Below, in pieces: positions 1 to 64,000 of a stretch of 64,000 bases of DNA. This DNA comes from Candidatus Sericytochromatia bacterium (GTDB lineage Bacteria; Cyanobacteriota; Sericytochromatia; S15B-MN24; UBA4093): contig JAKFBU010000043.1 in NCBI GenBank assembly GCA_036676985.1, positions 1 to 64,000 on the forward strand. Reading direction: 5' to 3'. The translations under genes and the position numbers were made by a program. Each line of letters starts with the position of its first letter. Within the stretch, counting starts at the first letter, position 1. The notes below the pieces were generated by a model. That model had not been told where the DNA came from, did no database searches, and was given only the letters and a program-made list of their open reading frames with translations.

Positions 1-1949
1 TCGCTCGTGCCGAGGACCAGCAAGGCGTCACCGGCCAACAGGGGCATGTTGGCGTCCGGGTTCGGAGTCACCTCTCCGCCCCGGCGGATGGCCAGGACGG
101 CGATGCCCACGAGGTTGCGCAGGTCCAGATCGCGCAGGCTCTGGCCGCAGTAGGGGGAGGTCTCCGTCACGTCGACCCAGACCAGGTCGGCGCCGCCCAG
201 GGCCTCGGTGAGGGTCGCCACCAGCTGCGGATCGAAGTTGTCCTGGAACTGCCGGTAGGCGCCCGAGCGGATGAGCTGCGTGTAGCGCTGGATCTCGCGT
301 GACGACACGCCGACCTTGCCGAGGGTGTAGCGGATGACCTCGACGCTCGCCTCGAACTCGGGCTGCACCACCTCGTCCGCCCCCAGGTCGTAGAGGGCCG
401 CGACGTCCGCGCTCCGGTGCGCCCGGGCCAGGACCTCGAGCTTGGGGTTGAGCTGACGGGCGTTGGTCACCGCGAGCTGGCAGCTCACGGGGTCGGGGAG
501 CGTCACGACCAGCACCCGTGCCAGGGGCAGGTAGGCGTGGCGCAGCACGTCGATGTTGGACGAGTCTCCGTACATGCACGGGATGCCGCGCCTCCGGAGG
601 TCCTGGATCACGTTCTGGTCGCTGTCGATGACCAGGAGCGGGAAGTTGTGCCGGATCAGCACCTCGCCCAGGTTGCTGCCGACCCGTCCGAAGCCGCAGA
701 TGACCACGTGATCGGCGAAGCCCGCAAGCTCCGCGGTGGCCAGGGGAGCCTTCGGGCCCTTGGGCTTGTAAGCGCGCACCCACGGCAAGCGGGTGAGGGC
801 CAGGTACAGGGGCGTGGCGCTCTGCATCATGAGGGGCGTCAGGATGATGGTCACGAGCGCGCCCGTCAGAACCAGGGCGAAGAGCGTCTCGTCGATGACC
901 CCCTGCTGCTCGCCCATCTTGGCGAGGACGAACGAGAACTCGCCGATCTGGGCGAGGCCCAGGCCGATGGCGATGGCGGTGCGGCCCGAGTAGCCGAAGA
1001 TCTTGGCGGAGACCGTCGCCAACAGGGCCTTGCCGAGGATGATGGCCGTGACCAGCCCGAGCACGGCCTGCCAGTGGGCCACGAGGAAGCCCGGGTTGAT
1101 GAGCATCCCGACCGAGACGAAGAACAGGGTCGCGAACAGGTCCCGCAACGGGCGCACGTCCGCGAGGATCTGGTGGCTGTGGTCCGACTCGCTCACGACG
1201 ATGCCCGCGATGAAGGCCCCGAGCGCGAGCGACAGGCCCATCAGGTAGGAGGCCGCCGCCGTGCCGAAGCACAGGAGCATGGCCGACAGCAGGAAGAGCT
1301 CCTTGTTCCGCGTGGTGGCGACCTTGCGGATCACCTCGGGGAAGAGCTTGGTGCCGAGCCAGAGGACCAGGACGAGGAACACGGCCGCCTTGGCGAGGGC
1401 GGCGAGCATGGGCCAGCCCAGGATCTGGGCGGGGTCCGTCAGATTGGGCATGAGCACCATCATGACCACCACCGACAGGTCCTGGACGATCAAGGTGCCG
1501 AGCAGCGCCTTGCCGTGGGCCGAGTCGATCTCGCCGCGCTCGATGAGCACCTTGAGGACGATGATGGTGCTGGACAGGGCGATCATGCAGCCGAGCAGGA
1601 TGCCCGCGCCCAGGCTGAGTCCGAAGAACTGAGAGGCGACGGCCGAGATGCCCACCGTGAGGAGGATCTGGGCGCTGCCGCCCATGACCGCGACCTTGCG
1701 CACGGGCTTCAGCTCACCCAGGGAGAACTCGACGCCCAGGGCGAACATGAGGAGCATGACGCCGAGCTCCGCGAACAGCTCGATGGTGTGCAGATCGGAG
1801 ACGAGGCGGAACCCGTAGGGTCCCACCAGGAGGCCTCCGATCAGGTAGCCGATGATGACCGGCTGCTTGAGGCGGTAGAACAGGAACCCCATCACGAGGG
1901 CGGCCATCATGACCGCCGCCAGGTCCCTGAGGAGTAGAAAGACTTCCAC
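1..1949 (-). CDS. CPA2-family cation:proton antiporter (KefB/KefC-like) with TrkA-N and TrkA-C (RCK) domains; 3' end runs off the window
   Basis: Translated by hand from GTG 1949 after an AGGAGG RBS: MEVFLLLRDLAAVMM..., LGVMLLMFALGVEFS, GTLIVQD, LAQIGEF, HVVICGFGRVG (TrkA-N) and GQSLRDLDLRNLVGIAVLAIRRGGEVTPNP (TrkA-C). It is missing from the ORF track because there is no stop codon inside the window. Confidence 0.92.
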   Translation of the reverse strand, partial: MEVFLLLRDLAAVMMAALVMGFLFYRLKQPVIIGYLIGGLLVGPYGFRLVSDLHTIELFAELGVMLLMFALGVEFSLGELKPVRKVAVMGGSAQILLTVGISAVASQFFGLSLGAGILLGCMIALSSTIIVLKVLIERGEIDSAHGKALLGTLIVQDLSVVVMMVLMPNLTDPAQILGWPMLAALAKAAVFLVLVLWLGTKLFPEVIRKVATTRNKELFLLSAMLLCFGTAAASYLMGLSLALGAFIAGIVVSESDHSHQILADVRPLRDLFATLFFVSVGMLINPGFLVAHWQAVLGLVTAIILGKALLATVSAKIFGYSGRTAIAIGLGLAQIGEFSFVLAKMGEQQGVIDETLFALVLTGALVTIILTPLMMQSATPLYLALTRLPWVRAYKPKGPKAPLATAELAGFADHVVICGFGRVGSNLGEVLIRHNFPLLVIDSDQNVIQDLRRRGIPCMYGDSSNIDVLRHAYLPLARVLVVTLPDPVSCQLAVTNARQLNPKLEVLARAHRSADVAALYDLGADEVVQPEFEASVEVIRYTLGKVGVSSREIQRYTQLIRSGAYRQFQDNFDPQLVATLTEALGGADLVWVDVTETSPYCGQSLRDLDLRNLVGIAVLAIRRGGEVTPNPDANMPLLAGDALLVLGTS

Positions 1950-2203
1950 GGCCACCTCCTAGCGCCGGGTCGGCCGGAGGGATCCGGCCGCCGGGAGGCT
2001 CGAGGGCGCGCGGCGACCATGGGGCCGCCGGGCCGGGACAAGTAAGATCGTGGGGCAAAGCATCGGCTTCTCCTCTCAAACGTCGGGGGGAGACGGGAGA
2101 AGCGAACCAGGGCAGGTGGGGCCGGCACGCGAGGCGCGGACGGTCCGACGTCACGGTAGGCTGTAAGCCCGTGAGGGCCGATCGGTTACTGCTGACTGGC
2201 CGC

Positions 2204-2614
2204 CTAGCCGATGGGTGGCGGGGCCCGCAATCGGAAGTGGACGGCGGGAGGCAGGGCGACTTGTCGCGCCCGCCAAGGAGAAAGGCCCGCTTGCCCGCGA
2301 ATGCCGGCGAACAGGGACACGGAAACCAGCAGGGCCGTCCAGCTGGATTTGAGGTCTTGACGGGCGTCCACCGTCGCCAGCAAGGTGGAGTCCTGGAACA
2401 AGGCGTCCTGGTACTCGACCGGGCGAGGGGTGGTGTCGATGGCGGACGTGGGAAGGACCTCGGCCGCGATCTTGGGCGGGAAGAACATGACCCGCGGGCT
2501 CTTGAACGGGACCAAGGAGAACAGGGCCGTCACCGCAAGCGCAAGGACCAGCGAGAGCAGGCGCGCGGTGCGATGGAGGTGTTGGGTTTTTAGCGAGGCG
2601 TCATAACGCTGCAC
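2204..2614 (-). CDS. Small protein with an N-terminal hydrophobic segment and a C-terminal RAPP motif (candidate arrest/leader peptide)
   Basis: 136-aa ORF with LLSLVLALAVTALFSLV, ending ...HFRLRAPPPIG, co-oriented upstream of the antiporter. Confidence 0.6.
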   Translation of the reverse strand: MQRYDASLKTQHLHRTARLLSLVLALAVTALFSLVPFKSPRVMFFPPKIAAEVLPTSAIDTTPRPVEYQDALFQDSTLLATVDARQDLKSSWTALLVSVSLFAGIRGQAGLSPWRARQVALPPAVHFRLRAPPPIG

Positions 2615-2817
2615 GAACCCCCCTGAAATCTTGGCAGAGCGTTCTTATGTTACACCAAACCTACAGGTTGTGTCACGTCGCGGATCGAGTAGGGACGCGA
2701 TGGGGCGTCATTCGGGCGCTCGGGGGCATCGCGCGAGGCCAGCGCCGCGGATAGCCGGGCAAGCGTGGGTATAAGGCAACGACCAGGCTTCACCGCGACT
2801 TTGCAAGGCAACCGACC

Positions 2818-3939
2818 ATGGCTGAACCCCTCAAGAGCTTCTTCTCCCCCGACCTCGTCCGCCGCCTCGCCGCCGACCTCGCGCGCGCCGAGCCCGCCTT
2901 CCCGGCCGCGGCGTTCCGGGCACAGGCCACCGACGGGCTCGCGGCGCTGGAGCTGATGGACCGGGCGCGCCACATCGCCGTGGCCCTCGGGGACCATCTG
3001 CCCGCTGACTATCCGGACGCGCTCGAGGTGCTCTTGAGGTCGCTGGGGCCCGTCCATGCGACCGACGAGCTGGTCGGAAACGGCATGGCTCCTTTTTACT
3101 ACCTGCCGCACGTGGTCTTCGTGGCCGAGCGCGGCCTGGAGCACTTCGATCGCTCCATGCAGGCCCAGTACGAGCTCACGAAGCGCTTCACCGCCGAGTT
3201 CAGCATCCGGCCCTTCCTCGCTCGCTACCCGGAGCGCACGATCGCGGTCCTCGCCGAGTGGGTCTTGGACCCCGACCCCCACGTCCGCCGGCTCGTCTCC
3301 GAGGGGACGCGCCTCAGACTGCCATGGGCCAGCCGGGTCACCTGGCTGGACGAGCATCCCGAGCGTGTGCTCGAGCTGCTCGAGCAGCTCAAGGACGATC
3401 CGACGACGCTGGTGCGCCGCAGCGTGGCCAACAACCTCAACGACCTCGGCAAGGTGCATCCCGCGCTGCTCATGCGGACCTGCGCGGCGTGGCTCGCAGG
3501 CGCCACCCCCGAGCGCCGCGCGCTCGTCGAGCACGCGCTCCGGAGCGCCGTGAAGCGCGGGGAGCCCGCGGCCTTGCAGCTCCTCGGGTACGGCAAGCAG
3601 GCTGCCGTCAGCCTCGAGAACGTGCGCTTCGAGCCGGCGAGCGTCGCCATCGGCGAGCGGGTCCGCATCCTCTTCGAGCTGCGCAGCCATTCCGAGGTCC
3701 AGGAGGAGGTGCTCGTGGACCTGGCCGTCCACTTCGTGAAGGCGCGGGGGCATGTCTCGCCCAAGGTCTTCAAGCTCAAGCGCCTGTCACTGCCTGCGGG
3801 CGGGCAGGTGGAGCTCCAGGCGTCGGTGTCCCTCGCCGTCCATTCGACGCGCGTCCCGCAGCCAGGAACTCACGCCGTCGATGTCCTGGTGAACGGTCGG
3901 GCCCTGCGCGCCGGAGCCTTCGAGGTGACCCCCTCCTGA
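2818..3939 (+). CDS. DNA alkylation repair protein (AlkC-like HEAT-repeat glycosylase with Ig-like C-terminus)
   Basis: Motifs LTKRFTAEFSIRPFL, HVRRLVSEGTRLRLPW, VRRSVANNLND and C-terminal KVFKLK...PGTHAVDVLVNG. Confidence 0.88.
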   Translation: MAEPLKSFFSPDLVRRLAADLARAEPAFPAAAFRAQATDGLAALELMDRARHIAVALGDHLPADYPDALEVLLRSLGPVHATDELVGNGMAPFYYLPHVVFVAERGLEHFDRSMQAQYELTKRFTAEFSIRPFLARYPERTIAVLAEWVLDPDPHVRRLVSEGTRLRLPWASRVTWLDEHPERVLELLEQLKDDPTTLVRRSVANNLNDLGKVHPALLMRTCAAWLAGATPERRALVEHALRSAVKRGEPAALQLLGYGKQAAVSLENVRFEPASVAIGERVRILFELRSHSEVQEEVLVDLAVHFVKARGHVSPKVFKLKRLSLPAGGQVELQASVSLAVHSTRVPQPGTHAVDVLVNGRALRAGAFEVTPS

Positions 3940-4019
3940 TGCCCGCTCCAAGCAAGGTTTTCGGCCAAACGGGGAATAGAGTCCTCGGCCAGCTTGCCTT
4001 TTGATCCGAGGTGTCGCCC

Positions 4020-5153
4020 GTGTCCATTTCCCGCCCATCGTCTCAGAGCCCCGAGCTCAGGGTCTCCGCCCCGCGTGCCTTCCAGGGAGGCGCCGGCGCT
4101 CAGGTCGAGCTGGCAAAAGAAGCGGTGGAGGCCCTCAGGGGCCCCGGCGATGCCCTCAACCTCATGAGCGGCAAGAAGTTCCGGATGATCCGCGCAGAGC
4201 TCGACGCGTCCACGCCCTACACGGGCCTGCACGCGGAGCGCGGGGCGGTGCCCAGGGCCATCGATGTCCCCAACCCCGACTCGCCGGACGGCCAGTGGGA
4301 TCCGTACGCTTACATGCCCCGGTTCGTCTTCGAAGCGGGCGAGGACGCCTTTCCCGTGCCCCCGAACTTCGATGGCGACACGGACCTGGCGAACAACGGT
4401 CCCACCGCGGCCAACGCCGGCGACGGCCACTATCAAGACGGCGTCGTCGGCGGCCGTCAGCCCCTGACCGGCGCCTTCACGGTGACGAAGAAGGGCGAGT
4501 ACCACATCCTCACCTACAGCTTCTACTACGCCCACAACAAGGCCGGGGACTACCACCAGAACGACTACAGCACGGCCCAGGTCTACCTGAAGCCCGGCAA
4601 GGACGGCAAGCTCGCACCCACCCACCTCATGACGAGCTGGCACCATGGGGCCATCCTGACCCCGTGGCAGGACCTCGGCAAGGACGACCAGGGACGGCCC
4701 ATGGTCAAGGTCCAGCTCGGGTCCCACGCCCTGCAGGTGCTCGGTAAGGACGAAAAGCCGCCCACCAAGGGTCTGCAGATCCAGGGCGACGGCCAGGCCG
4801 TCCTGGACGGCCGTCCGGTGGATCAGAAGCTTGCCTTCGAGGCCTTCCAGACCAACGTCAAGGACGCGCGCTATCTCGATCCCGGCCAGGCCGAAGCGCT
4901 TCCGCGCCTCGAGGCCATGCGCTGGGGCGAGGCGGCCGTCAACCCGTTCCTGCCCTCGGTCTTCGAGGAGGCGACGCCTGTCTGGCAGGAGATGGCCAAA
5001 CGGGGCCTCGACTCGGTCGAGAAGGGCCTCGGCGAGGTCAAGGACGGTCTCGAGAAGGGCCTCGGCGAGGTCAAGGACGGTCTCGAGAAGGGCCTCGGTG
5101 AGGTCAAGGACGGCGCCGGGAAGCTCTGGGGCAAGGTCAAGGGCCTGTTCTAG
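4020..5153 (+). CDS. Hypothetical protein with a Vps62/NPP1-like core and C-terminal 11-aa repeats
   Basis: GTG 4020 follows GAGGT; motifs PRFVFEAGEDAFP and LTYSFYYAHN..YHQNDYS..SWHHG; C-terminal (EKGLGEVKDGL)x3. Confidence 0.7.
   Translation: MSISRPSSQSPELRVSAPRAFQGGAGAQVELAKEAVEALRGPGDALNLMSGKKFRMIRAELDASTPYTGLHAERGAVPRAIDVPNPDSPDGQWDPYAYMPRFVFEAGEDAFPVPPNFDGDTDLANNGPTAANAGDGHYQDGVVGGRQPLTGAFTVTKKGEYHILTYSFYYAHNKAGDYHQNDYSTAQVYLKPGKDGKLAPTHLMTSWHHGAILTPWQDLGKDDQGRPMVKVQLGSHALQVLGKDEKPPTKGLQIQGDGQAVLDGRPVDQKLAFEAFQTNVKDARYLDPGQAEALPRLEAMRWGEAAVNPFLPSVFEEATPVWQEMAKRGLDSVEKGLGEVKDGLEKGLGEVKDGLEKGLGEVKDGAGKLWGKVKGLF
5017..5113 (+). repeat. 33-bp coding tandem repeat, about 3 copies
   Basis: Unit TCGAGAAGGGCCTCGGCGAGGTCAAGGACGGTC repeated almost exactly. 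Confidence 0.95.
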
Positions 5154-5156
5154 CCT

Positions 5157-6056
5157 TTACGGCACCTGGTACTCCCGGATCGCCGCCCGCACGTCCGCCT
5201 TCAACTTCGCCGGGTCCGTGGTCGGGCGTTCGGTGAGGGCGAACAGCCGCTGCCAGAGGGCGACGCCGTCCTTTTCCCTCAGGAGCTTGATGCGTTCCGA
5301 CTGCTGGTAGAGCCCGTCCCAGACCGCCTGCACCTGTTGCCAGGTGCCCTTGTTCGCTTGCCACCAGCGGCGCGCCGCGTCGCAGCGGGCGTTGTCCACC
5401 CGGCGATAGCTGTTCAGCCCCTTCTCCTGGACGAGCGGGGTCTCTTTCGAGCCTTCGACCTTCAATTTCACGTTGTCTTGCTCGTGCACCCAGCCGAAGT
5501 CCTTCAGCTCATGCCGGTTGCGCCGGACGAGCACGTTGTAGTCGCTGCGCGTGGTGAACTCGCGCCGGGGCAGTGGCGACCAGGCCTCCGACTCCCAGTA
5601 GGTCTTGCCGTCCGAGCGGATCCAGGTCCCCAGCCCCTCGTAGCGAGGGCTGTCGTCGACCTCGTAGACCCGCTGGACCCACTTGCCGCGGGCCTCCTCG
5701 GGGGTGAGGCGGCGCTTCACCCAGAGTCCGTCCCCCTTGTAGTCGAACAGGTAGGTGGGCTGGTACTCCCATTCCTGCCGCCAGTGCTTCTGGGAGCCGC
5801 CCGGAACGACCAGGACATGCTGCAAGCCGATGTAGTCCGGGCGCTCGCCGTCGACCTCGACCCACTCGAGCCCGCCGATGCGCTTGGGCTCCTTGGGCTT
5901 GTAGCCGGGTGCCAGGGCGAAAGTCTCGGCGTACTGGAAGGTGACCTCGAAGCAGCCGCACTGGCCCTGAATGGCTTGCTTGTCGGCGGGCGGCGCCTCC
6001 GGCGGGGTGGCCCCCGCCAGTATCAGGAAACCGAGGGTTGCGGTCTTGAGGTCCAT
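5157..6056 (-). CDS. DUF6607-like exported protein
   Basis: Signal peptide, then DKQAIQGQCGCFEVTFQYAETF, KHWRQEW, VDDSPRYEG, PLPRREFTTRSDYNV and WVHEQDN. Confidence 0.8.
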   Translation of the reverse strand: MDLKTATLGFLILAGATPPEAPPADKQAIQGQCGCFEVTFQYAETFALAPGYKPKEPKRIGGLEWVEVDGERPDYIGLQHVLVVPGGSQKHWRQEWEYQPTYLFDYKGDGLWVKRRLTPEEARGKWVQRVYEVDDSPRYEGLGTWIRSDGKTYWESEAWSPLPRREFTTRSDYNVLVRRNRHELKDFGWVHEQDNVKLKVEGSKETPLVQEKGLNSYRRVDNARCDAARRWWQANKGTWQQVQAVWDGLYQQSERIKLLREKDGVALWQRLFALTERPTTDPAKLKADVRAAIREYQVP

Positions 6057-6213
6057 GGGGATCGTCCTCCGGCGCCATGGTCGTCAAGACGATGGCCGGA
6101 GGCAAGGTCGATCTGGTCATGAGGGAGTGGTCGTTCCGGCGAGAACGAGCCGAGCGGTCGTTGGGGGGATAGGCGGCTGCCACGATACGAAGAAGGCTTC
6201 GACCGCCCCGTCG

Positions 6214-6828
6214 CTATGGAAGGTGCCGGTGCGGCAGGGACCACCGCCAGTGCACGGAGGCCATGCGCAGGCCGATCACGAGCCCCAGGAGCAGGGCGAG
6301 GGGGGCGCCTTCGCGCGGCCAGCCGAGGCCGATGGCGAGGGCGGCCAGCATGGCCCAGGCTCCGTAGACGTGTCCCCGCTGGAAGACGAGCGGCTTGCGC
6401 TGGGCGAGGAGGTCGCGGATGATGCCGCCGCCCGCTCCGGTCAGCAGGGCCGCCGCCACGATGGCGACGAGCGGAAAGCCGCGGCCCGCCGCGTAGAGGG
6501 CCGCCTGGATCGAGAAGGCCCCGAGGCCGATGGCGTCGCACCAGAGCTCCGGCCGGCGCCAATGCTGCAGCAGTTTCTGAGGCAGGCAGAAGGCCGTGAG
6601 GATGGCGGCGGCCGCAACCCCCATCAGGAGGCCCTGGTTCCAGATGGCGGCCGTCGAGTCGCCCAGGATCAGGTGCCGGATCACGCCCCCGCCAAAGGCC
6701 GTGACGAAGCCGAGGAAGAGTACGCCGAGGAGGTCGTAGCCCTCCTCCATGGCGACAATGGCGCCGCTGGACGCGAAGGCGACGGTGCCGATGACGTTCA
6801 ACCAGTCCCAATCCATGGGGCCAAGCAC
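6214..6828 (-). CDS. Trimeric intracellular cation channel (UPF0126/YadS-like) membrane protein
   Basis: GTVAFASSGA, TAFGGGVIR, DAIGLGAF and TGAGGGIIRDLL internal repeats. Confidence 0.9.
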   Translation of the reverse strand: MLGPMDWDWLNVIGTVAFASSGAIVAMEEGYDLLGVLFLGFVTAFGGGVIRHLILGDSTAAIWNQGLLMGVAAAAILTAFCLPQKLLQHWRRPELWCDAIGLGAFSIQAALYAAGRGFPLVAIVAAALLTGAGGGIIRDLLAQRKPLVFQRGHVYGAWAMLAALAIGLGWPREGAPLALLLGLVIGLRMASVHWRWSLPHRHLP

Positions 6829-6966
6829 GAGGGTAGGGTCCTTTCCAGGTCCGGCGTTCGGGGCAGGCTCCGGGAGGCGGAGCCGGTGCGGACTCTACCT
6901 TACCACTTACGGGCAACCTACGTGGCCAGAGGGTTCGCCCCTCCGAGGCATCGGGCAGTCGAGCGA

Positions 6967-8052
6967 CTACTGGCGTCCCAGCGTCGCCCGACTGTAGATC
7001 ATGGCGTGATCGGAGGTCTTGCGTTCCAGCTCCCCGCGCTCGCGCTTGTAGCCCGAGAACTTGACCTGCTGCGACCCGAAGATCCAGTCGATGCCCATCT
7101 GGGCAGGCGGCCGCCCGTCCTTTCGTTCGTTGGCCGCGTTCATGTCGGCCCCCTGCGTCATCGCATTGAAGTACTTGATCTTGTCGTTCATGTCGCCCGT
7201 GACGATGACGGGCAGCCCCGACTCGCGCTTCAGGCGGTTGACCAGCTCGACCTGCTTGGCCGCGGCCTTGTCGCGCTGGGCCTGCTGGGCGCCCGTGCGG
7301 TAGCCGGGGGCGTTGTGGAAGTTGAGGAAGTACGCCTCCTGGCCGGTCTCTTTGTTGCGCAGCTTGACGATGGGCGCCGGCCAGTCGTTCCCGCGATGAG
7401 AGGGCATCCGGACGATCTTGCCCTCGACCAGATCCCACTGGTCCTTGCGCCAGGCGATCGAGTTCTGGGAGCCCATGGCCATCTTGGTCTTGCCCGGATA
7501 GAGGCCGTACGTGTCGCCGGCCACTCGCTTGAACTCCTGGGCCTGGTCCGGGGCGAGTTCCTGGAAGCCGACGATGTCCACGCCCTTCTGGCGCAGCAGC
7601 TCGGCGGCCCAGCGAATTCGCGTCACGCCCGACGCGTAGCCCTTGGCGTCACCGCCGGGGGCCGTGTGGTTGCTGCCGAGCACGTTGAAGGAGCTGATGA
7701 CGAAACTGGTCTTCTTCCCCGCGGGCTGGGACGTGCCGGGAGGTGCCGGAGTCGGCGCGGGAGACGGGAAGAACAGCCTATCCACCAGGTCCCCGAGGCG
7801 CTGCAAGAGGCTGCCGAGGACGGGAAGGTCCATCAGGCCCGTGGCGACGGGCGGCGCGGGGATCGGTGCCGCATAGACCGGCGCGGCCGGTAGCGATTGG
7901 CTCGACAGGTGCAGCTGGTCCAGCAGGGACTGGTACACCGACATCGGCATGACCGTCGGCGCGGACGCCACGGCGACCGGCGGGGTCCAGGCGCCGTAAC
8001 CCGCGGCGTAGGGCCCCGGTGTCACGGGCAAGGGTGCGAAACGATCTGCCAT
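6967..8052 (-). CDS. Endonuclease/exonuclease/phosphatase (EEP) family protein with a Pro-rich N-terminus
   Basis: SFNVL, GFQEL, TGDMN, IDWIF and SDH catalytic motifs; start ATG 8052 after GGAGG. Confidence 0.85.
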   Translation of the reverse strand: MADRFAPLPVTPGPYAAGYGAWTPPVAVASAPTVMPMSVYQSLLDQLHLSSQSLPAAPVYAAPIPAPPVATGLMDLPVLGSLLQRLGDLVDRLFFPSPAPTPAPPGTSQPAGKKTSFVISSFNVLGSNHTAPGGDAKGYASGVTRIRWAAELLRQKGVDIVGFQELAPDQAQEFKRVAGDTYGLYPGKTKMAMGSQNSIAWRKDQWDLVEGKIVRMPSHRGNDWPAPIVKLRNKETGQEAYFLNFHNAPGYRTGAQQAQRDKAAAKQVELVNRLKRESGLPVIVTGDMNDKIKYFNAMTQGADMNAANERKDGRPPAQMGIDWIFGSQQVKFSGYKRERGELERKTSDHAMIYSRATLGRQ

Positions 8053-8121
8053 GAGCCTTCCTCCCGCTCCGTCTATCGGCCCGGAAGGGGATGACTTTCT
8101 TATTCTCTGTTTAAAGATGAG

Positions 8122-8150
8122 AAAAGCCTCGCCCGTTGCGGGCGAGGCTT
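8122..8150 (-). terminator. Intrinsic terminator after the lipoprotein pair
   Basis: Hairpin AAGCCTCGCCCG-CAA-CGGGCGAGGCTT followed by TTCT on the minus strand. Confidence 0.7.
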
Positions 8151-8164
8151 CTCGGAGAGCCGGC

Positions 8165-8941
8165 CTAGGGGATGGCGATTTCCAGGGCCGCCGTGGCGAC
8201 CTCGGTGTCGTCGTCGACCTCCACGTCCAGCTGGGCATCGGCGCCTGCGATCGCCTGTCCGTTGAGGTCCTTGGCCTGGGCTTTCAGGCGGTAGGTCGAC
8301 ATGCCTTGTAGGTTGTCGAACGAGACGGTCGAGGGCACCTCGTCCGCGGGAAGGCTCCGCGTCGCGAGCAGGGTCTCCACGTTGCCCGCAAGCGCGTAGA
8401 AGCCGACGTCGAGCGCGGTGAAGAGCACCGAGCCCGTCGCGCTCAGCGTCACGGCCGCGGTCGCCGCGAACGGGGTGGCGACGAGCCGGACCGTCAGCGG
8501 GGCCATGGTGGGTTGGTCGTTGCCGAGCACCGGCACGTCGACGTAGGACTGCTCCGGGATGCTGATGAGGTCGCCCTCGTCGGTCCCCGGCGCCTCGTAG
8601 GCGGACGCCCGGACGCGATAGGTGACGTTGGCTGCGAGGTTCGTGAAGGTGAAGGGGGTGTCCAGCTCCCAGCGGATCAGGTCGGCCGTGACCGGGGCTC
8701 CGGACGACGTCAGGACCGGCGTTTCCACCTGGGACGTGACGCGGCTCAGCGCGAGCACGACGTGGTTCACGCGGGTGGCGTCGACCTGGGGCACCACCGC
8801 CTGGGCCGCATAGCCGCTCGCCTGAAACCGGGGGGTGAGCGTCAGCGTGGCGGTGCCGGTCGTCGTCCGCGCGACCGGACCGGCGGCCGCACAGCCGCAG
8901 AGGGCCAGCAAGAGAAGGGGAGCAAACCGAGTGGCTTTCAT
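8165..8941 (-). CDS. Lipoprotein with two tandem beta-sandwich-like domains
   Basis: Lipobox LALCGC; motif F.NL....TYR..A.A occurs twice. Confidence 0.75.
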   Translation of the reverse strand: MKATRFAPLLLLALCGCAAAGPVARTTTGTATLTLTPRFQASGYAAQAVVPQVDATRVNHVVLALSRVTSQVETPVLTSSGAPVTADLIRWELDTPFTFTNLAANVTYRVRASAYEAPGTDEGDLISIPEQSYVDVPVLGNDQPTMAPLTVRLVATPFAATAAVTLSATGSVLFTALDVGFYALAGNVETLLATRSLPADEVPSTVSFDNLQGMSTYRLKAQAKDLNGQAIAGADAQLDVEVDDDTEVATAALEIAIP

Positions 8942-8993
8942 AAGGGTACCTCGTCGGGGCGAGGGGGGGCCGGCACGGCCGGCCCCCCTCCGG

Positions 8994-10487
8994 TTACTGG
9001 ATCGGGAAGCGCTGCACGTGATTGTTGGTGAAGACGTACAGCGAGTTGCCCGCCACCACGCTCTCGTGGCCCCACTCGTTGTCGGTCAGCGAAACCCCGT
9101 CGACCACGGAGAAGGCCCCCAGGGTGCCGTCCGGGTTGACGGTGGCCGCCTCAATCGTGGACACGCCGCCGCTGCCCGAGTTACCCCCGATGGCGTAGAG
9201 CTTGCCGCCGATGAAGACCCCGCACCCGGCGTCGCGCCCGGTATTGAGGGTCACGCCCGCCTCCTGGATATTGCCGAGCGACCCATCCGGGTTGATCGGG
9301 GCCCGCAGGACGCCCTTACGCGTTCCATAGCCGCTGCCGAGGAGGTAGAGCGAGCTGTTGGCGCGAACCGTCGCGAAGCCGGCGTTGGCCGAGGGAAGGT
9401 TGAGATCCGGGTTGGTAACGAAGTTCCCAAGCGTCCCGTCCGAGTTGATGGACGCCACCTGGGTGGTCGAAAGCCCGGAGTTGTTCTGCAGGGCGCCACC
9501 GAGCACGTAGACCTTGCCGCCGCCCACGTACAGCCCGAACCCGGCGACCCCCGTTTGAAGCTGACTGCTCACCGTCTCGAAGGCCCCGAGCGTCCCGTCC
9601 GGGTTGATGGTCGCGGCCTCGATGCTAGTCAACCGGGCATTGGCCTGGGGATTGTAGCCGCCGAAGACGTAGAGGCGATTGCCGATGACCGCCCGGCGGA
9701 AGCTACGGCGCGGCACCGTGAGGGTCACCCCCGCGTCCACGAAGGCCGACATGCTGGCCGCCGGCAGCACGTTGGCCACCATGACCTTGGTGTTGGCGCT
9801 GTAGGCGCCCATCTGGTAGACGCGGTTGCCGATGCGGATGGGCTCCAGGTAACCGCCGACCGCGTCGGTGATCGCGAAATCGTCGGCCTTGGCCTGCAGC
9901 GAGCCGTTGATGCCCACGTTGATGCTCTCGGAGGCGACCGGGCGATAGCCGCCGTCGATCACTGCGACGCCGCTCGAGGTCGCCGTTCCCGAGAAATCGA
10001 CGTCCGTGAGCGTGACCACGAGCTGCTCCATGGGAGGCTGATCGTTGTTCGTCACCGTCACGTCGATGAACGACCCCTCGGCCTTGCTGATGAGGTCGGC
10101 CGCGTTCGTGCCGACGGCCCGATAGGCGTAGGCCCGGACGCGGTAGGTCCGGCCGGCATGCAGGTCCGCGATGGTGATGGGGTTGGTCAGCTCATCCCGC
10201 TGCAGATCCACCTGGACGGGCGTCCCGCCGGCGCCGAGCACGGGGGTCTCGTCCTCTCCCTCGAGGGCGAAGAGCTTGATCACCAGGTGGTCGATGCTCT
10301 GGGCGGTGTGCGGCGTCACCACGGCCGAAACCGCGTAGCCGCCGTTGACGATGCGCGGCTTCAGGACCAGCTTGCCGGTCGCGGCCACCGTGGCCGAAGG
10401 CGCGGAGGACAGGGGCAGGTCGAGGGCGGTGCAGCCGGCCATCAGAAGGCTGGCGGCCAAGAGGGCGGCATGCGAAGCGTTTTTCAT
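8994..10487 (-). CDS. Lipoprotein: beta-sandwich domain plus Kelch-repeat propeller
   Basis: Lipobox LMAGC; Kelch blades LYVFGG, VYVLGG and LYAIGG with recurring INPDGTLG; start MKNASH after AAGGA. Confidence 0.85.
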   Translation of the reverse strand: MKNASHAALLAASLLMAGCTALDLPLSSAPSATVAATGKLVLKPRIVNGGYAVSAVVTPHTAQSIDHLVIKLFALEGEDETPVLGAGGTPVQVDLQRDELTNPITIADLHAGRTYRVRAYAYRAVGTNAADLISKAEGSFIDVTVTNNDQPPMEQLVVTLTDVDFSGTATSSGVAVIDGGYRPVASESINVGINGSLQAKADDFAITDAVGGYLEPIRIGNRVYQMGAYSANTKVMVANVLPAASMSAFVDAGVTLTVPRRSFRRAVIGNRLYVFGGYNPQANARLTSIEAATINPDGTLGAFETVSSQLQTGVAGFGLYVGGGKVYVLGGALQNNSGLSTTQVASINSDGTLGNFVTNPDLNLPSANAGFATVRANSSLYLLGSGYGTRKGVLRAPINPDGSLGNIQEAGVTLNTGRDAGCGVFIGGKLYAIGGNSGSGGVSTIEAATVNPDGTLGAFSVVDGVSLTDNEWGHESVVAGNSLYVFTNNHVQRFPIQ

Positions 10488-10987
10488 TGCGACATCCTTG
10501 TCTCGCGGAGCCGGGGCGAATGACGACCCGGTCAATAGTGGGAAACGGGAGCGGCGTGCCCCTGCGGCCACGCGGGTCGCTGCGGCAAATCGGAAAAAGT
10601 TGCTCAGGAAATGTGATTGGGAAAGGATATCAAGCGCGACTATAATGGTTTCGACGCTTGATTGGAAAACTTTAATGACTCAGGTCGAAAGGCTTGGCAT
10701 CGGTTCACCCTCCTTGGTCGTGGCGGATCACTCCCTTGATCCGCTCGCCGGGGTTCGCCGGATGCGCGGCGTCATTCTGCGCATCGAACCGGCCGTTGGG
10801 TCTTCGAACCCCGTTGGCGACGAGTTGTCGTCTCTAATAGGGTAGGCGGCCGGCATGTCGCTGGGTAGTGTGGTTTTTTTGGAGAATTCCAATCTTTTTT
10901 CGATTCTTTGGGCCCGCGATCACGCCGCGCGGCCCGCAGAGGTGCCACAATTCTTGAACTGCTGCCTTATGTGGGGATGTTGGAACC

Positions 10988-11737
10988 ATGGCGACTGATC
11001 AGCCGCACCGAATCCTGGTGGCCGAAGACGATGCCGAGTACCGGGCCGTTCTGGTCGAGTGGCTCCGCGACTCGGGTTACGCGGTCGAGGAGGCGCCTCA
11101 TGGCAAGGCCGCCATGGAGCTTGCGGGCGAACAACGCTTCGACGTGGTGCTCACCGATCTCAGGATGCCCGAAGCCAACGGCCTGGAATTGCTCGAATGG
11201 TTCAAGGTGATGCAGCCGGCCGCAGCGGTCATCTTCCTGTCGGGCCAAGCCACGATCCACGATGCCATCCGGGCGCTGCGCGAGTGGGGCGGCTTCGACT
11301 TCCTGGAAAAGCCCGTCGAGTTGACGGAGCTGACCTCGATCATCGAGCGGGCGATCGCCCAGAGTCCGTCTCAGGCCACCGTTTCCCCACCCGAGCCGCC
11401 GTCCGTTCCGCCCTCGACCCTCACGCAGCGCGCCCTGAGCGTGATCGCCGAGCGCTTCCGCGAGCCGATCGGCCTGAGCCAGCTCAGCCGGGAGCTGGGC
11501 TATTCAGCCGCCTACCTGACGGATTCCCTGCGGCGAGAAACGGGCAAGACCGTGTTGCAGTGGATCATGCACCACCGCCTGGAGGAGGCCAAGGGCCTCA
11601 TGGGCTCGACCGACTGGACGGGCCAGCAGATTGCCGAGGCAGCGGGCTTTTCGAGCTACAACCAGTTCCTGCACCAGTTTCGCCAGGTGTACGGCGTGAC
11701 GCCGAGGGCGTGGCGCGACGCTAGCAAGACTCGCTGA
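10988..11737 (+). CDS. Response regulator (REC plus AraC HTH)
   Basis: ILVAEDD, VLTDLRMP and FLEKP, then AraC motif IAEAAGFSSYNQFLHQFRQVYGVTP. Confidence 0.92.
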   Translation: MATDQPHRILVAEDDAEYRAVLVEWLRDSGYAVEEAPHGKAAMELAGEQRFDVVLTDLRMPEANGLELLEWFKVMQPAAAVIFLSGQATIHDAIRALREWGGFDFLEKPVELTELTSIIERAIAQSPSQATVSPPEPPSVPPSTLTQRALSVIAERFREPIGLSQLSRELGYSAAYLTDSLRRETGKTVLQWIMHHRLEEAKGLMGSTDWTGQQIAEAAGFSSYNQFLHQFRQVYGVTPRAWRDASKTR

Positions 11738-14150
11738 GCGCCGGGAAGGGGACTGACTCCTCGCCCTCGACGAACAGGGGCACCGTGAACCAGAACGTGG
11801 TGCCGACGCCGGAGAGGCTCTCCACCCCGATCGTGCCCCCATGCGCCTCGACGATTGCCTTGGCGATGAAGAGTCCCAGCCCCACGCCCTGATCGCGGTC
11901 GAGGGCTTCCGCGTGGACCTGGCTGAACCGCTGGAAGAGTGCCGGCAAGGCGGTGCTCTCGATGCCCGGTCCGTTGTCCTGGACCTCGCAGCGTACCTGG
12001 TGGCCTTCGAGTCCGACGCGCACCTGGATGAGCCCGTTGGCGGGAGTGTAGCGGATGGCGTTGTGGATCAGGTTCCGGAAGACCTGCTCGAGCCGCGTGC
12101 GATCCCCGCAGACCTCGGGCAGCTCCGGTGGGAGGCTCAGCGCGAGGGTATGCCCCTTTTGATCGGCCAGCCCACGCATTTCGGCCACCATGTCTTTCGC
12201 CACCGTCCCGAGCTCGAGCGAACGCGTGCGCAGCCGGAAGTGGCCGCTCTGTAGCTGGCCTGCATTCAACAGGTCGCCCACCAGCCCGATCAGGTGGGTG
12301 AGGCTGCGGCGGATCCGGTCGTGCTGGCTGATGCTCTTCTCATCCAGGGCCTGCTCATGGCGCTTGAGGATGCTGAGCGATCCCAGGATCACGCTCAGCG
12401 GGACCTTGAGCTCGTGGCTGACCATGTTCAGGAACTGGCCCTGCATGGCCTCCGAACGCCTGAGCGCCTCGATTTCCTGGCTCTGGAGCCGGACCTTCTC
12501 GAATCGCTCGAAGAGGTTGAGCCAGACGGCGAGCAGCTGCGTGAGCTCCTTGAACAGGGCGCGGTCGAGCTCGGTGTACGGAAGGTCGGACTTCTTGGGG
12601 CCGATTGCCGCATGGCCGAGCACGTGATCCTGGACGACCAGGGGCAGGATCTCCCAGGGCTTGCCCTGCGGCGGCGGGAAACCCGCGGCGAGCATGGTCG
12701 CGAGCGCCGAGCGTTCGGCGTCGGTGCAGCCGCGACCGGCGAACGGCCGGAGGCCGTCTCGATCCAGGACCAGCGCCACGCGGGTCGGGGCGAGCGACTG
12801 CTCGAGCGTCTCGAGATAGGCCTCGATGAGCACCTCGGCCTGCACGGTTTCCTGGGCGGTCCTGGTAAAGGCGGCGATGACCTCGTCGAACCGGTAGGGG
12901 CTCCGGAAGAACCTGGCATCCAGCCACCGCTTGACGCGATCGCGCACCGGGACGAAGGCCAGCGCCACCAGGGCCGTCGCGACGATGCTCGGCAACTTCG
13001 TGCGGTCACCGAGCACGGCCTGGGTCGCCCCGGCGCTGAGGAAGTAGAGCACGGTCAGCACGCTCACCGAGATGGCGTAGGTGATCGAGCGCTTGAGGAA
13101 CGGCGTGAGGTCGAACAGCTGATGCCGGACGATGGCGTAGGAGATGGCGAGGGGCCAGAGCGGCAGGGCGAAATTCTCAAGGCCCTCGAGATCGAAGGCG
13201 AGGCCGAGCGTCTGAGCCTGGGGCACGATCAAGGCGGGCACGGTCGAAAGGAGGGTCCCCACCAGGAGCGCCGCGCTCTGTCCCTTCTCGCTCGGCGTGC
13301 TGCGCGGACTGAAGTAGGTCCAGAGCGAGTTGGCGAGCAGGACGAGCTCCCCCAGGGCGATGTAGGCGAGGTGTCCGAACGTGACCCAGAACAGCCCGCG
13401 ATCCGTCTCGTGACACGCCACCAGGACGACCGCGAGCACCAGGCCGACGACCACGTTCACCCTCCGCGCCCCTTCCAGCGCCGGATGCCGGCGGGGGAAC
13501 TGGAGGGCGAAGTTGGTGAAGAAGAGGGCGATGAACCACTGCAGGAGCTTGCTGGTGTCCTGGAACGGCGATAGAAACGTCGTGCTCTGATCGAAGACGG
13601 TGAGCAAGGCCGCCGTGCCGGCCAGGTGAAAGGCCAGGTTGGCCGTGGCCAGCGGGTCTCCGGGTTTCAGGACGGAGACGAGGCTGCCCAGCACCAGGAA
13701 GCTGATGCCCGTGATCCAGAGCGCCAGGAACGTGCTGGCCCAGAGCCGCACGTCATGCGCCTGGGTGGCGATGACCTTGGTCATGCGGGTCGTGGCGCCG
13801 TTCGGCAGGTGACGCTCGAGGTCGTAGGCGAGGGGAGTGCCGACGGGCCTGGTGGCGACGTAGGCATAGAGGTCGCGCGGGTCCTCGAGCGCCTTGCCGT
13901 CCACCGCCACGATCCGATCGCCCGGCATGAGGCCGGCCTGGGCACCCGTGCTCTGGGGGGGCAACTGCATCTCGACCGCCCGATCCATGCGGAGCTTGAA
14001 CCCCGGGTAAGGTCGGTCGAGCCAGGAGAGGGCGGTGGCGAACGAAACGATGGCCGCCACCAAGAGGGTTATGACCATCGCCCAGAAGGCGGCGCGTCGG
14101 AGTCCGGCGTCGCCCATCGCCAATGCCGTGCGACTCAGAAGTTGCTTCAT
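11721..14150 (-). CDS. Membrane sensor histidine kinase with an extracytoplasmic PDZ domain
   Basis: AGLMPGDRIVAVDG (PDZ), several TM helices, SHELKVPL (H-box), NLIHNAIRY, DNGPGI and GVGLGL. Confidence 0.92.
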   Translation of the reverse strand: MKQLLSRTALAMGDAGLRRAAFWAMVITLLVAAIVSFATALSWLDRPYPGFKLRMDRAVEMQLPPQSTGAQAGLMPGDRIVAVDGKALEDPRDLYAYVATRPVGTPLAYDLERHLPNGATTRMTKVIATQAHDVRLWASTFLALWITGISFLVLGSLVSVLKPGDPLATANLAFHLAGTAALLTVFDQSTTFLSPFQDTSKLLQWFIALFFTNFALQFPRRHPALEGARRVNVVVGLVLAVVLVACHETDRGLFWVTFGHLAYIALGELVLLANSLWTYFSPRSTPSEKGQSAALLVGTLLSTVPALIVPQAQTLGLAFDLEGLENFALPLWPLAISYAIVRHQLFDLTPFLKRSITYAISVSVLTVLYFLSAGATQAVLGDRTKLPSIVATALVALAFVPVRDRVKRWLDARFFRSPYRFDEVIAAFTRTAQETVQAEVLIEAYLETLEQSLAPTRVALVLDRDGLRPFAGRGCTDAERSALATMLAAGFPPPQGKPWEILPLVVQDHVLGHAAIGPKKSDLPYTELDRALFKELTQLLAVWLNLFERFEKVRLQSQEIEALRRSEAMQGQFLNMVSHELKVPLSVILGSLSILKRHEQALDEKSISQHDRIRRSLTHLIGLVGDLLNAGQLQSGHFRLRTRSLELGTVAKDMVAEMRGLADQKGHTLALSLPPELPEVCGDRTRLEQVFRNLIHNAIRYTPANGLIQVRVGLEGHQVRCEVQDNGPGIESTALPALFQRFSQVHAEALDRDQGVGLGLFIAKAIVEAHGGTIGVESLSGVGTTFWFTVPLFVEGEESVPFPALSESC

Positions 14151-14248
14151 CAGGGTGCTGTGCGATTCCTTTGCATCGTTTGGCGTGCGTGACTGGGCCT
14201 ACCTACCTTACCCCGTTCACCACCGGGCGATCGCACGTCTTCTACCGG

Positions 14249-14449
14249 CTAGCTGGCCGAAGGCGCAATCGTCGGCTCCTCCTCGGCCACCGGCAGGGCA
14301 GGGGCGGTCCGGCGCTGGGCCGTCTCCGGGGGAACGTCCGTGATGGCGTAGTGGGCATTGGGGCAGATGAGGACCAGCTTCGAGGGCCCGATTTGAAAGT
14401 CGATGGTGTGACTCGTGGTCATAGGTAACTTGCACCGTTGGCAGCCCAT
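14249..14449 (-). CDS. Small putative zinc-ribbon protein (66 aa)
   Basis: GGAGGTG RBS just before ATG; sequence MGCQRCKLPM...LICPNAH (CxxC...CxxxH). Confidence 0.5.
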   Translation of the reverse strand: MGCQRCKLPMTTSHTIDFQIGPSKLVLICPNAHYAITDVPPETAQRRTAPALPVAEEEPTIAPSAS

Positions 14450-14608
14450 GGCCGTCACCTCCCTTGCCGTGAAAAACGGAACCAGGACCGCGAAGACAGG
14501 CCCCCATGGACGCCTGTCTCCGCGGTCCTTCCAATCTACCGAACGGAGGTCGTTGCCGACTACTGCAGATCTTTAGGTCAAATCAGCGATTTTTCAGGAC
14601 CTTGGAAC

Positions 14609-16405
14609 TCACGACCGAAGGAGGGGCTGCTCCAGTCCCGCCTCGTTGTGTCGGTGCAGGTCCGCGTAGCGACCGCCCGCTGCGAGCAGCTCGTCGTGCG
14701 TCCCGCGCTCCGCAATGCGGCCGTCGGCCACCACCAGGATCTGGTCCGCGTGCCGGATGGTGCTGAGCCGGTGCGCGATCACGATGGCCGTCCGTCCTTG
14801 CATGGCCGTGGCCAGCGCGCGCTGCAACGCCCCTTCGGTCGCCGAGTCCACGTGACTGGTGGCCTCGTCCATCACCAGGATCGGTCGGTCCGCGAGCATG
14901 GCCCGGGCGATCGCCAAGAGCTGACGTTGCCCGTGTCCCAGCTTCCCCGCGCCCTCGCCGAGCGGGGTGTCGTAGCCCTGCGGGAGGGCCTCGATGAAGT
15001 CATGGGCGCCGACGGCCTTGGCCATCGCCACCAGCTCGTCGCGGGTCGCGTCGGGTCGCCCGTACGCGAGGTTCTCGGCGACCGTCCCGCTGAACAGGAA
15101 GGGCTCCTGGGCCACCACCGCGATCTGCGCGCGCAGGTCCGCCCGCGACATCTTCCGGACGTCCGTCCCATCCAGCAGGACCTCGCCCGCCGAGACGTCG
15201 TAGAACCGCGGCAGCAAGTTGGCCATGGACGTCTTGCCGGCTCCGGTCGGCCCCACGATGGCGATCGTCTGGCCCGGCTCCGCCACGAAGCTCACGCCGC
15301 TCAGCACCGGCCGATCGGGCACGTAGTAGAACGCGACGTCCCGGAACTCCACCCGGCCTTTCACCCTGGCCTGCGGGACCGCGCCCGTTTCCGCCTCGGG
15401 CGCCTCGTCGAGGATCGCGTAGATGCGCTCGGCACCTGCGAGGGCCGCCTGCAACTGCGCCGAGACCTGGGCCACCACCTGGATGGGCCAAAAGAACTGG
15501 CCGACGTACAGCATGAACGCCGCGAGCAGGCCGAGCGTCAGCGAGCCCTGCAGCACCTGCCATGCCCCGACGCCGATGACGGCGGCGATGGTCAGCGCGC
15601 TCAGCACGTCGACCGCCGGCGTGAACACCGAGGTCGCCACCGCCGCGCGGACGTTGGCTTCGCGGTTGGCCTGGTTGCGCTCGCGGAAGCGGGCCTCGCT
15701 CTCCTCTGCCCGGTTGAAGGCCTGCGCCTCGCGCACGCCGCCGATCTCCTCCTGCAGCTCGGCCATCACCGCACCCGTGGTCTGCCGGGCCTCGCGGTAG
15801 GCGCCGCGCGCCCACCGGGCGAGCACCCAGATGATGACGCCCATGACCGGCAGCGCCGCCGCGCACACCAGCGCGAGCAGGGGGTTCAACAGGGTCATGG
15901 CAACGAGGATGCCCATGACGCCGAAGACCGCGCCGATCGACTGCGTGAGGCCCTGCGAGAGCAGCTGGTTGAGTGCGTCCACGTCGTTGCTGACGCGTCC
16001 CATCAGGTCCCCGATCGGCCGCCGATCGAAGAAGCCGATGGGCAGCTCCTGGAACCTTGCGAAGAGCCGCTGCCGCAGCTCCGCGAGCACCCGCTGGCCG
16101 ATCGTGCCGATCATGAAGATCTGGGCGCGCTGGGCCAAGGCGCCGCTCAGATACACGACCGCCATGCATGCGAGCGTCACGAGCAGCCCGCGGCCGTCTT
16201 TGTGTCCCACGTTCACGTCGATCGCGCGGCTGACGAGCCAGGGCCCCAGCGCCTGAGAGACGGCGACGATTAGGATGAGCGCCGCCGCGCTCGACAGCGC
16301 CCGGCCGTGGGGGCGCAGCTCACCGAGCAGCCGTGCGGTCGTCGCGCCGCGCTGTTGTGGCTTGGCGTCGAGCCCCTGCAAGACGCCCTGTACGCCACCG
16401 ATCAT
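14609..16405 (-). CDS. ABC exporter half-transporter (TMD plus NBD), degenerate signature
   Basis: GPTGAGKT, LGHGQRQ (degenerate signature), MDEATS and IAHRLST. Confidence 0.93.
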   Translation of the reverse strand: MIGGVQGVLQGLDAKPQQRGATTARLLGELRPHGRALSSAAALILIVAVSQALGPWLVSRAIDVNVGHKDGRGLLVTLACMAVVYLSGALAQRAQIFMIGTIGQRVLAELRQRLFARFQELPIGFFDRRPIGDLMGRVSNDVDALNQLLSQGLTQSIGAVFGVMGILVAMTLLNPLLALVCAAALPVMGVIIWVLARWARGAYREARQTTGAVMAELQEEIGGVREAQAFNRAEESEARFRERNQANREANVRAAVATSVFTPAVDVLSALTIAAVIGVGAWQVLQGSLTLGLLAAFMLYVGQFFWPIQVVAQVSAQLQAALAGAERIYAILDEAPEAETGAVPQARVKGRVEFRDVAFYYVPDRPVLSGVSFVAEPGQTIAIVGPTGAGKTSMANLLPRFYDVSAGEVLLDGTDVRKMSRADLRAQIAVVAQEPFLFSGTVAENLAYGRPDATRDELVAMAKAVGAHDFIEALPQGYDTPLGEGAGKLGHGQRQLLAIARAMLADRPILVMDEATSHVDSATEGALQRALATAMQGRTAIVIAHRLSTIRHADQILVVADGRIAERGTHDELLAAGGRYADLHRHNEAGLEQPLLRS

Positions 16406-18216
16406 GCGTCACCTCCCGGCAGGCCGGCGGCCGCCATTGGTCTTGAGAGCTGGGTGCCCACGATGTCCTGGTAAACCGGACTCGTGCTCATCAGCTCGTC
16501 GTGCGTGCCCTGGGCCACCAGGCGACCCTGGTGGAGCACCAGGATGCGGTCGGCCTCCCGGACGGTGCTGAAGCGGTGGGCGATCACCAGGCAGGTGCGC
16601 CGGTGGTCGCGCATGAGCCGGTCCAGGGAGGACTGGATGGCGGCTTCCGTCTCGGCGTCCACCGCCGAGGTGCTGTCGTCGAGGATGATGAGGCGCGGGT
16701 CCACCAGGAGGGCCCGGGCGATCGCGATGCGCTGCCGCTGGCCGCCCGACAGGCCCACGCCACGCTCGCCGATGAGCGTGTCGTAGCCGTCCGGCAGGGC
16801 GCGGATGAAGTCGTCCGCCCGGGCGGCCTTGGCCGCCTGCTCGATCTCCTGGCGGGAGGCCGACGGCCGCCCGAAGGCCACGTTGTCGGCGATGGTGCCC
16901 CCGAAGAGCAGCGGCTCCTGGAGCACGATGGCGATCTGGCCGCGCAGGGAGGCGAGCCGCACGTCCCGGACGTCCATGCCGTCCACGCGCACATGGCCCG
17001 AGGTCGCGTCGTAGAAGCGCGGCACGAGGTGGGCGAGCGTGCTCTTGCCCGAGCCGGTCATGCCCACCACCGCGACCGTCTCGCCGGCCTTGACGGAGAA
17101 CGTGAGGTCCGTCAGCACGGGCTGCTCGCCGCCCGGGTAGCGGAAGGTGACCTGCTCGAAGCTCACGTCGCCGTTGATCGGCGGCAGCTCGACCGCGTCG
17201 GGGCGATCCGTCACGTCCAGGGGCGCGTCGAAGAGCTCCCCGATGCGGCCCGCCGAGACGCTCGCCCGCGACAGGATCATGGCCGAGAAGCCCAGGGTCA
17301 TGATGGGCATCAGGAGGAAGCCCAGGTAGTTGGTGAAGGCGAGCAGGGTGCCGATCGTCAGCTGGCCGCCCATCACCTCCCAGCCCCCCAGCCCCACGAT
17401 GGCGAGGGTGCCCAGGTTGGCGAAGAGCATGACGATCGGGAAGGTGTTGGAGCCGGCGCGGGAGGCGGCGATCGCCTGCTCGAGCACGCCCTGGTTCACG
17501 ACGTCGTAGCGCTCGGCCTCGTGCGCCTGTCGCCCGAAGGTCCGCACGATGCGGACGCCGGCGAGCGACTCGCGCATGAGGGTGTTCATCTGGCCGGCCA
17601 GGTGCTGGAGCCGCCCGAACAGGGGACCGATCGTGCCTGTGAAGCGTCCGAGCAGCCAGACGATCGGGAGCAGCATGAAGAGCGTGACCAGGGCGAGCTT
17701 CCAGTCGAGCACCAGGATCACGACGACGCTGATGAGGAACATGACGAGCGACTGCACGATCTGCACCACGCCCGAGCCCAGGAACGCGCGCACCTGGTCG
17801 ACGTCGTTGGTGAGGCGCGTGAGCAGCTGGCCCGTCTCGTTGCGATCGAAGTAGCTGAAGCTCAGGCGCTGGACCTTGGCGAAGAGCTCGTCGCGCAGCT
17901 GGTAGGCGACCTGGTGGGAGACGCGCTCGCCGAGATAGACGTGCAGGAAGCCGAAGACCCCGCGCAGGGCGGCAAGCGCCAACAGGATGCCCAGGGACAG
18001 CGCCAGGGCGTGGGAGTCGTGCTGGCCGATGCCGTCGTCGATGGCATGGCGGATGATGAGCGGGCCCGCCAGGTTCGCGAGCATCACCACCAGCACCGAG
18101 AAGAGCGCTCCTGTCACCATCAGGAGGTGGGAGCGCAGATACCCGAGGGGGCGCCGCAGCACCTTGAGCCCGGGCCCGGCCGGCCGCGCCCCGGGGCGAC
18201 TCTTGTTTGGTTGCAT
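16402..18216 (-). CDS. ABC exporter half-transporter (TMD plus NBD), heterodimer partner
   Basis: GMTGSGKS, LSGGQRQR and LDDSTSAVD (Asp in place of catalytic Glu, typical of TM287/TM288-type heterodimers); 4-nt overlap with its partner. Confidence 0.93.
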   Translation of the reverse strand: MQPNKSRPGARPAGPGLKVLRRPLGYLRSHLLMVTGALFSVLVVMLANLAGPLIIRHAIDDGIGQHDSHALALSLGILLALAALRGVFGFLHVYLGERVSHQVAYQLRDELFAKVQRLSFSYFDRNETGQLLTRLTNDVDQVRAFLGSGVVQIVQSLVMFLISVVVILVLDWKLALVTLFMLLPIVWLLGRFTGTIGPLFGRLQHLAGQMNTLMRESLAGVRIVRTFGRQAHEAERYDVVNQGVLEQAIAASRAGSNTFPIVMLFANLGTLAIVGLGGWEVMGGQLTIGTLLAFTNYLGFLLMPIMTLGFSAMILSRASVSAGRIGELFDAPLDVTDRPDAVELPPINGDVSFEQVTFRYPGGEQPVLTDLTFSVKAGETVAVVGMTGSGKSTLAHLVPRFYDATSGHVRVDGMDVRDVRLASLRGQIAIVLQEPLLFGGTIADNVAFGRPSASRQEIEQAAKAARADDFIRALPDGYDTLIGERGVGLSGGQRQRIAIARALLVDPRLIILDDSTSAVDAETEAAIQSSLDRLMRDHRRTCLVIAHRFSTVREADRILVLHQGRLVAQGTHDELMSTSPVYQDIVGTQLSRPMAAAGLPGGDA

Positions 18217-18361
18217 GTGAATCCTGTATCCCCTCTAGCTTGCCAGGCCCATGCTACTGGCCTCGGGAACGACCGCGTCTTCCAGACGGCGTGCGACGAT
18301 CGCCTGATCGCGAGCGCCTTTCCACCTGGCCAAGGAGCGCGACGAATCCCCGTGGACGGCG

Positions 18362-20011
18362 TTACTTGCCGTCGATCTTGACGTTGGTGAACACCACCGG
18401 GTGGTCGGTGGTCTTGTTGATGAGGCCGTCCCGTTCCCGCCGGAAGCGGGTGAACTTGACGTCCTTGGAGCCGAAGATCCAGTCGATGCCGTCCCTGCGG
18501 CGCGGGTTCGCGGCCTTGAGGGGGGCGCCCTTGGTGAAGATCTTGCGCGCTTCGCCCACCGAGTTCATGTCCCCCATGACGAACACCGGCAGCCCGGACT
18601 TCTCCAGGAGCTGCTTCGCCAGGGCGGCCTCCTTGCGGGCGGCCGCGTCGCGGAAGCCTTCCTGGTGGTGGTACCGGCGCGTGTTGGCGGGGTTGTGCGC
18701 ATCGATGAAGTAGGCCTCCTGCCCCGTCTGCTTGTTTCTCAGGAGGACGTACGGCACCTTGGAGTCCATGCCCCCATACGAGGGCACCGTGAGGTGGTCG
18801 CCCTTGACGAGCTTCCAGGTATCCTTGCGCCAGGCGAGGGTCGTGTCGTGGTAGCCGGGCTTGCCGCTGGCCCCGGCGAACGTCCCGTACTCGTCGCCTG
18901 CCGTCTTCTTGAAGGCGACGAGCTGATCGTGGGACATCTCCTGCATCCCAACCACGCTCACATCGTTGGCCTTCAGGATCCGGGCCACATCGCGCATGCG
19001 CTCGGGCCCCGGGGCATAGCCCTTGCTTTTCCCGGCTCCGGAGCTCAGGACGTTGAACGAGCTCAGCACGAACTTGGTGGGGCCGTCGGCCGGGTCCTTG
19101 TCCTTGTCCTTTGCCCCGGGCTCGAGGGCCTGGGTCACGCCGGCGGCATACTCGTCGCGGGTGACGACGCCGTCGCGATCGGCGTCGAAGTCCTGGACGC
19201 CCTTCGCCTCTTTGCCCGCGAGCTGGCCATCGCCGTCCAGGTCGAGCTTCTTGAACGTCACGTTGATGCCTTCGCCCAGGTAGTCGGCCTTGACCGTCTG
19301 GCCGAGGAACGATCCCTCGACCCCGGCCTTGCGGTCGGCTTCCTGGCCGCTCTGGAACTCGAGCTTCGAGACCCGGCCATCCCGGTTGAGATCGTAGTGG
19401 TCGTACTTGCCGGCCTCGGCGGCATTGAGCTTGCCGTCGCCGTTCCGGTCGGCGCGGTCGAATCTCCGGTCGGTCCGCTCGTCGACCCTGGCTCGCCAGT
19501 CGGCTCCCACGCCCGCGCGGAACTCGGCGCGGGTGACGGTCCCGTCGCGGTCCGTGTCATAGTGCTTGACTTGCTTGGCTTCCGATTTCGACAGCACGCC
19601 GTCATGGTCGCCATCCGCCTGATCGAAGGCGTGGTCCCGAATCGCGGTCGCGGCCTCGTGGCGATCGGCCCGAAAGCCCGCCTCGAACTCTTCTTTAGAA
19701 AGGTTGCCGTCGGCGTTCTGGTCATGGCGCGCGAGCTGGGCGGACTCGGCGGCGCTCAGCTTGCCATCCCGGTCCGCATCCAGGCCCTGGAAGCTCAGCT
19801 TCGATTCGCGACGGGTCACCTTGCCGTCGCCGTTCTGGTCGCGGGCCGCAAACTTGGCGGCACCCTTTTCCAGCAGCTCCTTGTCGGCCAGCACGCCGTC
19901 CTTATTGGCATCGAGCGCCTTGAAGGCCGAGGCGAGCCTTTCTTGCTCGGAAGGCTTGCCCTTGGAAGGCCGCGCTTGGTGCTGGGGACCGTTGGGTTGG
20001 TTGATCTTCAT
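18362..20011 (-). CDS. Multi-EF-hand protein fused to an EEP phosphoesterase/nuclease domain
   Basis: Ten Dx[DN]xDG-type loops, then SFNVL, GMQEM, MGDMN, IDWIF and TDH. Confidence 0.85.
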   Translation of the reverse strand: MKINQPNGPQHQARPSKGKPSEQERLASAFKALDANKDGVLADKELLEKGAAKFAARDQNGDGKVTRRESKLSFQGLDADRDGKLSAAESAQLARHDQNADGNLSKEEFEAGFRADRHEAATAIRDHAFDQADGDHDGVLSKSEAKQVKHYDTDRDGTVTRAEFRAGVGADWRARVDERTDRRFDRADRNGDGKLNAAEAGKYDHYDLNRDGRVSKLEFQSGQEADRKAGVEGSFLGQTVKADYLGEGINVTFKKLDLDGDGQLAGKEAKGVQDFDADRDGVVTRDEYAAGVTQALEPGAKDKDKDPADGPTKFVLSSFNVLSSGAGKSKGYAPGPERMRDVARILKANDVSVVGMQEMSHDQLVAFKKTAGDEYGTFAGASGKPGYHDTTLAWRKDTWKLVKGDHLTVPSYGGMDSKVPYVLLRNKQTGQEAYFIDAHNPANTRRYHHQEGFRDAAARKEAALAKQLLEKSGLPVFVMGDMNSVGEARKIFTKGAPLKAANPRRRDGIDWIFGSKDVKFTRFRRERDGLINKTTDHPVVFTNVKIDGK

Positions 20012-20095
20012 GGCGACTCCCGGTGAGCTGGGCAACCTCGAGTCTTATGCCACCGAGAGTGGGATTCCTTGCGCGCCGAGGGCCGGAGCCGACCA

Positions 20096-20119
20096 AAATC
20101 CCCGGCCGAAGCCGGGGAT
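20096..20119 (-). terminator. Intrinsic terminator at the end of the heme-uptake operon
   Basis: ATCCCCGGC-TTCG-GCCGGGGAT followed by TTT on the minus strand. Confidence 0.65.
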
Positions 20120-20132
20120 GATGGGCTCGGGT

Positions 20133-21338
20133 TTACTTGATGGCGGTGCGATCGACCACCGAGACCGTGTTCTCCGAGAGATTGGAGACGAAGGCCTTGG
20201 CATCGGTGAAGGCCATCTTGTGGTGGCCGGCCCCGACGGTCACCACGGCGATCGCCTGCTGGGTCTCGGCGTCGAGCACCGTCACCGACCCGTCGCCGTC
20301 GCCGCCGATCCAGATCTCCTCGGCGGCCCCCTGTCCCGGCTTGCGAACGGCATAGAGGTGCACGGGCTTGGCGGGCGTCCCGGCGACCCCCTTGCCCACC
20401 TTGATCTGGCTGTGGACCTTGCGGTTCGCCACGTCCACGATCGCGACCTCTCCGGAGCCCGCGCACGTGACGTAGGCGAAGCGTCCGTCGGCCCTGAGGA
20501 CCATGTCCGTGGGGGTGGAGCCCACGGGCAGGGTCGCGAGCGTCTGCTTGGCGTTCAGGTCATGGAGCACGACGGTGTTCGAGTTCTTGTTGCCGTAGAG
20601 CAGCACGGCGCCTCCGTCCAGGGTCGAGATGCCGATGGGACCGGGGTTGTTCCCCTCCTGGAGGGTGACGAGCGAGTCGGCCGTCCCCGGCTTGACGAGG
20701 GAGACGGCGTTGTCCGGGCCGTTGGGCACGGCCAGGAACCCACCCTTGACGGCCAGGAAGCCCGCCGTGAAGGCGGTTGCCCCGGGGCGCCTCACCGTGA
20801 GGGACTCGGTGGCGGCCGCGGCCTCGAAGCCGTTCGGCCAAGCCACCTTGACCACGTTGGCGTCGGCTGCGGTCCCGACCGCCAGGTAGGCCGTGGTGTC
20901 ATCGACCCACGCGAGCTTGGAGCCAGGAGCCTTGCCCAGCGCCACGGTTCCCACGACGCTTTGGCTGCTGCCCTTGATGACCCGCAGGACATGAGCCTTG
21001 GAGTCCATGGTGACGGCGTACAGGCCGTCGTGCGTGGCCTGGGCCTGCGTGGGGCTGTTGGTGGTATTGCCGCCTTCGAACTCCAGGGTCTTGACCACCG
21101 CATCGCTGGCGGGGTCGATGAGGGAGATGGTGCCGGACTTGGGGTTGGAGTTGACGATGATCCCGCCGGCCAGGGCGATGCCGTGAGGGCCCTCACCCAC
21201 CGGGATGGTCTTCGAGTGGCTCAGTTGCTTGATGCCGTCCGGAGCGCTGATCTGAGCGGGGGACGTGGGGGTACAGGCGGTGACGAGCAGGGTGCCGGCG
21301 ATCGCCAGGGGCAAGACGCGCGGTGCGAGACGACTCAT
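20133..21338 (-). CDS. YncE/YVTN-type beta-propeller lipoprotein
   Basis: Lipobox LVTAC; blades IPVGEGPHGI, LPVGSTPTDM and VTVGAGHHKM. Confidence 0.85.
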   Translation of the reverse strand: MSRLAPRVLPLAIAGTLLVTACTPTSPAQISAPDGIKQLSHSKTIPVGEGPHGIALAGGIIVNSNPKSGTISLIDPASDAVVKTLEFEGGNTTNSPTQAQATHDGLYAVTMDSKAHVLRVIKGSSQSVVGTVALGKAPGSKLAWVDDTTAYLAVGTAADANVVKVAWPNGFEAAAATESLTVRRPGATAFTAGFLAVKGGFLAVPNGPDNAVSLVKPGTADSLVTLQEGNNPGPIGISTLDGGAVLLYGNKNSNTVVLHDLNAKQTLATLPVGSTPTDMVLRADGRFAYVTCAGSGEVAIVDVANRKVHSQIKVGKGVAGTPAKPVHLYAVRKPGQGAAEEIWIGGDGDGSVTVLDAETQQAIAVVTVGAGHHKMAFTDAKAFVSNLSENTVSVVDRTAIK

Positions 21339-21375
21339 GGAACGACGATCCTTTCGGTGTGAGGTCGCGGGGTGT

Positions 21376-22344
21376 TTACAAGAAGCGGTAGTAGGCGAGG
21401 ATGACGTTCTGATCCGTCATGGCGTTGACCCAGGGGCCTCCCGGGTCGCCCCCGTAAGCGAGCCGGAGGCCCTGCCCGTGCGTGAAGCGCCATTCCACGC
21501 TGGGGGAGAGCTTCAGCTTTCCGAGCTGGGCGGCTGTGGGCGAGACGTCGCTCGCGGACGCCTTGCCCCAGAAGGTGGAGGCTCCTAGCCCCAGCCGCCA
21601 ATCCGGGTGGACTTCCCAGTTCGCCTGGAGCTGGCCCAGCAGGGATTGACCGACGTAGAAGGCGGTTGCCGCCCCGGCGCCCGGTGTGGTGAGGGGTTGC
21701 TGAACGCCGACGCTGCCCGAGAGTTCGACGGGGCCCAGCGATTTCAGGGCCGATAGGCCGAGCTGTGCGCTCACGACGCCGCTGCCGGTGATGCTCGCGG
21801 CCTCACCCGACGTGTTGCCCGCCGGCAGGATCATGCCCCCCCAGACGGCGAGAGAGGGCCAGAGATCCGTGCTGCGAAATGCCACGTAGGACGCCTGGAG
21901 GCTGATGTCGCCAACTCCGCCGCCAGCCTGGGACCTGCTGCCGCTCTCTGCGTCGTCGATGGGGAGGACGGCGCCCTGGGCAGCCCACTGGGCGCCGTTG
22001 AGCGAGTTCATGGCGACCGGGACGAGCATGCCCAGGCTCCAGTCGTTTCCTGGGTAGTACGTCAGGCCGAGGTTGGCCTGGAGGGTGTTGAGGCTGCTGT
22101 CCTGGGGCTTGGGCGTCCAGACGCTGCGCTCGTTGAAGCTTCCGGTGACGTCGCGGAAGCTCACGATGGTCTGGTAGAGGAACTGGCCCTGGGCGGCAAA
22201 AAGGGTCGAGCTGCCGGAGACCGACGAGATCTCCGCCCCGCTGCCCGGCAGCGCGCAGCTGCAGTTGCATGCGAGCGCAGGGCTCGCCAGCGCGCCCAGC
22301 GTCAGGGCCGTGGCGGCCAGCAGCTTGAAGGGAAGGGGCATCAC
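21376..22344 (-). CDS. Putative outer-membrane beta-barrel with an N-terminal CxCxC motif
   Basis: Signal peptide ending ALA followed by CNCSC; GGVGDISL motif of MetA-pathway-type barrels; aromatic C-terminus YYRFL. Confidence 0.65.
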   Translation of the reverse strand: MMPLPFKLLAATALTLGALASPALACNCSCALPGSGAEISSVSGSSTLFAAQGQFLYQTIVSFRDVTGSFNERSVWTPKPQDSSLNTLQANLGLTYYPGNDWSLGMLVPVAMNSLNGAQWAAQGAVLPIDDAESGSRSQAGGGVGDISLQASYVAFRSTDLWPSLAVWGGMILPAGNTSGEAASITGSGVVSAQLGLSALKSLGPVELSGSVGVQQPLTTPGAGAATAFYVGQSLLGQLQANWEVHPDWRLGLGASTFWGKASASDVSPTAAQLGKLKLSPSVEWRFTHGQGLRLAYGGDPGGPWVNAMTDQNVILAYYRFL

Positions 22345-22420
22345 CTATTCTCCTTGTTGGGGTCGAGGGAAGGGAATGCGGCTCGCAGGGGCCTCCGAGG
22401 CCCCTGCGAGGTCGGCGCCG

Positions 22421-24196
22421 CTAGTGGTGAGCGTGGCCGGCCGAGCCGTCGGCCAGGTCGAGGGCGGCAATTCCCTCCTTGATTTGCGCTTCGAACCATG
22501 CGACGAACTTGGGATGCGGAGCGAACCCGCTGCCATGCTCGAACGTGAGGCCCTCGAGCAGCCGCTTCTCGGGACCCTGCGCCGTGGTCCGAGCGGGGAT
22601 CACGATCGCGCGTCCCCCGTTGAGGCCGGCGTCCTGCACGAACTGACGGACCTTCACGATCGACGGCTCGCGCTTGTCGGGCCAGTCCTCGCGCCAGGTG
22701 GCCGTCTTGATGGCGCGGAACCGGGAGCCGCCCTTGGCGCGCATGGTCGCGGCGATCGTCTCGAGGTTCTGCTGCCATTCGGCGTTGCGCTGGTCGTTCT
22801 CGGTGCCGTGGGCCACCAGGATCACCGTCTCCTTGCCGGCATCCTTGGACAGGGCGTTGGCGCGGTCCAGGAGCGCCTCGGCAAAGAAGGGGTGGGCGTC
22901 GAGCCCGCCCACCGTGCTCATCACGGCCGAGCTCAGGATCCGGGAGGTGGCCATGGCGCCGTGGCCCCCGTGGCCTCCGCCGTGACCCCCGTGACCGCCG
23001 TGTCCCCCGGCCCCATGGCCACCGGCGGTCACGTGATGGCCCATCGCCTGGTGATGGACGGCGGCCGCGACGTCGGCGCCGATCATGTGCTCGACGTCCC
23101 GCTTGAAGCTGTCGTTGAGACCGAAGACCCGGACGATGACGATGGCCTTGGCGCCACGGCTCTCCAGGCGCCGCACGGCGCGTTCGGTGACGACGGAATC
23201 CGCCATGGAGAGGGCCGGCTCGATCATGTAGCGCTGCGTCAGGGGGCGGACGGCCTCGATCATCGTGCGGTTCCAGTGGTAATCGGAGCCGTGGGCCATG
23301 AGGATCACGCCGATCTCGTCCTGGCGAATCGGCGCGCCGCGATGGCCCTCCTGGCCGAACCAGAGGGGCATGGCCGCGTGGGTGGCGATCTCGCCCTCGA
23401 TCACCTCGACGCCCTTGGGGGTTGCTTCCTTGACGCTGGCATCGAAGCTCATCATCCCGTCCAGCTTCTTGCCGAGGTGGAAGGGCACGATGACCGGGCG
23501 ATCGCTACCCTTGACGGCCGCCTCGAGGTCGGCCTTGAGCTTGTCCTGAGGACCGGCGACGACGACCTTGAGCGCGCCGAAGTCCATGCCCTCGGAAGCC
23601 AGCGTGGCGACGCGCTGCAGGTCGGCCTTCATGGTCTTCTGGCTGGTGCTGTCGGTCGCCCCCGTCCCGACCACGATCACCGTCCGCCCGGCCGGCTTGG
23701 AGACGGCCTGGAGGCGGTTGCCGAGCATGTCGACGGAGAAGTAGGACTCGCCGAACGGGCGGCCCCAGGTGATGGTGGCCCCCGCATGCGTGGTGCGGTC
23801 GCGGAGAATTGACTGGACGTGCTGATAGCCGGGATCGGCGTTCGAAAGGAAGAAGGGCAGCACGACCACGTGCTTGGCACCGGCCTTGACCAGGGCCTGG
23901 ATGCCTTCGCTCACGCTGTGCCGCGTCCGATCGTCCGTGGTGTAGACGATGGTCGCGTTCCGGCCCTGTGCGAACGCCTGGAAGCTGTCTTGCAGCTCGA
24001 CGTTGCCGAGGAACCCGCGATCGGGTGCCACCAGGAGGTAGGCGGTAGCCGCGCTCTCCTTGGCGGCTGCATGGCCGTGGTGGGCCTGGGATCCGCCGGG
24101 TAGGGCGATCGCGGGCTGAGCGGTCCAGACGCCGAGGGCCATCATGGTCGAAAGGGCTCCGGCGCCCAGTAACTGTCGAAGTGGGTTGCGTTTCAC
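22421..24196 (-). CDS. Exported tandem CbiX/SirB-like chelatase with His-rich linker
   Basis: GTG 24196 after AGGAG; signal peptide; VVVLPFFLS, ILMAHGS, AKAIVIVRVF, ILVAHGT; linker HGAGGHGGHGGHGGGHGGHG; ends HAHH. Confidence 0.8.
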   Translation of the reverse strand: MKRNPLRQLLGAGALSTMMALGVWTAQPAIALPGGSQAHHGHAAAKESAATAYLLVAPDRGFLGNVELQDSFQAFAQGRNATIVYTTDDRTRHSVSEGIQALVKAGAKHVVVLPFFLSNADPGYQHVQSILRDRTTHAGATITWGRPFGESYFSVDMLGNRLQAVSKPAGRTVIVVGTGATDSTSQKTMKADLQRVATLASEGMDFGALKVVVAGPQDKLKADLEAAVKGSDRPVIVPFHLGKKLDGMMSFDASVKEATPKGVEVIEGEIATHAAMPLWFGQEGHRGAPIRQDEIGVILMAHGSDYHWNRTMIEAVRPLTQRYMIEPALSMADSVVTERAVRRLESRGAKAIVIVRVFGLNDSFKRDVEHMIGADVAAAVHHQAMGHHVTAGGHGAGGHGGHGGHGGGHGGHGAMATSRILSSAVMSTVGGLDAHPFFAEALLDRANALSKDAGKETVILVAHGTENDQRNAEWQQNLETIAATMRAKGGSRFRAIKTATWREDWPDKREPSIVKVRQFVQDAGLNGGRAIVIPARTTAQGPEKRLLEGLTFEHGSGFAPHPKFVAWFEAQIKEGIAALDLADGSAGHAHH

Positions 24197-24263
24197 GGAA
24201 GAAGTCTCCTTGCGGTCGGACGCCCGGGACGGGAGTCGCTGGGTCGGTTTGGCAGGTGGGCCG

Positions 24264-25025
24264 TCATTCGTCCTGCAGGACGAAGGCGATGGGCACCTCG
24301 ATCCGAAGCTCGGGACCGAGCTCGGGGGGGAGCGGAACGAAGGGGGCAGCCGCCATGACCGTTTGCAGGGCCGCTGCGAGCAGGTGAGGATTCGGCGAGC
24401 TCTCGGAGGCATGGATCTCGCACGGCTGTCCGGACCGATCGACGCGGAAGGCCACGAGGACCGTTCCCGCGATGCCCCGGCGCCGGAGCAGGGGGGGGTA
24501 ATGCTTGTGCGCCTCGAGGCGCTCGCGCAGGGTCGCCAGATAACCGGAACGCACGGCTGCCATGTCGGCAACGGCGCCTTCCCGGCCGCTCTCCGTCGTG
24601 CCTGCCGCCGGGAGGTCCGCATCCTGCGCCGCGGCATCGCTCGGACCCGCGTCGGGAGTGAGGGCCGATCCGGGCACGGCAACGGCCAGCGTCGCGGTGG
24701 CGTTGGGAGTGACGGCCTCGCGCACGCTGGCCTTGGGGCTCGGCGCCGGGGCGCGCGACGTCACGGTGCGGGCCCGGTCAGTCTTGGCCGGCGCGAGCTT
24801 CCTGACCGAGGACCGGACCGCCTCGCGTGGGACTGCGGGCAGCACAGGCGCTGTCAGGTCCAGCATGACCGGGATGACTTCGGGTGGCTCCAAGGCCGGA
24901 AGAGCGTGTGGATCCCAGCCAAGTCCGACCGCCCCGAGGGCGAGGCCCGCATGGAGGAGGAGGGAGGTGGCGAGGGCTCCGGGGAACCGGGGCGCCGGCA
25001 GCATGGGGAGGGAAATCGAGCGCAT
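24264..25025 (-). CDS. tonB: Energy transducer TonB
   Basis: SLLLHAG anchor, Pro/Ala-rich linker, YPPLLRRRGIAGTVLVAFRVDRSG and SS...L..AA. Confidence 0.88.
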   Translation of the reverse strand: MRSISLPMLPAPRFPGALATSLLLHAGLALGAVGLGWDPHALPALEPPEVIPVMLDLTAPVLPAVPREAVRSSVRKLAPAKTDRARTVTSRAPAPSPKASVREAVTPNATATLAVAVPGSALTPDAGPSDAAAQDADLPAAGTTESGREGAVADMAAVRSGYLATLRERLEAHKHYPPLLRRRGIAGTVLVAFRVDRSGQPCEIHASESSPNPHLLAAALQTVMAAAPFVPLPPELGPELRIEVPIAFVLQDE

Positions 25026-25097
25026 GTCGAAGTCTCAAGGGGGCAAAGGGGGCCGGTGTCATCCCGTCCGGTCGGCGGACGGGATGACGTGGAGCGC

Positions 25098-26243
25098 CTA
25101 GAAGGTCGTCGAGGTCCCCGTGGCGACGCACCATTCCAGCTCGTAGGTGCTGGACTGGTAGCTGCGGATCTTGAGCTTCGCGAAGCGGCCGTCGGCCGTC
25201 CGCACGACGTAGATCAGGTTTTTCGGGGTGACGACGTGGGTGGCGGAGTTGTAGTCGTACCAGGCCTTCAAGGCCGGGTTGCCGGTGACTTGGACCGTGC
25301 CCGTCTGGCCCGCGTAGTCGAGCGTTTCGTCCACCGCGACGGTCCCGGCGGGGACCGACGCCAGCTCCAGGAGGCTCGTGGCCGTGCTGACGATCGCGCC
25401 GCCCTGCTGGCCACCGCTCGTGCCGCTGTTGGTACGGATCCGCGTCCCGCTCAGGGCCAGATCCCAGTCGCTGCTGGTCAAGGGATCGGTGGGCGTGACG
25501 ACCTGACCGGTGCGGAGGTTCAGGTAGGTCTGGCCGCTCGAGGGGGCGGACACGGACTTGGTGGTGAACGGCGCGGCGACCTCGGCCCAGCGGAGGGTCA
25601 CGACGCGAGGGGTCTTCGCCGCATCGTAGTAGTCGGTGATCCGGACCTTGTAGAACTTGCCGGCCGTCGTGCGAATGACGTAGACCACTTGCTTGGGCGT
25701 GACGACGTGGGTGGTCGCGTCGTAGGAGTACCAGCCCCCGTTGACGAGGAAGCCGGTGTCCGGGACGTTGCCCGTGTCGTCGGAGTCGGCAGCATCCGCG
25801 ACATAGCCCGCCGCCGGGGCGGTGGTGAGGGCGTCGAAGTCGACGCCCTCGAGGCGGGCAACCGAGACGTTGCCGCTGCCACTGACGCCGCCGTTGGCCT
25901 TGATCGTCGTGCCCTGGAAGGCGAGATCCCAGTCGGTCGAGGCCTCGGGCGAGGCGGGGCTCACCTCCGAGCCGGTGCCGAGGCTGAGGTAGGTCCATGA
26001 ACCGGTTTTGGCGGCATCGGCGTCGATGATCGAGGTGGACACGCCGTTGCTGACCGTGGTGGTGATGCGCGCCGCGGCGGTCTGCGTGCCGTTGCCGGTC
26101 TGGGATCCGGTGGTCGGGGTCTGGTTCGTTCCGGTCAAGCTGCCGGCGAGGTTGGGGGCGCACCCCGTCAGGTTGGCGGCGAGGGTGCCGGCGAGCGCGA
26201 ACTGGGTCAGGGGGTGATGGAGGGGGAGGCGAACGATGATCAT
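25098..26243 (-). CDS. hmuY: HmuY-family heme-binding lipoprotein with two HmuY domains
   Basis: Lipobox LTGC; duplicated WDLAF/WDLAL, N[GS]GxSG, WYxY...THVVTPK..YV[IV]RT..G.F.K motifs. Confidence 0.85.
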   Translation of the reverse strand: MIIVRLPLHHPLTQFALAGTLAANLTGCAPNLAGSLTGTNQTPTTGSQTGNGTQTAAARITTTVSNGVSTSIIDADAAKTGSWTYLSLGTGSEVSPASPEASTDWDLAFQGTTIKANGGVSGSGNVSVARLEGVDFDALTTAPAAGYVADAADSDDTGNVPDTGFLVNGGWYSYDATTHVVTPKQVVYVIRTTAGKFYKVRITDYYDAAKTPRVVTLRWAEVAAPFTTKSVSAPSSGQTYLNLRTGQVVTPTDPLTSSDWDLALSGTRIRTNSGTSGGQQGGAIVSTATSLLELASVPAGTVAVDETLDYAGQTGTVQVTGNPALKAWYDYNSATHVVTPKNLIYVVRTADGRFAKLKIRSYQSSTYELEWCVATGTSTTF

Positions 26244-26266
26244 GGCTGCTCCTTGCTGGGGACGGG

Positions 26267-28192
26267 CTAGAAACGGGACGTGAGGCCTGCGAGGACCGTG
26301 AGGGGCTGGATCGGGAGGTAGGTCGGGTCACCGACGTTCAACAGATTCGAGCCCTGCACGAAGGCCGTGAGTTGACGGGTGAGCGTCTTGGTGAGGCGAG
26401 CGTCGAGCGTGGTATAGGCGGGAGCCTGGGTGAGCGGCGCGCCGGCGGTGCTGTCGTCGTAGAAGGGGCGGGTGCCGTTGAGGGCTGCCCGGGCATAGGC
26501 GCCGAAGCCCCAGGCGTCGTGCTGGTAGCGTGCCGTGAGCGTGCCCTTGTGAAGCGGGCGTCCTTCGAGCGGGCGGTTCAGGCTCCGGTCGAGGGTGTCG
26601 TTGAGCGTGTAGCCGGGCTCGACGATGAGCCCTTCGAACGGCTGAAGTCTCAAGGAGGCCTCGAGGCCCCGGGTCATGGCCGAGCTGACGTTGACGTACT
26701 GGTACTGGGTGATGCTGCCGGCCTCGCTGGGGCGCGCCAGCTCGGTCTGGATGAGGTTCGCGATCTCGTTGTGGTAGAGGTTCATCCCGAGGGCCGACCA
26801 GGAGGTCAGTCGGACCTCCATGCCGAGGTTGAGGCTGCGGGCGGTCTCGGGACGCAGGACGGGGTTCCCGATGACCTCGTAGCCGGCGGACGGGTTCTGG
26901 AACTGCAGCATGAGCTCCTTGAAGTCCGGGGCCCGGAAGCCCGTTCCGTAACTGGCGCGCAGGGTCAAGGCCTTGGTGGGATCGAGGCGCAGGGCGATCT
27001 TGGGCGCGAGGTTGGAGCCGAAGCGGGAGTCGAAATCCATGCGCACGCCGGGCACCACCACGAGGGAGGGGATGCCGAGGGCCTGCCATTCGTCCTGGGC
27101 GTAGAGGGCGCCGCGGACGCGATCGCCATAGGCGGCGTTCAAGCGATCCGTGGAGAGGCGCTCGTAGGCGACCTCGGCCCCCGAGATCAGGAGGTGCTCG
27201 CTGCTGAGGGATCGCTCGTCCTGGAGGTTCAGCTGCGCGAGCTGGTCGATCGTCTCCTGGAACTGGTCAAGGGCGTTCGAGCCGCGTTGATCCTGCAGGA
27301 ACTGGTCGCGGTAGTAGTTGTAGTAGGCGGAGAGCTTGAGGCTGGCGAGATCCGGCAAGCGCAGCTCCGGCTCGAAGGCGGCAGAGAAGCTCTCGGTTTG
27401 GTTGCGACGATCGAAGACGGCCCCTGCGGCGTTGGAGTCGACGCCCCGCTGACCACGGTTGAGGTAGTCGAGGTGGGTCTTGAGGGCGAGGCCGTTTGTC
27501 AGGTGAAAGGTGTTGTTGTTGGAGAGCGTGACCTCGTCGTAGGCGCTGCCCGTGGTCGAGACTGTATCGGGCGTTAGGTCGTAGGCGTCCTGCCGGCGCC
27601 AGCCGGCGGTCAGTCGGGAGTTCAGGGCGTCGTTGCTCGTGTCGACGGTGCCCGAGAAGAGGCCGGCGTTGTGGCTGCCGTAGGCGCCCTGGGTCTCGAA
27701 GGAGAGGGGGGCCTGGGCGGAGCGGGTGAGGATGTTGACGACCCCGCCCATGGCCTCGGACCCGTAGAGGGCCGAGGATCCGCCCCGGACGATCTCGATG
27801 CGATCGATGGACTCGATGGGGAAGCGGCTGAGATCGACGGTCCCGCTCAAGCGGCCGGTTACCCGCCGGCCGTCCACGAGGACGAGGACGTGCTTGGAGT
27901 CGAGGCCCTGAAGGCGGATCCCCTCTCCCTGGAACGAGGAGACGACGTCGATGCCCGTGCGCGAGAGCAGGAGATCGGCGGCATTGCGGGCGCCCGACGC
28001 CTCGATCTCGGCGCGGGGGATGACCTCGGTGGCCACCGGTACGTCGGCCATGCGGCGCTCGCTGCGAGTGCCGGTCACCACCACGTCGTCGAGGCGGTGC
28101 ACGTCGGCGGCATGGGCGGGAGAGGCCGTCAGGAGGAGCAGTGCCGCGAGGGGCAGCCGAGCGAATGGACGAAACGACGGGCGGGAGGACAT
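26267..28192 (-). CDS. TonB-dependent receptor (plug plus barrel), probably heme/iron
   Basis: DDVVVTGTR TonB box, RIEIVRGGSSALYGSEAMGGVVNI, GFRAP and GNPVLRPE motifs, terminal F. Confidence 0.92.
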   Translation of the reverse strand: MSSRPSFRPFARLPLAALLLLTASPAHAADVHRLDDVVVTGTRSERRMADVPVATEVIPRAEIEASGARNAADLLLSRTGIDVVSSFQGEGIRLQGLDSKHVLVLVDGRRVTGRLSGTVDLSRFPIESIDRIEIVRGGSSALYGSEAMGGVVNILTRSAQAPLSFETQGAYGSHNAGLFSGTVDTSNDALNSRLTAGWRRQDAYDLTPDTVSTTGSAYDEVTLSNNNTFHLTNGLALKTHLDYLNRGQRGVDSNAAGAVFDRRNQTESFSAAFEPELRLPDLASLKLSAYYNYYRDQFLQDQRGSNALDQFQETIDQLAQLNLQDERSLSSEHLLISGAEVAYERLSTDRLNAAYGDRVRGALYAQDEWQALGIPSLVVVPGVRMDFDSRFGSNLAPKIALRLDPTKALTLRASYGTGFRAPDFKELMLQFQNPSAGYEVIGNPVLRPETARSLNLGMEVRLTSWSALGMNLYHNEIANLIQTELARPSEAGSITQYQYVNVSSAMTRGLEASLRLQPFEGLIVEPGYTLNDTLDRSLNRPLEGRPLHKGTLTARYQHDAWGFGAYARAALNGTRPFYDDSTAGAPLTQAPAYTTLDARLTKTLTRQLTAFVQGSNLLNVGDPTYLPIQPLTVLAGLTSRF

Positions 28193-28208
28193 GGGGGCTC
28201 CTGGTGTA

Positions 28209-28288
28209 AATGCGAATCATTCTCAATAGGCAAGCAGTATATTGCAGTCGTTTCTCATTTGCAATGAGAATGAGAAACATTCTCATGT
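28209..28288. promoter_or_regulatory. Cluster of Fur-like boxes upstream of the receptor
   Basis: AATGCGAATCATTCTCAAT and AATGAGAATGAGAAACATTCTCAT resemble the GATAATGATAATCATTATC hexamer array, within an AT-rich patch. Confidence 0.75.
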
Positions 28289-28430
28289 GCAATTGAGTGG
28301 TCGAAGGGCCGCCGAGCAAGTGAGCATGCGTCCTGAGGCCGGGCAATAATTTCTCTGTCTCATGCGAGCAGCCCCCTAGGCCGCCTGGCATGCGATGTGC
28401 CATCATGGGCCTCACCGAGGAGGAGACCCC

Positions 28431-28976
28431 ATGAAACGGATGACTGTCGCGCTCTTTGCAGCCTCGTTCTGGTGGACGGCCGCACCGGCACAGGCCCTGC
28501 TCTTCGAGCGGGCCGACATTCACCAGGGCCAGAGCGTGGTCGGAGTCGGGTGGAACGACGGCTATGGCGTCATCGTGGGCGCGAGCTACGGGTTGACGCC
28601 GACCCTCAGCCTCGGCGCGATGGTGTCGCAGAACACCCGTCCGAGCGTGGTCGGGACGCTGAAGCTGGGCGAAACGCCGTTCGGTCTGAGTTACGGCGTC
28701 TCGCTCGGTTACGTCGAGGTCGGCTATTCAGCGCCTCAGCCCACGACCGGACTCACTTACGGGCGCTTTGCGGGCGTCGCCATCCCCTTCGCCGCGCGGC
28801 TGGGCGGCCCCGAGAGCCCCTTGATGCTACGCGGAGACCTCGTGCGGGCCCACGTTCCCCTCGGCGGGGAGAGTCCCGGCTTCGAGTGGATGAACGTCGA
28901 GATCGCCTATCGCTGGGGAGTGGTCGAGTTCAAGACCGGCACCCGCAGCCCCATTGGCTTTCGACTTGTTTTCTAG
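28431..28976 (+). CDS. Hypothetical exported protein, probably a small beta-barrel
   Basis: GAGGAGG RBS, signal peptide ending AQA, alternating beta pattern, terminal F. Confidence 0.65.
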   Translation: MKRMTVALFAASFWWTAAPAQALLFERADIHQGQSVVGVGWNDGYGVIVGASYGLTPTLSLGAMVSQNTRPSVVGTLKLGETPFGLSYGVSLGYVEVGYSAPQPTTGLTYGRFAGVAIPFAARLGGPESPLMLRGDLVRAHVPLGGESPGFEWMNVEIAYRWGVVEFKTGTRSPIGFRLVF

Positions 28977-29125
28977 CGCAAGCGGTCGCCTCGCGAACAC
29001 GCGGGCGCGGGCGCCTGCTCGACCTGCCGTCGCGGTGTCATGCCGTGCAGGGGGACAATCCCACGCCAAGCAGTCGCTGATGGCACCCGTTCGGCCATCA
29101 GCCCTGGAAGCGGCGGCCGCTTGGA

Positions 29126-30547
29126 TCACGATCGATTGGCGGCCTTCATCCTCGCGAGGAGCGGGGCGTGTTCGGCGGCGGCCACGTTGATCCGGGTCCA
29201 GGGTGTCGGCGTGCCGGAGGGGGAGAACAGCGCGCCCGGGGCCGCGACGATGCCCTCGGCCCAGAGATTGGTGGCGAGCACCTGGCTATCCACCTCGCCA
29301 CGCGCCCAAATGAACATCCCTTCGCCGGCGGGCTCGAGCGGCGTGAAGCCGGCCGAGACGACGGCCTTCAGAGCTCGGGCACGGGCATGGGCCACGCGAT
29401 CGCGCAGACGGGAGACGTGTCGCCGGTAGGCGCCGTCTTCGAGGATCGACGCGACGGCGACTTCGGCAGGCTGAGGCGTCGTCACACCCGCAATCAACTT
29501 GCCCTCGATCAGCTTTGGCACCAAATCCTGGGGAGCCGCCACGTAGCCGACGCGCCACCCCGGCGCCACCGTCTTGGAGAAGCTGCCCAGGTAAAGGACG
29601 CGCGTCAGGCCATCCAGGGCGGCTAGGCGCGGCGGCGGGTGCATGGCCAGGTCGCCGTACACGTCGTCCTCCACGATCCAGGTTCCGGAGGCTTCGGCCA
29701 GCTTCAAGAGGCGAAACGCCTTGCCAGGAGACAGCGAGCCGCCCGTCGGATTGTGCAGCGACGCGGTCGTCAGGTAGAGCTTCGGTCGGTGGCGCGTCAG
29801 GAGCTCCTCCAGCGCGCCCAGGTCCGGCCCATCGCCGGCCCATGGCACGCCCAGCACCCGAGCCCCGCGGGCGGCGAATTGGGCGAAGGGCAGGAAGAAG
29901 GCCGGATCGTCCACCAGCACCACGTCCCCCGGCGTTATGAGCGCGCTAATGACCACGTCCAAAGCCTGGGTCGCACCGAGGGTCGTGACGATCGCCTCCG
30001 GCTGAACGGGAATCCCCAGTTCGCCGAGCCTTCGGGCAAGTGCCCGGCGCAAGGTGGGGTCTCCATGCGGATCCCCGTAGCCGAGGGCCATATCAGCCTC
30101 ACGTGAGGCGGCGCGCAAGGCTCGGGCCGCGAGCGTGCCATCGAGCCAGGCGGCCGGGATCAAGCCCGCGCCCGGTGAGCGCTCTATCTCGGCGGTTCGC
30201 AACATCGCCTTGAGTAGCCACGTCGCGGACGCTCCGGGCGGCATGGGCTCGAGACCCTTCGCGTTGGTGGCCGGCGCGCCCTGGGTAGGAAACCGGGCGT
30301 AGAAACCGGCGCCCCGGCGCGCCTCCGCCCACCCGGCGGCGGTCAGGCGATCGTAAGCCTCCACGGCCGTGAAGCGCGAGACCCCCCAGTCGTCGGCGAG
30401 CTGGCGGACCGAAGGCAGGCGCGCGCCGGGTCGCACGAGGCCAGCCTCGATGCGGCCACGCAGGTGCTCGACCAGCGCCGCCGTCCGTTCACCTCGGGGC
30501 GGCAGGCGGTGGCCCGGTCGATCAACCATGACACGATCATTCTCCAT
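29126..30547 (-). CDS. MocR/GntR-family regulator with a PLP-aminotransferase domain
   Basis: GARLPSVRQLA...VSRFT..EAY, HNPTG, EDDVY and SFSKT..PGWRVGY; start uncertain (30529-30583). Confidence 0.92.
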   Translation of the reverse strand: MENDRVMVDRPGHRLPPRGERTAALVEHLRGRIEAGLVRPGARLPSVRQLADDWGVSRFTAVEAYDRLTAAGWAEARRGAGFYARFPTQGAPATNAKGLEPMPPGASATWLLKAMLRTAEIERSPGAGLIPAAWLDGTLAARALRAASREADMALGYGDPHGDPTLRRALARRLGELGIPVQPEAIVTTLGATQALDVVISALITPGDVVLVDDPAFFLPFAQFAARGARVLGVPWAGDGPDLGALEELLTRHRPKLYLTTASLHNPTGGSLSPGKAFRLLKLAEASGTWIVEDDVYGDLAMHPPPRLAALDGLTRVLYLGSFSKTVAPGWRVGYVAAPQDLVPKLIEGKLIAGVTTPQPAEVAVASILEDGAYRRHVSRLRDRVAHARARALKAVVSAGFTPLEPAGEGMFIWARGEVDSQVLATNLWAEGIVAAPGALFSPSGTPTPWTRINVAAAEHAPLLARMKAANRS

Positions 30548-30554
30548 ACGCTCA

Positions 30555-30575
30555 AGTGTACCGGTACTGTACTGA
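30555..30575. promoter_or_regulatory. Candidate MocR operator (repeated GTAC/TGTAC)
   Basis: AGTGTACCGGTACTGTACTG lies between the divergent regulator and lysE. Confidence 0.35.
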
Positions 30576-30624
30576 TTTGTCATGACAGAATCGAGCCGTC
30601 ACTTACTGCTGGAGGGACCTGTTC

Positions 30625-31227
30625 ATGACGTTTCCCGTCACCGACCTCGCCGCTTTTCTCACCTACGCGGCTGCCATGTCGATCACGCCGGGGCCAAACA
30701 ATGCGATGCTCGCTACGCTGGGCGCTCGCCATGGGTGGCGGGGGGCAGCCCCGGCAGCGGCTGGAGTCTTGATCGGAACGTTCGGACTCCTCTTGGTCGC
30801 GGGCACTGGCCTGGGTGCCGCGGTTGCGGCATCGCCTGGACTAAGGGGCCTGCTCCTGGTGGCTGGCGTGGCCTACCTGGCGTATTTGACCATCGCCCTC
30901 TGGCGTGCCGACCCCTCGACTTCACCCGAGGAGCGTCCGGGCATGGGCTTTTGGGGGGCGATTGCCTTTCAGGCCGTGAACCCCAAGGCCATGTTGATGG
31001 CCATGACGGCCGCGGCAGGGTTTCTGATTCCGGCCGCCGGGGTGCTGGATGCCCTGCTGATGGCCGGGCTGTTCATCGTCGTGTGTGGGCCGTGCGTCGC
31101 CGTTTGGGCACTAGTGGGCGCTCGACTCGGCACCTGGTTGCGGACGCCGAGGCGGGCGAGGGCGTTTTCCCGCTCGATGGCCCTCATCATGGCCGCCACG
31201 GCGATCGCCTTGGTGTTCGAGGGCTGA
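30625..31227 (+). CDS. LysE/RhtB-family amino-acid exporter
   Basis: SITPGPNN, GVAYLAYL and FQAVNPKA. Confidence 0.9.
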   Translation: MTFPVTDLAAFLTYAAAMSITPGPNNAMLATLGARHGWRGAAPAAAGVLIGTFGLLLVAGTGLGAAVAASPGLRGLLLVAGVAYLAYLTIALWRADPSTSPEERPGMGFWGAIAFQAVNPKAMLMAMTAAAGFLIPAAGVLDALLMAGLFIVVCGPCVAVWALVGARLGTWLRTPRRARAFSRSMALIMAATAIALVFEG

Positions 31228-31620
31228 GTTCCAGGGCCAACTAGCCCACTACGAGACGGCCGGCGCGAAAGAGCGCCGACATGTGCAGCCGGTTAGCTCA
31301 ATGTCAGGGAGTGTGTTATGAACGGTCATTCGCGGTTCGAGACCAGCGGCAACGCCTCTTCAGATTACCTATTCGACTACCTCCCGCTGACAACGCGACT
31401 TTGGCTGGCCTTTCGTGCGGGAGTGACCCGGCGCCTGGACCTCTTGCCGATTTCCGGCAGTTCCGTGCGGGCCGCCTTCAACGACTTTCAGAACCTGAAC
31501 TGAAAGATTGTCAGCCCCTCACGGACTCGGGCGATTGCCTCCGGCTACGAACGGGCGGAGGCCTCCGTGGCATGCCCCGGATGCGAACCGAGGCAAGCTT
31601 CCCGACGCCCTTGCGGCAGT

Positions 31621-32238
31621 CTAGAACGAGTAGGACGTGAACGTGCCGCTGAAGCTCGCCGAAACTGAACCGCTGGCGCCCCCGGCCAAGTAAAGGGGCA
31701 TGCGTGGCGACATGGGGACGTTTTCGACGACAAAGGTGGTGTCGTAACCCTCCCGGCTGATCATCCGTGCCTGACCGCCCCCGGTGGAGACCCACGTCAT
31801 GCCGTTGTCCGAGTACGTCAGCGAGGAGCCCGAGGTCGGGGTCGTCCCCGCGGCAGGTGCGGGCCCGATGGCGAACGTCTTGCCGGGCGCGAAGTCCGCG
31901 TCGTCATAGGTGCGGAACGAGAGGAATCGCCCGGGGCTCGCACCGTCGGACAAGTTGATGGTGGTGACCCCGGAGGACCGGACGCCCAACCGCGTGGTCG
32001 CCAGGAACGCGGACGTCAGGCCGTTGTACCCCCCGTCGAAACCACTCAGGACGACCTTGTTGTCCGCCTGAGCGTCGGTGCCGGCCGAGGGAGACGCGCT
32101 CGGGGCCAAGGTCTCGGACGGACCGGGGGACGAGGTGACGGCGCCTTTTAACCCGTCCGTGAGGTCTGCACAGCCGCCAATCATTGCAAGGCTGACCATG
32201 AGCAGCGAGAGCCAAACGGACGCGCGGCGATGTGACAT
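31621..32238 (-). CDS. Hypothetical lipoprotein
   Basis: MSHRR...LAMIGGC lipobox-like segment, S/P linker, beta-rich domain. Confidence 0.65.
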   Translation of the reverse strand: MSHRRASVWLSLLMVSLAMIGGCADLTDGLKGAVTSSPGPSETLAPSASPSAGTDAQADNKVVLSGFDGGYNGLTSAFLATTRLGVRSSGVTTINLSDGASPGRFLSFRTYDDADFAPGKTFAIGPAPAAGTTPTSGSSLTYSDNGMTWVSTGGGQARMISREGYDTTFVVENVPMSPRMPLYLAGGASGSVSASFSGTFTSYSF

Positions 32239-32441
32239 TGATGTCGGTCTTTCGGTAGTAAGGCGTGGCCCCCTGACAGTAGCATGCCCGCCAGACGCCG
32301 GGCAACTGCCGTATCGGAGACCACCGGGACGGAGCCGGCCTGATGGGGCTGTTCGAGGACCGCGGCCTGAAGGTGGGGCCATCTACCAGGCTGACAGGCG
32401 CGCCCAGCGTCGTTCCATCGGCGCAAGCGCGTCACGACCCG

Positions 32442-33347
32442 CTAGCGGGTCGTTCGTTCGGAAAGAAGCCGTTCGACCGTCCGAGCATCGACGAAGCCTT
32501 CAGATCCGCCATGCTCGCCGATCATGTAGCCGGCAAAAGCCATGGCCCGCTCGAGCGCAGCCCGGGGATCCCGGCTTTGGGCATAGAAGTGCATGAAGCT
32601 GGCGAAGAGGGCGTCACCGGCCCCGACCGTGCTGACAACGGGCCGCGAGGCGATCGCCGGGACGCGCTCCGCGAGGCCTTCGCCGGGGATCGTCAACCAG
32701 GCTCCTGCGGCTCCCATCCCGATGACGACCACCCGGGGGGAGAACCGCTCGGCCAGGCGATGGGACCACGCTTCGGGGGACACCGGGAGGCGCTCGTGAC
32801 TCATGAACAGGACGTCGGCCGCGGCCATGAATGCATGGTTGTAAGCATCGTTCAGATCGGCGATCGCATGGACGTCCGTGGCAATGGGAATTCCCCGCCG
32901 TTGGGCCTCCGGAATGAGGGACCGCGAAAACGGGATGTTGCAGAGGATGGTCCAGTCGCATCCGTCCAACGACGGAGGTTCCTGCCAGGTGGGCCGATCG
33001 GGGAGTTCTTTCAGGTCCGTGTTGACCTGCCGGCGGCCGTCTCGATCGACGAGCACCAAAGATTGGGGCGTCGCCTCGAGGGCCGCGCGCACGTAGCGAT
33101 CTGAGATCCCGACATCCTGCAGCGTCTGCCGGATCACCTCACCCGGAACGTCCTGGCCAATCATCGAGGCCAGGCGGACGTCCGAGCCGAGCGTGGCGAG
33201 CGCCTTGGCCACGTTGAAGCCCACCCCCGAGACGCGGCTCGTGATCCCGTACCGGGGGTAGTTGACCGGATGGTAGAGGACGGGAAAGGCGTCCACCGGG
33301 AGGGTCGTTTCGAGGTTGATGACCCCCGACAGCAGGAATCTCGTCAT
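32442..33347 (-). CDS. PfkB-family carbohydrate kinase
   Basis: SGVGFNVAKAL and VSTVGAGDALFA. Confidence 0.9.
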   Translation of the reverse strand: MTRFLLSGVINLETTLPVDAFPVLYHPVNYPRYGITSRVSGVGFNVAKALATLGSDVRLASMIGQDVPGEVIRQTLQDVGISDRYVRAALEATPQSLVLVDRDGRRQVNTDLKELPDRPTWQEPPSLDGCDWTILCNIPFSRSLIPEAQRRGIPIATDVHAIADLNDAYNHAFMAAADVLFMSHERLPVSPEAWSHRLAERFSPRVVVIGMGAAGAWLTIPGEGLAERVPAIASRPVVSTVGAGDALFASFMHFYAQSRDPRAALERAMAFAGYMIGEHGGSEGFVDARTVERLLSERTTR

Positions 33348-33752
33348 GGGAAATCTATACCCGCTTCCCTACGGTGGCCCGACAACCAGAACAAGACAAC
33401 CACCGCCCGGTCTTCACCAGGGGGTGTCTGTGGGCTTGGCTGGACGAGTTTAGAACTGGAATGGTTTGTTAAGCAGGCGCCTTAGCATGAGGCTCACATC
33501 CCTCCGGTTCTCTACCATCCCCCTCAACCAGCACATGTTGCGACGTCTGGCTCGTGCCCCACCTGGTGACGGGAGCGATGCGGCGGACGTTCACACGACA
33601 CCGCACTCAACCGTCTCGAGTCCATTTGGCAAGACATCATGCGCTACCTATGCAGCAGCTTTGCTTCATGCCTCACCTCCAAAGCATGTCGGAGGCCCTC
33701 GGTGAATTAGCTGACGTAAAGTCAGGCAGACTGCGTCGTTAGACCAATCTGC

Positions 33753-36347
33753 TCAGCGGCGGATGCTCGTCTCAAGTTCGATCCGTCGCTCTGCCCCCAG
33801 CAGGCTCGAAGTGACGGAGTGGCTCACGCGATCGGCATGCCCCTCGAGAGCCTGGTTCTTGTAGGTCTTCATCCAGGTCTCGTGGAGATCGCGGTTGAGT
33901 CGGAGGTAGTCGCTCCCGGTGAGCGGCTTGCCGGTCCACTTGAAGCGCCACTCCTGCACCAGCAGTCGCTCCCGAGACGAAAGATCGGACTTCATGAGCT
34001 TCAGGAACAGTGCCTCCTGGGAATGGCGCGTGACCATGCGCTCGGCCCCTATGGGGGAATATGGTCCTGGCTTGAGAAGGTCCGGAGCGGGATTCACGTA
34101 ATTCTCGCTCTGGAAGGCCCGCTGATACTGGCCGACCTCCTCGCGCATCGTCATCGGCAAGTCCAACTGATGTCCCTCGCGCGCCAGGAAGCCCTGATAG
34201 GCATGGGTCTGCTCATGCACGAGGGTGTCGAGCACGTTCACGAGGGGGCCCTTCAGTTCGAGCGGGTTGAGCGTGATCCGGCCGTCCTTGTAGGATCCCG
34301 CGAGGTGGTCCGTCGACTCGAAGGCGACGTCTGGAGCAGCGAACTTGAAGGTCCCTGCCACCTCCTCGCTCACAGCTTGACCGAGCCTCTGAGCCACCTT
34401 CAGGCGCTGATCGGCACTCAGCCGCTCCCAGGCCGCCGGCGCGTCCTTCCAGGTATCGATCGGCATGCCCGCCTCCCGGAAGGCCGCGGGTAGCGAGGGG
34501 TTCTTCGCGAGCCGAGTCGAGAGGTCGGCCGCGAGGTAATCGTACATCTGCCTGAGCGATCCGGCGCCGCGAGCCTGAAGCTGCTTGAGGAGGCTATTCT
34601 GGTCGGCCAGTTGCTGTCGCGTAACTGGGCGCAGGGCGGGAGGGCCATCGAGGGCGCTGGCTGGGACACGCGCGTAGGAGTTGCCCGCCGGGTCCGCCAG
34701 GGTGACGGACTGGCCATCCGCCGCGATCCCCGTGATCGTGGCCACCTTCAGGGTCACGGGCGCGCCGTCCCGATCCGTCACCGTCACGCCCGCGACGGTT
34801 TTGCCCAGTTGCTCGGGCCGTGCGAGTCCGAAGGACTCCATCAACTCGGGGCTGGCTTTCACCGTCAGCTTGTTCCCCACCCTGACGCCCTGATCGATGA
34901 GGCGCAAGCCCATCTCTCCGTCCTTGGTCAGGGTGAAGCCCATGAACTCGGCCTGCGGCAGGATCAGCTTCTGGCCCGGCTGGGCGGGGTGATCGATCGC
35001 GACATTCGAGGCTCGGCGAGCGCCGGGGCTCGGCAAGGGCTCGCCTGCCGACGTAGCCGGGCCCTTGCCGTAAGGGGTCGCCACGCTCGCGATGGCGGCG
35101 CGATCCGCGGCGTCCATTGCCTGGGCGCCGCGGCGCAGCATCTGGCGCCCCTTGGCATCCACGTTGCGCGCGGCGAGGTTGGGGCCGAGCGAGCTGACCG
35201 CTCCAGCCAGGGCCCCACCCATGGCCTGATCCGTCACCCGGTTCTGCCACCCCTCCTGAAACCCTTCGCCGGCCTCGTTGAGCAGGGCCGCTCCGCCTGA
35301 TCCGGCCGCCCCCGAGGCACTGCCCAAGGCCGCCTGGGCTCCCTTGACGGCGATCGCGCTCTCCAGGCCCTCGCCCAACAGTCTACTCCCGGCACCCTGG
35401 GCGATTCCGCCCACGGTTGCCCCCACTCCGATGCTCACGGCAAGCCGCGAGAGCCACCCTTCCTGGAAGCCCTGGGATCCCTCTTGAGCCAATCCCGTCA
35501 TGCCCCCGATAGCACCCTGCAGTGCAGCGCTGCGGGCCACGGTCTGGGTGAGCCCTGCCGACATGCCGCCCGTGAAGACGGCCGCTCCGGCGTTCAAGCC
35601 GCCCAGCAGGAAGTTCCCGGCTCCCTCTTCCTTGAGGCTGTACTGGTTGTCCAGGAGGGCATGCGCTCCGACCGTGGCCGCTCCGCCCACCACCATGGCT
35701 CCGGCGATCATCGCGACGCCGATGGGTGCTCCCAGCCCCGTCATGACCAAGGCGGCCCCGCCGAGGGTCAGCAGGCCTGCCGACACATCGGCTGTCAGCC
35801 CTGACCAGAACTTGTTGGTTGAGTTGAAGGCCTGAATCTGTTCATCGACTCCCCGGCCTGCGTCCTGGGCTTTCATGAGGGCTGCCTGCAGGAACTCGCT
35901 TGCCGCCTGAAGCTTCACTGGATCCCCATTCGCTCCTTCCATCATGTCGTGGAACGTCTCGAGGTCCTTGGGCAGCTCCGAGCGAAGAACGCGCAGGGAC
36001 CGGGCGACGGAGGAGTCCAGGGCGTCCCGGTTGCCTTTGGCCATATTGACCAGGGTGTTGAAGCCTTGTGCCACCACATTGCCGTCCGTGGCCTGGGCCG
36101 CGGCGGCCTCGATAGCGCTGGCCTGCTCGGCGGTCTTCGCCTTGACGAGGTTAGCCAGTGCTTCAAGGCGCTGGGCCTCGTCCTGGGGGGCGCGAACACC
36201 TGCCTGGATCGATGCCTGATCCGTTCCAAGAGTGGGCGCGAGGGGCAGCGGAGCGGGAGTCCCCGGAGCTCCGTTAGTCGGCGCAGGGGTCATGCGCGCG
36301 CCCGTGCCAAAGGACGGGGTGGACTTCGAGGTGGAGGAAAGGGTCAT
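33753..36347 (-). CDS. Large hypothetical toxin/effector-like protein with Gly/Ala hydrophobic helices and a C-terminal HExxH metallopeptidase domain
   Basis: 864-aa ORF; LLTLGGAALVMTGLGAPIGVAMIAG; repeated EGFQEGW-like motif; DTLVHEQTHAYQ; downstream NQALE. Confidence 0.75.
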   Translation of the reverse strand: MTLSSTSKSTPSFGTGARMTPAPTNGAPGTPAPLPLAPTLGTDQASIQAGVRAPQDEAQRLEALANLVKAKTAEQASAIEAAAAQATDGNVVAQGFNTLVNMAKGNRDALDSSVARSLRVLRSELPKDLETFHDMMEGANGDPVKLQAASEFLQAALMKAQDAGRGVDEQIQAFNSTNKFWSGLTADVSAGLLTLGGAALVMTGLGAPIGVAMIAGAMVVGGAATVGAHALLDNQYSLKEEGAGNFLLGGLNAGAAVFTGGMSAGLTQTVARSAALQGAIGGMTGLAQEGSQGFQEGWLSRLAVSIGVGATVGGIAQGAGSRLLGEGLESAIAVKGAQAALGSASGAAGSGGAALLNEAGEGFQEGWQNRVTDQAMGGALAGAVSSLGPNLAARNVDAKGRQMLRRGAQAMDAADRAAIASVATPYGKGPATSAGEPLPSPGARRASNVAIDHPAQPGQKLILPQAEFMGFTLTKDGEMGLRLIDQGVRVGNKLTVKASPELMESFGLARPEQLGKTVAGVTVTDRDGAPVTLKVATITGIAADGQSVTLADPAGNSYARVPASALDGPPALRPVTRQQLADQNSLLKQLQARGAGSLRQMYDYLAADLSTRLAKNPSLPAAFREAGMPIDTWKDAPAAWERLSADQRLKVAQRLGQAVSEEVAGTFKFAAPDVAFESTDHLAGSYKDGRITLNPLELKGPLVNVLDTLVHEQTHAYQGFLAREGHQLDLPMTMREEVGQYQRAFQSENYVNPAPDLLKPGPYSPIGAERMVTRHSQEALFLKLMKSDLSSRERLLVQEWRFKWTGKPLTGSDYLRLNRDLHETWMKTYKNQALEGHADRVSHSVTSSLLGAERRIELETSIRR

Positions 36348-36537
36348 CGTCCGCGCAGTCTTCGGCTTACGGCAGGAGGGGCGAGAAGGTTATTATTCCC
36401 GGGCACCAAGCGAGCCTAACGCTTGACCCTTTTCGGACGTTGCCATGCGGGGCAGCCCCCCTGTTCGCCGGGCTCGACAGGATAGAGAGTCTGGATTCGC
36501 TGTGCGAGGGCCAAACGCATCGGATGGCGTTCTTCCA

Positions 36538-36580
36538 TAAAAAGAACCCCGGATCTGCGAGCTTACTCGCTTTCCGGGGC
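36538..36580 (-). terminator. Probable intrinsic terminator downstream of nrdB
   Basis: CCCCGGA..GCGAG-TAAG-CTCGC..TCCGGGG followed by TTCTTTTT on the minus strand. Confidence 0.6.
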
Positions 36581-36764
36581 CATGAGTGGGCTTGGCTGTA
36601 CGAGTTTCGAACTGTGACCGTTAGTTTGTAACCTAAGCGTAAGATGCCGGCGCGACGTTGTAGAGCTCGCGGGGTTGAATTCCGCCCCTTCGCCAAGCCT
36701 CCGCGCCCGGGGGCTATCCGCATTCACCCGAGCCGGACGCGGAAGACACACCTGCCGCCAGCTG

Positions 36765-37772
36765 TTAGAACGCCTCAGCGAATGACATGGCCTCGAGCTT
36801 TAGATCCAAGCCCTTCTGGTATTCAGTTACGCGCTTCTCGAAGAAGTTGGTGACCGGTTGAACGTCTTGCAAGGCCATGAACGGGAAGGGATTCTTCGTG
36901 CGGTAGCGCTCTGCAAAGCCGAGCTGAACCAGACGCTGGTCCGCACAGTACTGGAGGTACTCGGTCATCAAGGGCTTGGATAGGCCCGTGACCCCAAACT
37001 GCAGCGCATCCTCGCAAAACTGCAACTCGACCGCGATCGCTTCATCCAGCATGTGGTGGACCGTCGATTCGAGCTCCCGCGTGAAGAGGTCGGGGTATTC
37101 GCCTTGCATGGACGTGATCGCCTCCATCGCGGCCTGGATGTGCAGGCTCTCGTCCCGGAAGATCCAGTTGGTCGCCGTCGCGAGCCCGGGCAGCAGGCCC
37201 TTGCTTCGTAGGAAGTAAACGTACGCGAAGGAGCCAAAAAAGAACAGCCCCTCGATGCAGGCAGCAAAGCAGATCAGGTTCAGGATGAAGCGCGAGCGCT
37301 TCTCGTCCGTGTCCAGCCGCTCCAACGCCTCCATGGAGTCCATGTACCGGAAGGCGAAGTCGGCCTTCAGCTTCACGCTCCGCACGTTCTGGTACGCGGC
37401 GAACGCCTCCTCGCGCTCGGAAAGATCGGGCAAGTAGGTATCCGCGAGCAGGAGGTAGGTCTCCACGTGGAGCATCTCGTCGAACAACTGCTTGCCGAGG
37501 AACATGCGGAACTCGGGCGAGTTGACGTGCTTGTAGAGGTTCAGAACCAGGTTGTGGGCCACGATGTTGTCGGCTGTGGCGAAGAAGGCCACCAGACGCT
37601 TGATGAGGTGGGCCTCCTGGGGTGTTACACGGTCCCGCAAGTCGCTCAGGTCCACCGAGAAGTCCAACTCATCGGTAGTCCAGATGTTCTTGAGCGAATC
37701 GCGGTACAGTCTGAAAAACTGGGGGTAACGCATGGGGCGCAGGGTGAGCTCCAGGTGTGGATCTAACAGCAT
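36765..37772 (-). CDS. nrdB: Ribonucleotide reductase class Ia beta subunit
   Basis: FFATAD, DEMLHVETY (radical Tyr), IEGLFF, RDESLH and NFFEKRVTEY; start overlaps the nrdA stop (TAATG). Confidence 0.95.
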   Translation of the reverse strand: MLLDPHLELTLRPMRYPQFFRLYRDSLKNIWTTDELDFSVDLSDLRDRVTPQEAHLIKRLVAFFATADNIVAHNLVLNLYKHVNSPEFRMFLGKQLFDEMLHVETYLLLADTYLPDLSEREEAFAAYQNVRSVKLKADFAFRYMDSMEALERLDTDEKRSRFILNLICFAACIEGLFFFGSFAYVYFLRSKGLLPGLATATNWIFRDESLHIQAAMEAITSMQGEYPDLFTRELESTVHHMLDEAIAVELQFCEDALQFGVTGLSKPLMTEYLQYCADQRLVQLGFAERYRTKNPFPFMALQDVQPVTNFFEKRVTEYQKGLDLKLEAMSFAEAF

Positions 37773-40072
37773 TACTGGCAGGCCTCGCAAGTCTCGGGGT
37801 TCTCAAGCGAACAGGCGATCGCCTGGCTTGGCACCGTCTGGGCGACGGTCGTCTTGTGAATCTGGGTCTTGGCACGAGAGCGCAAGTAGTAGGTGCTTTT
37901 GAGGCCGCGCTTCCAGGCATACATGTACATCGAGGAAAGTTTGCCCAGGCTGGGGTTCTCCTGGAAAAGGTTCAAGGACTGGGACTGGCAGATGAAGGCC
38001 GAACGGTCGGCGGCCATGTCGATGAGCGCCTTCTGAGGAATCTCCCAGGCGGTCTTGTAGAGTTCCTTGAGGTCGGAAGGGATGGCCGATATGGCCTGGA
38101 TCGAGCCCTCGTTCGCGATGAGCTGGGCACGGATCTCGGGCGTCCAGAGACATCTCGCCTTGAGGTCCCGCACCAGGTAGCGGTTGATCTGAAGGAACTC
38201 GCCCGAGAGCGTCTCCCGCTTGAAGAGGTTCGAGACCTGTGGCTCGATGCATTCGTAGCTGCCCACGATGGAGCCGATGGTCGCCGTCGGTGCGATCGCG
38301 ATGAGCAGGCCGTTGCGGAGCCCCCGCTCCCGGATCTGCTGGCGCAGAGGGGCCCAGTCCTCATGCAGCTCCGGAATCGCATGGCCGGCCTGGACGGCGA
38401 GATCCATCTGGAGCTGCCCGTCGGCGTACCGGGATTCGGCGAAGGCCGGGAAGGGCGTGCCCAGGCTCGCGCGCAGGGCCTCGAAGTAGATGACTTCTGA
38501 GATCCGGTTCGAGAGCTGGCGCGCTTCCGCGGACTCGAACGGGAGCCGTAGCTTGAAGAAAACGTCCTGTAGTCCCATGAGGCCAAGTCCCACAGGGCGC
38601 CAGCGACGATTGGAAGCCGCGGCCTCGGGGATAGGGTAGAAGTTGCGGTCGATGACCCGGTCGAGGAACGTCACGGCCGTGCGCACCACGGCACGCAGGG
38701 ACTCGAAGTCGAAGCGCCCGTCCGCGTCGACCAAGGCCGGGAGGTTGATCGAACCCAGGTTGCAGACGGCCGTCTCGCTGGAGCTCGTGACTTCCAGGAT
38801 TTCGGTGCAGAGGTTGCTGGAGTGGATGACATTGCGGGGCAGCCGGGTCTGGGCGGATCGCCTGTTGGCCGTGTCCTTGAAGCACATCCAGCCGTTGCCA
38901 GTCTCGGCGAGGGCCTGGATCATCCGAGCGTAAAGCGCCCGGGCGCTCACCTGCCGGCGGGCCAGTCCCCGTTCCTCCAAGTTCGTGTAGGCCGCATCGA
39001 ACGCGTCGCCCCACAGGTCGACCAGTTCGGGCGTCTCGGAGGGGCAGAACAGGCTCCAAGCCTCGTCCGCCTCCACCCGTTTCATGAACAGGTCGGGGAT
39101 CCACAGGGCCAAGTTCAGGTGGTGGGTTCTACGCTCCTCGGCGCCAGTGTTGTTGCGCAATTCGAGGAAGGCCTCGATGTCGACGTGCCAAGGCTGCACG
39201 TAGATGGCAGCGGCTCCCTTCCGCTTGCCGCCCTGGTTCACGGCATGGACCGAGGAGTCGAGCACCTTGAGGAAGGGGACGAGCCCGCTGCTGATCCCGT
39301 TGTTCCCGTTGATGAGCGAGCCAGAGCCGCGAACCTGCGTCCAGTCGATGCCGATGCCCCCGGACCACTTGGAGAGGCGGGCGCAGTCCGCGTAGGCCTT
39401 GTAGATCGCCTCCAGGCTGTCCTCGCCCACCGTGAGCAGGTAGCACGAGGACATCTGAGGATGCCGCGTGCCCGAATTGAAGAGGGTGGGCGAGGCCGTC
39501 ATGTACCGGAAGGTGCTCAGCGTCTCATACAGTTCGATCGCTTCAGAGACGCTCTCGGCGAGGCCGAGGGCCACGCGCATGAACATCCACTGGGGACGCT
39601 CGATGACCTGCCGCCCTCGCGGATGTCGCAGCAGGTATCGATCGTAAACCGTCTTGAGCCCGAAGTATTCGAACAGGCGATCACGCGAATGATCGATGGC
39701 CGCGACGAGCCTGGGCAGGTCGGTCTCGGCTCGGATCCGGACCTCGGGATCGAGCAGCTTGAGCGCGATGCCGTCCGCCAGGTACTGGTCAAAGGAGCGG
39801 TCCTGGCCGACCTCCTCGGCGATGTACTCGGCCAGGAGGCGCGCGCCGACCAGGGAATAGTTCGGCTCCTCGGCGACCAACATGACGGCGGTTGCAATCG
39901 AGCGCTCATCAAGCTCGCGCGTGGTGCTGCCCTCGTGCAGCCCGCTGATGGTCTGCTTGGCCACTTCGACGGCGTCGACCCCTTCTAGACCCTCGCAGGC
40001 GTGGCTGACGGCCCGCAGAATCTTCTCGAACTTGACGTCTTCCTTGGAACCATTGCGTTTAATGACTTGCAT
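37772..40072 (-). CDS. nrdA: Ribonucleotide reductase class Ia alpha subunit with ATP cone
   Basis: VIKRNG cone, SPTLFN, SSCYL, SNLCTEI, VCNLGS, APTAT, KSTYYLR and C-terminal CEAC. Confidence 0.97.
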   Translation of the reverse strand: MQVIKRNGSKEDVKFEKILRAVSHACEGLEGVDAVEVAKQTISGLHEGSTTRELDERSIATAVMLVAEEPNYSLVGARLLAEYIAEEVGQDRSFDQYLADGIALKLLDPEVRIRAETDLPRLVAAIDHSRDRLFEYFGLKTVYDRYLLRHPRGRQVIERPQWMFMRVALGLAESVSEAIELYETLSTFRYMTASPTLFNSGTRHPQMSSCYLLTVGEDSLEAIYKAYADCARLSKWSGGIGIDWTQVRGSGSLINGNNGISSGLVPFLKVLDSSVHAVNQGGKRKGAAAIYVQPWHVDIEAFLELRNNTGAEERRTHHLNLALWIPDLFMKRVEADEAWSLFCPSETPELVDLWGDAFDAAYTNLEERGLARRQVSARALYARMIQALAETGNGWMCFKDTANRRSAQTRLPRNVIHSSNLCTEILEVTSSSETAVCNLGSINLPALVDADGRFDFESLRAVVRTAVTFLDRVIDRNFYPIPEAAASNRRWRPVGLGLMGLQDVFFKLRLPFESAEARQLSNRISEVIYFEALRASLGTPFPAFAESRYADGQLQMDLAVQAGHAIPELHEDWAPLRQQIRERGLRNGLLIAIAPTATIGSIVGSYECIEPQVSNLFKRETLSGEFLQINRYLVRDLKARCLWTPEIRAQLIANEGSIQAISAIPSDLKELYKTAWEIPQKALIDMAADRSAFICQSQSLNLFQENPSLGKLSSMYMYAWKRGLKSTYYLRSRAKTQIHKTTVAQTVPSQAIACSLENPETCEACQ

Positions 40073-40100
40073 AGCGGCTCATCTCTTTCGGTGAGGGGGG

Positions 40101-41135
40101 TCATGCGCGGCTCGACGCGATCGCGTCGAGCCGCGCGCGAAGGGATGAATGGTGGCGGATCAGCTGCAAGGCACGCTCGGGCGCCTCGGGCAGGAGGCCG
40201 AACCCGATCAGCATTCGAACGTCACGCCCGACCACTTCGGCCCCAAGCGCCGCCGCCTGGAAGGAGGTGGCCATGTTGAAGAAGTAGACCTCGCCGTTGT
40301 CGCGGCAGCAGGCGACGGCAGCGGTCTCCGTGCCAGGCCTGTTCGCACAATCGACGACGACGTCCGCAAGCGCTTCGCCCGTGATGGCTAGGAAGCGCTC
40401 TAGCACGCTGGGCGGTCGGGTCGCATCCGCCACCAGCGGGGTCACCCAGGGAGGCAGCCCCTCGAGGCATGCGACTTGCTCGGAGAGGGGAACCAGCGCG
40501 ATCACCTGGCCGGTGGGGCCAACCTGGTCGGCAGCGGCATAGGTGGCGAGTAGCCCGGCCTTGCCGGCGGCGCCGATGACGAGGATGCGAGCACCCGGCT
40601 GTGCCAGGCGCTGGGTCTGGGGAACGACCCCACACACATCGAAGAGGCTCAGGGCCAGCGAGAAGGGCAGGTCCTCGGGGATGAGAGCATACTTGGCCGC
40701 CGGAGAGAGAACGGCCCTCCCTTCGACCCAGACCTGGTGGTTCTCCGGGGTGAGGTGTCGAACTCGGCGCAAGGTGAGGGGGACCAAGGTGTTGGAGACG
40801 AGGGTCGCCACACTGGATCCAAGGGGCACCTCACCCTGACGACCTCGCCCCAGGGCCACGATGCGCCCGGCCATGACGCCGCCCGAGCCTGTTCGCGGGT
40901 TGTGCAACTTTCCGCGCTCGGCAACGATCGCCAAGATCTCGGAGGTGATCGCCTCGTGATCCCCCCCATGCTGGCGCATGAGGTCTTGAAAGCTCGTGGC
41001 ATCGAGGTTGAGGACCGTCACGTCCATGGCAAGCTCATCGGGCTCGAGATCGGGGGCCGGGTCGAGACGCCAGGCATGGTAGGGAGTGGCTCCCACCGGG
41101 GAGACAATCCGGTTGAGCCCTGCGAAGCTACTCAT
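40101..41135 (-). CDS. kdd: L-erythro-3,5-diaminohexanoate dehydrogenase (Kdd)-like protein
   Basis: LNLDATSF, RGKLHNPRTGSGG, ATLVSNTL.PL, DVCG, GAAGKAG and FFNMATSF match my recollection of Kdd family motifs. Confidence 0.75.
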   Translation of the reverse strand: MSSFAGLNRIVSPVGATPYHAWRLDPAPDLEPDELAMDVTVLNLDATSFQDLMRQHGGDHEAITSEILAIVAERGKLHNPRTGSGGVMAGRIVALGRGRQGEVPLGSSVATLVSNTLVPLTLRRVRHLTPENHQVWVEGRAVLSPAAKYALIPEDLPFSLALSLFDVCGVVPQTQRLAQPGARILVIGAAGKAGLLATYAAADQVGPTGQVIALVPLSEQVACLEGLPPWVTPLVADATRPPSVLERFLAITGEALADVVVDCANRPGTETAAVACCRDNGEVYFFNMATSFQAAALGAEVVGRDVRMLIGFGLLPEAPERALQLIRHHSSLRARLDAIASSRA

Positions 41136-41610
41136 GGCGCCTCCCTTGCGGACAGTTGTTGCGCAGGCGCTCGGCGATCACCCATTCCTCCCTTGCCTCT
41201 GGACTGTTTAGCAAGAGGGCAGGGACCTCGCTGGGATGACCGTCGTCCGAGAGGGCGACCATGTGAAAGTAGCCGCTCGTCGCATGCTCACGGCTGCCGC
41301 CGATGGGGTCCTCGGCGAAGAGCTCGACCTTAACAGTCAAGGACGTTCGCCCCGCATAGACGACCTGGGCGACGAGTTCGACCAGGTGCCCGTGTTTGAT
41401 GGGCAGGTGAAAGTCAATGCGTTCCGTGGAGGCCGTCACGATGGCCTTTTGGGCATACCGGGAGGCGGCCAGGAAGGCCGCTCGGTCCATGAGATCCAGG
41501 ACCTTGCCCCCGAACATGGTGCCGTAGTGGTTGGTGGCGTTGGGGAAGACCATTTCGGCCAGCCGAACGGGTTCGGCCTGGCGTGCCGCGAGGGCAGTAG
41601 GCGAAGACAT
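41128..41610 (-). CDS. Hotdog-fold acyl-CoA thioesterase (YciA-like)
   Basis: VFPNATNHYGTMFGGKVLDLMD, VTAS..RIDF and GRTSL.V; GAGGAG RBS. Confidence 0.9.
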   Translation of the reverse strand: MSSPTALAARQAEPVRLAEMVFPNATNHYGTMFGGKVLDLMDRAAFLAASRYAQKAIVTASTERIDFHLPIKHGHLVELVAQVVYAGRTSLTVKVELFAEDPIGGSREHATSGYFHMVALSDDGHPSEVPALLLNSPEAREEWVIAERLRNNCPQGRRHE

Positions 41611-41746
41611 GCAGAGCTCCTCACTCGTGAGCCGCGGCCACAAGCCGGCAACAACGAGTCTGGGAGCCCTAAATGACGGCGTGAAGGGACATGGACCTTC
41701 AAGCGTGCGGCTCTCTGAACCTCGAAGAGCGGGTGGCACGCGTCAT

Positions 41747-41845
41747 ACCTGGTAGGCGATCGGGCTCACGAGCGAAGGCTCGCATACCGTTGCGGGACAG
41801 CACCGGATTCTCACCGGATTTCCCCTGGGCCAGGCGACAATACGT
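41747..41845 (-). promoter_or_regulatory. Cobalamin riboswitch (compact form)
   Basis: Minus strand reads CCTGG..AGGGGAAATCCGGTGAGAATCCGGTGCTGTCCCGCAACGGTA..GAGCCCGATCGCCT..CCAGG, with the GGGAA, CGGTG-RA-TCCG, CCCGCAACGGT and B12-box elements. Confidence 0.85.
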
Positions 41846-41851
41846 AGCACT

Positions 41852-41880
41852 ACGGTATTTAAGCTTGCTGGCTTTGTCAA
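41852..41880 (-). promoter_or_regulatory. Sigma70-like promoter of the riboswitch operon
   Basis: TTGACA-17 nt-TACCGT directly upstream of the aptamer. Confidence 0.6.
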
Positions 41881-42295
41881 TCACCAAGCGACGGCGAGCC
41901 CGGGCCCATGTGAGGCAGAAGCAGGGCGTTGAACAACGATCACCGGCAGTTTTGGCGTCTCGACGGCAGGTGGTAGGTACCGGGGTTGCATTCCCGCCGC
42001 TCCGACCGCCCCCCTGCTCTGTGAGGACGAGCGAGAGTCATGGCACGATTTGGTCGTAGCGTCAGTTTGAGGCTGTAAGAGTAGCCCTGCCAGCAGGGCC
42101 CGTCGTTGTCCGTGGCGAGGCGGCGATGGGGAGAAAGTTCAGAACCAATCAGTCCGCTGTCTTGCCTCGGGTGGTTATTATTCTGGTCAAGGTCATAACC
42201 GGATTCGAACTAAGGAAATTCCCAAGAAACCCGATCTATCCTGGATCGAAAGGAGACCAAAGACGCGCAGCCAGCACCACGCTCTTAAACAATGA

Positions 42296-42331
42296 ACCCC
42301 CGAAACGCGATCTTCCTCGCGTTTCGGGGGG
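42296..42331 (-). terminator. Hairpin after tRNA-Val
   Basis: CCCCCGAAACGCGA / TCGCGTTTCGGGGG inverted repeat. Confidence 0.65.
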
Positions 42332-42336
42332 ACTAG

Positions 42337-42410
42337 TGGGCACAACTGGATTCGAACCAGTGACCTCATCGATGTCAACGATGCGCTCTAACCAACTGAG
42401 CTATGCGCCC
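42337..42410 (-). tRNA. tRNA-Val(GAC)
   Basis: Cloverleaf GGGCGCA..., anticodon arm CATCG-TTGACAT-CGATG, GGTTCGAATCC; CCA not encoded. Confidence 0.95.
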
Positions 42411-42433
42411 TGAATTCCTTGGAATTCAAGGAG

Positions 42434-42504
42434 AGGCGGCACCCAGATTCGAACTGGGGGTGGAGCTTTTGCAGAGCTCTGCCTTACCACTTGGCTATGC
42501 CGCC
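42434..42504 (-). tRNA. tRNA-Cys(GCA)
   Basis: GGCGGCATAGCCAAGTGGTAAGGC, anticodon arm GAGCT-CTGCAAA-AGCTC, TTCGAAT; CCA not encoded. Confidence 0.95.
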
Positions 42505-42555
42505 GAAATGCTTCGGCCCGCGATTCCCCCAAAGGAACCTTCGGGCCGACGCGAG

Positions 42556-42628
42556 AGCGGGTGACGCGATTCGAACGCGCGACAGCCTGCTTGGGAAGCA
42601 GGTACTCTACCAGCTGAGTTACACCCGC
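42556..42628 (-). tRNA. tRNA-Gly(CCC)
   Basis: GCGGGTGTAACTCAGCTGGTAGAGT, anticodon arm CCTGC-TTCCCAA-GCAGG, GTTCGAATC; CCA not encoded. Confidence 0.95.
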
Positions 42629-42640
42629 GAAGCGAATTCC

Positions 42641-42669
42641 AAGATACCGAAGGTCCCGGCGATTGTCAA
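42641..42669 (-). promoter_or_regulatory. Sigma70-like promoter of the tRNA cluster
   Basis: TTGACA-17 nt-TATCTT. Confidence 0.6.
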
Positions 42670-42867
42670 CCGAGCGCTGCTGTCGCCCGAGGAGGATTAA
42701 CTTAATATTTCTTGACACTCCCGCTCTGCGGCCCTTAGGATCGTCCCGTAATGTTACCTGGGTGCCGCATGGTTGCTTGCTCGGGGCCCAATCGCACGGG
42801 TCGGGGGTACGGTCCAGCGCCGTCCCCTCCGTTCAGCGACCGCAGCCGATTGAGAGGAGGGTCTTTC

Positions 42868-43638
42868 ATGGCGATCGAACTGAAGCCTCAGGTCGTCGCA
42901 CATGTCGCAGAGCCCATCGCCAAGGTCGAAGCCACGCCTCGCATCACCGACCGCGTCGCGATCCGTGTCCTCAACACCCCCAACTTCCAGGAAGCCACGC
43001 TCCGCAAGCTCATCACCCCCAAGATCGAGGTCGACCAGGCCGAGGGCCTGGTCTCGATCGTCAGCCAGGGGTTGAGCCTCACCGAGGAGAAGCGCACGGA
43101 GGGCGACGAGGCGATCCTGATCGAGGTCGCCGCCCGCTACCGCCGCGGCGAGGGCGCCATCAAGCAGCTCTACCGCTTCCTGGTCTTCCAGGAGAACGGC
43201 ACCACCTACTGCCAGCGCCTGCCCATGGGCTCTTGGGCCCCCACCGACCCCGATACCTGCTTCGAGTGGCTCGGCCGGGGCGGTCACCAGCAGGGCGACT
43301 TCGTCCTCTTGCCCCGCAAACGTCTGCCCTCGGGCGTCATCGAGATCGAGCGCCCCAAGGCCCTCAGCGCCTGGAAGCGCGCCGTCGAGAACCTCAAGAA
43401 CCTCTTCAGCGACTCGCTGTTCAACGACGAGGTGATGAGCACCGAGTGGGGTCGCCTCATCGGCCGGCACAACCCGGTGGACTGCACGGTCTACCGCAAG
43501 GACAACCGCCTCTACCTGGTGGCTCCGCACGACACCGAGGTGCAGCACCCCGAGCACGCGACCCTCTCGATCCCCAAGGGCACCTACGAGATCGTCGAGG
43601 ACCGCGCGAGTAGCTACTGGCGCAAGGCGATCGACTAG
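42868..43638 (+). CDS. Hypothetical protein with a C-terminal QGD...H...HPEH domain
   Basis: AGGAGG RBS; QQGDFVLLP, GRH and HPEHATLSIPKGTYEIV; strong GC3 codon bias. Confidence 0.8.
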   Translation: MAIELKPQVVAHVAEPIAKVEATPRITDRVAIRVLNTPNFQEATLRKLITPKIEVDQAEGLVSIVSQGLSLTEEKRTEGDEAILIEVAARYRRGEGAIKQLYRFLVFQENGTTYCQRLPMGSWAPTDPDTCFEWLGRGGHQQGDFVLLPRKRLPSGVIEIERPKALSAWKRAVENLKNLFSDSLFNDEVMSTEWGRLIGRHNPVDCTVYRKDNRLYLVAPHDTEVQHPEHATLSIPKGTYEIVEDRASSYWRKAID

Positions 43639-43652
43639 GTACGCCCATCGCC

Positions 43653-44177
43653 ATGCGGCACCGGTTTGGAGCGATCGCCCTGGCGGCGATCGCTCTCTCC
43701 CTTTCGCTACCGGCCGAGGCCGAGGTCTATCGCATCCAGGCCAGGCCCCTGTCCCCCTTCAAGTCCCGCGCCGTCCAGCCGGACCTGAGCCCCGATGCGC
43801 CAGCGGCGATCGAGGTGCCGGACTGGCTCGACTGGGCGCTGCGCCTCATGGACGGCCGGGCCTTCACCTTCGCCCAGCCGTCCTGGGACGGGACGCTCGT
43901 GCCCGGCCTGAACTGGCGAATGGGGCTCGAGGCCGGGCTCAAGGGGCGCATGGACCTCGGCTATGGGCCGGCGCTGGTCGTCAGCGGCCGGCTGAGCGGG
44001 CCATGGGGAGCCGTCGACAACGCCAGCACGGTGCTGGCGAGCGCCGGGGGCATGGCGTGGCTGTCGGAGGTGACGCTCGGACGCGGGCCCTGGGCCCTCA
44101 ATATGCGGGCCTGGGACAGCCCGGGGGTCAGCTCGGTTGGTCGGTCGGCGACTCTGACGCTGCGGCAAGGCTTCTAG
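43653..44177 (+). CDS. Hypothetical exported protein
   Basis: Signal peptide ending AEA; C-terminus LTLRQGF. Confidence 0.55.
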   Translation: MRHRFGAIALAAIALSLSLPAEAEVYRIQARPLSPFKSRAVQPDLSPDAPAAIEVPDWLDWALRLMDGRAFTFAQPSWDGTLVPGLNWRMGLEAGLKGRMDLGYGPALVVSGRLSGPWGAVDNASTVLASAGGMAWLSEVTLGRGPWALNMRAWDSPGVSSVGRSATLTLRQGF

Positions 44178-44949
44178 CCTCGGGCCGCGCGTGCATGTAC
44201 AGCACCGTCAGGGCGATGGTGCTCCAGACGTGGATCCAGATCATCGCCATCCAGCCGAAGACGCCGATGGGGAAGGGCAGGATCCCGAGAATGGCCGCCA
44301 AGAGGTAGCCCACGGCCTGCAGCGACAGCAAGCCGATGATCAGGCCGAAGTGCGCCTTGACCACCGCCAGGCTGTCCTTGAAGGCCTGCGTCCAGGGCTT
44401 GTTCGCGAGCACCACGGCCTGCTTCCAGAAGAGCAGCCCGAGCGTGACGAGCCCGTACCAGAGCACCGCCAACAGGGCCATCATGAGCAGGCGATCGACG
44501 GCGAGGATGAGGGCCGGATCCGCGTTGAGCAAGACGTCCGGCTGGGTCTGGGCCTTCTCGAGGAGCTGGGGCAGCTCCTTCTGGAGCCGCAGGAGCATGG
44601 GCTCGCCCACCCACGTGGCGCCGGCGTAGATGAGGGGCAGGGCCACCAGGCCCACCAGCGCCAGGAAGGCGACGGTGCCCATGAGGAGCCCGCTGAAGTG
44701 CCGCCCGATGGCCACGAAGAAGTCGTCCCACTGGGGCTTCTGGTCCGCCTCGGCGCGCGCGATGAGCGCGTACCAGCCCGCCGTGACCGCCAGGTTGACG
44801 AGCCCCGTGATGAGGAGGCCGAAGCCGGGGGCGCCCGTGGGGATCATGAGGCTCGTGAAGAGGGCGACGCCGAGCGGCGGGGTCCAGAGGATCGGTTGGG
44901 TCCGAAGCAGGGTGGCTGCGCGACCGACAAGTTGCTTGAGGGAGAGCAT
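44128..44949 (-). CDS. Hypothetical multi-pass membrane protein
   Basis: About six hydrophobic helices; typical codon usage. Confidence 0.75.
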   Translation of the reverse strand: MLSLKQLVGRAATLLRTQPILWTPPLGVALFTSLMIPTGAPGFGLLITGLVNLAVTAGWYALIARAEADQKPQWDDFFVAIGRHFSGLLMGTVAFLALVGLVALPLIYAGATWVGEPMLLRLQKELPQLLEKAQTQPDVLLNADPALILAVDRLLMMALLAVLWYGLVTLGLLFWKQAVVLANKPWTQAFKDSLAVVKAHFGLIIGLLSLQAVGYLLAAILGILPFPIGVFGWMAMIWIHVWSTIALTVLYMHARPEARSLAAASESPTDQPS

Positions 44950-45064
44950 CAGGGTATCCTTGAGGGTAGATGGCGGCGCCGGCGCGCCCGGGCGGGGTTT
45001 TACGACCCATCGTACCGAGCGGACGGCGGGCTGTCCACACGAGCGACCCCTTTTGGAGGCGACC

Positions 45065-45574
45065 TTGACCGCGACGCTGCTGGACCTGTTCGGCGTGCTG
45101 ATCCTCGCCTATAACGTCCTGAGAGGCCTGACCACGGGCCTCATCCGCACGTCGGTGGGGGCCATCGCCGTGGTGCTCGCGACCTTTGCCGCCTTCCAGT
45201 ACCAGGAGGTCGCGGCTCCGCTCGTGGATCCCTGGGTCCCACCGAGCTTCCCCATGGCGTTCCTCTTGCGCCCTCTCATCATCTGGCTTATGGCCTACGT
45301 GGGCATCAACCTCGTGGGCTGGGCTCTGCGCTGGGCAGTGCGCGTGACCCCCCTGGTGCTCGCGGACCGCATCGGCGGGGCCGTGTTCGGCTTCTTCACC
45401 GGGGTGGTGGTGCTCGCGATCCCGATGATCCTGATCGCGAACTTCCCGCTGCTGCAGCAGATCCCCTTCATCCAGGACGCGCTCGCGCACTCGGCGATCG
45501 CGGGCATGCTGACGCCCGTGGTCCACCTGGTGCTGGGGCTGGTGCCGGTGTTGCCGCCGGTGGAGATGATCTAG
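45065..45574 (+). CDS. cvpA: CvpA-family membrane protein
   Basis: TTG start after GGAGG; LD...GLTTGLIR and ADRIGGAVFG. Confidence 0.8.
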   Translation: MTATLLDLFGVLILAYNVLRGLTTGLIRTSVGAIAVVLATFAAFQYQEVAAPLVDPWVPPSFPMAFLLRPLIIWLMAYVGINLVGWALRWAVRVTPLVLADRIGGAVFGFFTGVVVLAIPMILIANFPLLQQIPFIQDALAHSAIAGMLTPVVHLVLGLVPVLPPVEMI

Positions 45575-45611
45575 GGGGCCGTCCGAGCTTGCGGGACCGG
45601 TCATGCACGGG

Positions 45612-45777
45612 AGGAACCGTTTGCCTTTCGACCAGGCTCAAGACAAACGGTTTTATTGTGGGGGAACGGGGTTGTTGAGGATGTCCTGAGTGGCATGTCC
45701 TAGGCTTGAATAGCCACCCATTGAGACCCACAACACAACCGTTCACCTTGAGCCTGGTCGAAAGGCGAACGGTTCCT
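45612..45777. repeat. Long inverted repeat (31-bp arms), a REP/MITE-like element or structured RNA
   Basis: Arms 45612-45642 and 45747-45777 are complementary with one mismatch; further inner pairing ACGGTT/AACCGT and TTGTGGG/CCCACAA. Confidence 0.85.
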
Positions 45778-45793
45778 TTTAGAAAAGCGCCGT

Positions 45794-46837
45794 TCAGGCG
45801 ATCGGCTCGTAGAACGCCGGTTTGAGGTTGGGCTCTTCCTTCTGGAGCGCCGCTCCGAAGGGCATGCGGATGGTCAGGAGCGTGTCCCGCACCAAGAGGT
45901 GATCCGCCGTGAGCAGGGTGAAGCCCGCGGCCTCCAGCGTCTCGGTCTTGGCCGGCTGGTAGTCCGGGCTCCAGGCGAGCACGATGTTCTCCGGGAAGCC
46001 CCGGAGCTTGCCCAGCCCGAACCGCAAGAGCGTCTCGTACAGGTGCTCGTAGCCGGGGTGGACCATGAGCCGCAGGCTCTGCGGCAGGGGCTTGAAGTGG
46101 CCCTGGATGCGCAGGTAGCCCACGATCTGGCGATCGGGCGTCTCGAGCACGTAGCGCAGATCCTCGAACAGGCCCAGCTTGCGCCGCCACCGGGACAGCG
46201 TGTGCTCGATGAAGCCCTGCTCGAAGTCCCCCACCGAGCGCGAGTCGACGAGCCGCACGCTCGCGGGCGTGCAGGCGCTGTAGAGGTCCAAGAGGGCCGC
46301 CGCGTCCTTGGGACGGTAGGGCCTGAGGCCCTCGGGCGGCTCGACGGGCTCGAACTCGCGCAGGTTGTCCGGGGCGAGCTCGTAGTAGGAGAGCGTCGCG
46401 TACTTGCGGAAGCCCTTCTTGGCGTAGAGGCCCATGGCCGCCAGGTTGCGGGTGTCCACCTCGAGCGTGAAGCAGCGCGCCCCCATGGTGCCGTAGCGCT
46501 CGAACACGTAGTCGAGCATCTCGCCCGCGACGCCCCGGTGCCGGTAGTCGGGGGCGACCGCCACGTAGTCGATGTGCCAGCGGGTCTGCTGATGGTTGCC
46601 CGGACTCGCCTGGATGAAGCCCACGATCCCCGTCTCCGCCTCGGAGACGTGCAGGTTCATGGTGTACTGGTAAGGGTTGGGGAAGAGGGAGAGGGCGCGG
46701 ACCAGGGGGTACATCTTCTGCCAGCGCGCGAACTGGCCTGTCAGGTCGACGCCGCGGCGCTCGAACTCCTCGGTGAACGACCGGTCGAAGATCGTCTTCA
46801 GCGCAGGCAGGTCCATGAAGCGGACCGGACGGATCAT
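45794..46837 (-). CDS. Tandem GNAT acetyltransferase
   Basis: VAVAPDYRHRGVAG and LEVDTRNLAAMGLYAKKGF; second degenerate GNAT domain. Confidence 0.85.
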   Translation of the reverse strand: MIRPVRFMDLPALKTIFDRSFTEEFERRGVDLTGQFARWQKMYPLVRALSLFPNPYQYTMNLHVSEAETGIVGFIQASPGNHQQTRWHIDYVAVAPDYRHRGVAGEMLDYVFERYGTMGARCFTLEVDTRNLAAMGLYAKKGFRKYATLSYYELAPDNLREFEPVEPPEGLRPYRPKDAAALLDLYSACTPASVRLVDSRSVGDFEQGFIEHTLSRWRRKLGLFEDLRYVLETPDRQIVGYLRIQGHFKPLPQSLRLMVHPGYEHLYETLLRFGLGKLRGFPENIVLAWSPDYQPAKTETLEAAGFTLLTADHLLVRDTLLTIRMPFGAALQKEEPNLKPAFYEPIA

Positions 46838-47034
46838 CGCTAGGCTCCCTGGCACAAATGCGCCCGCTACAGGGCTTGGCGCTATCGGGCCCCTTGCGCC
46901 AAGCGGTCGAAGACTCGATAATGATGGCGTTATTTTACCAAGGTTGGAACTGAGAATCAACAGGCCTCGAACCCGCACGCCAAGCGATTCCGAGCCCCCG
47001 AATCCCGGTTTCGGTCGATGCTAGCAGGTAACCA

Positions 47035-47511
47035 ATGGCTACGACTACCCGCAAATCAAGCCTGATCGCCGACAATCGCCGGGCGCACCACGAGTACCAC
47101 ATCCTCGAGACCTTCGAGACGGGCATCGCGCTCACGGGTACCGAGGTCAAGAGCCTGCGCATGGGGCGCGCCAACCTCTCCGACAGCTTCGCCCGCATCG
47201 AGCAGGGCGAGGTCTGGCTGCACCACATGCACGTGGCCCCCTACACCCACGGCAACCGCTACAACGTCGATCCCATGCGGCCCCGCAAGCTCCTGATGCA
47301 CAAGCGCGAGATCTCGCGCCTCATCGGCAAGACCAAGGAGCAGGGCCTCACGCTCGTGCCCCTCAAGCTCTACTGGCACGGGGACTGGGCCAAGGTCGAG
47401 CTCGGCCTCGCCAAGGGTAAGCAGCTCTTCGACAAGCGCGACGCCATCGCCGCCAAGTCCACCAAGCGCGACATCGAGCGGGCCCTCAAGGAGCGCTCCA
47501 AGGGAGATTAG
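47035..47511 (+). CDS. smpB: SsrA-binding protein
   Basis: NRRAHHEY, GTEVKSLR, RKLLMHKREI and KGKQLFDKR. Confidence 0.97.
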   Translation: MATTTRKSSLIADNRRAHHEYHILETFETGIALTGTEVKSLRMGRANLSDSFARIEQGEVWLHHMHVAPYTHGNRYNVDPMRPRKLLMHKREISRLIGKTKEQGLTLVPLKLYWHGDWAKVELGLAKGKQLFDKRDAIAAKSTKRDIERALKERSKGD

Positions 47512-47751
47512 GGCGTCCCGCGAGACGGTTCCGCCCGGCCGCCGAAGGGCGCCCACCGACGTCCCTGCCGGGTCTCGGGGGTGACGTTAAGGCGCGGCAA
47601 ACGCCGCGTTATGCCTTGACAAAGGTGCTGCCGGTGCTATACTGGTCCGGCGGAATTACGCGTCCGCCCTGGATCCGGCAGCCTGCCACGGGGCGGGTTT
47701 TGCGGATTCAAGCGTCTCATCTGGAATCGGTAGCCTGAAAGGAGGTCCCGC

Positions 47752-48249
47752 GTGTTGATCGATGTGGAGACTCTGCTGCAGGCCCAGGACAAGGACACCC
47801 TCGTCGACTTCGCCGAGGCCGTGGACTTTCCCGCCGATCTCGGAGCGCTCAAGCGTCCCCTGTCGGGCACGGTGCACATCGAGCGATCGATGGACGACCA
47901 CATGCTGCGGCTGACGGGCCGGATGTCCACCTTGGTGGACCTGGTCTGCGATCGCTGCCTCGGCCCGACACCGACCGAGGTCGCCTTCGACCTGGACGAG
48001 ACGCTCGAGGTGACGGACACGCCCAGCGAGGCGCTGGAAGTCGATGACGCCATCGCGGCGACCGGGGATCTCGATCTGTCGGATCTGCTGCGCCAAAACC
48101 TGTTGTTGCACCTGCCCAGCCGCAGCCTCTGCGGTTGCGAGCCGGCGTATCTGGCTGAGCACAAGCGCATCGACCCGCGCTGGCGCAAGCTGGAAGCCTT
48201 GCTTAACCGAACGACCGAGGAGGAATCCAAGACCCATGGCACAACCTAA
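47752..48249 (+). CDS. yceD: DUF177/YceD family protein
   Basis: CDRCL and IDPRW motifs; upstream of rpmF. Confidence 0.88.
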   Translation: MLIDVETLLQAQDKDTLVDFAEAVDFPADLGALKRPLSGTVHIERSMDDHMLRLTGRMSTLVDLVCDRCLGPTPTEVAFDLDETLEVTDTPSEALEVDDAIAATGDLDLSDLLRQNLLLHLPSRSLCGCEPAYLAEHKRIDPRWRKLEALLNRTTEEESKTHGTT

Positions 48250-48415
48250 GAAGAAGACGTCCAACTCCAAGCAGTGGCACCGCCGCTCGCACTGGAAGGC
48301 CGAAGCCCCCAACCTCACCACCTGCAAGAACTGCCGCGCTCCCAAGCTGCAGCACACCGTCTGCCGTACCTGCGGCTACTACAACGGCAAGCAGGTCCTT
48401 CAGGTCGCTCAGTAA
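48236..48415 (+). CDS. rpmF: 50S ribosomal protein L32
   Basis: MAQPKKKTS...CKNC...HTVCRTCGYYNG. Confidence 0.96.
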   Translation: MAQPKKKTSNSKQWHRRSHWKAEAPNLTTCKNCRAPKLQHTVCRTCGYYNGKQVLQVAQ

Positions 48416-48445
48416 CCTGAACTCCCTTCATCGCCGGATCGCCAC

Positions 48446-49468
48446 ATGACCGACGTTCGCATTGCCCTGGACGCCATGGGCGGGGATCACGCCCCGGCCG
48501 AGATCGTCAAGGGCGCCGTGATCGCGCTCAAGGGCGATCCGGCGTTGTCGTTGACCCTGGTCGGGGACGAGGTGCGCATCCGCGCCGAGCTCCAGGGCCA
48601 GGACGCCCCCATGGATCGGCTCTCGGTGGTGCATGCCTCCGAGGTCGTCGCCATGGACGAGGCCGCCACGGCCGTCCGTAAGAAGAAGGACGCCTCGATC
48701 GTCGTCGCCATGGACCAGGTCAAGGCGGGTCACTGCCAGGGCGTGGTCGCGGCGGGCTCCACCGGGGCCGCCATGGCCGCCGCCCTCTTGCGGCTGGGCC
48801 GCATCCCGGGCATCGAGCGCCCCGCCATCGCGGTGGTGCTGCCCACCCTGCGGGGGCCCGCGATCCTCCTGGACGTGGGCGCCAACGTGGACTGCAAGCC
48901 CCAGTACCTCCAGCAATTCGCCGTCATGGGCAACGCCTACGCCCAGGCCGTCCTCAAGATCGAGCGGCCGCGCGTGGGGCTCGTGAACATCGGCGAGGAG
49001 CCCGGCAAGGGCAACGAGCAGACGCTCGAGGCGTACCGCCTGCTATCCGAGACCGAGGCCATCCACTTCATGGGCAACCTGGAGGGGCGGGACCTCGCGC
49101 GCGGGGCCGCGGACGTGGCGGTGGCGGACGGTTTCGTCGGCAACGTGATGCTCAAGTTTGCCGAGGGTCTCGGGGAGCTCTTTACAGGGCTCCTGAAAGA
49201 CGAGATCATGAAGAGCGGCTTCATCGGCGCCCTGGGCGCGCTCCTGTTGAGGCCGACCTTCCGCCGCTTCAAGCGACGGCTCGATTACGCGGAGTACGGC
49301 GGCGCCCTCCTCCTGGGGGTCAACGGCGTCTGCGTCATCAGCCACGGCTCCAGCAAGGCGCACGCCATCGTCAACGCCATCCGCGTCTCCAAGGAGGCCA
49401 TCCTGGCCGGCACCCTGGAGCGGATTGCCGAGCCCATCGCGGCCATGTCCACGAGCGCCCCCCAGTAG
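48446..49468 (+). CDS. plsX: Phosphate acyltransferase PlsX
   Basis: IALDAMGGDHAP, DVGAN, DGFVGN and HGSS. Confidence 0.96.
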   Translation: MTDVRIALDAMGGDHAPAEIVKGAVIALKGDPALSLTLVGDEVRIRAELQGQDAPMDRLSVVHASEVVAMDEAATAVRKKKDASIVVAMDQVKAGHCQGVVAAGSTGAAMAAALLRLGRIPGIERPAIAVVLPTLRGPAILLDVGANVDCKPQYLQQFAVMGNAYAQAVLKIERPRVGLVNIGEEPGKGNEQTLEAYRLLSETEAIHFMGNLEGRDLARGAADVAVADGFVGNVMLKFAEGLGELFTGLLKDEIMKSGFIGALGALLLRPTFRRFKRRLDYAEYGGALLLGVNGVCVISHGSSKAHAIVNAIRVSKEAILAGTLERIAEPIAAMSTSAPQ

Positions 49469-49478
49469 AAAGTCCCTC

Positions 49479-50495
49479 ATGACCACTTCCTTGCTTCCTG
49501 TGTCCATCGTCGGCTGCGGCTACCACGTGCCGGAGCGGATCGTGACCAACGCCGACTTCGAGCAGGTCATGGACACCAACGACGCGTGGATCCAGGATCG
49601 CACCGGCATCCGCGAGCGCCGCTTCGTGCACGAGGACCAGGCCCTGAGCGACCTGGCCATCCCCGCCGCGCGCCAGGCCCTCGCCCATGCGGGCCTGCAG
49701 GCCGCGGACGTGGACCTCATCATCGTCGCGACCTCCACGCCGGACATGTGCATGCCCAACACGGCCGCCCTGGTCCAGCACGCCATCGGCGCCCCGCGCG
49801 CGGCCTGCTTCGACATGGAGGCCGCCTGCAGCGGCTTCGTCTACGGCATGATCACCGCCGCCCAGTTCCTCGCGACGGGCATGTACCGGACGGCCATCGT
49901 CATCGGCGGCGACGTCCTCTCCAAGTTCCTCAACATGACCGATCGCACCACCGCCATCCTATTCGGCGACGCCTGCGGCGCGGTGGTCATGCAGGGCGGC
50001 GGCGAAGAGGGCCTCATCGCCTCGTACATGGGGGCGGACGGCGCCGGCGCCGAGTGCATCACCATTCCCATGGGCTCCCGGCGGCCGCCCACCGCCGAGA
50101 CCGTGGCGGCCTTCGAGCACACCGTGCACATGAACGGCCGCGAGACCTACAAGTTCGCCGTCGACATCGTGCCCAAGTCCATCCAGGCCGTGCTCGACCA
50201 GGCACAGCTGACGGTGGAGGCGGTGGACCACTTCATCCTCCACCAGGCGAACCTGCGGATCATGGACGCCGCCGCCAAGCGCATGGGCGTTTCCATGGAC
50301 AAGTTCGTCGTCAACATCGATCGCATGGCCAACTCGAGCGCGGGCACGGTTCCTTTGGCGCTCGCCGAGGCCGTCGAGGAGGGCCGGATCAAGCATGGCG
50401 ACCTGCTGTGCCTGGTCGGCTTCGGCTCCGGCCTCACGTGGGCGAGCGCGCTGGTGCGCTGGACGTGCGATCGCCCCTTCCCCAACGCCAACTAG
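49479..50495 (+). CDS. fabH: Beta-ketoacyl-ACP synthase III
   Basis: RTGIRERR, AACSGF, LFGD, HQAN and GFGSGLTW. Confidence 0.95.
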   Translation: MTTSLLPVSIVGCGYHVPERIVTNADFEQVMDTNDAWIQDRTGIRERRFVHEDQALSDLAIPAARQALAHAGLQAADVDLIIVATSTPDMCMPNTAALVQHAIGAPRAACFDMEAACSGFVYGMITAAQFLATGMYRTAIVIGGDVLSKFLNMTDRTTAILFGDACGAVVMQGGGEEGLIASYMGADGAGAECITIPMGSRRPPTAETVAAFEHTVHMNGRETYKFAVDIVPKSIQAVLDQAQLTVEAVDHFILHQANLRIMDAAAKRMGVSMDKFVVNIDRMANSSAGTVPLALAEAVEEGRIKHGDLLCLVGFGSGLTWASALVRWTCDRPFPNAN

Positions 50496-50514
50496 ACATC
50501 CCGACAGAGGTGCC

Positions 50515-51447
50515 ATGAACGTCGTCTATTTGTTCCCCGGCCAAGGCTCCCAGGTGGTCGGCATGGGCCAGGCGCTCGCCGCCGAGTTTCCCGAAGCCGC
50601 CCGCACCTTCGAGGAAGCCGAGGACGTCCTCGGCCTCCCGGTCCGCCAGCTCTGCTGGGAGGGCCCGGAAGACACGCTGCGCGCCACCGAGAACGCCCAG
50701 GTGGCCCTCTTCGTGACCTCCATGGCCGCCCTGCGCGCCCTGCGGGCCCAGGGGGCCCCCGAGCCCGCCTTCGTCGCCGGTCACAGCCTGGGCGAGTACT
50801 CGGCCGCCTGTGCGGCGGGTGCCATCGACTTCGCCCCCGCCCTCAAGCTCGTCCGCCTGCGCGGGGAGCTCATGGCGCGCGCCGAGGCGGGCACCATGGC
50901 GGCCGTCCTGGGCCTCGACGAGCAGGTGCTCGAGGGTATCTGCCGCGGTGCTGCCTCCACCGTCGTCATCGCCAACTACAACTCGCCCGACCAGCTGGTC
51001 ATCTCGGGCACGCCCGAGGGCGTGGCCGAGGCGAGCCAGAAGGCCACCGAGGCGGGCGCCAAGCGCGTCGTGCCCCTCACGGTCGCGGGCGCCTTCCACT
51101 CGCCCCTCATGGAGGTGGCCTCGGCCGAGCTGACGCAGGCCCTCAAGGCCGCGCCGTGGCGTGACAGCCGCGTGCCCGTCATTGCGAACGTGGACGCCCT
51201 GCCCACCACCCGGGCCGCCGAGTTCGCCGACAAGCTCGCGCGCCAGCTGGCCTCCAGCGTCCGCTGGACCGACACCATGCGCTGGATGGTCGGCCAGGGT
51301 CCCGCCACCTTCGTCGAGGTGGGCAGCGGCAAGGTGCTCTCGGGCCTGGTCAAGAAGATCGACCGGAAGCTGCCGACGGCCGCGACCGAGGATCCCGAGG
51401 CGCTGCGCAAGGCCCTCGAGACCCTGTCGGCCACCGCCGAGGCCTGA
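50515..51447 (+). CDS. fabD: Malonyl-CoA:ACP transacylase
   Basis: FPGQGSQ, GHSLGEY and AFHS. Confidence 0.96.
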   Translation: MNVVYLFPGQGSQVVGMGQALAAEFPEAARTFEEAEDVLGLPVRQLCWEGPEDTLRATENAQVALFVTSMAALRALRAQGAPEPAFVAGHSLGEYSAACAAGAIDFAPALKLVRLRGELMARAEAGTMAAVLGLDEQVLEGICRGAASTVVIANYNSPDQLVISGTPEGVAEASQKATEAGAKRVVPLTVAGAFHSPLMEVASAELTQALKAAPWRDSRVPVIANVDALPTTRAAEFADKLARQLASSVRWTDTMRWMVGQGPATFVEVGSGKVLSGLVKKIDRKLPTAATEDPEALRKALETLSATAEA

Positions 51448-51543
51448 CCTGCTGCCGCAACCCTCGGTTGCGTGGTAAAATCTCAAATCTTTCGCCCACA
51501 CATCCCCGACCCACCACCACACGAAAGCCACTAGAGACCCAGC

Positions 51544-52287
51544 ATGAAGCCACTTGAAGGTAAGGTTGCCCTCGTCACCGGCGGTTCCCGCGGCATCGGC
51601 CGCGCCACCGCCCTGGCGCTCGCCGAGGCGGGTGCCAAGGTGGCCGTCAACTACGTCAGCAACTCGTCGGCGGCCGACTCGGTCGTCGCAGAGATCGCGC
51701 AGCGGGGCGGCGAGGCCAAGGCCATCCAGGCCAACGTCTCGCTGGCGGCCGACGTCGAGCGCCTCGTCTCCGAGGTGACGGCCTGGGGCGGCCGGATCGA
51801 CGTGGTCGTCAACAACGCGGGCATCACCCGCGACACCCTGCTGATGCGCATGAGCGAGGACGACTGGGACGCGGTCATGGACACCAACCTCAAGAGTGTC
51901 TACCTGGTCTCCAAGGCCGTGACCAAGCCCATGATGAAGCAGCGCTCGGGCCGCATCATCAACGTCTCGAGCGTGGTGGGCGTGATGGGCAACGCCGGAC
52001 AGGCCAACTACGCGGCCTCCAAGGCGGGCATCATCGGCTTCACCAAGAGCCTGGCCAAGGAATTGGGCAGCCGCAACGTCCTGGTCAACGCGGTGACGCC
52101 CGGCTTCATCAAGTCCGAGATGACCGAAAAGCTGTCGGAAGACGTCCAGAAGTCCTACGTCGAGGCGCTCCCCCTGGGACGCTTCGGTGAGCCCGAAGAA
52201 GTGGCCGCACTCGTCGTGTTCCTCGCGACCGGCGGCAGCTACATCACCGGGCAGGTCTTCGGCGTCGACGGCGGCATGCACATGTAA
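51544..52287 (+). CDS. fabG: 3-oxoacyl-ACP reductase
   Basis: [16 protein letters not shown] and NYAASKAG. Confidence 0.96.
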
Positions 52288-52317
52288 CCCCCCCACACGG
52301 AAGGATACCTACCAAAA

Positions 52318-52563
52318 ATGAACGAGCAAGAACTCTTTGAGAAGGTCAAGCAGGTTATCGTCGAGCAGCTCGGCGTCAACGCCGACGAAGTGACGCAGGA
52401 CAGCTCCTTCACCGAGGACCTGGGCGCGGACTCGCTCGACACCGTCGAGCTCGTCATGGCGCTCGAGGAGACCTTCGAGATGGAGATCCCCGACGAGGAC
52501 GCCGAGAAGCTCACGACCGTCCGCGCCGTGCTGGACTACATCAAGAAGCATCAGCCGGCCTAA
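52318..52563 (+). CDS. acpP: Acyl carrier protein
   Basis: [18 protein letters not shown]. Confidence 0.97.
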
Positions 52564-52697
52564 GTCAGGCCTTGCGATCGCGCCCGTTCGTGGGCGCGAT
52601 CGCCGTAGTGGCGCCGCTTTTCCCCCTGCGATAGAATGGGGGATCCGGGTCTGCGTGCCCCGCGGTTTGCCACGCTAGTTGGGAGTTTTCCAGTTCC

Positions 52698-53936
52698 ATG
52701 AAACATCGCGTCGTCGTCACGGGCCTGGGGGCCCTTACCCCCCTGGGGACGTCCGTGGACCAATTCTGGTCCGCCATCCAGGAAGGCCAGAGCGGCATCG
52801 GTCCCATCACCCTGGTGGATGCCTCCGCCCTGCCGGTGCAGTTCGCCGGTGAGGTGAAGGGCTTCGACCCCACCCTCTACATGGACCGCAAGGAAGCCAA
52901 GCGCTCCGCGCGCTTCACGCAGTTCGCCATCGCCGCCGCCAAGCAGGCCTGGGAGAACGCCGGCCTCAGCCTCGACCAGGTCGACCCCGAGCGGGTGGGC
53001 GTGTTCATCGGCAGCGGCATGGGCGGCCTCGACGTCATCGAAGAAGAGGTCGGCAAGCTGCGCGACAAGGGCGCGAGCCGCGTGAGCCCCTTCCTCATCC
53101 CGACGGTCATCGTCAACATGGCGGGCGGCAACGTCGCCATCCAGCTGGGCCTCAAGGGCCCCAACCTGTGCCACGTCTCGGCCTGCTCGACGGGCGCGCA
53201 CGCCATCGGCGACGCCTTCCGCCAGCTGCAGTACGGCAGCGTCGACGTCATGCTCGCGGGCGGCACCGAGGCCAGCATCACCCCGCTCGCCATCGCGGGC
53301 TTCGCGGCGGCCAAGGCGCTCTCGCTGGGCCACGCCTCGGGCGATCCCACCAAGGCGAGCCGGCCCTTCGACGCCGAGCGGAACGGCTTCGTGATGGCCG
53401 AGGGCGCGGGCGTCGTCGTGCTCGAGACCCTCGAGCACGCCCAGAAGCGCGGCGCCAAGATCCTCGCCGAGGTCGTCGGCTACGGCATGTCGGACGACGC
53501 CCACCACATCACGAGCCCCGCCCCCGAGGGCGAGGGCGCCCAGCGCGCCATGCGCCTCGCGCTCAAGGACGCGGGCCTGACGGCTGCGGATGTCAGCTAC
53601 ATCAACGCCCACGGCACCTCGACCGAGGCCAACGACAAGTACGAGTCGGCGGCCTACCAGGGCGTGTTCGGCGACCAGGTGCCGCCCGTCTCGAGCACCA
53701 AGAGCATGATCGGGCACCTCCTGGGCGCTGCGGGCGCGGTGGAGGCGATCACCTGCGTGCTCGCCATCCGGGACGGCGTCATGCCCCCGACCATCAACTA
53801 CGAGAACCCGGATCCCGAGTGCAAGCTGGACTACATCCCCAACCAGGCCCGCAAGGCCCCCGTGAACGTCTGCATGTCCAACAACATGGGCTTCGGCGGC
53901 CACAACGCGAGCCTGGTCATCCGCAAGTTCCAGTGA
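52698..53936 (+). CDS. fabF: Beta-ketoacyl-ACP synthase II
   Basis: RVVVTGLG, SACSTG, NAHGTST, KSMIGH and GFGGHN. Confidence 0.96.
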   Translation: MKHRVVVTGLGALTPLGTSVDQFWSAIQEGQSGIGPITLVDASALPVQFAGEVKGFDPTLYMDRKEAKRSARFTQFAIAAAKQAWENAGLSLDQVDPERVGVFIGSGMGGLDVIEEEVGKLRDKGASRVSPFLIPTVIVNMAGGNVAIQLGLKGPNLCHVSACSTGAHAIGDAFRQLQYGSVDVMLAGGTEASITPLAIAGFAAAKALSLGHASGDPTKASRPFDAERNGFVMAEGAGVVVLETLEHAQKRGAKILAEVVGYGMSDDAHHITSPAPEGEGAQRAMRLALKDAGLTAADVSYINAHGTSTEANDKYESAAYQGVFGDQVPPVSSTKSMIGHLLGAAGAVEAITCVLAIRDGVMPPTINYENPDPECKLDYIPNQARKAPVNVCMSNNMGFGGHNASLVIRKFQ

Positions 53937-54613
53937 GACCCGTCTCCGACTTCGTCTCCCTCCTCGGCCTCCCTCCAGGGGCCGAGGAGCTTTTTGAGCA
54001 GGCCCTGACGCACTCGTCGGTGGGCGACAGGCCCCACTACGAGCGGCTGGAGTTTCTCGGCGACGCCGTGTTGAAGCTCGTCATCGCCGAGTGGATCTAC
54101 GCGCGCTTCCCGAGCCTGCCCGAGGGCGAGCTCACGAAGATCCTGACGCGCGTGGTCTCGGACGCGACCCTGGGGGCGATCGCCCGCGAGCTCGATCTGG
54201 GCTCGTTCATCCGCCTGGGCCGGGCCGAGGCCAAGTCCGGCGGCGCGCGCAAGGTGGGCACGCTCGCGGCCTCCCTGGAGGCCGTGCTCGCTGTGGTCTA
54301 CCAGACGCACGGGCATGCCGCGGTCGCCGCGCTCATCCAGCGGCTCTGGGATGCGGAGCTCACGGCGGCCGCCGCCGCTCCGGGGGCCGAGAATTACAAG
54401 GCGCGGCTCCAGGAGGAGACGCAGGAGCGCTTCGGGACCCTGCCCACCTATCGCGTGGTGGGCGGCGAGGGCCCCCTGCACCAGTACATCTTCTTCGTCG
54501 AGGTCGAGGTCGAGGGCAAGGTCCTCGGTCACGGCCGGGGCGCCTCCAAGAAGCAGGCCGAGCAGGCCGCGGCTTCCGAGGCGCTGACTGCCCTCGGGAG
54601 GACGTCGTCATGA
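53933..54613 (+). CDS. rnc: Ribonuclease III
   Basis: ALTHSS and [11 protein letters not shown], plus ds[11 protein letters not shown]...SKKQAEQ. Confidence 0.95.
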
Positions 54614-55275
54614 CCCCCATTCTCGTCGCTCCGTCGGTGCTCTCGGCGGACTTCTCGCAGCTGGGCGCCGAGCTGCGGCGCATCGAGCACGCCGGCGCCG
54701 ACTGGATGCACCTGGACGTGATGGATGGGCAGTTCGTGCCCAACCTGACCTTCGGCCCGCCCGTCATCGCGGCCATGCGCTCGCACTGCACCGTGCCCTT
54801 CGACGTGCACCTGATGATCGAGCGTCCCGAGCTGTCCCTGGCGGCCTACAAGGAGGCGGGGGCCGACATGCTCACGGTGCATGCCGAGACGTGCCCGCAC
54901 CTGCACCGGACGGTGCACGCCATCAAGGAGCTCGGCCTCAAGGCGGGCGTCTCCCTGAACCCCTCCACGAGCGAGGAGGCCCTGCGCTACGTCATCCAGG
55001 ACGTGGACCTGGTGCTCGTCATGAGCGTCAACCCGGGCTTCGGGGGGCAGTCGTTCATCCCGGCCGTGCTGCCCAAGATCCGGGCCCTCCGGGGGCTGAT
55101 CGCGGAGACCGGCCGGGACGTCCGGATCAGCGTGGATGGGGGCATGAACAACAAAACCGCCCCTCTCGTGGTCGAGGCCGGGGCGGATGTGTTGGTGGCG
55201 GGTTCGTTTGTCTTCGGCGCGCCGGATGCGGCGCAGGCCATCGCCTCCCTCAGGGGGAGACCCGCTGGGACTTAA
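54610..55275 (+). CDS. rpe: Ribulose-phosphate 3-epimerase
   Basis: [31 protein letters not shown] and VDGG. Confidence 0.96.
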
Positions 55276-55451
55276 GTGTCCCGGTGCGATCGCCAGTTGG
55301 AGCGATCGGAGTCGCCCTTGTCACCGCGGTTGATGGGGCCGAAGTTGTCGGCCGGCGCCGCGGTCTGCTTGGGCGCAGGGGCGGGGAAACCCGCCTTCTT
55401 GATCGGCGTGCGGCGCACCCGATCGAATCGTGATGTTGGCTCCATTGCCAT
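55272..55451 (-). CDS. Small hypothetical protein (59 aa), not in the ORF track
   Basis: Perfect AAGGAGGT RBS; [59 protein letters not shown]. Confidence 0.6.
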
Positions 55452-55697
55452 ACATACCTCCTTGTCGGTCTCCGGAAAATGATACCGTGCAACCGTGTCA
55501 AAAACGGTGTGCGACGCACACTCCGAGCCTTCATTAACCTACCAATCTTAATATATCTTTGCGGAACCGTCAAGCCTTGACCCGGCCTTAACAAATCGCA
55601 AGCCGGGAGGCGTTCCAAACGGCTCTGATCGAGGAATAAACCTAATTAGCGCCCCGTGACGGGGTTGGGATGCGCTTAGTTAGGGGATTTTGACAGA

Positions 55698-56351
55698 GTG
55701 CTGCCTAAGAGACTTCTAATCGCCGCGCTGGCGGCCATGACGATGGGGTGCGGTGCGCCGCAGACCCTGGCCATGGTGGGGCCCGCGCCGACGGCTCCCG
55801 AGGCCTTCTTCATCACGCAGTACACCCACCCGCGCTTCCACCCGGAGACGGTCCCCCTCTACAACGCGAACTGCGGACCGACGAGCCTCGCGATGGCCGT
55901 GGCGGCCTTCGGCAAGGCTCCCGCGAGCGCCTCCGAGAGCCGCGAGGAGCTCATCATGTCGGTGCGCGAGGCCATGACGGGCGGACGCGACAGCAACACC
56001 TGGACCTATCCGTCCCAGTTCCCGACGGCCGCGCACCGCTTCGGGCTCGAGGCGCAGATCGTGCGCGGCGGGGCCGCGGGCGTGCTCGCGCAGCTCGCCA
56101 TCCCGGGGCGCATGGTGATCGTCAACGTGAACCCGAGCCCGGCCTATGCGTCGAGGCTGACGTACAACCTGGACGGCGGGCACTTCGCGCTCGTGACGGG
56201 CTACGACGGCGAGCGCGTGCACCTCAACGATCCGCTGGCGGACGGTCCGATGACCATCAGCCGCGAGGAGCTGGAGACGGCCCTCAACACGCCGCTGGGG
56301 CCGGGGATCGCCCCCTACCGGGGCGGGATCGCCGTCTGGAGCAAGTCTTAG
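55698..56351 (+). CDS. Peptidase C39-like lipoprotein
   Basis: Lipobox TMGC; NCGPTSLAM, GHFALVTGYD and NDP. Confidence 0.82.
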   Translation: MLPKRLLIAALAAMTMGCGAPQTLAMVGPAPTAPEAFFITQYTHPRFHPETVPLYNANCGPTSLAMAVAAFGKAPASASESREELIMSVREAMTGGRDSNTWTYPSQFPTAAHRFGLEAQIVRGGAAGVLAQLAIPGRMVIVNVNPSPAYASRLTYNLDGGHFALVTGYDGERVHLNDPLADGPMTISREELETALNTPLGPGIAPYRGGIAVWSKS

Positions 56352-56365
56352 CGCCTTTCCAAGAC

Positions 56366-56403
56366 ACGAGCGCCAGGGCCTGGGCCCTGGCGCTCGTTTT
56401 TTC
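56366..56403 (+). terminator. Intrinsic terminator
   Basis: ACGAGCGCCAGGGC / GCCCTGGCGCTCGT hairpin followed by a T-run. Confidence 0.8.
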
Positions 56404-56450
56404 AGCGGGTCGATTAGGGTGCGACGACGTCCGTGCGCTCCGGGGCGGGC

Positions 56451-57566
56451 TCAGATCTCGGGGAAGGCCTTGGGCAGGGACGGCTCCACGGCGGTCGGCG
56501 GCGGGGCCGGCGCCTCGATCAGGTGATCGCGCTCGCGCTGCTGCTTCAGCCAGAACCGCAGGGTCGTGACGAGCACGGCCGTGACCGGGATGGCGAGCAG
56601 GATGCCCAGGAAGCCCGCGACCTTGCCGCCCGTGAGGACCGCCGCGATGATGAGCACCGGGTGCAGGCCGGTGGTGTGGCTCATGACGCGCGGCGCGATG
56701 ATGTTGTCCTTGATCCACCAGATGAGGAGCCCCGCGAAGAGCACCTTGCCGAGCACCGCGCCCCCCTGCAGCCCCGCGAGCAGGAGCGCCGTGCCGAGGC
56801 CGATGTAGAGCCCGAAGTAGGGGATGATCTCGGCGGTGCCCCAGATGAGGCCCGCGACGATGCCGTAGTCCATGCCGATCAGCGTGAAGGAGGTCGAGGC
56901 CGCGACCATGACCACGCTCGCGTTGATGAGCTGACCGCGCAGGTAGCGGTTGAGGCTGTGGTCGAGCTCGACGCGCAGGTACTCGCCCTGGGTGGCGACC
57001 CGCAGCGGCATCAGGTCCATGAGGCTCCGCCAGAGGCGCGGGCCGTCCTTGAGGAAGTAGAAGGCGCACACCAGGATCATCGCCATGCCGAAGAAGCCCG
57101 AGAAGGAGCCCATCAGGAGGCCCGGCAGGTTGGTGGCGGCGCTCTGGCCGATGGACTCGAGCCGGGGCAAGAGCCATGTATCCAGGCGCAAGTCCGCCTG
57201 GATCTGACGCGAGGCGAGGCGCTCGCTCAGCTGATTGAGCTGGGACTGGAGGTTGACGAGCTCGCCGGGCAGGTGGCCCAGGAGCATCTGGATCTGGCCC
57301 ACCAGCATGGGGACCAGAAGGGAGACGCCGATGCCTCCGACCAGCACGAAGACCATCACCACCAGGCCGACGGCGAGCCAGCGCGGCATGCGGCGACTGA
57401 GGGGCTCGACGGCCATCTGCAGCACGTAGGCCACCAGCATGGCGCTCACGAGGATCGTGAGGACGTCCTGCAGGTAGCCCGTGGCTCGCCAGACGACGTA
57501 GCCCAGGCCGATCCACAGCAGGATCGTGGCGGTGCGGAAGAATCGTTCAGACCAGTTGTGGTTCAT
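56451..57566 (-). CDS. AI-2E family transporter
   Basis: FYFLKDG, YLRGQ, IPYFG, GLHP and LAIP. Confidence 0.9.
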   Translation of the reverse strand: MNHNWSERFFRTATILLWIGLGYVVWRATGYLQDVLTILVSAMLVAYVLQMAVEPLSRRMPRWLAVGLVVMVFVLVGGIGVSLLVPMLVGQIQMLLGHLPGELVNLQSQLNQLSERLASRQIQADLRLDTWLLPRLESIGQSAATNLPGLLMGSFSGFFGMAMILVCAFYFLKDGPRLWRSLMDLMPLRVATQGEYLRVELDHSLNRYLRGQLINASVVMVAASTSFTLIGMDYGIVAGLIWGTAEIIPYFGLYIGLGTALLLAGLQGGAVLGKVLFAGLLIWWIKDNIIAPRVMSHTTGLHPVLIIAAVLTGGKVAGFLGILLAIPVTAVLVTTLRFWLKQQRERDHLIEAPAPPPTAVEPSLPKAFPEI

Positions 57567-59734
57567 GCCCTCGCCAGATACGGATCACACCACAGGGACG
57601 CCCATTGCATCGGGTTCTTGACGGGCACCGGATCCTGGCACGAGGCGAGGTTCGGCGCGGAGTTGACCCCCTCAGGAAGGCTCAGGATCTCGCTGGCGTA
57701 GAAGACCGCGCCTTCCTCGACCTGGTGGGCGAGGTTGGTGTCGAGGATCTCCTGGATCGCCGCGTCTGCTCCCAACTCCGAGAGGATGCGCAGCAAGTGG
57801 GGCGTCTCGCGCGGCCAGCAGACGGCTTCGTGGTACTGCTCGTCGCCTAAGAAGACCCGCTCGGCACTATCCTTGGCGATGACGCCGAAGGCGGCCGGGC
57901 GGCCTCCCCGGCTGCGGCTCACCAGCAGGTGCGATCGCACGGTCGACCAGACCGACGACAGCTCCTGGCGGGTGAAGACGCGGCTTCCCAACAATGCCAC
58001 CGCCTCGATGCCAGGCGACGTCACCATCGGGTCGGGTCGACCCTCCTTGGTGATGAGATTATACAGGAAGCCGACGCCCGAGTTCCAGAAAAGCCGCTTG
58101 TAATTGGCGATCGCCCGATCGTAGAGGCTCCGAATCTTGAGCGCGAGCGCCTCGTCGGCCACGAGATCGGCGAGGCTCAGCCCCACCTCCAGCATGCGGA
58201 TCCACTGGGCGTTGATCTCGGGCAGGTAGAAGCTGCTCTCCTGGTACTGCGCATGGGCATAGTGGCCGTCCTGGTAGTGCTGGATCTCCTCGATCTGCCA
58301 CTGGCGATCCACCCGGATGGGCAGGTCGACCACCTTGAGGCCGTCCACCTCCAAGGTGCGGCGGCCGTTGAGCCAGGAGTAATGGGCCGTCGTCAGCAAG
58401 AGGCCGGTGCCTGCGAGCCGCGGAGCCCCCGGCGAGACGGGCGCCTCGAAGGCGGCGAGGGCCTTGGCGAAAAGCGCGTAGAGGTCCTGGGCCACCTGCG
58501 GCTCATGCAGATAGGCCGGATGCTCGGACAGGAGCACGAAGAGCATCAGCAGCGGATCGGCCGACTGGTAGAAGTCGGACGGCAGGCGGCCGGTGCGCTG
58601 GAAGTGCGCGAGGTCGGCCGTGTGGTCGGGCAAGCGATTGGGGAGCCGTCCCGATTCGGGGTCCTGGTAGCGCAGCGCGAGGCGGATGGCCTCGCGGATG
58701 CGCCCGGCGCGCCCGAGCCGCGTCAGCGTCTCGTGGTTGTGCAGGAGGCTCGCGAACAGGGGCCGCAGCCAGGCCGTGCGGAACCACCAGCCGCCTGCCT
58801 CGGGCACGCGGTAGCCGCCCACCGGCAGGCCGTACTTCTCGGCCATGACGTAGCTGCGGGCGACGACCTCGGGCGAGGCCCCCGGAAGGGCTCGCGCGCA
58901 GGCCTCGTAGGCCGCGGCCTGGGCCTTGGCGAGGCTCGTGTGCTCCACCTGGACGTAGCGGGCGGCCTGCACGGCCTCGTCCTCGCTGGGGGCGGCCGCC
59001 ACCGTCAGGAGGACCGGACGCTCGAGGTCGAGCACGAGCCGCCCGAGGGTGACGCCGCGGAAGAACTCGCGCTTGAACTGGAGCTGGCCCTGGACCTGCT
59101 CGCGATCGCCTGACCCCAGCCGGTAGTACAGATCCCACACCTGGCGCTCGCTCTCGAACGAGTGGGCGGCACTGGTGGCGAGGGCCACGTGCCGGTGGTT
59201 GGCGATGGTGAGGAGGCGCGACTCCTTCTGCAAGACTTGATGGCCCTCGGGATCCGAGTAGTAGAACATGTGCCGCATGTCGAAGATGGGCTTGAGGATT
59301 AGCTGGGCCGGCTCGTCACCCTCGCCCTGCCAGCGGTAGCTCGCGGCGAGCACGCCCGTGTCGGCGGCCGAGAAGAGCTGGTAGTGGATCTCGAACCGTC
59401 CCTCGGGCGCGGAGTAGCGATAGACGGCCCAGTCGGGCGAGGCGGAGACGGGCTCCGGCATGAGCTCGACTGGAGCTCCCGCCACGAGCACCTGGAAGCC
59501 GATCCGATCCAGGATCTTCCAGTTTTCGCCGTGCATGAGGGCGAGCATGCCCTCGTAGGCGTAGTCCGTCCGGTGATACAGCAGGCCGTCCAGCTCGCGA
59601 AAGGTCAGGGACGATTGGCACCACTCGGCGCTCGGCACCCGGAGGGCCAAGCGCCGGGTGCGCGCATGGTCCCAGTCCGCATTCTCCAGGGGGGGAAACG
59701 TCGTGGCATCGACCTGGCGATGACTGTCGATCAT
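57563..59734 (-). CDS. Amylo-alpha-1,6-glucosidase / glycogen-debranching-like glycoside hydrolase
   Basis: EAGGWWF..W.R, GRLPN, SAD.LL, EINAQW and YH...WP motifs of the (alpha/alpha)6 GDE type. Confidence 0.65.
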   Translation of the reverse strand: MIDSHRQVDATTFPPLENADWDHARTRRLALRVPSAEWCQSSLTFRELDGLLYHRTDYAYEGMLALMHGENWKILDRIGFQVLVAGAPVELMPEPVSASPDWAVYRYSAPEGRFEIHYQLFSAADTGVLAASYRWQGEGDEPAQLILKPIFDMRHMFYYSDPEGHQVLQKESRLLTIANHRHVALATSAAHSFESERQVWDLYYRLGSGDREQVQGQLQFKREFFRGVTLGRLVLDLERPVLLTVAAAPSEDEAVQAARYVQVEHTSLAKAQAAAYEACARALPGASPEVVARSYVMAEKYGLPVGGYRVPEAGGWWFRTAWLRPLFASLLHNHETLTRLGRAGRIREAIRLALRYQDPESGRLPNRLPDHTADLAHFQRTGRLPSDFYQSADPLLMLFVLLSEHPAYLHEPQVAQDLYALFAKALAAFEAPVSPGAPRLAGTGLLLTTAHYSWLNGRRTLEVDGLKVVDLPIRVDRQWQIEEIQHYQDGHYAHAQYQESSFYLPEINAQWIRMLEVGLSLADLVADEALALKIRSLYDRAIANYKRLFWNSGVGFLYNLITKEGRPDPMVTSPGIEAVALLGSRVFTRQELSSVWSTVRSHLLVSRSRGGRPAAFGVIAKDSAERVFLGDEQYHEAVCWPRETPHLLRILSELGADAAIQEILDTNLAHQVEEGAVFYASEILSLPEGVNSAPNLASCQDPVPVKNPMQWASLWCDPYLARA

Positions 59735-59846
59735 CGGTCTGCTTGCCTCCTCTTCGAGTGCAAGGGCGCGGACAGCGATGAAAAGCGCTTGTTACGACAG
59801 TATATGACGAATTATGAATGGAGGCTACGGAGTTCTTACCGAGATG

Positions 59847-60584
59847 TTACGACCGCGCGAGCAGATCCAGGGAGCGAAGCGGACGTTCCGTCCGGGTCGT
59901 GAGCGCGGCCTTGAGGGCCGAACGCCCGTGGGCCAGGAGCCCGGGCTGAAGGGTGTGGCCCAACAGCTCGCCCAGCTCGACCGCGGCCAGGCGCTGCAAA
60001 AGGGTGAGGCCCTTGGCATGTAGCCGCATGCCGCCCGCCACCGCGTAGCAGCCGTCGCACAGGGCTCCGCCGCCTTCGCCGGAGAAGCCGCAGCCCTCCG
60101 TGCCGAGGGCGGCACCGCACTGGACGCAGGCGGAGAGCTCCAGCTCGTAGCCGAGCCCGTGCAAGAAGGTCAGCTCGAACCATGCCGTGACGAGCTCGGG
60201 GCTCTCGGCCACCTCAAGGGCGAGCAGGCTCGCGGCGAAGAGGTCGAAGAGCTCGGGATGGGCCTCGCCCTCCTCGAGGAAGGCCTCGATAAGCTCGGCG
60301 AGGTACATGCCGTGCAGGAGCCGGTCCAGGTCCGCGCGCAGGGCCCGGTGGGCGTGGTCGGTCTCGCACTGGGACACGACGTCCATGTTCTTGCCGGTGG
60401 CGAGGAACCAGGTGGCCTTGTAGAGGGGCTCGCTCTTGCCGCCGAGCTTGCTCTTGGCGCGGCGGGCGCCCTTGGCGACGACCCGCTTGAGCCCGTGCTC
60501 GCGCGTGAAGAGCACCAGGATCTTGTCGTACTCGCCGAGGGCGTGTTGCTTGAGCGTGATGCCGGTCGTGGTGTAGGTCGCCAT
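59847..60584 (-). CDS. recO: DNA repair protein RecO
   Basis: GEYDKILVLFTREHG...AKGARR.KS; zinc finger CVQC...CDGC. Confidence 0.93.
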   Translation of the reverse strand: MATYTTTGITLKQHALGEYDKILVLFTREHGLKRVVAKGARRAKSKLGGKSEPLYKATWFLATGKNMDVVSQCETDHAHRALRADLDRLLHGMYLAELIEAFLEEGEAHPELFDLFAASLLALEVAESPELVTAWFELTFLHGLGYELELSACVQCGAALGTEGCGFSGEGGGALCDGCYAVAGGMRLHAKGLTLLQRLAAVELGELLGHTLQPGLLAHGRSALKAALTTRTERPLRSLDLLARS

Positions 60585-60746
60585 GCGTCTCTCCTCTCCT
60601 TCATTATCCCACGCGGGGCGCCCCAAGACCAGTCATCATGCGGTTGCGGGCGCTTTCGGGCGTGGGGCGGGAACGGACGGCTGATTACCCGGGCCACGGG
60701 TGGGTAAGAAGCAAATGTTAGGCGCTCTAAGGAGGCTGGATTGAGG

Positions 60747-61559
60747 ATGCTGCGCACGTTTTCCTGGATGCTTATCCCCGCGATGGTCCTGGGGCTGGCC
60801 CCTGCGGCCTTGGCGGACGTCGTGATCACCAAGAGCGGCGAGCGCGTGTACGGCACGGTCCTGACCGAGACGCCGGTGGGCGTGTCCATCCTGGAGCCCG
60901 GCGGCCTGATGCGCGGCTTCCACGTGGACGAGGTGCAGGAGGTCCGGCGCGACCCCGCGACCCGGACCGCGGCCGGGGTGGCCGAGGTGCTGGAGCGCGA
61001 TCGCGTGGCCTACGAGGCCGAGTGGGCCAGGCTCCAGGCGGTCCAGAGCCAGCGCGAGTCTTTCTTCCACCTGGGGCACCAGCTGACGGCCGGGGTCCTG
61101 GGCGTGACCGCAGGCTCGCTGATGGTGGGGGGCGGGGCCAAGTACCGCCTCCTGGTGGGGCCTTACCTCGCGGCCTACACGGGCGTCGGCTACGGCATGG
61201 GCCTCGGTCGCCTCAAGCAGGGCAACTTCGACGAGGACGGCAACCTGGTGGACACCACGAACGTCACGGCGACCGCGCTCGAGGTCCCCTTCGGCCTGGA
61301 GCTGCGCTTCGCGGGCCTCTACGTGGGCGGTGGCGCGGCGTACCTGATGGCGAACAACGTCCCCACCAAGGACGAGTTCGTGGTCGCGAACCACGCGGCG
61401 GTGGTGCCGCAGGTGGTCCTGGGCTACCAGTACCAGTTCAAGCAGGGGCCGCTCGCGGTGGGGCCGGTGGTGGGCCTCGATCTGCGCTACACCCCGGCCG
61501 CCCGGAACCTCGCCAACGGTTACTATGGGGGCGGGATCTTCGGGGGCTGGACGTTTTAG
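60747..61559 (+). CDS. Hypothetical exported protein with a probable C-terminal beta-barrel
   Basis: Signal peptide ALA-DVVITKSG; beta-strand-rich; ends GWTF. Confidence 0.7.
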   Translation: MLRTFSWMLIPAMVLGLAPAALADVVITKSGERVYGTVLTETPVGVSILEPGGLMRGFHVDEVQEVRRDPATRTAAGVAEVLERDRVAYEAEWARLQAVQSQRESFFHLGHQLTAGVLGVTAGSLMVGGGAKYRLLVGPYLAAYTGVGYGMGLGRLKQGNFDEDGNLVDTTNVTATALEVPFGLELRFAGLYVGGGAAYLMANNVPTKDEFVVANHAAVVPQVVLGYQYQFKQGPLAVGPVVGLDLRYTPAARNLANGYYGGGIFGGWTF

Positions 61560-61570
61560 CCTTTGGAATA

Positions 61571-61642
61571 AGGAACCGTTCGCCCATCCAGGGGCTCATG
61601 CAGGAAACCCGTTCGCCCAATGTCTCGGGTGAACGGGTTTCT
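61571..61642. repeat. REP-like palindrome related to the 45.6-kb element
   Basis: AGGAACCGTTCGCC, then hairpin GAAACCCGTTCGCCC...GGGTGAACGGGTTTC between convergent genes. Confidence 0.6.
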
Positions 61643-61668
61643 AGTACTCAGGGACTTTCTAAGGTCGG

Positions 61669-62559
61669 CTAATCGACTACGTAGCCCAGCTGCTTGAGGC
61701 TCTTTGCCTGCTTGCGCCAGTTGGGCAGCACCTTGACCCAGAGCTCCAGGTAGACGCTGCGATCCAGGGCCTTTTCGATGGACTGACGGGCGGCCGCGCC
61801 GATTTCCTTGAGCTTCGAGCCCTTCTCGCCGATCAAGATGCCCTTCTGGCTGTCCCGCTCCACGAAGATCGTGGCCTGGATGAAGGTCTTGCCCCCATCC
61901 CGCTCCTTGAACTCGTCCACCCGCACCGCCACGGCATGCGGCACCTCTTCGGAGGTCTGACGCAACACCGCCTCGCGTACGAGCTCACCCGCCAGGTCCC
62001 GCTCGGACTGGTCCGTGACCTCGTCCTCGCTGTAGAAGGGCGGACCTTCCGGCATGCGCTCGACGATCTCCTTCAACAGGGGCTGCACGCCCTTGCCGTA
62101 GAGCGCCGAGATCACGTGCACCGAGACGTGCTCGCCGAGAGCCTCGTAGCTCTGGAGTACCTCGGGATCGACCTTGAGCGAGTCGACCTTGTTCAGGACG
62201 AAGACGACGGGCTTGTTGACCTTGGAGAGCAAGTCGGCCACGTACTTGTCGCCGCGCCCCGCGCTCGTGCGGCCATCCAACAGGAACAGGATGAGGTCCA
62301 CCTCCGAGAGCGAGTCGACCGCGGTCTTGACCAACTGCTCGCCAAGGAGATGCAGGGGCTTGTGGATGCCCGGCGTGTCGACGAAGACCACCTGCGCATC
62401 GTCCTCGGAGTGGATGCCCTTGATGCGGTGGCGCGTGGTCTGGGCCTTGCTCGAGACGATCGCCACCTTCTGGCCGAGGACCTTGTTCAGGAAGGTCGAC
62501 TTGCCCACGTTGGGGCGACCGACGATGGCAACGAAGCCCGAGCGGTAGGCCTTAGGCAT
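61669..62559 (-). CDS. era: GTPase Era
   Basis: GRPNVGKST, QTTR, DTPG and NKVD; KH domain GILIGEKG. Confidence 0.97.
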   Translation of the reverse strand: MPKAYRSGFVAIVGRPNVGKSTFLNKVLGQKVAIVSSKAQTTRHRIKGIHSEDDAQVVFVDTPGIHKPLHLLGEQLVKTAVDSLSEVDLILFLLDGRTSAGRGDKYVADLLSKVNKPVVFVLNKVDSLKVDPEVLQSYEALGEHVSVHVISALYGKGVQPLLKEIVERMPEGPPFYSEDEVTDQSERDLAGELVREAVLRQTSEEVPHAVAVRVDEFKERDGGKTFIQATIFVERDSQKGILIGEKGSKLKEIGAAARQSIEKALDRSVYLELWVKVLPNWRKQAKSLKQLGYVVD

Positions 62560-62974
62560 CGACGACTCCTTCGAGATCGCGGCTGGTGAAGCTGAAGGGC
62601 AAGAGCTCGTCCAGGCCAAGCTCCCAGGGCTCGCCGGGCTGGGCGAGCACGACCTGCATGGGGCCGAACTCCGCGAGCACCTGGCGGCAGGCGCCGCAGG
62701 GCGTGCAGGGAGCGGCCTTCTCGGCCACGATGGCCACCGCCACGAAGCGCTGGATGCCCTCGGAGACCGCCTTGCCGATGGCCACGCGCTCGGCGCACAT
62801 GGTCAGGGGGTAGGAGGCGTTCTCGATGTTGCAGCCCGTGAAGACCCGGCCGTCCTCGGTCAGGAGGGCGGCGCCCACCGGAAAGCGGGAGTAGGGGACG
62901 TGGGCATGCCGCATGGCCTCACGGGCTTGCTCGATCAGGGCCTGGCGGTCGAAGCCGCCGGTGCGCGCGCTCAT
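62552..62974 (-). CDS. cdd: Cytidine deaminase
   Basis: PYSRFPVGAA, NIENASY, CAER and PCGACRQ. Confidence 0.96.
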   Translation of the reverse strand: MSARTGGFDRQALIEQAREAMRHAHVPYSRFPVGAALLTEDGRVFTGCNIENASYPLTMCAERVAIGKAVSEGIQRFVAVAIVAEKAAPCTPCGACRQVLAEFGPMQVVLAQPGEPWELGLDELLPFSFTSRDLEGVVDA

Positions 62975-64000
62975 TAGTGAACCTCCGCAGGGACGGGGGA
63001 CGGGGGGGACGACGTCTTGAGGATGGCCTGCACGAACCCGAGGAAGAGCGGATGAGGCTTGCCGGGCCGGCTCTTGAACTCCGGGTGGAACTGGCAGGCG
63101 ACGAACCAGGGATGCTCGGGCAGCTCGACGATCTCGACCAGGCGCCCGTCAGGGCTGGTGCCGCTCACGACGAGCCCCTTCTCCGTCAGGCGCGGCAACA
63201 GGGCATTGTTGACCTCGTAGCGGTGGCGATGACGCTCGCTGATCTGGTCCGCGCCGTAATAGGCATGCGCCTTGGTGCCCGGAGCCAGGCGGCAGGGGTA
63301 CGCGCCGAGGCGCATGGTGCCGCCCATGCCGTTGACGTCCTTCTGCTCGGGCAAGAGGTCGATGATGGGGTACGGGCTGCCCGGGTCGAACTCGCTGGAG
63401 TTGGCCCCGCCGAGCCCCGCCACGTTCCGGGCGAACTCGATGACCGCCGTCTGCATGCCGAGGCAGAGGCCCAGGAAGGGCAGCTTGGACTCGCGGGCGA
63501 AGCGGATGGCGTTGATCTTGCCCTCGATCCCGCGCAGGCCGAAGCCGCCCGGGACCAGCAGGCCGTCGATGTCCTCCAGGTGCTTGTCCGCACCGTCGGC
63601 CTCGACCTCCTCGTCGGCGTGGATCCACTTGAGGTCCACCGCGACGCCCTCGTGGGCCGCCGCGATTCGCAGGCTCTCGATGACCGAGAGGTAGGCGTCG
63701 GCGAGCTTCACGTACTTGCCCACGATGCCGACCTTGATGGTGCGGGTGGGCTTGCGGAGGCGCTCGACGTAGTGGTCCCAGGCCTGCGAGTCGTTGGGGC
63801 CGTCCGCGGGCAGGCGCAGGCGGGCGAGCGCCTGGGCGGCGAGGCCCTGGGCCTCGAGCATCTCGGGCACTTCGTAGATGTAGCGGACGTCTCCGCTTTC
63901 GATGACGGCTTCCCGGTCGATGTCGCAGAAGAGGGCGAGCTTCTCGCGCACGTGCTCCGGCAGGGGCTGCTCGGTGCGGCAGACCAGCACGTCGGGCTGG
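62974..64000 (-). CDS. pyrG: CTP synthase (3' part; 5' end outside the window)
   Basis: VGKYV..DAY, VPGGFG.RG, GLCLGMQ, ERHRHRYE and QFHPEF. Confidence 0.97.
   Translation of the reverse strand, partial: QPDVLVCRTEQPLPEHVREKLALFCDIDREAVIESGDVRYIYEVPEMLEAQGLAAQALARLRLPADGPNDSQAWDHYVERLRKPTRTIKVGIVGKYVKLADAYLSVIESLRIAAAHEGVAVDLKWIHADEEVEADGADKHLEDIDGLLVPGGFGLRGIEGKINAIRFARESKLPFLGLCLGMQTAVIEFARNVAGLGGANSSEFDPGSPYPIIDLLPEQKDVNGMGGTMRLGAYPCRLAPGTKAHAYYGADQISERHRHRYEVNNALLPRLTEKGLVVSGTSPDGRLVEIVELPEHPWFVACQFHPEFKSRPGKPHPLFLGFVQAILKTSSPPSPVPAEVH

Follow-up and report, generated by a model that had tools for sequence, protein, structure and literature searches.

In Bacteroides fragilis, heme iron is reported to be released in the periplasm and to depend on FeoAB (PMC6460266), and HmuS, a CobN-like protein of Bacteroidota, is described as a heme dechelatase (PMC12583661). 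Among exported class II chelatases that have been studied, the closest to the protein analyzed here is FetB (IhtB) of Porphyromonas gingivalis. Encoded beside a TonB receptor, it introduces Co and Mn into porphyrin and is required for Mn-PPIX production; in the in vitro work described in PMC13065792 it neither inserted Fe nor acted in reverse on haemin. Relatedly, a cbiK knockout of B. fragilis is stated to leave heme-iron use unaffected, a result that PMC6460266 cites as unpublished data.

The present locus lies in a 64,000-nucleotide stretch of DNA (the window) from a soil bacterium related to cyanobacteria, Candidatus Sericytochromatia, whose genome of 4.68 Mb in 79 contigs is 100% complete by marker genes. 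The ORF list defines an operon of six genes, all on the minus strand with intergenic gaps of 23-76 nt, bounded by two Fur-type operator boxes at one end and a strong hairpin at the other:

28271-28285, minus strand: distal Fur-type 7-1-7 box, TGAGAATGTTTCTCA, upstream of and abutting the -35 hexamer
28236-28264, minus strand: sigma-70-like promoter (-35 TTGCAA, 17-nt spacer, -10 TATACT)
28211-28225, minus strand: proximal Fur-type box, TGAGAATGATTCGCA, between the -10 hexamer and the ribosome-binding site
26267-28192, minus strand: TonB-dependent outer-membrane receptor, HmuR-like, 641 aa (Pfam Plug and TonB_dep_Rec_b-barrel)
25098-26243, minus strand: lipoprotein with two HmuY hemophore domains, 381 aa (PF14064 twice, lipobox LTGC)
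24264-25025, minus strand: TonB, 253 aa (TonB_C 53.5 bits; TIGR01352)
22421-24196, minus strand: CbiX2 (P0001), exported tandem class II chelatase-fold protein, 591 aa
21376-22344, minus strand: outer-membrane beta-barrel, Phenol_MetA_deg family (PF13557; 37 bits, cut-off 22)
20133-21338, minus strand: YVTN/YncE-like beta-propeller lipoprotein, lipobox VTAC (PF21783; 29.6 bits, cut-off 27.1)
20095-20117, minus strand: terminator-like hairpin CCCCGGC-TTCG-GCCGGGG followed by AUUUUGG, 16 nt past the stop codon

ORF, domain, operator and hairpin analyses confirmed this arrangement of six co-oriented genes between Fur-like boxes and a terminator, which had been noticed in an earlier sequence-only reading.

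Both Fur-type boxes are 7-1-7 inverted repeats that flank or overlap the sigma-70-like promoter, the sole such site in 19800-28600 (8.8 kb; 0.3 expected from shuffles). The hairpin at the operon end has a stem of 7 G-C pairs and a TTCG loop, and the 45-nt fold around it (20088-20132) has a free energy of -28 kcal/mol (z = -3.8); the terminator consensus scan passed over it, as its tail contains just four T. The distal TTGAGAAT... box is present in the orthologous promoters of two related loci (L002 and L003) too, and the proximal box, TTGAGAAT(T/A)ATTCGCA, recurs at the equivalent position in both and before feoA in the window's genome, where the feoA promoter has the same distal-box layout as the CbiX2 operon. 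A genome search for the operator TGAGAATNATTCTCA with up to 2 mismatches returned 7 sites in 4.68 Mb against 1.4 expected, two of the seven being those used to derive the motif. The remaining five include two immediately upstream of feoA, with the -10/box layout seen in the CbiX2 operon; feoAB lies behind this operator too. Another site precedes a porin/FMN_bind/PepSY_TM/ApbE reductase operon, parts of which reappear beside CbiX2 in three other loci (L005, L008 and L011). Three Fur-family genes are present in the genome.

The true start of CbiX2 is the GTG at 24196, which has AAGGAGA in front of it; the start of the longest ORF, at 24682, was rejected. A Sec-type signal peptide is predicted at residues 1-31, ending in AIA before LP, and an uncharged hydrophobic N-terminal segment occurs in 111 of 119 aligned family members (four of the eight without one begin <25 residues ahead of the first conserved motif); both features support the earlier proposal that the CbiX-like protein is exported. 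Its description as a tandem CbiX/SirB protein was likewise borne out when the AlphaFold model (pLDDT 89.1, pTM 0.88) was compared with solved structures, yielding two full class II chelatase modules. For module 1 (~44-291) the matches are ferrochelatases (8aw7 and 1doz, Z 16.3) and FetB of P. gingivalis (9b86, Z 15.7). For module 2 (~289-582) they are SirB of B. subtilis (5zt7_B, Z 18.3, 232 residues aligned at rmsd 3.4), the periplasmic CbiK (2xvz, Z 16.3) and CbiX of Paracoccus (4ccs, Z 16.0).

Three segments are His-rich: both termini and a His/Gly-rich stretch at ~386-425, which is an insertion within module 2 and not, as first supposed, a linker between modules. The insertion matches in position the His-rich region of M. 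jannaschii CfbA, a region proposed to supply metal, and at least 5 His within some 30-residue window occur in 95 of the 119 aligned members. The structural check for catalytic histidines gave chelatase modules but incomplete canonical His pairs of the SirB/CfbA type: the N-half of module 1 carries an invariant DRGF at the HG motif position, and both halves of module 2 keep the first His only (H302 and H463), with LAS-SF or PAR at the second position. The second catalytic His is absent from all four half-domains. The clefts are strongly conserved across the family, with 52 invariant columns and an invariant Met331.

The CbiX2 family, apparently unstudied, is widespread (125 representatives at E<=1e-30), and a survey of its neighborhoods tied it to heme receptors and to Fe2+ and Fe3+ transporters. 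In 44 of 80 genome loci the CbiX2 gene has a full-length TonB receptor no more than 1.2 kb away (43 co-oriented, 1 divergent), and so it does in 38 of the 54 loci flanked by 2.5 kb or more on each side; these neighborhood counts, like the phyletic counts below, include related genomes and are hence non-independent. Twenty of the 44 adjacent receptors were scanned, and for 19 of them the best family was heme-type. Among the 17 that came from loci without HmuY, 14 exceeded a curated NCBI heme-receptor cut-off (TIGR01785 or TIGR01786), and heme-type families still scored best for the other three. HmuY accompanies the receptor in 11/80 loci, from MAGs labelled Myxococcota, Bacteroidota, Ignavibacteriae, Balneolaceae, Gammaproteobacteria and Sericytochromatia. 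In the window's operon, HmuY is related to the solved HmuY structures 3h8t (E 1.4e-10) and 8b6a (E 4e-16), and a genome search found no second copy; tonB is absent from the orthologous operons L002 and L003. Elsewhere hemP occurs in one locus (L075) and feoB abuts the CbiX2 gene in two (L057 and L066), while neighbor clusters comprise FTR1-cytochrome c fusions (8 loci), ferritin (6), multicopper oxidase (6), PepSY_TM (5) and ExbB or ExbD (7-8). In a 1069-aa family member, P0249, CarboxypepD_reg, Plug and barrel domains are joined to a module-2-like domain in one protein; the best family for its receptor part is TonB-hemin, at 226 bits and below cut-off.

The family sits beside heme receptors in many other bacteria, ammonia oxidizers included. 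It occurs in 25 of 101 sampled genomes of Nitrosomonadaceae, two of the 25 (G262 and G255) being unpublished. With at most 10 receptor candidates scored per genome, a TIGR01785 match (E<=1e-60) was found in 13 of the 101, all 13 with CbiX2 and 11 with the receptor abutting the CbiX2 gene, and in 0/76 genomes without CbiX2.

By the ORF list and Pfam the operon lacks genes for an ABC permease, HemS and heme oxygenase, in agreement with the sequence-only reading. HemS, heme oxygenase and CobN/HmuS, the three kinds of heme-processing protein searched for, were also not found in the window's genome. Among other CbiX2 genomes, 0/18 gave HemS and 0/18 heme oxygenase, and CobN was found in 0/5 genomes with the HmuY-CbiX2 arrangement. 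Elsewhere the window's genome encodes one FecCD permease and two Peripla_BP_2 proteins, so that cytoplasmic heme import is possible. The genome also encodes its own cytoplasmic ferrochelatase, so iron, rather than heme itself, is the likelier gain from heme uptake.

These results support a heme-type uptake unit behind Fur-like operators, and we give about an even chance to a reading in which CbiX2 is a periplasmic heme dechelatase, a stand-in for the Bacteroidota HmuS that feeds Fe2+ to FeoAB. The operon would then be an iron-repressed heme-iron acquisition unit. The surface lipoprotein would capture heme with its two HmuY domains, and the HmuR-like receptor, powered by the operon's own TonB, would move it to the periplasm. 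There CbiX2 would take it over, most likely running the chelatase reaction in reverse on reduced heme, so that Fe2+ is freed while the porphyrin ring stays whole. Its His-rich segments may hold the freed metal until FeoAB, behind the common operator, imports it; the flavin/PepSY_TM module under the shared operator is a candidate electron source. CbiX2 would be a functional counterpart of HmuS with another fold, class II chelatase here versus CobN-like in Bacteroidota. The earlier proposal of a distinct heme-iron route holds to the extent that a different fold appears to fill the HmuS role, but periplasmic dechelation with FeoAB is already described for Bacteroides (PMC6460266, PMC12583661). 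Counted against a dechelatase are the incomplete His pairs, the reported lack of reverse activity in FetB and the B. fragilis cbiK knockout, as well as the window's receptor, which is below the heme cut-offs and marginally higher for TonB-B12, and the FecCD and Peripla_BP_2 proteins elsewhere.

It is possible, if rather unlikely, that CbiX2 is instead a non-catalytic heme binder that takes heme from the receptor and stores, detoxifies or passes it on, possible recipients being another dechelatase, an inner-membrane carrier or, directly, the periplasmic cytochrome c maturation machinery. The class II chelatase fold is described as common to periplasmic binding proteins (PMC12583661), and periplasmic CbiK and FetB as binding metalated porphyrins, FetB without reverse activity (PMC13065792). 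With the His pairs incomplete, the one His per module 2 half and Met331 are possible axial ligands; the fusion of P0249 to the periplasmic end of a receptor suits a catcher as well as an enzyme; and periplasmic c-type heme is needed in large amounts by carriers such as Nitrosomonas (PMC3050691). However, FecCD and Peripla_BP_2 relatives were not found in the 80 CbiX2 loci (tblastn, E<=1e-4), which leaves a binder there with no heme ABC permease or binding-protein partner, and the recurrent neighbors feoB, FTR1 and ferritin handle iron, not heme. In the genomes tested, searches for HemS, heme oxygenase and CobN came back empty, so no known enzyme would await the delivered heme. The conserved His-rich, metal-binding segments also speak against a plain heme binder.

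Improbable is a periplasmic Fe, Zn, Ni or Co binder or metallochaperone that makes no contact with tetrapyrroles, its His-rich segments and cleft passing metal to inner-membrane transporters. The frequency of His-rich segments in relatives and the feoB, FTR1 and ferritin neighbors are consistent with such a role; a chelatase-like fold is also found in metal-binding periplasmic proteins, and one adjacent receptor (L063) has an additional weak ZnuD match at 76 bits, far below cut-off. But the family is linked specifically to heme-type receptors (14/17 above cut-offs, and 13/13 in Nitrosomonadaceae with at most 10 candidates scored per genome) and to HmuY (11 loci), with no general tie to metal-ion or siderophore receptors, and two complete modules with 52 invariant columns are more than a His-rich buffer requires.

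We regard as quite improbable a forward chelatase or metal exchanger that metalates imported or released porphyrins in the periplasm. FetB with its Mn-PPIX (PMC13065792) is a precedent and the CfbA-like placement of the His-rich insertion—CfbA being a Ni-chelatase—fits, but co-regulation with feoAB and the iron-uptake neighbors point to the acquisition of iron rather than the making of pigment, the organism has a ferrochelatase in its cytoplasm already, and the second catalytic His is missing throughout. Import of corrinoids or another tetrapyrrole in place of heme, with CbiX2 handling cobalt, is highly improbable: the window's receptor scores 211 bits for TonB-B12 against 203 for TonB-hemin, its best NCBIfam families and both below cut-offs, L035 likewise has TonB-B12 slightly above TonB-hemin with both below, and cobaltochelatases are among the CbiX enzymes, but no cobalamin riboswitch was found within the window, the operator is common with feoAB, the operon encodes HmuY domains and 19/20 adjacent receptors best match a heme-type family.

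The interpretation first put forward for the operon is therefore partly supported: the heme-type unit and exported tandem chelatase stand, but a wholly distinct route and a general iron-buffering role for the CxCxC protein do not. The latter is the PF13557 barrel, which adjoins CbiX2 in only 2/80 related loci and is restricted to three Sericytochromatia loci (window, L002 and L003), unlike a general buffer. Its mature N-terminus reads CNCSC, and ACNC[GS]CALPG is kept in both orthologues; that porphyrin might exit through it is speculation. The YVTN/YncE-like lipoprotein, which carries TIGR02276 repeats, also adjoins CbiX2 in only 2/80 related loci.

CbiX2, the product of the fourth gene of the operon, very probably handles, in the periplasm, heme that the cell has imported or the iron of that heme. 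As the sequence-only reading had described, the operon holds six co-oriented genes, all on the minus strand from 28192 to 20133 with gaps of 23–76 nt, and no ABC genes:

First gene, minus strand: TonB-dependent receptor, with plug and barrel
25098–26243, minus strand: HmuY lipoprotein of two domains (PF14064 twice, 147 bits), with the lipobox LTGC in the translation
Third gene, minus strand: TonB, between the HmuY and CbiX-like genes
22421–24196, minus strand: CbiX-like protein (CbiX2), 591 residues, starting at the GTG at 24196 behind AAGGAGA rather than at the start of the longest ORF
Fifth gene, minus strand: outer-membrane barrel with CxCxC (PF13557)
Last gene, minus strand: YVTN/YncE-like lipoprotein

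CbiX2 has a Sec-type signal peptide, which ends in AIA before LP, and lacks a lipobox; with two full class II chelatase modules behind that signal peptide, its description as an exported tandem CbiX-like protein stands. The top Foldseek matches of CbiX2 were chelatases, and Pfam CbiX (PF01903) matched it in two stretches (40.7 bits, cut-off 22); the NCBIfam CfbA model scored 31 bits, far below its cut-off of 120. The AlphaFold model, computed with 119 relatives, reached a pLDDT of 89.1 and a pTM of 0.88, and only the signal peptide, residues 392–413 and the tail were of low confidence. Module 1 (residues 44–291) superposed on ferrochelatases (Z 16.3) and on P. gingivalis FetB 9B86 (Z 15.7, rmsd 4.1, 225 residues), and module 2 (289–582) on SirB (Z 18.3), periplasmic CbiK (Z 16.3) and Paracoccus CbiX (Z 16.0). 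Both modules consist of two Rossmann-like α/β subdomains that form a cleft, the architecture of class II chelatases. A His-rich linker had been read from the sequence, but the His/Gly-rich stretch is an insertion within module 2, not between the modules, and sits where the M. jannaschii nickel chelatase CfbA has its His-rich region.

The catalytic residues are only partly kept. The first catalytic His, in an HG motif, is found only in module 2, where it is invariant in both halves (H302 and H463); the N-terminal half of module 1 has an invariant DRGF in place of HG. The position of the second catalytic His is lost, reading LAS-SF or PAR, and the canonical class II His pair, whose equivalents we take to be His10/His76 of SirB and His9/His75 of CfbA, was not intact in the alignment. 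CbiX2 is predicted to be a chelatase-fold protein, not a sirohydrochlorin chelatase, because this pair is incomplete.

The close homologues of CbiX2 number more than 400 and are mostly auto-named sirohydrochlorin ferrochelatase or CbiX; an exhaustive search gave 766, 426 and 125 representatives at E ≤ 1e-3, 1e-10 and 1e-30, respectively. A signal-like hydrophobic N-terminus is present in 111 of 119 aligned members and a His-rich window in 95 of the 119. A cytoplasmic location in a siroheme, B12 or F430 context is, by prediction, not the case for CbiX2. The family search also yielded single-module forms that match module 2 alone. A word-index search found no fused forms longer than 1035 aa, which was weak evidence, and the exhaustive search later gave the fusion P0249, in which a receptor carries a module-2-like domain at its periplasmic end; TonB-hemin is the best-scoring family for this receptor, below cut-off. 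The 290-aa N-terminal extension of another receptor ORF (locus L013) was ruled out as CbiX-like, with an hhalign probability of 0.1, and is probably an ORF over-extension in GC-rich DNA. Another representative protein, P0230, combines a module-2-like chelatase domain with an AhpC/TSA redoxin in one chain, and in locus L080 a 1-Cys peroxiredoxin and an SCO1/PCuAC protein flank CbiX2 (8634–9239 and 11602–12540); together these hint at redox chemistry around the family. A Bacteroidota MAG has an extra single-module CbiX gene encoding 247 aa (L072:9184–9927) between the HmuY region and the tandem gene, with a siroheme-synthase-like gene ~3 kb away from it. Two Nitrosomonadaceae copies (G205 C41:6077–7780 and G009 C9:37445–39139) have one in-frame stop each (TAG and TAA, respectively) and may be pseudogenes or sequencing errors.

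Gene neighbourhoods, which the sequence-only reading had proposed surveying, were compared across 80 genome loci with CbiX2 relatives, and heme-type receptors, HmuY and iron handlers recurred. A full-length receptor lies within 1.2 kb in 44 of the 80 loci, or 38 of the 54 with enough flank. Twenty of those 44 receptors were scanned against receptor families; the best family was heme-type for 19, and 14 of the 17 from loci without HmuY scored above NCBI curated heme-receptor cut-offs. HmuY stands beside the receptor in 11 of the 80 loci, in MAGs of several phyla. Receptors pass these cut-offs in loci without HmuY and other loci are HmuY-linked, so the heme receptors found with the CbiX2 family are of two different kinds. 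Among iron handlers, feoB directly abuts CbiX2 in two loci (L057 and L066), and across the 80 loci there are FTR1-cytochrome c fusions in eight, ferritin in six, multicopper oxidase in six, PepSY_TM in five and ExbB/ExbD in seven to eight; hemP, an HbpS-like gene and imelysin occur in single loci each. No FecCD or Peripla_BP_2 relatives were found in the 80 loci. In 20 of the 80 loci (L028, L032, L034 and L075 among them), mostly from Nitrosomonas and Nitrosospira, the CbiX2/heme-receptor pair has DUF2325 proteins (~270–480 aa) beside it, sometimes on both sides.

The receptor of the window adjoins hmuY and scored 203 bits against TonB-hemin (cut-off 316.85) and 211 bits against TonB-B12; neither the window nor the FecCD locus of the genome had a cobalamin riboswitch that reached the gathering score. 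The HmuY protein is related to solved HmuY-family structures (3h8t at E 1.4e-10), and its gene is the sole HmuY gene of the genome. The nearest relatives carrying the locus are two MAGs labelled Candidatus Sericytochromatia, with the orthologous operons L002 and L003. HmuY has two domains in the window versus one in L002:2282–3031 and L003:2389–3048, and the TonB gene is missing from both orthologous operons. The CxCxC protein had been cast as a metal buffer, but a general role of this kind does not fit a barrel confined to the window, L002 and L003, all of them Sericytochromatia loci; the YncE-like lipoprotein is likewise confined to these three among the window and the 80 loci, and both are lineage-specific accessories. 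That porphyrin exits via the PF13557 barrel is only a guess.

Its operator sequences connect the operon to iron uptake. The sole sigma-70-like promoter within 8.8 kb (28264–28236; 0.3 expected) is bracketed by two 7-1-7 inverted repeats that resemble the Bacillus-type Fur box (28271–28285 and 28211–28225, minus strand), one directly upstream of the −35 hexamer and the other after the −10 hexamer and before the ribosome-binding site. This second, proximal box (TTGAGAAT-N-ATTCGCA) holds the same position in the L002 and L003 promoters, though the proteins are only ~65–70% identical. Genome-wide, the operator consensus was found at seven sites with at most two mismatches (1.4 expected) and at four with at most one (0.05 expected); the consensus itself was derived from two of the seven. 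Two of the other five lie directly upstream of feoA, in the same layout as here (TTGACA ... TATGCT ... box ... ATG), one is ahead of a porin-like/FMN_bind/PepSY_TM/ApbE operon and one ahead of a methyltransferase gene. The boxes, the promoter layout and the genome-wide sites thus place the operon under a Fur-type operator common to feoAB. The Fur-like boxes first noticed in the sequence are upheld, since they lie at the promoter, are kept in L002 and L003 and are repeated at feoA, and the genome has three Fur-family genes; we infer that the operon would respond to iron. At the other end, the terminator read from the sequence corresponds to a hairpin with a short U tract 3′ of the last gene (−28 kcal/mol, z = −3.8 on folding); it was found by reading the sequence and then folding it, and a consensus terminator scan did not list it.

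Other genes share these operators or their surroundings. The porin-like/FMN_bind/PepSY_TM/ApbE operon (contig C73:3895–7574 of the same genome) may encode an extracytoplasmic reductase that acts on ferric iron or ferric heme. In L005, L008 and L011, the surroundings of CbiX2 include relatives of the porin, FMN_bind and ApbE genes of this operon. The gene behind the Fur-type box at C37:1899 encodes a SAM-dependent methyltransferase (C37:1984–2754) that is 56% identical to L058:8806–9864, placed between HmuY and CbiX2, and 54% identical to L072:11647–12276, placed just after CbiX2; both loci are from Bacteroidota MAGs, the gene occurs in only two of the 80 loci, and a link to porphyrin modification is speculation. 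A divergent gene in the window (28395–28976, plus strand) has in common with the operon the intergenic region that holds the operator boxes. Its 193-aa product, with a signal-like N-terminus, a C-terminal aromatic residue (...GFRLVF) and no Pfam match, may be a small protein of the outer membrane that belongs to this regulon.

The distribution of CbiX2 is patchy in the window's class, because the gene is carried by only 3 of 47 genomes. An order-level sample (2 carriers among 121) was too sparse for co-occurrence, and a family-level sample was therefore used. In this sample, 25 of 101 Nitrosomonadaceae genomes carry CbiX2 (23 of 99 without the unpublished genomes G262 and G255). A TIGR01785 receptor at E ≤ 1e-60 occurs in 13 of the 101; all 13 carry CbiX2, 11 with the two genes abutting, and such receptors are absent from the 76 non-carriers. 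This coupling is a strong association rather than a statistic, because the genomes are related and at most ten candidates per genome were scored.

Three known routes for heme iron, through HemS, heme oxygenase and CobN/HmuS, were sought in carrier genomes. Neither HemS nor heme oxygenase was found in the window genome or in any of 18 other carrier genomes. HemS provides no contrast between carriers and non-carriers in the Nitrosomonadaceae, because it is found in 0 of the 101 genomes. CobN/HmuS (PF02514) was not found in the window genome or in five other HmuY-CbiX2 genomes. The window genome, of which the window is contig C43, totals 4.68 Mb over 79 contigs and is 100% complete as judged from marker genes. 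It has feoAB, its own ferrochelatase, one FecCD permease and two unlinked Peripla_BP_2 genes; FTR1 was not found in it.

The closest known system is the Hmu pathway of Bacteroidota, in which HmuY and HmuR bring heme to the periplasm, HmuS takes the iron out and FeoB imports it (PMC6460266, PMC12583661). Like Hmu, the window operon encodes an HmuY-family lipoprotein beside a TonB-dependent receptor and no heme oxygenase; by analogy, iron would presumably be freed outside the cytoplasm and imported by FeoAB, here behind the same operator. Unlike Hmu, it has a predicted soluble exported protein, CbiX2, in the HmuS position, a HmuY duplicated within one chain, and TonB rather than HmuTUV, and its host is a Sericytochromatia-like soil bacterium with its own ferrochelatase. 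The heme-iron route proposed as distinct appears so in the fold that takes the HmuS role, but not as a whole, where the HmuY/HmuR, HmuS and FeoB pathway precedes it. In the mechanism that we propose, HmuY and the HmuR-like receptor would deliver heme to the periplasm, CbiX2, standing where HmuS stands, would remove its iron, and Fe2+ would then be imported by FeoAB. The chances that CbiX2 is itself the dechelatase appear evenly balanced.

The enzymes of similar fold bear on the alternatives. SirB, CbiX-long and CfbA (5zt7, 4ccs, 6m25) have the same fold (Z 16–18), with the HG His kept in both halves of module 2; unlike these cytoplasmic proteins of tetrapyrrole biosynthesis, CbiX2 is exported and tandem, lacks the second His and belongs to a heme/iron-uptake context. 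D. vulgaris CbiK (2xvx, 2xvz) is, like CbiX2, a periplasmic class II chelatase on which module 2 superposes, but it is a single module of the CbiK type, and we know of no HmuY or heme-receptor linkage for it. PMC13065792 describes it as a binder of metalated porphyrin. With one His kept in each half of module 2 and its partner lost, CbiX2 might instead be a non-catalytic heme binder, which we consider rather unlikely.

The Iht operon of P. gingivalis (IhtA and IhtB/FetB) carries an ABC transporter and a single-module CbiK-like outer-membrane lipoprotein beside a TonB receptor. CbiX2 resembles it in having an exported class II chelatase fold beside a TonB receptor in a heme/iron context. It differs in that FetB is a single-module CbiK-type lipoprotein, whereas CbiX2 has two CbiX/SirB-type modules, no lipobox and His-rich insertions; unlike in the Iht operon, there are no ABC genes in the window operon or in the 80 loci. 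Iron stripping by an IhtB/FetB-type protein was proposed by Dashper et al. (2000), as cited in PMC6460266, and PMC13065792 reports for FetB Co/Mn insertion and no reverse activity with haemin in vitro. A forward chelatase, a metal chaperone or corrinoid handling by CbiX2 takes up what probability the dechelatase and the heme binder leave.

Taking CbiX2 as the dechelatase, we tentatively suggest, at slightly less than even confidence, that the tandem exported family is a second, fold-independent answer to anaerobic-style heme dechelation, one that would let many non-Bacteroidota dispense with heme oxygenase, HemS and HmuS when they take heme iron in the periplasm, with FeoB or FTR1 then receiving the Fe2+ or Fe3+. 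In the genomes covered here, the family occurs in ammonia oxidisers, Myxococcota, Acidobacteriota, Balneolaceae and Sericytochromatia, among others. More boldly, periplasmic cytochrome c maturation might receive the imported heme directly, a true heme salvage that would involve no membrane crossing. For bacteria that lack heme oxygenase and HemS, the way in which heme iron is gained has only begun to be worked out, via HmuS in gut Bacteroidota, and our literature searches (HmuY, chelatases, N. europaea iron) found no paper on the CbiX2 family in heme uptake. If true, the dechelatase reading would give soil, groundwater and wastewater bacteria a widespread oxygen-free, ring-sparing route to heme iron, offer enzymology a small soluble protein for work on reverse chelation, and correct the automatic annotation under which hundreds of genes are called cobalamin or siroheme biosynthesis enzymes. 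Ammonia oxidisers need very large amounts of heme and iron and produce no siderophores (PMC3050691). The family is of interest as one that is widespread, mis-annotated and readily testable in harmless cultured carriers, among them Nitrosomonas europaea, Nitrosospira, Methylibium rhizosphaerae and Aliifodinibius salipaludis.

Past the operon terminator, the next gene (18362–20035, minus strand) encodes many EF-hand repeats fused to an endonuclease/exonuclease/phosphatase domain, and three tRNA genes cluster further away in the window (42337–42628, minus strand). DNA near-identical to the operon region (20133–28288; 74–84% of sampled words) is present in metagenome runs of soil and groundwater that come from two studies, of which one may be the source study.
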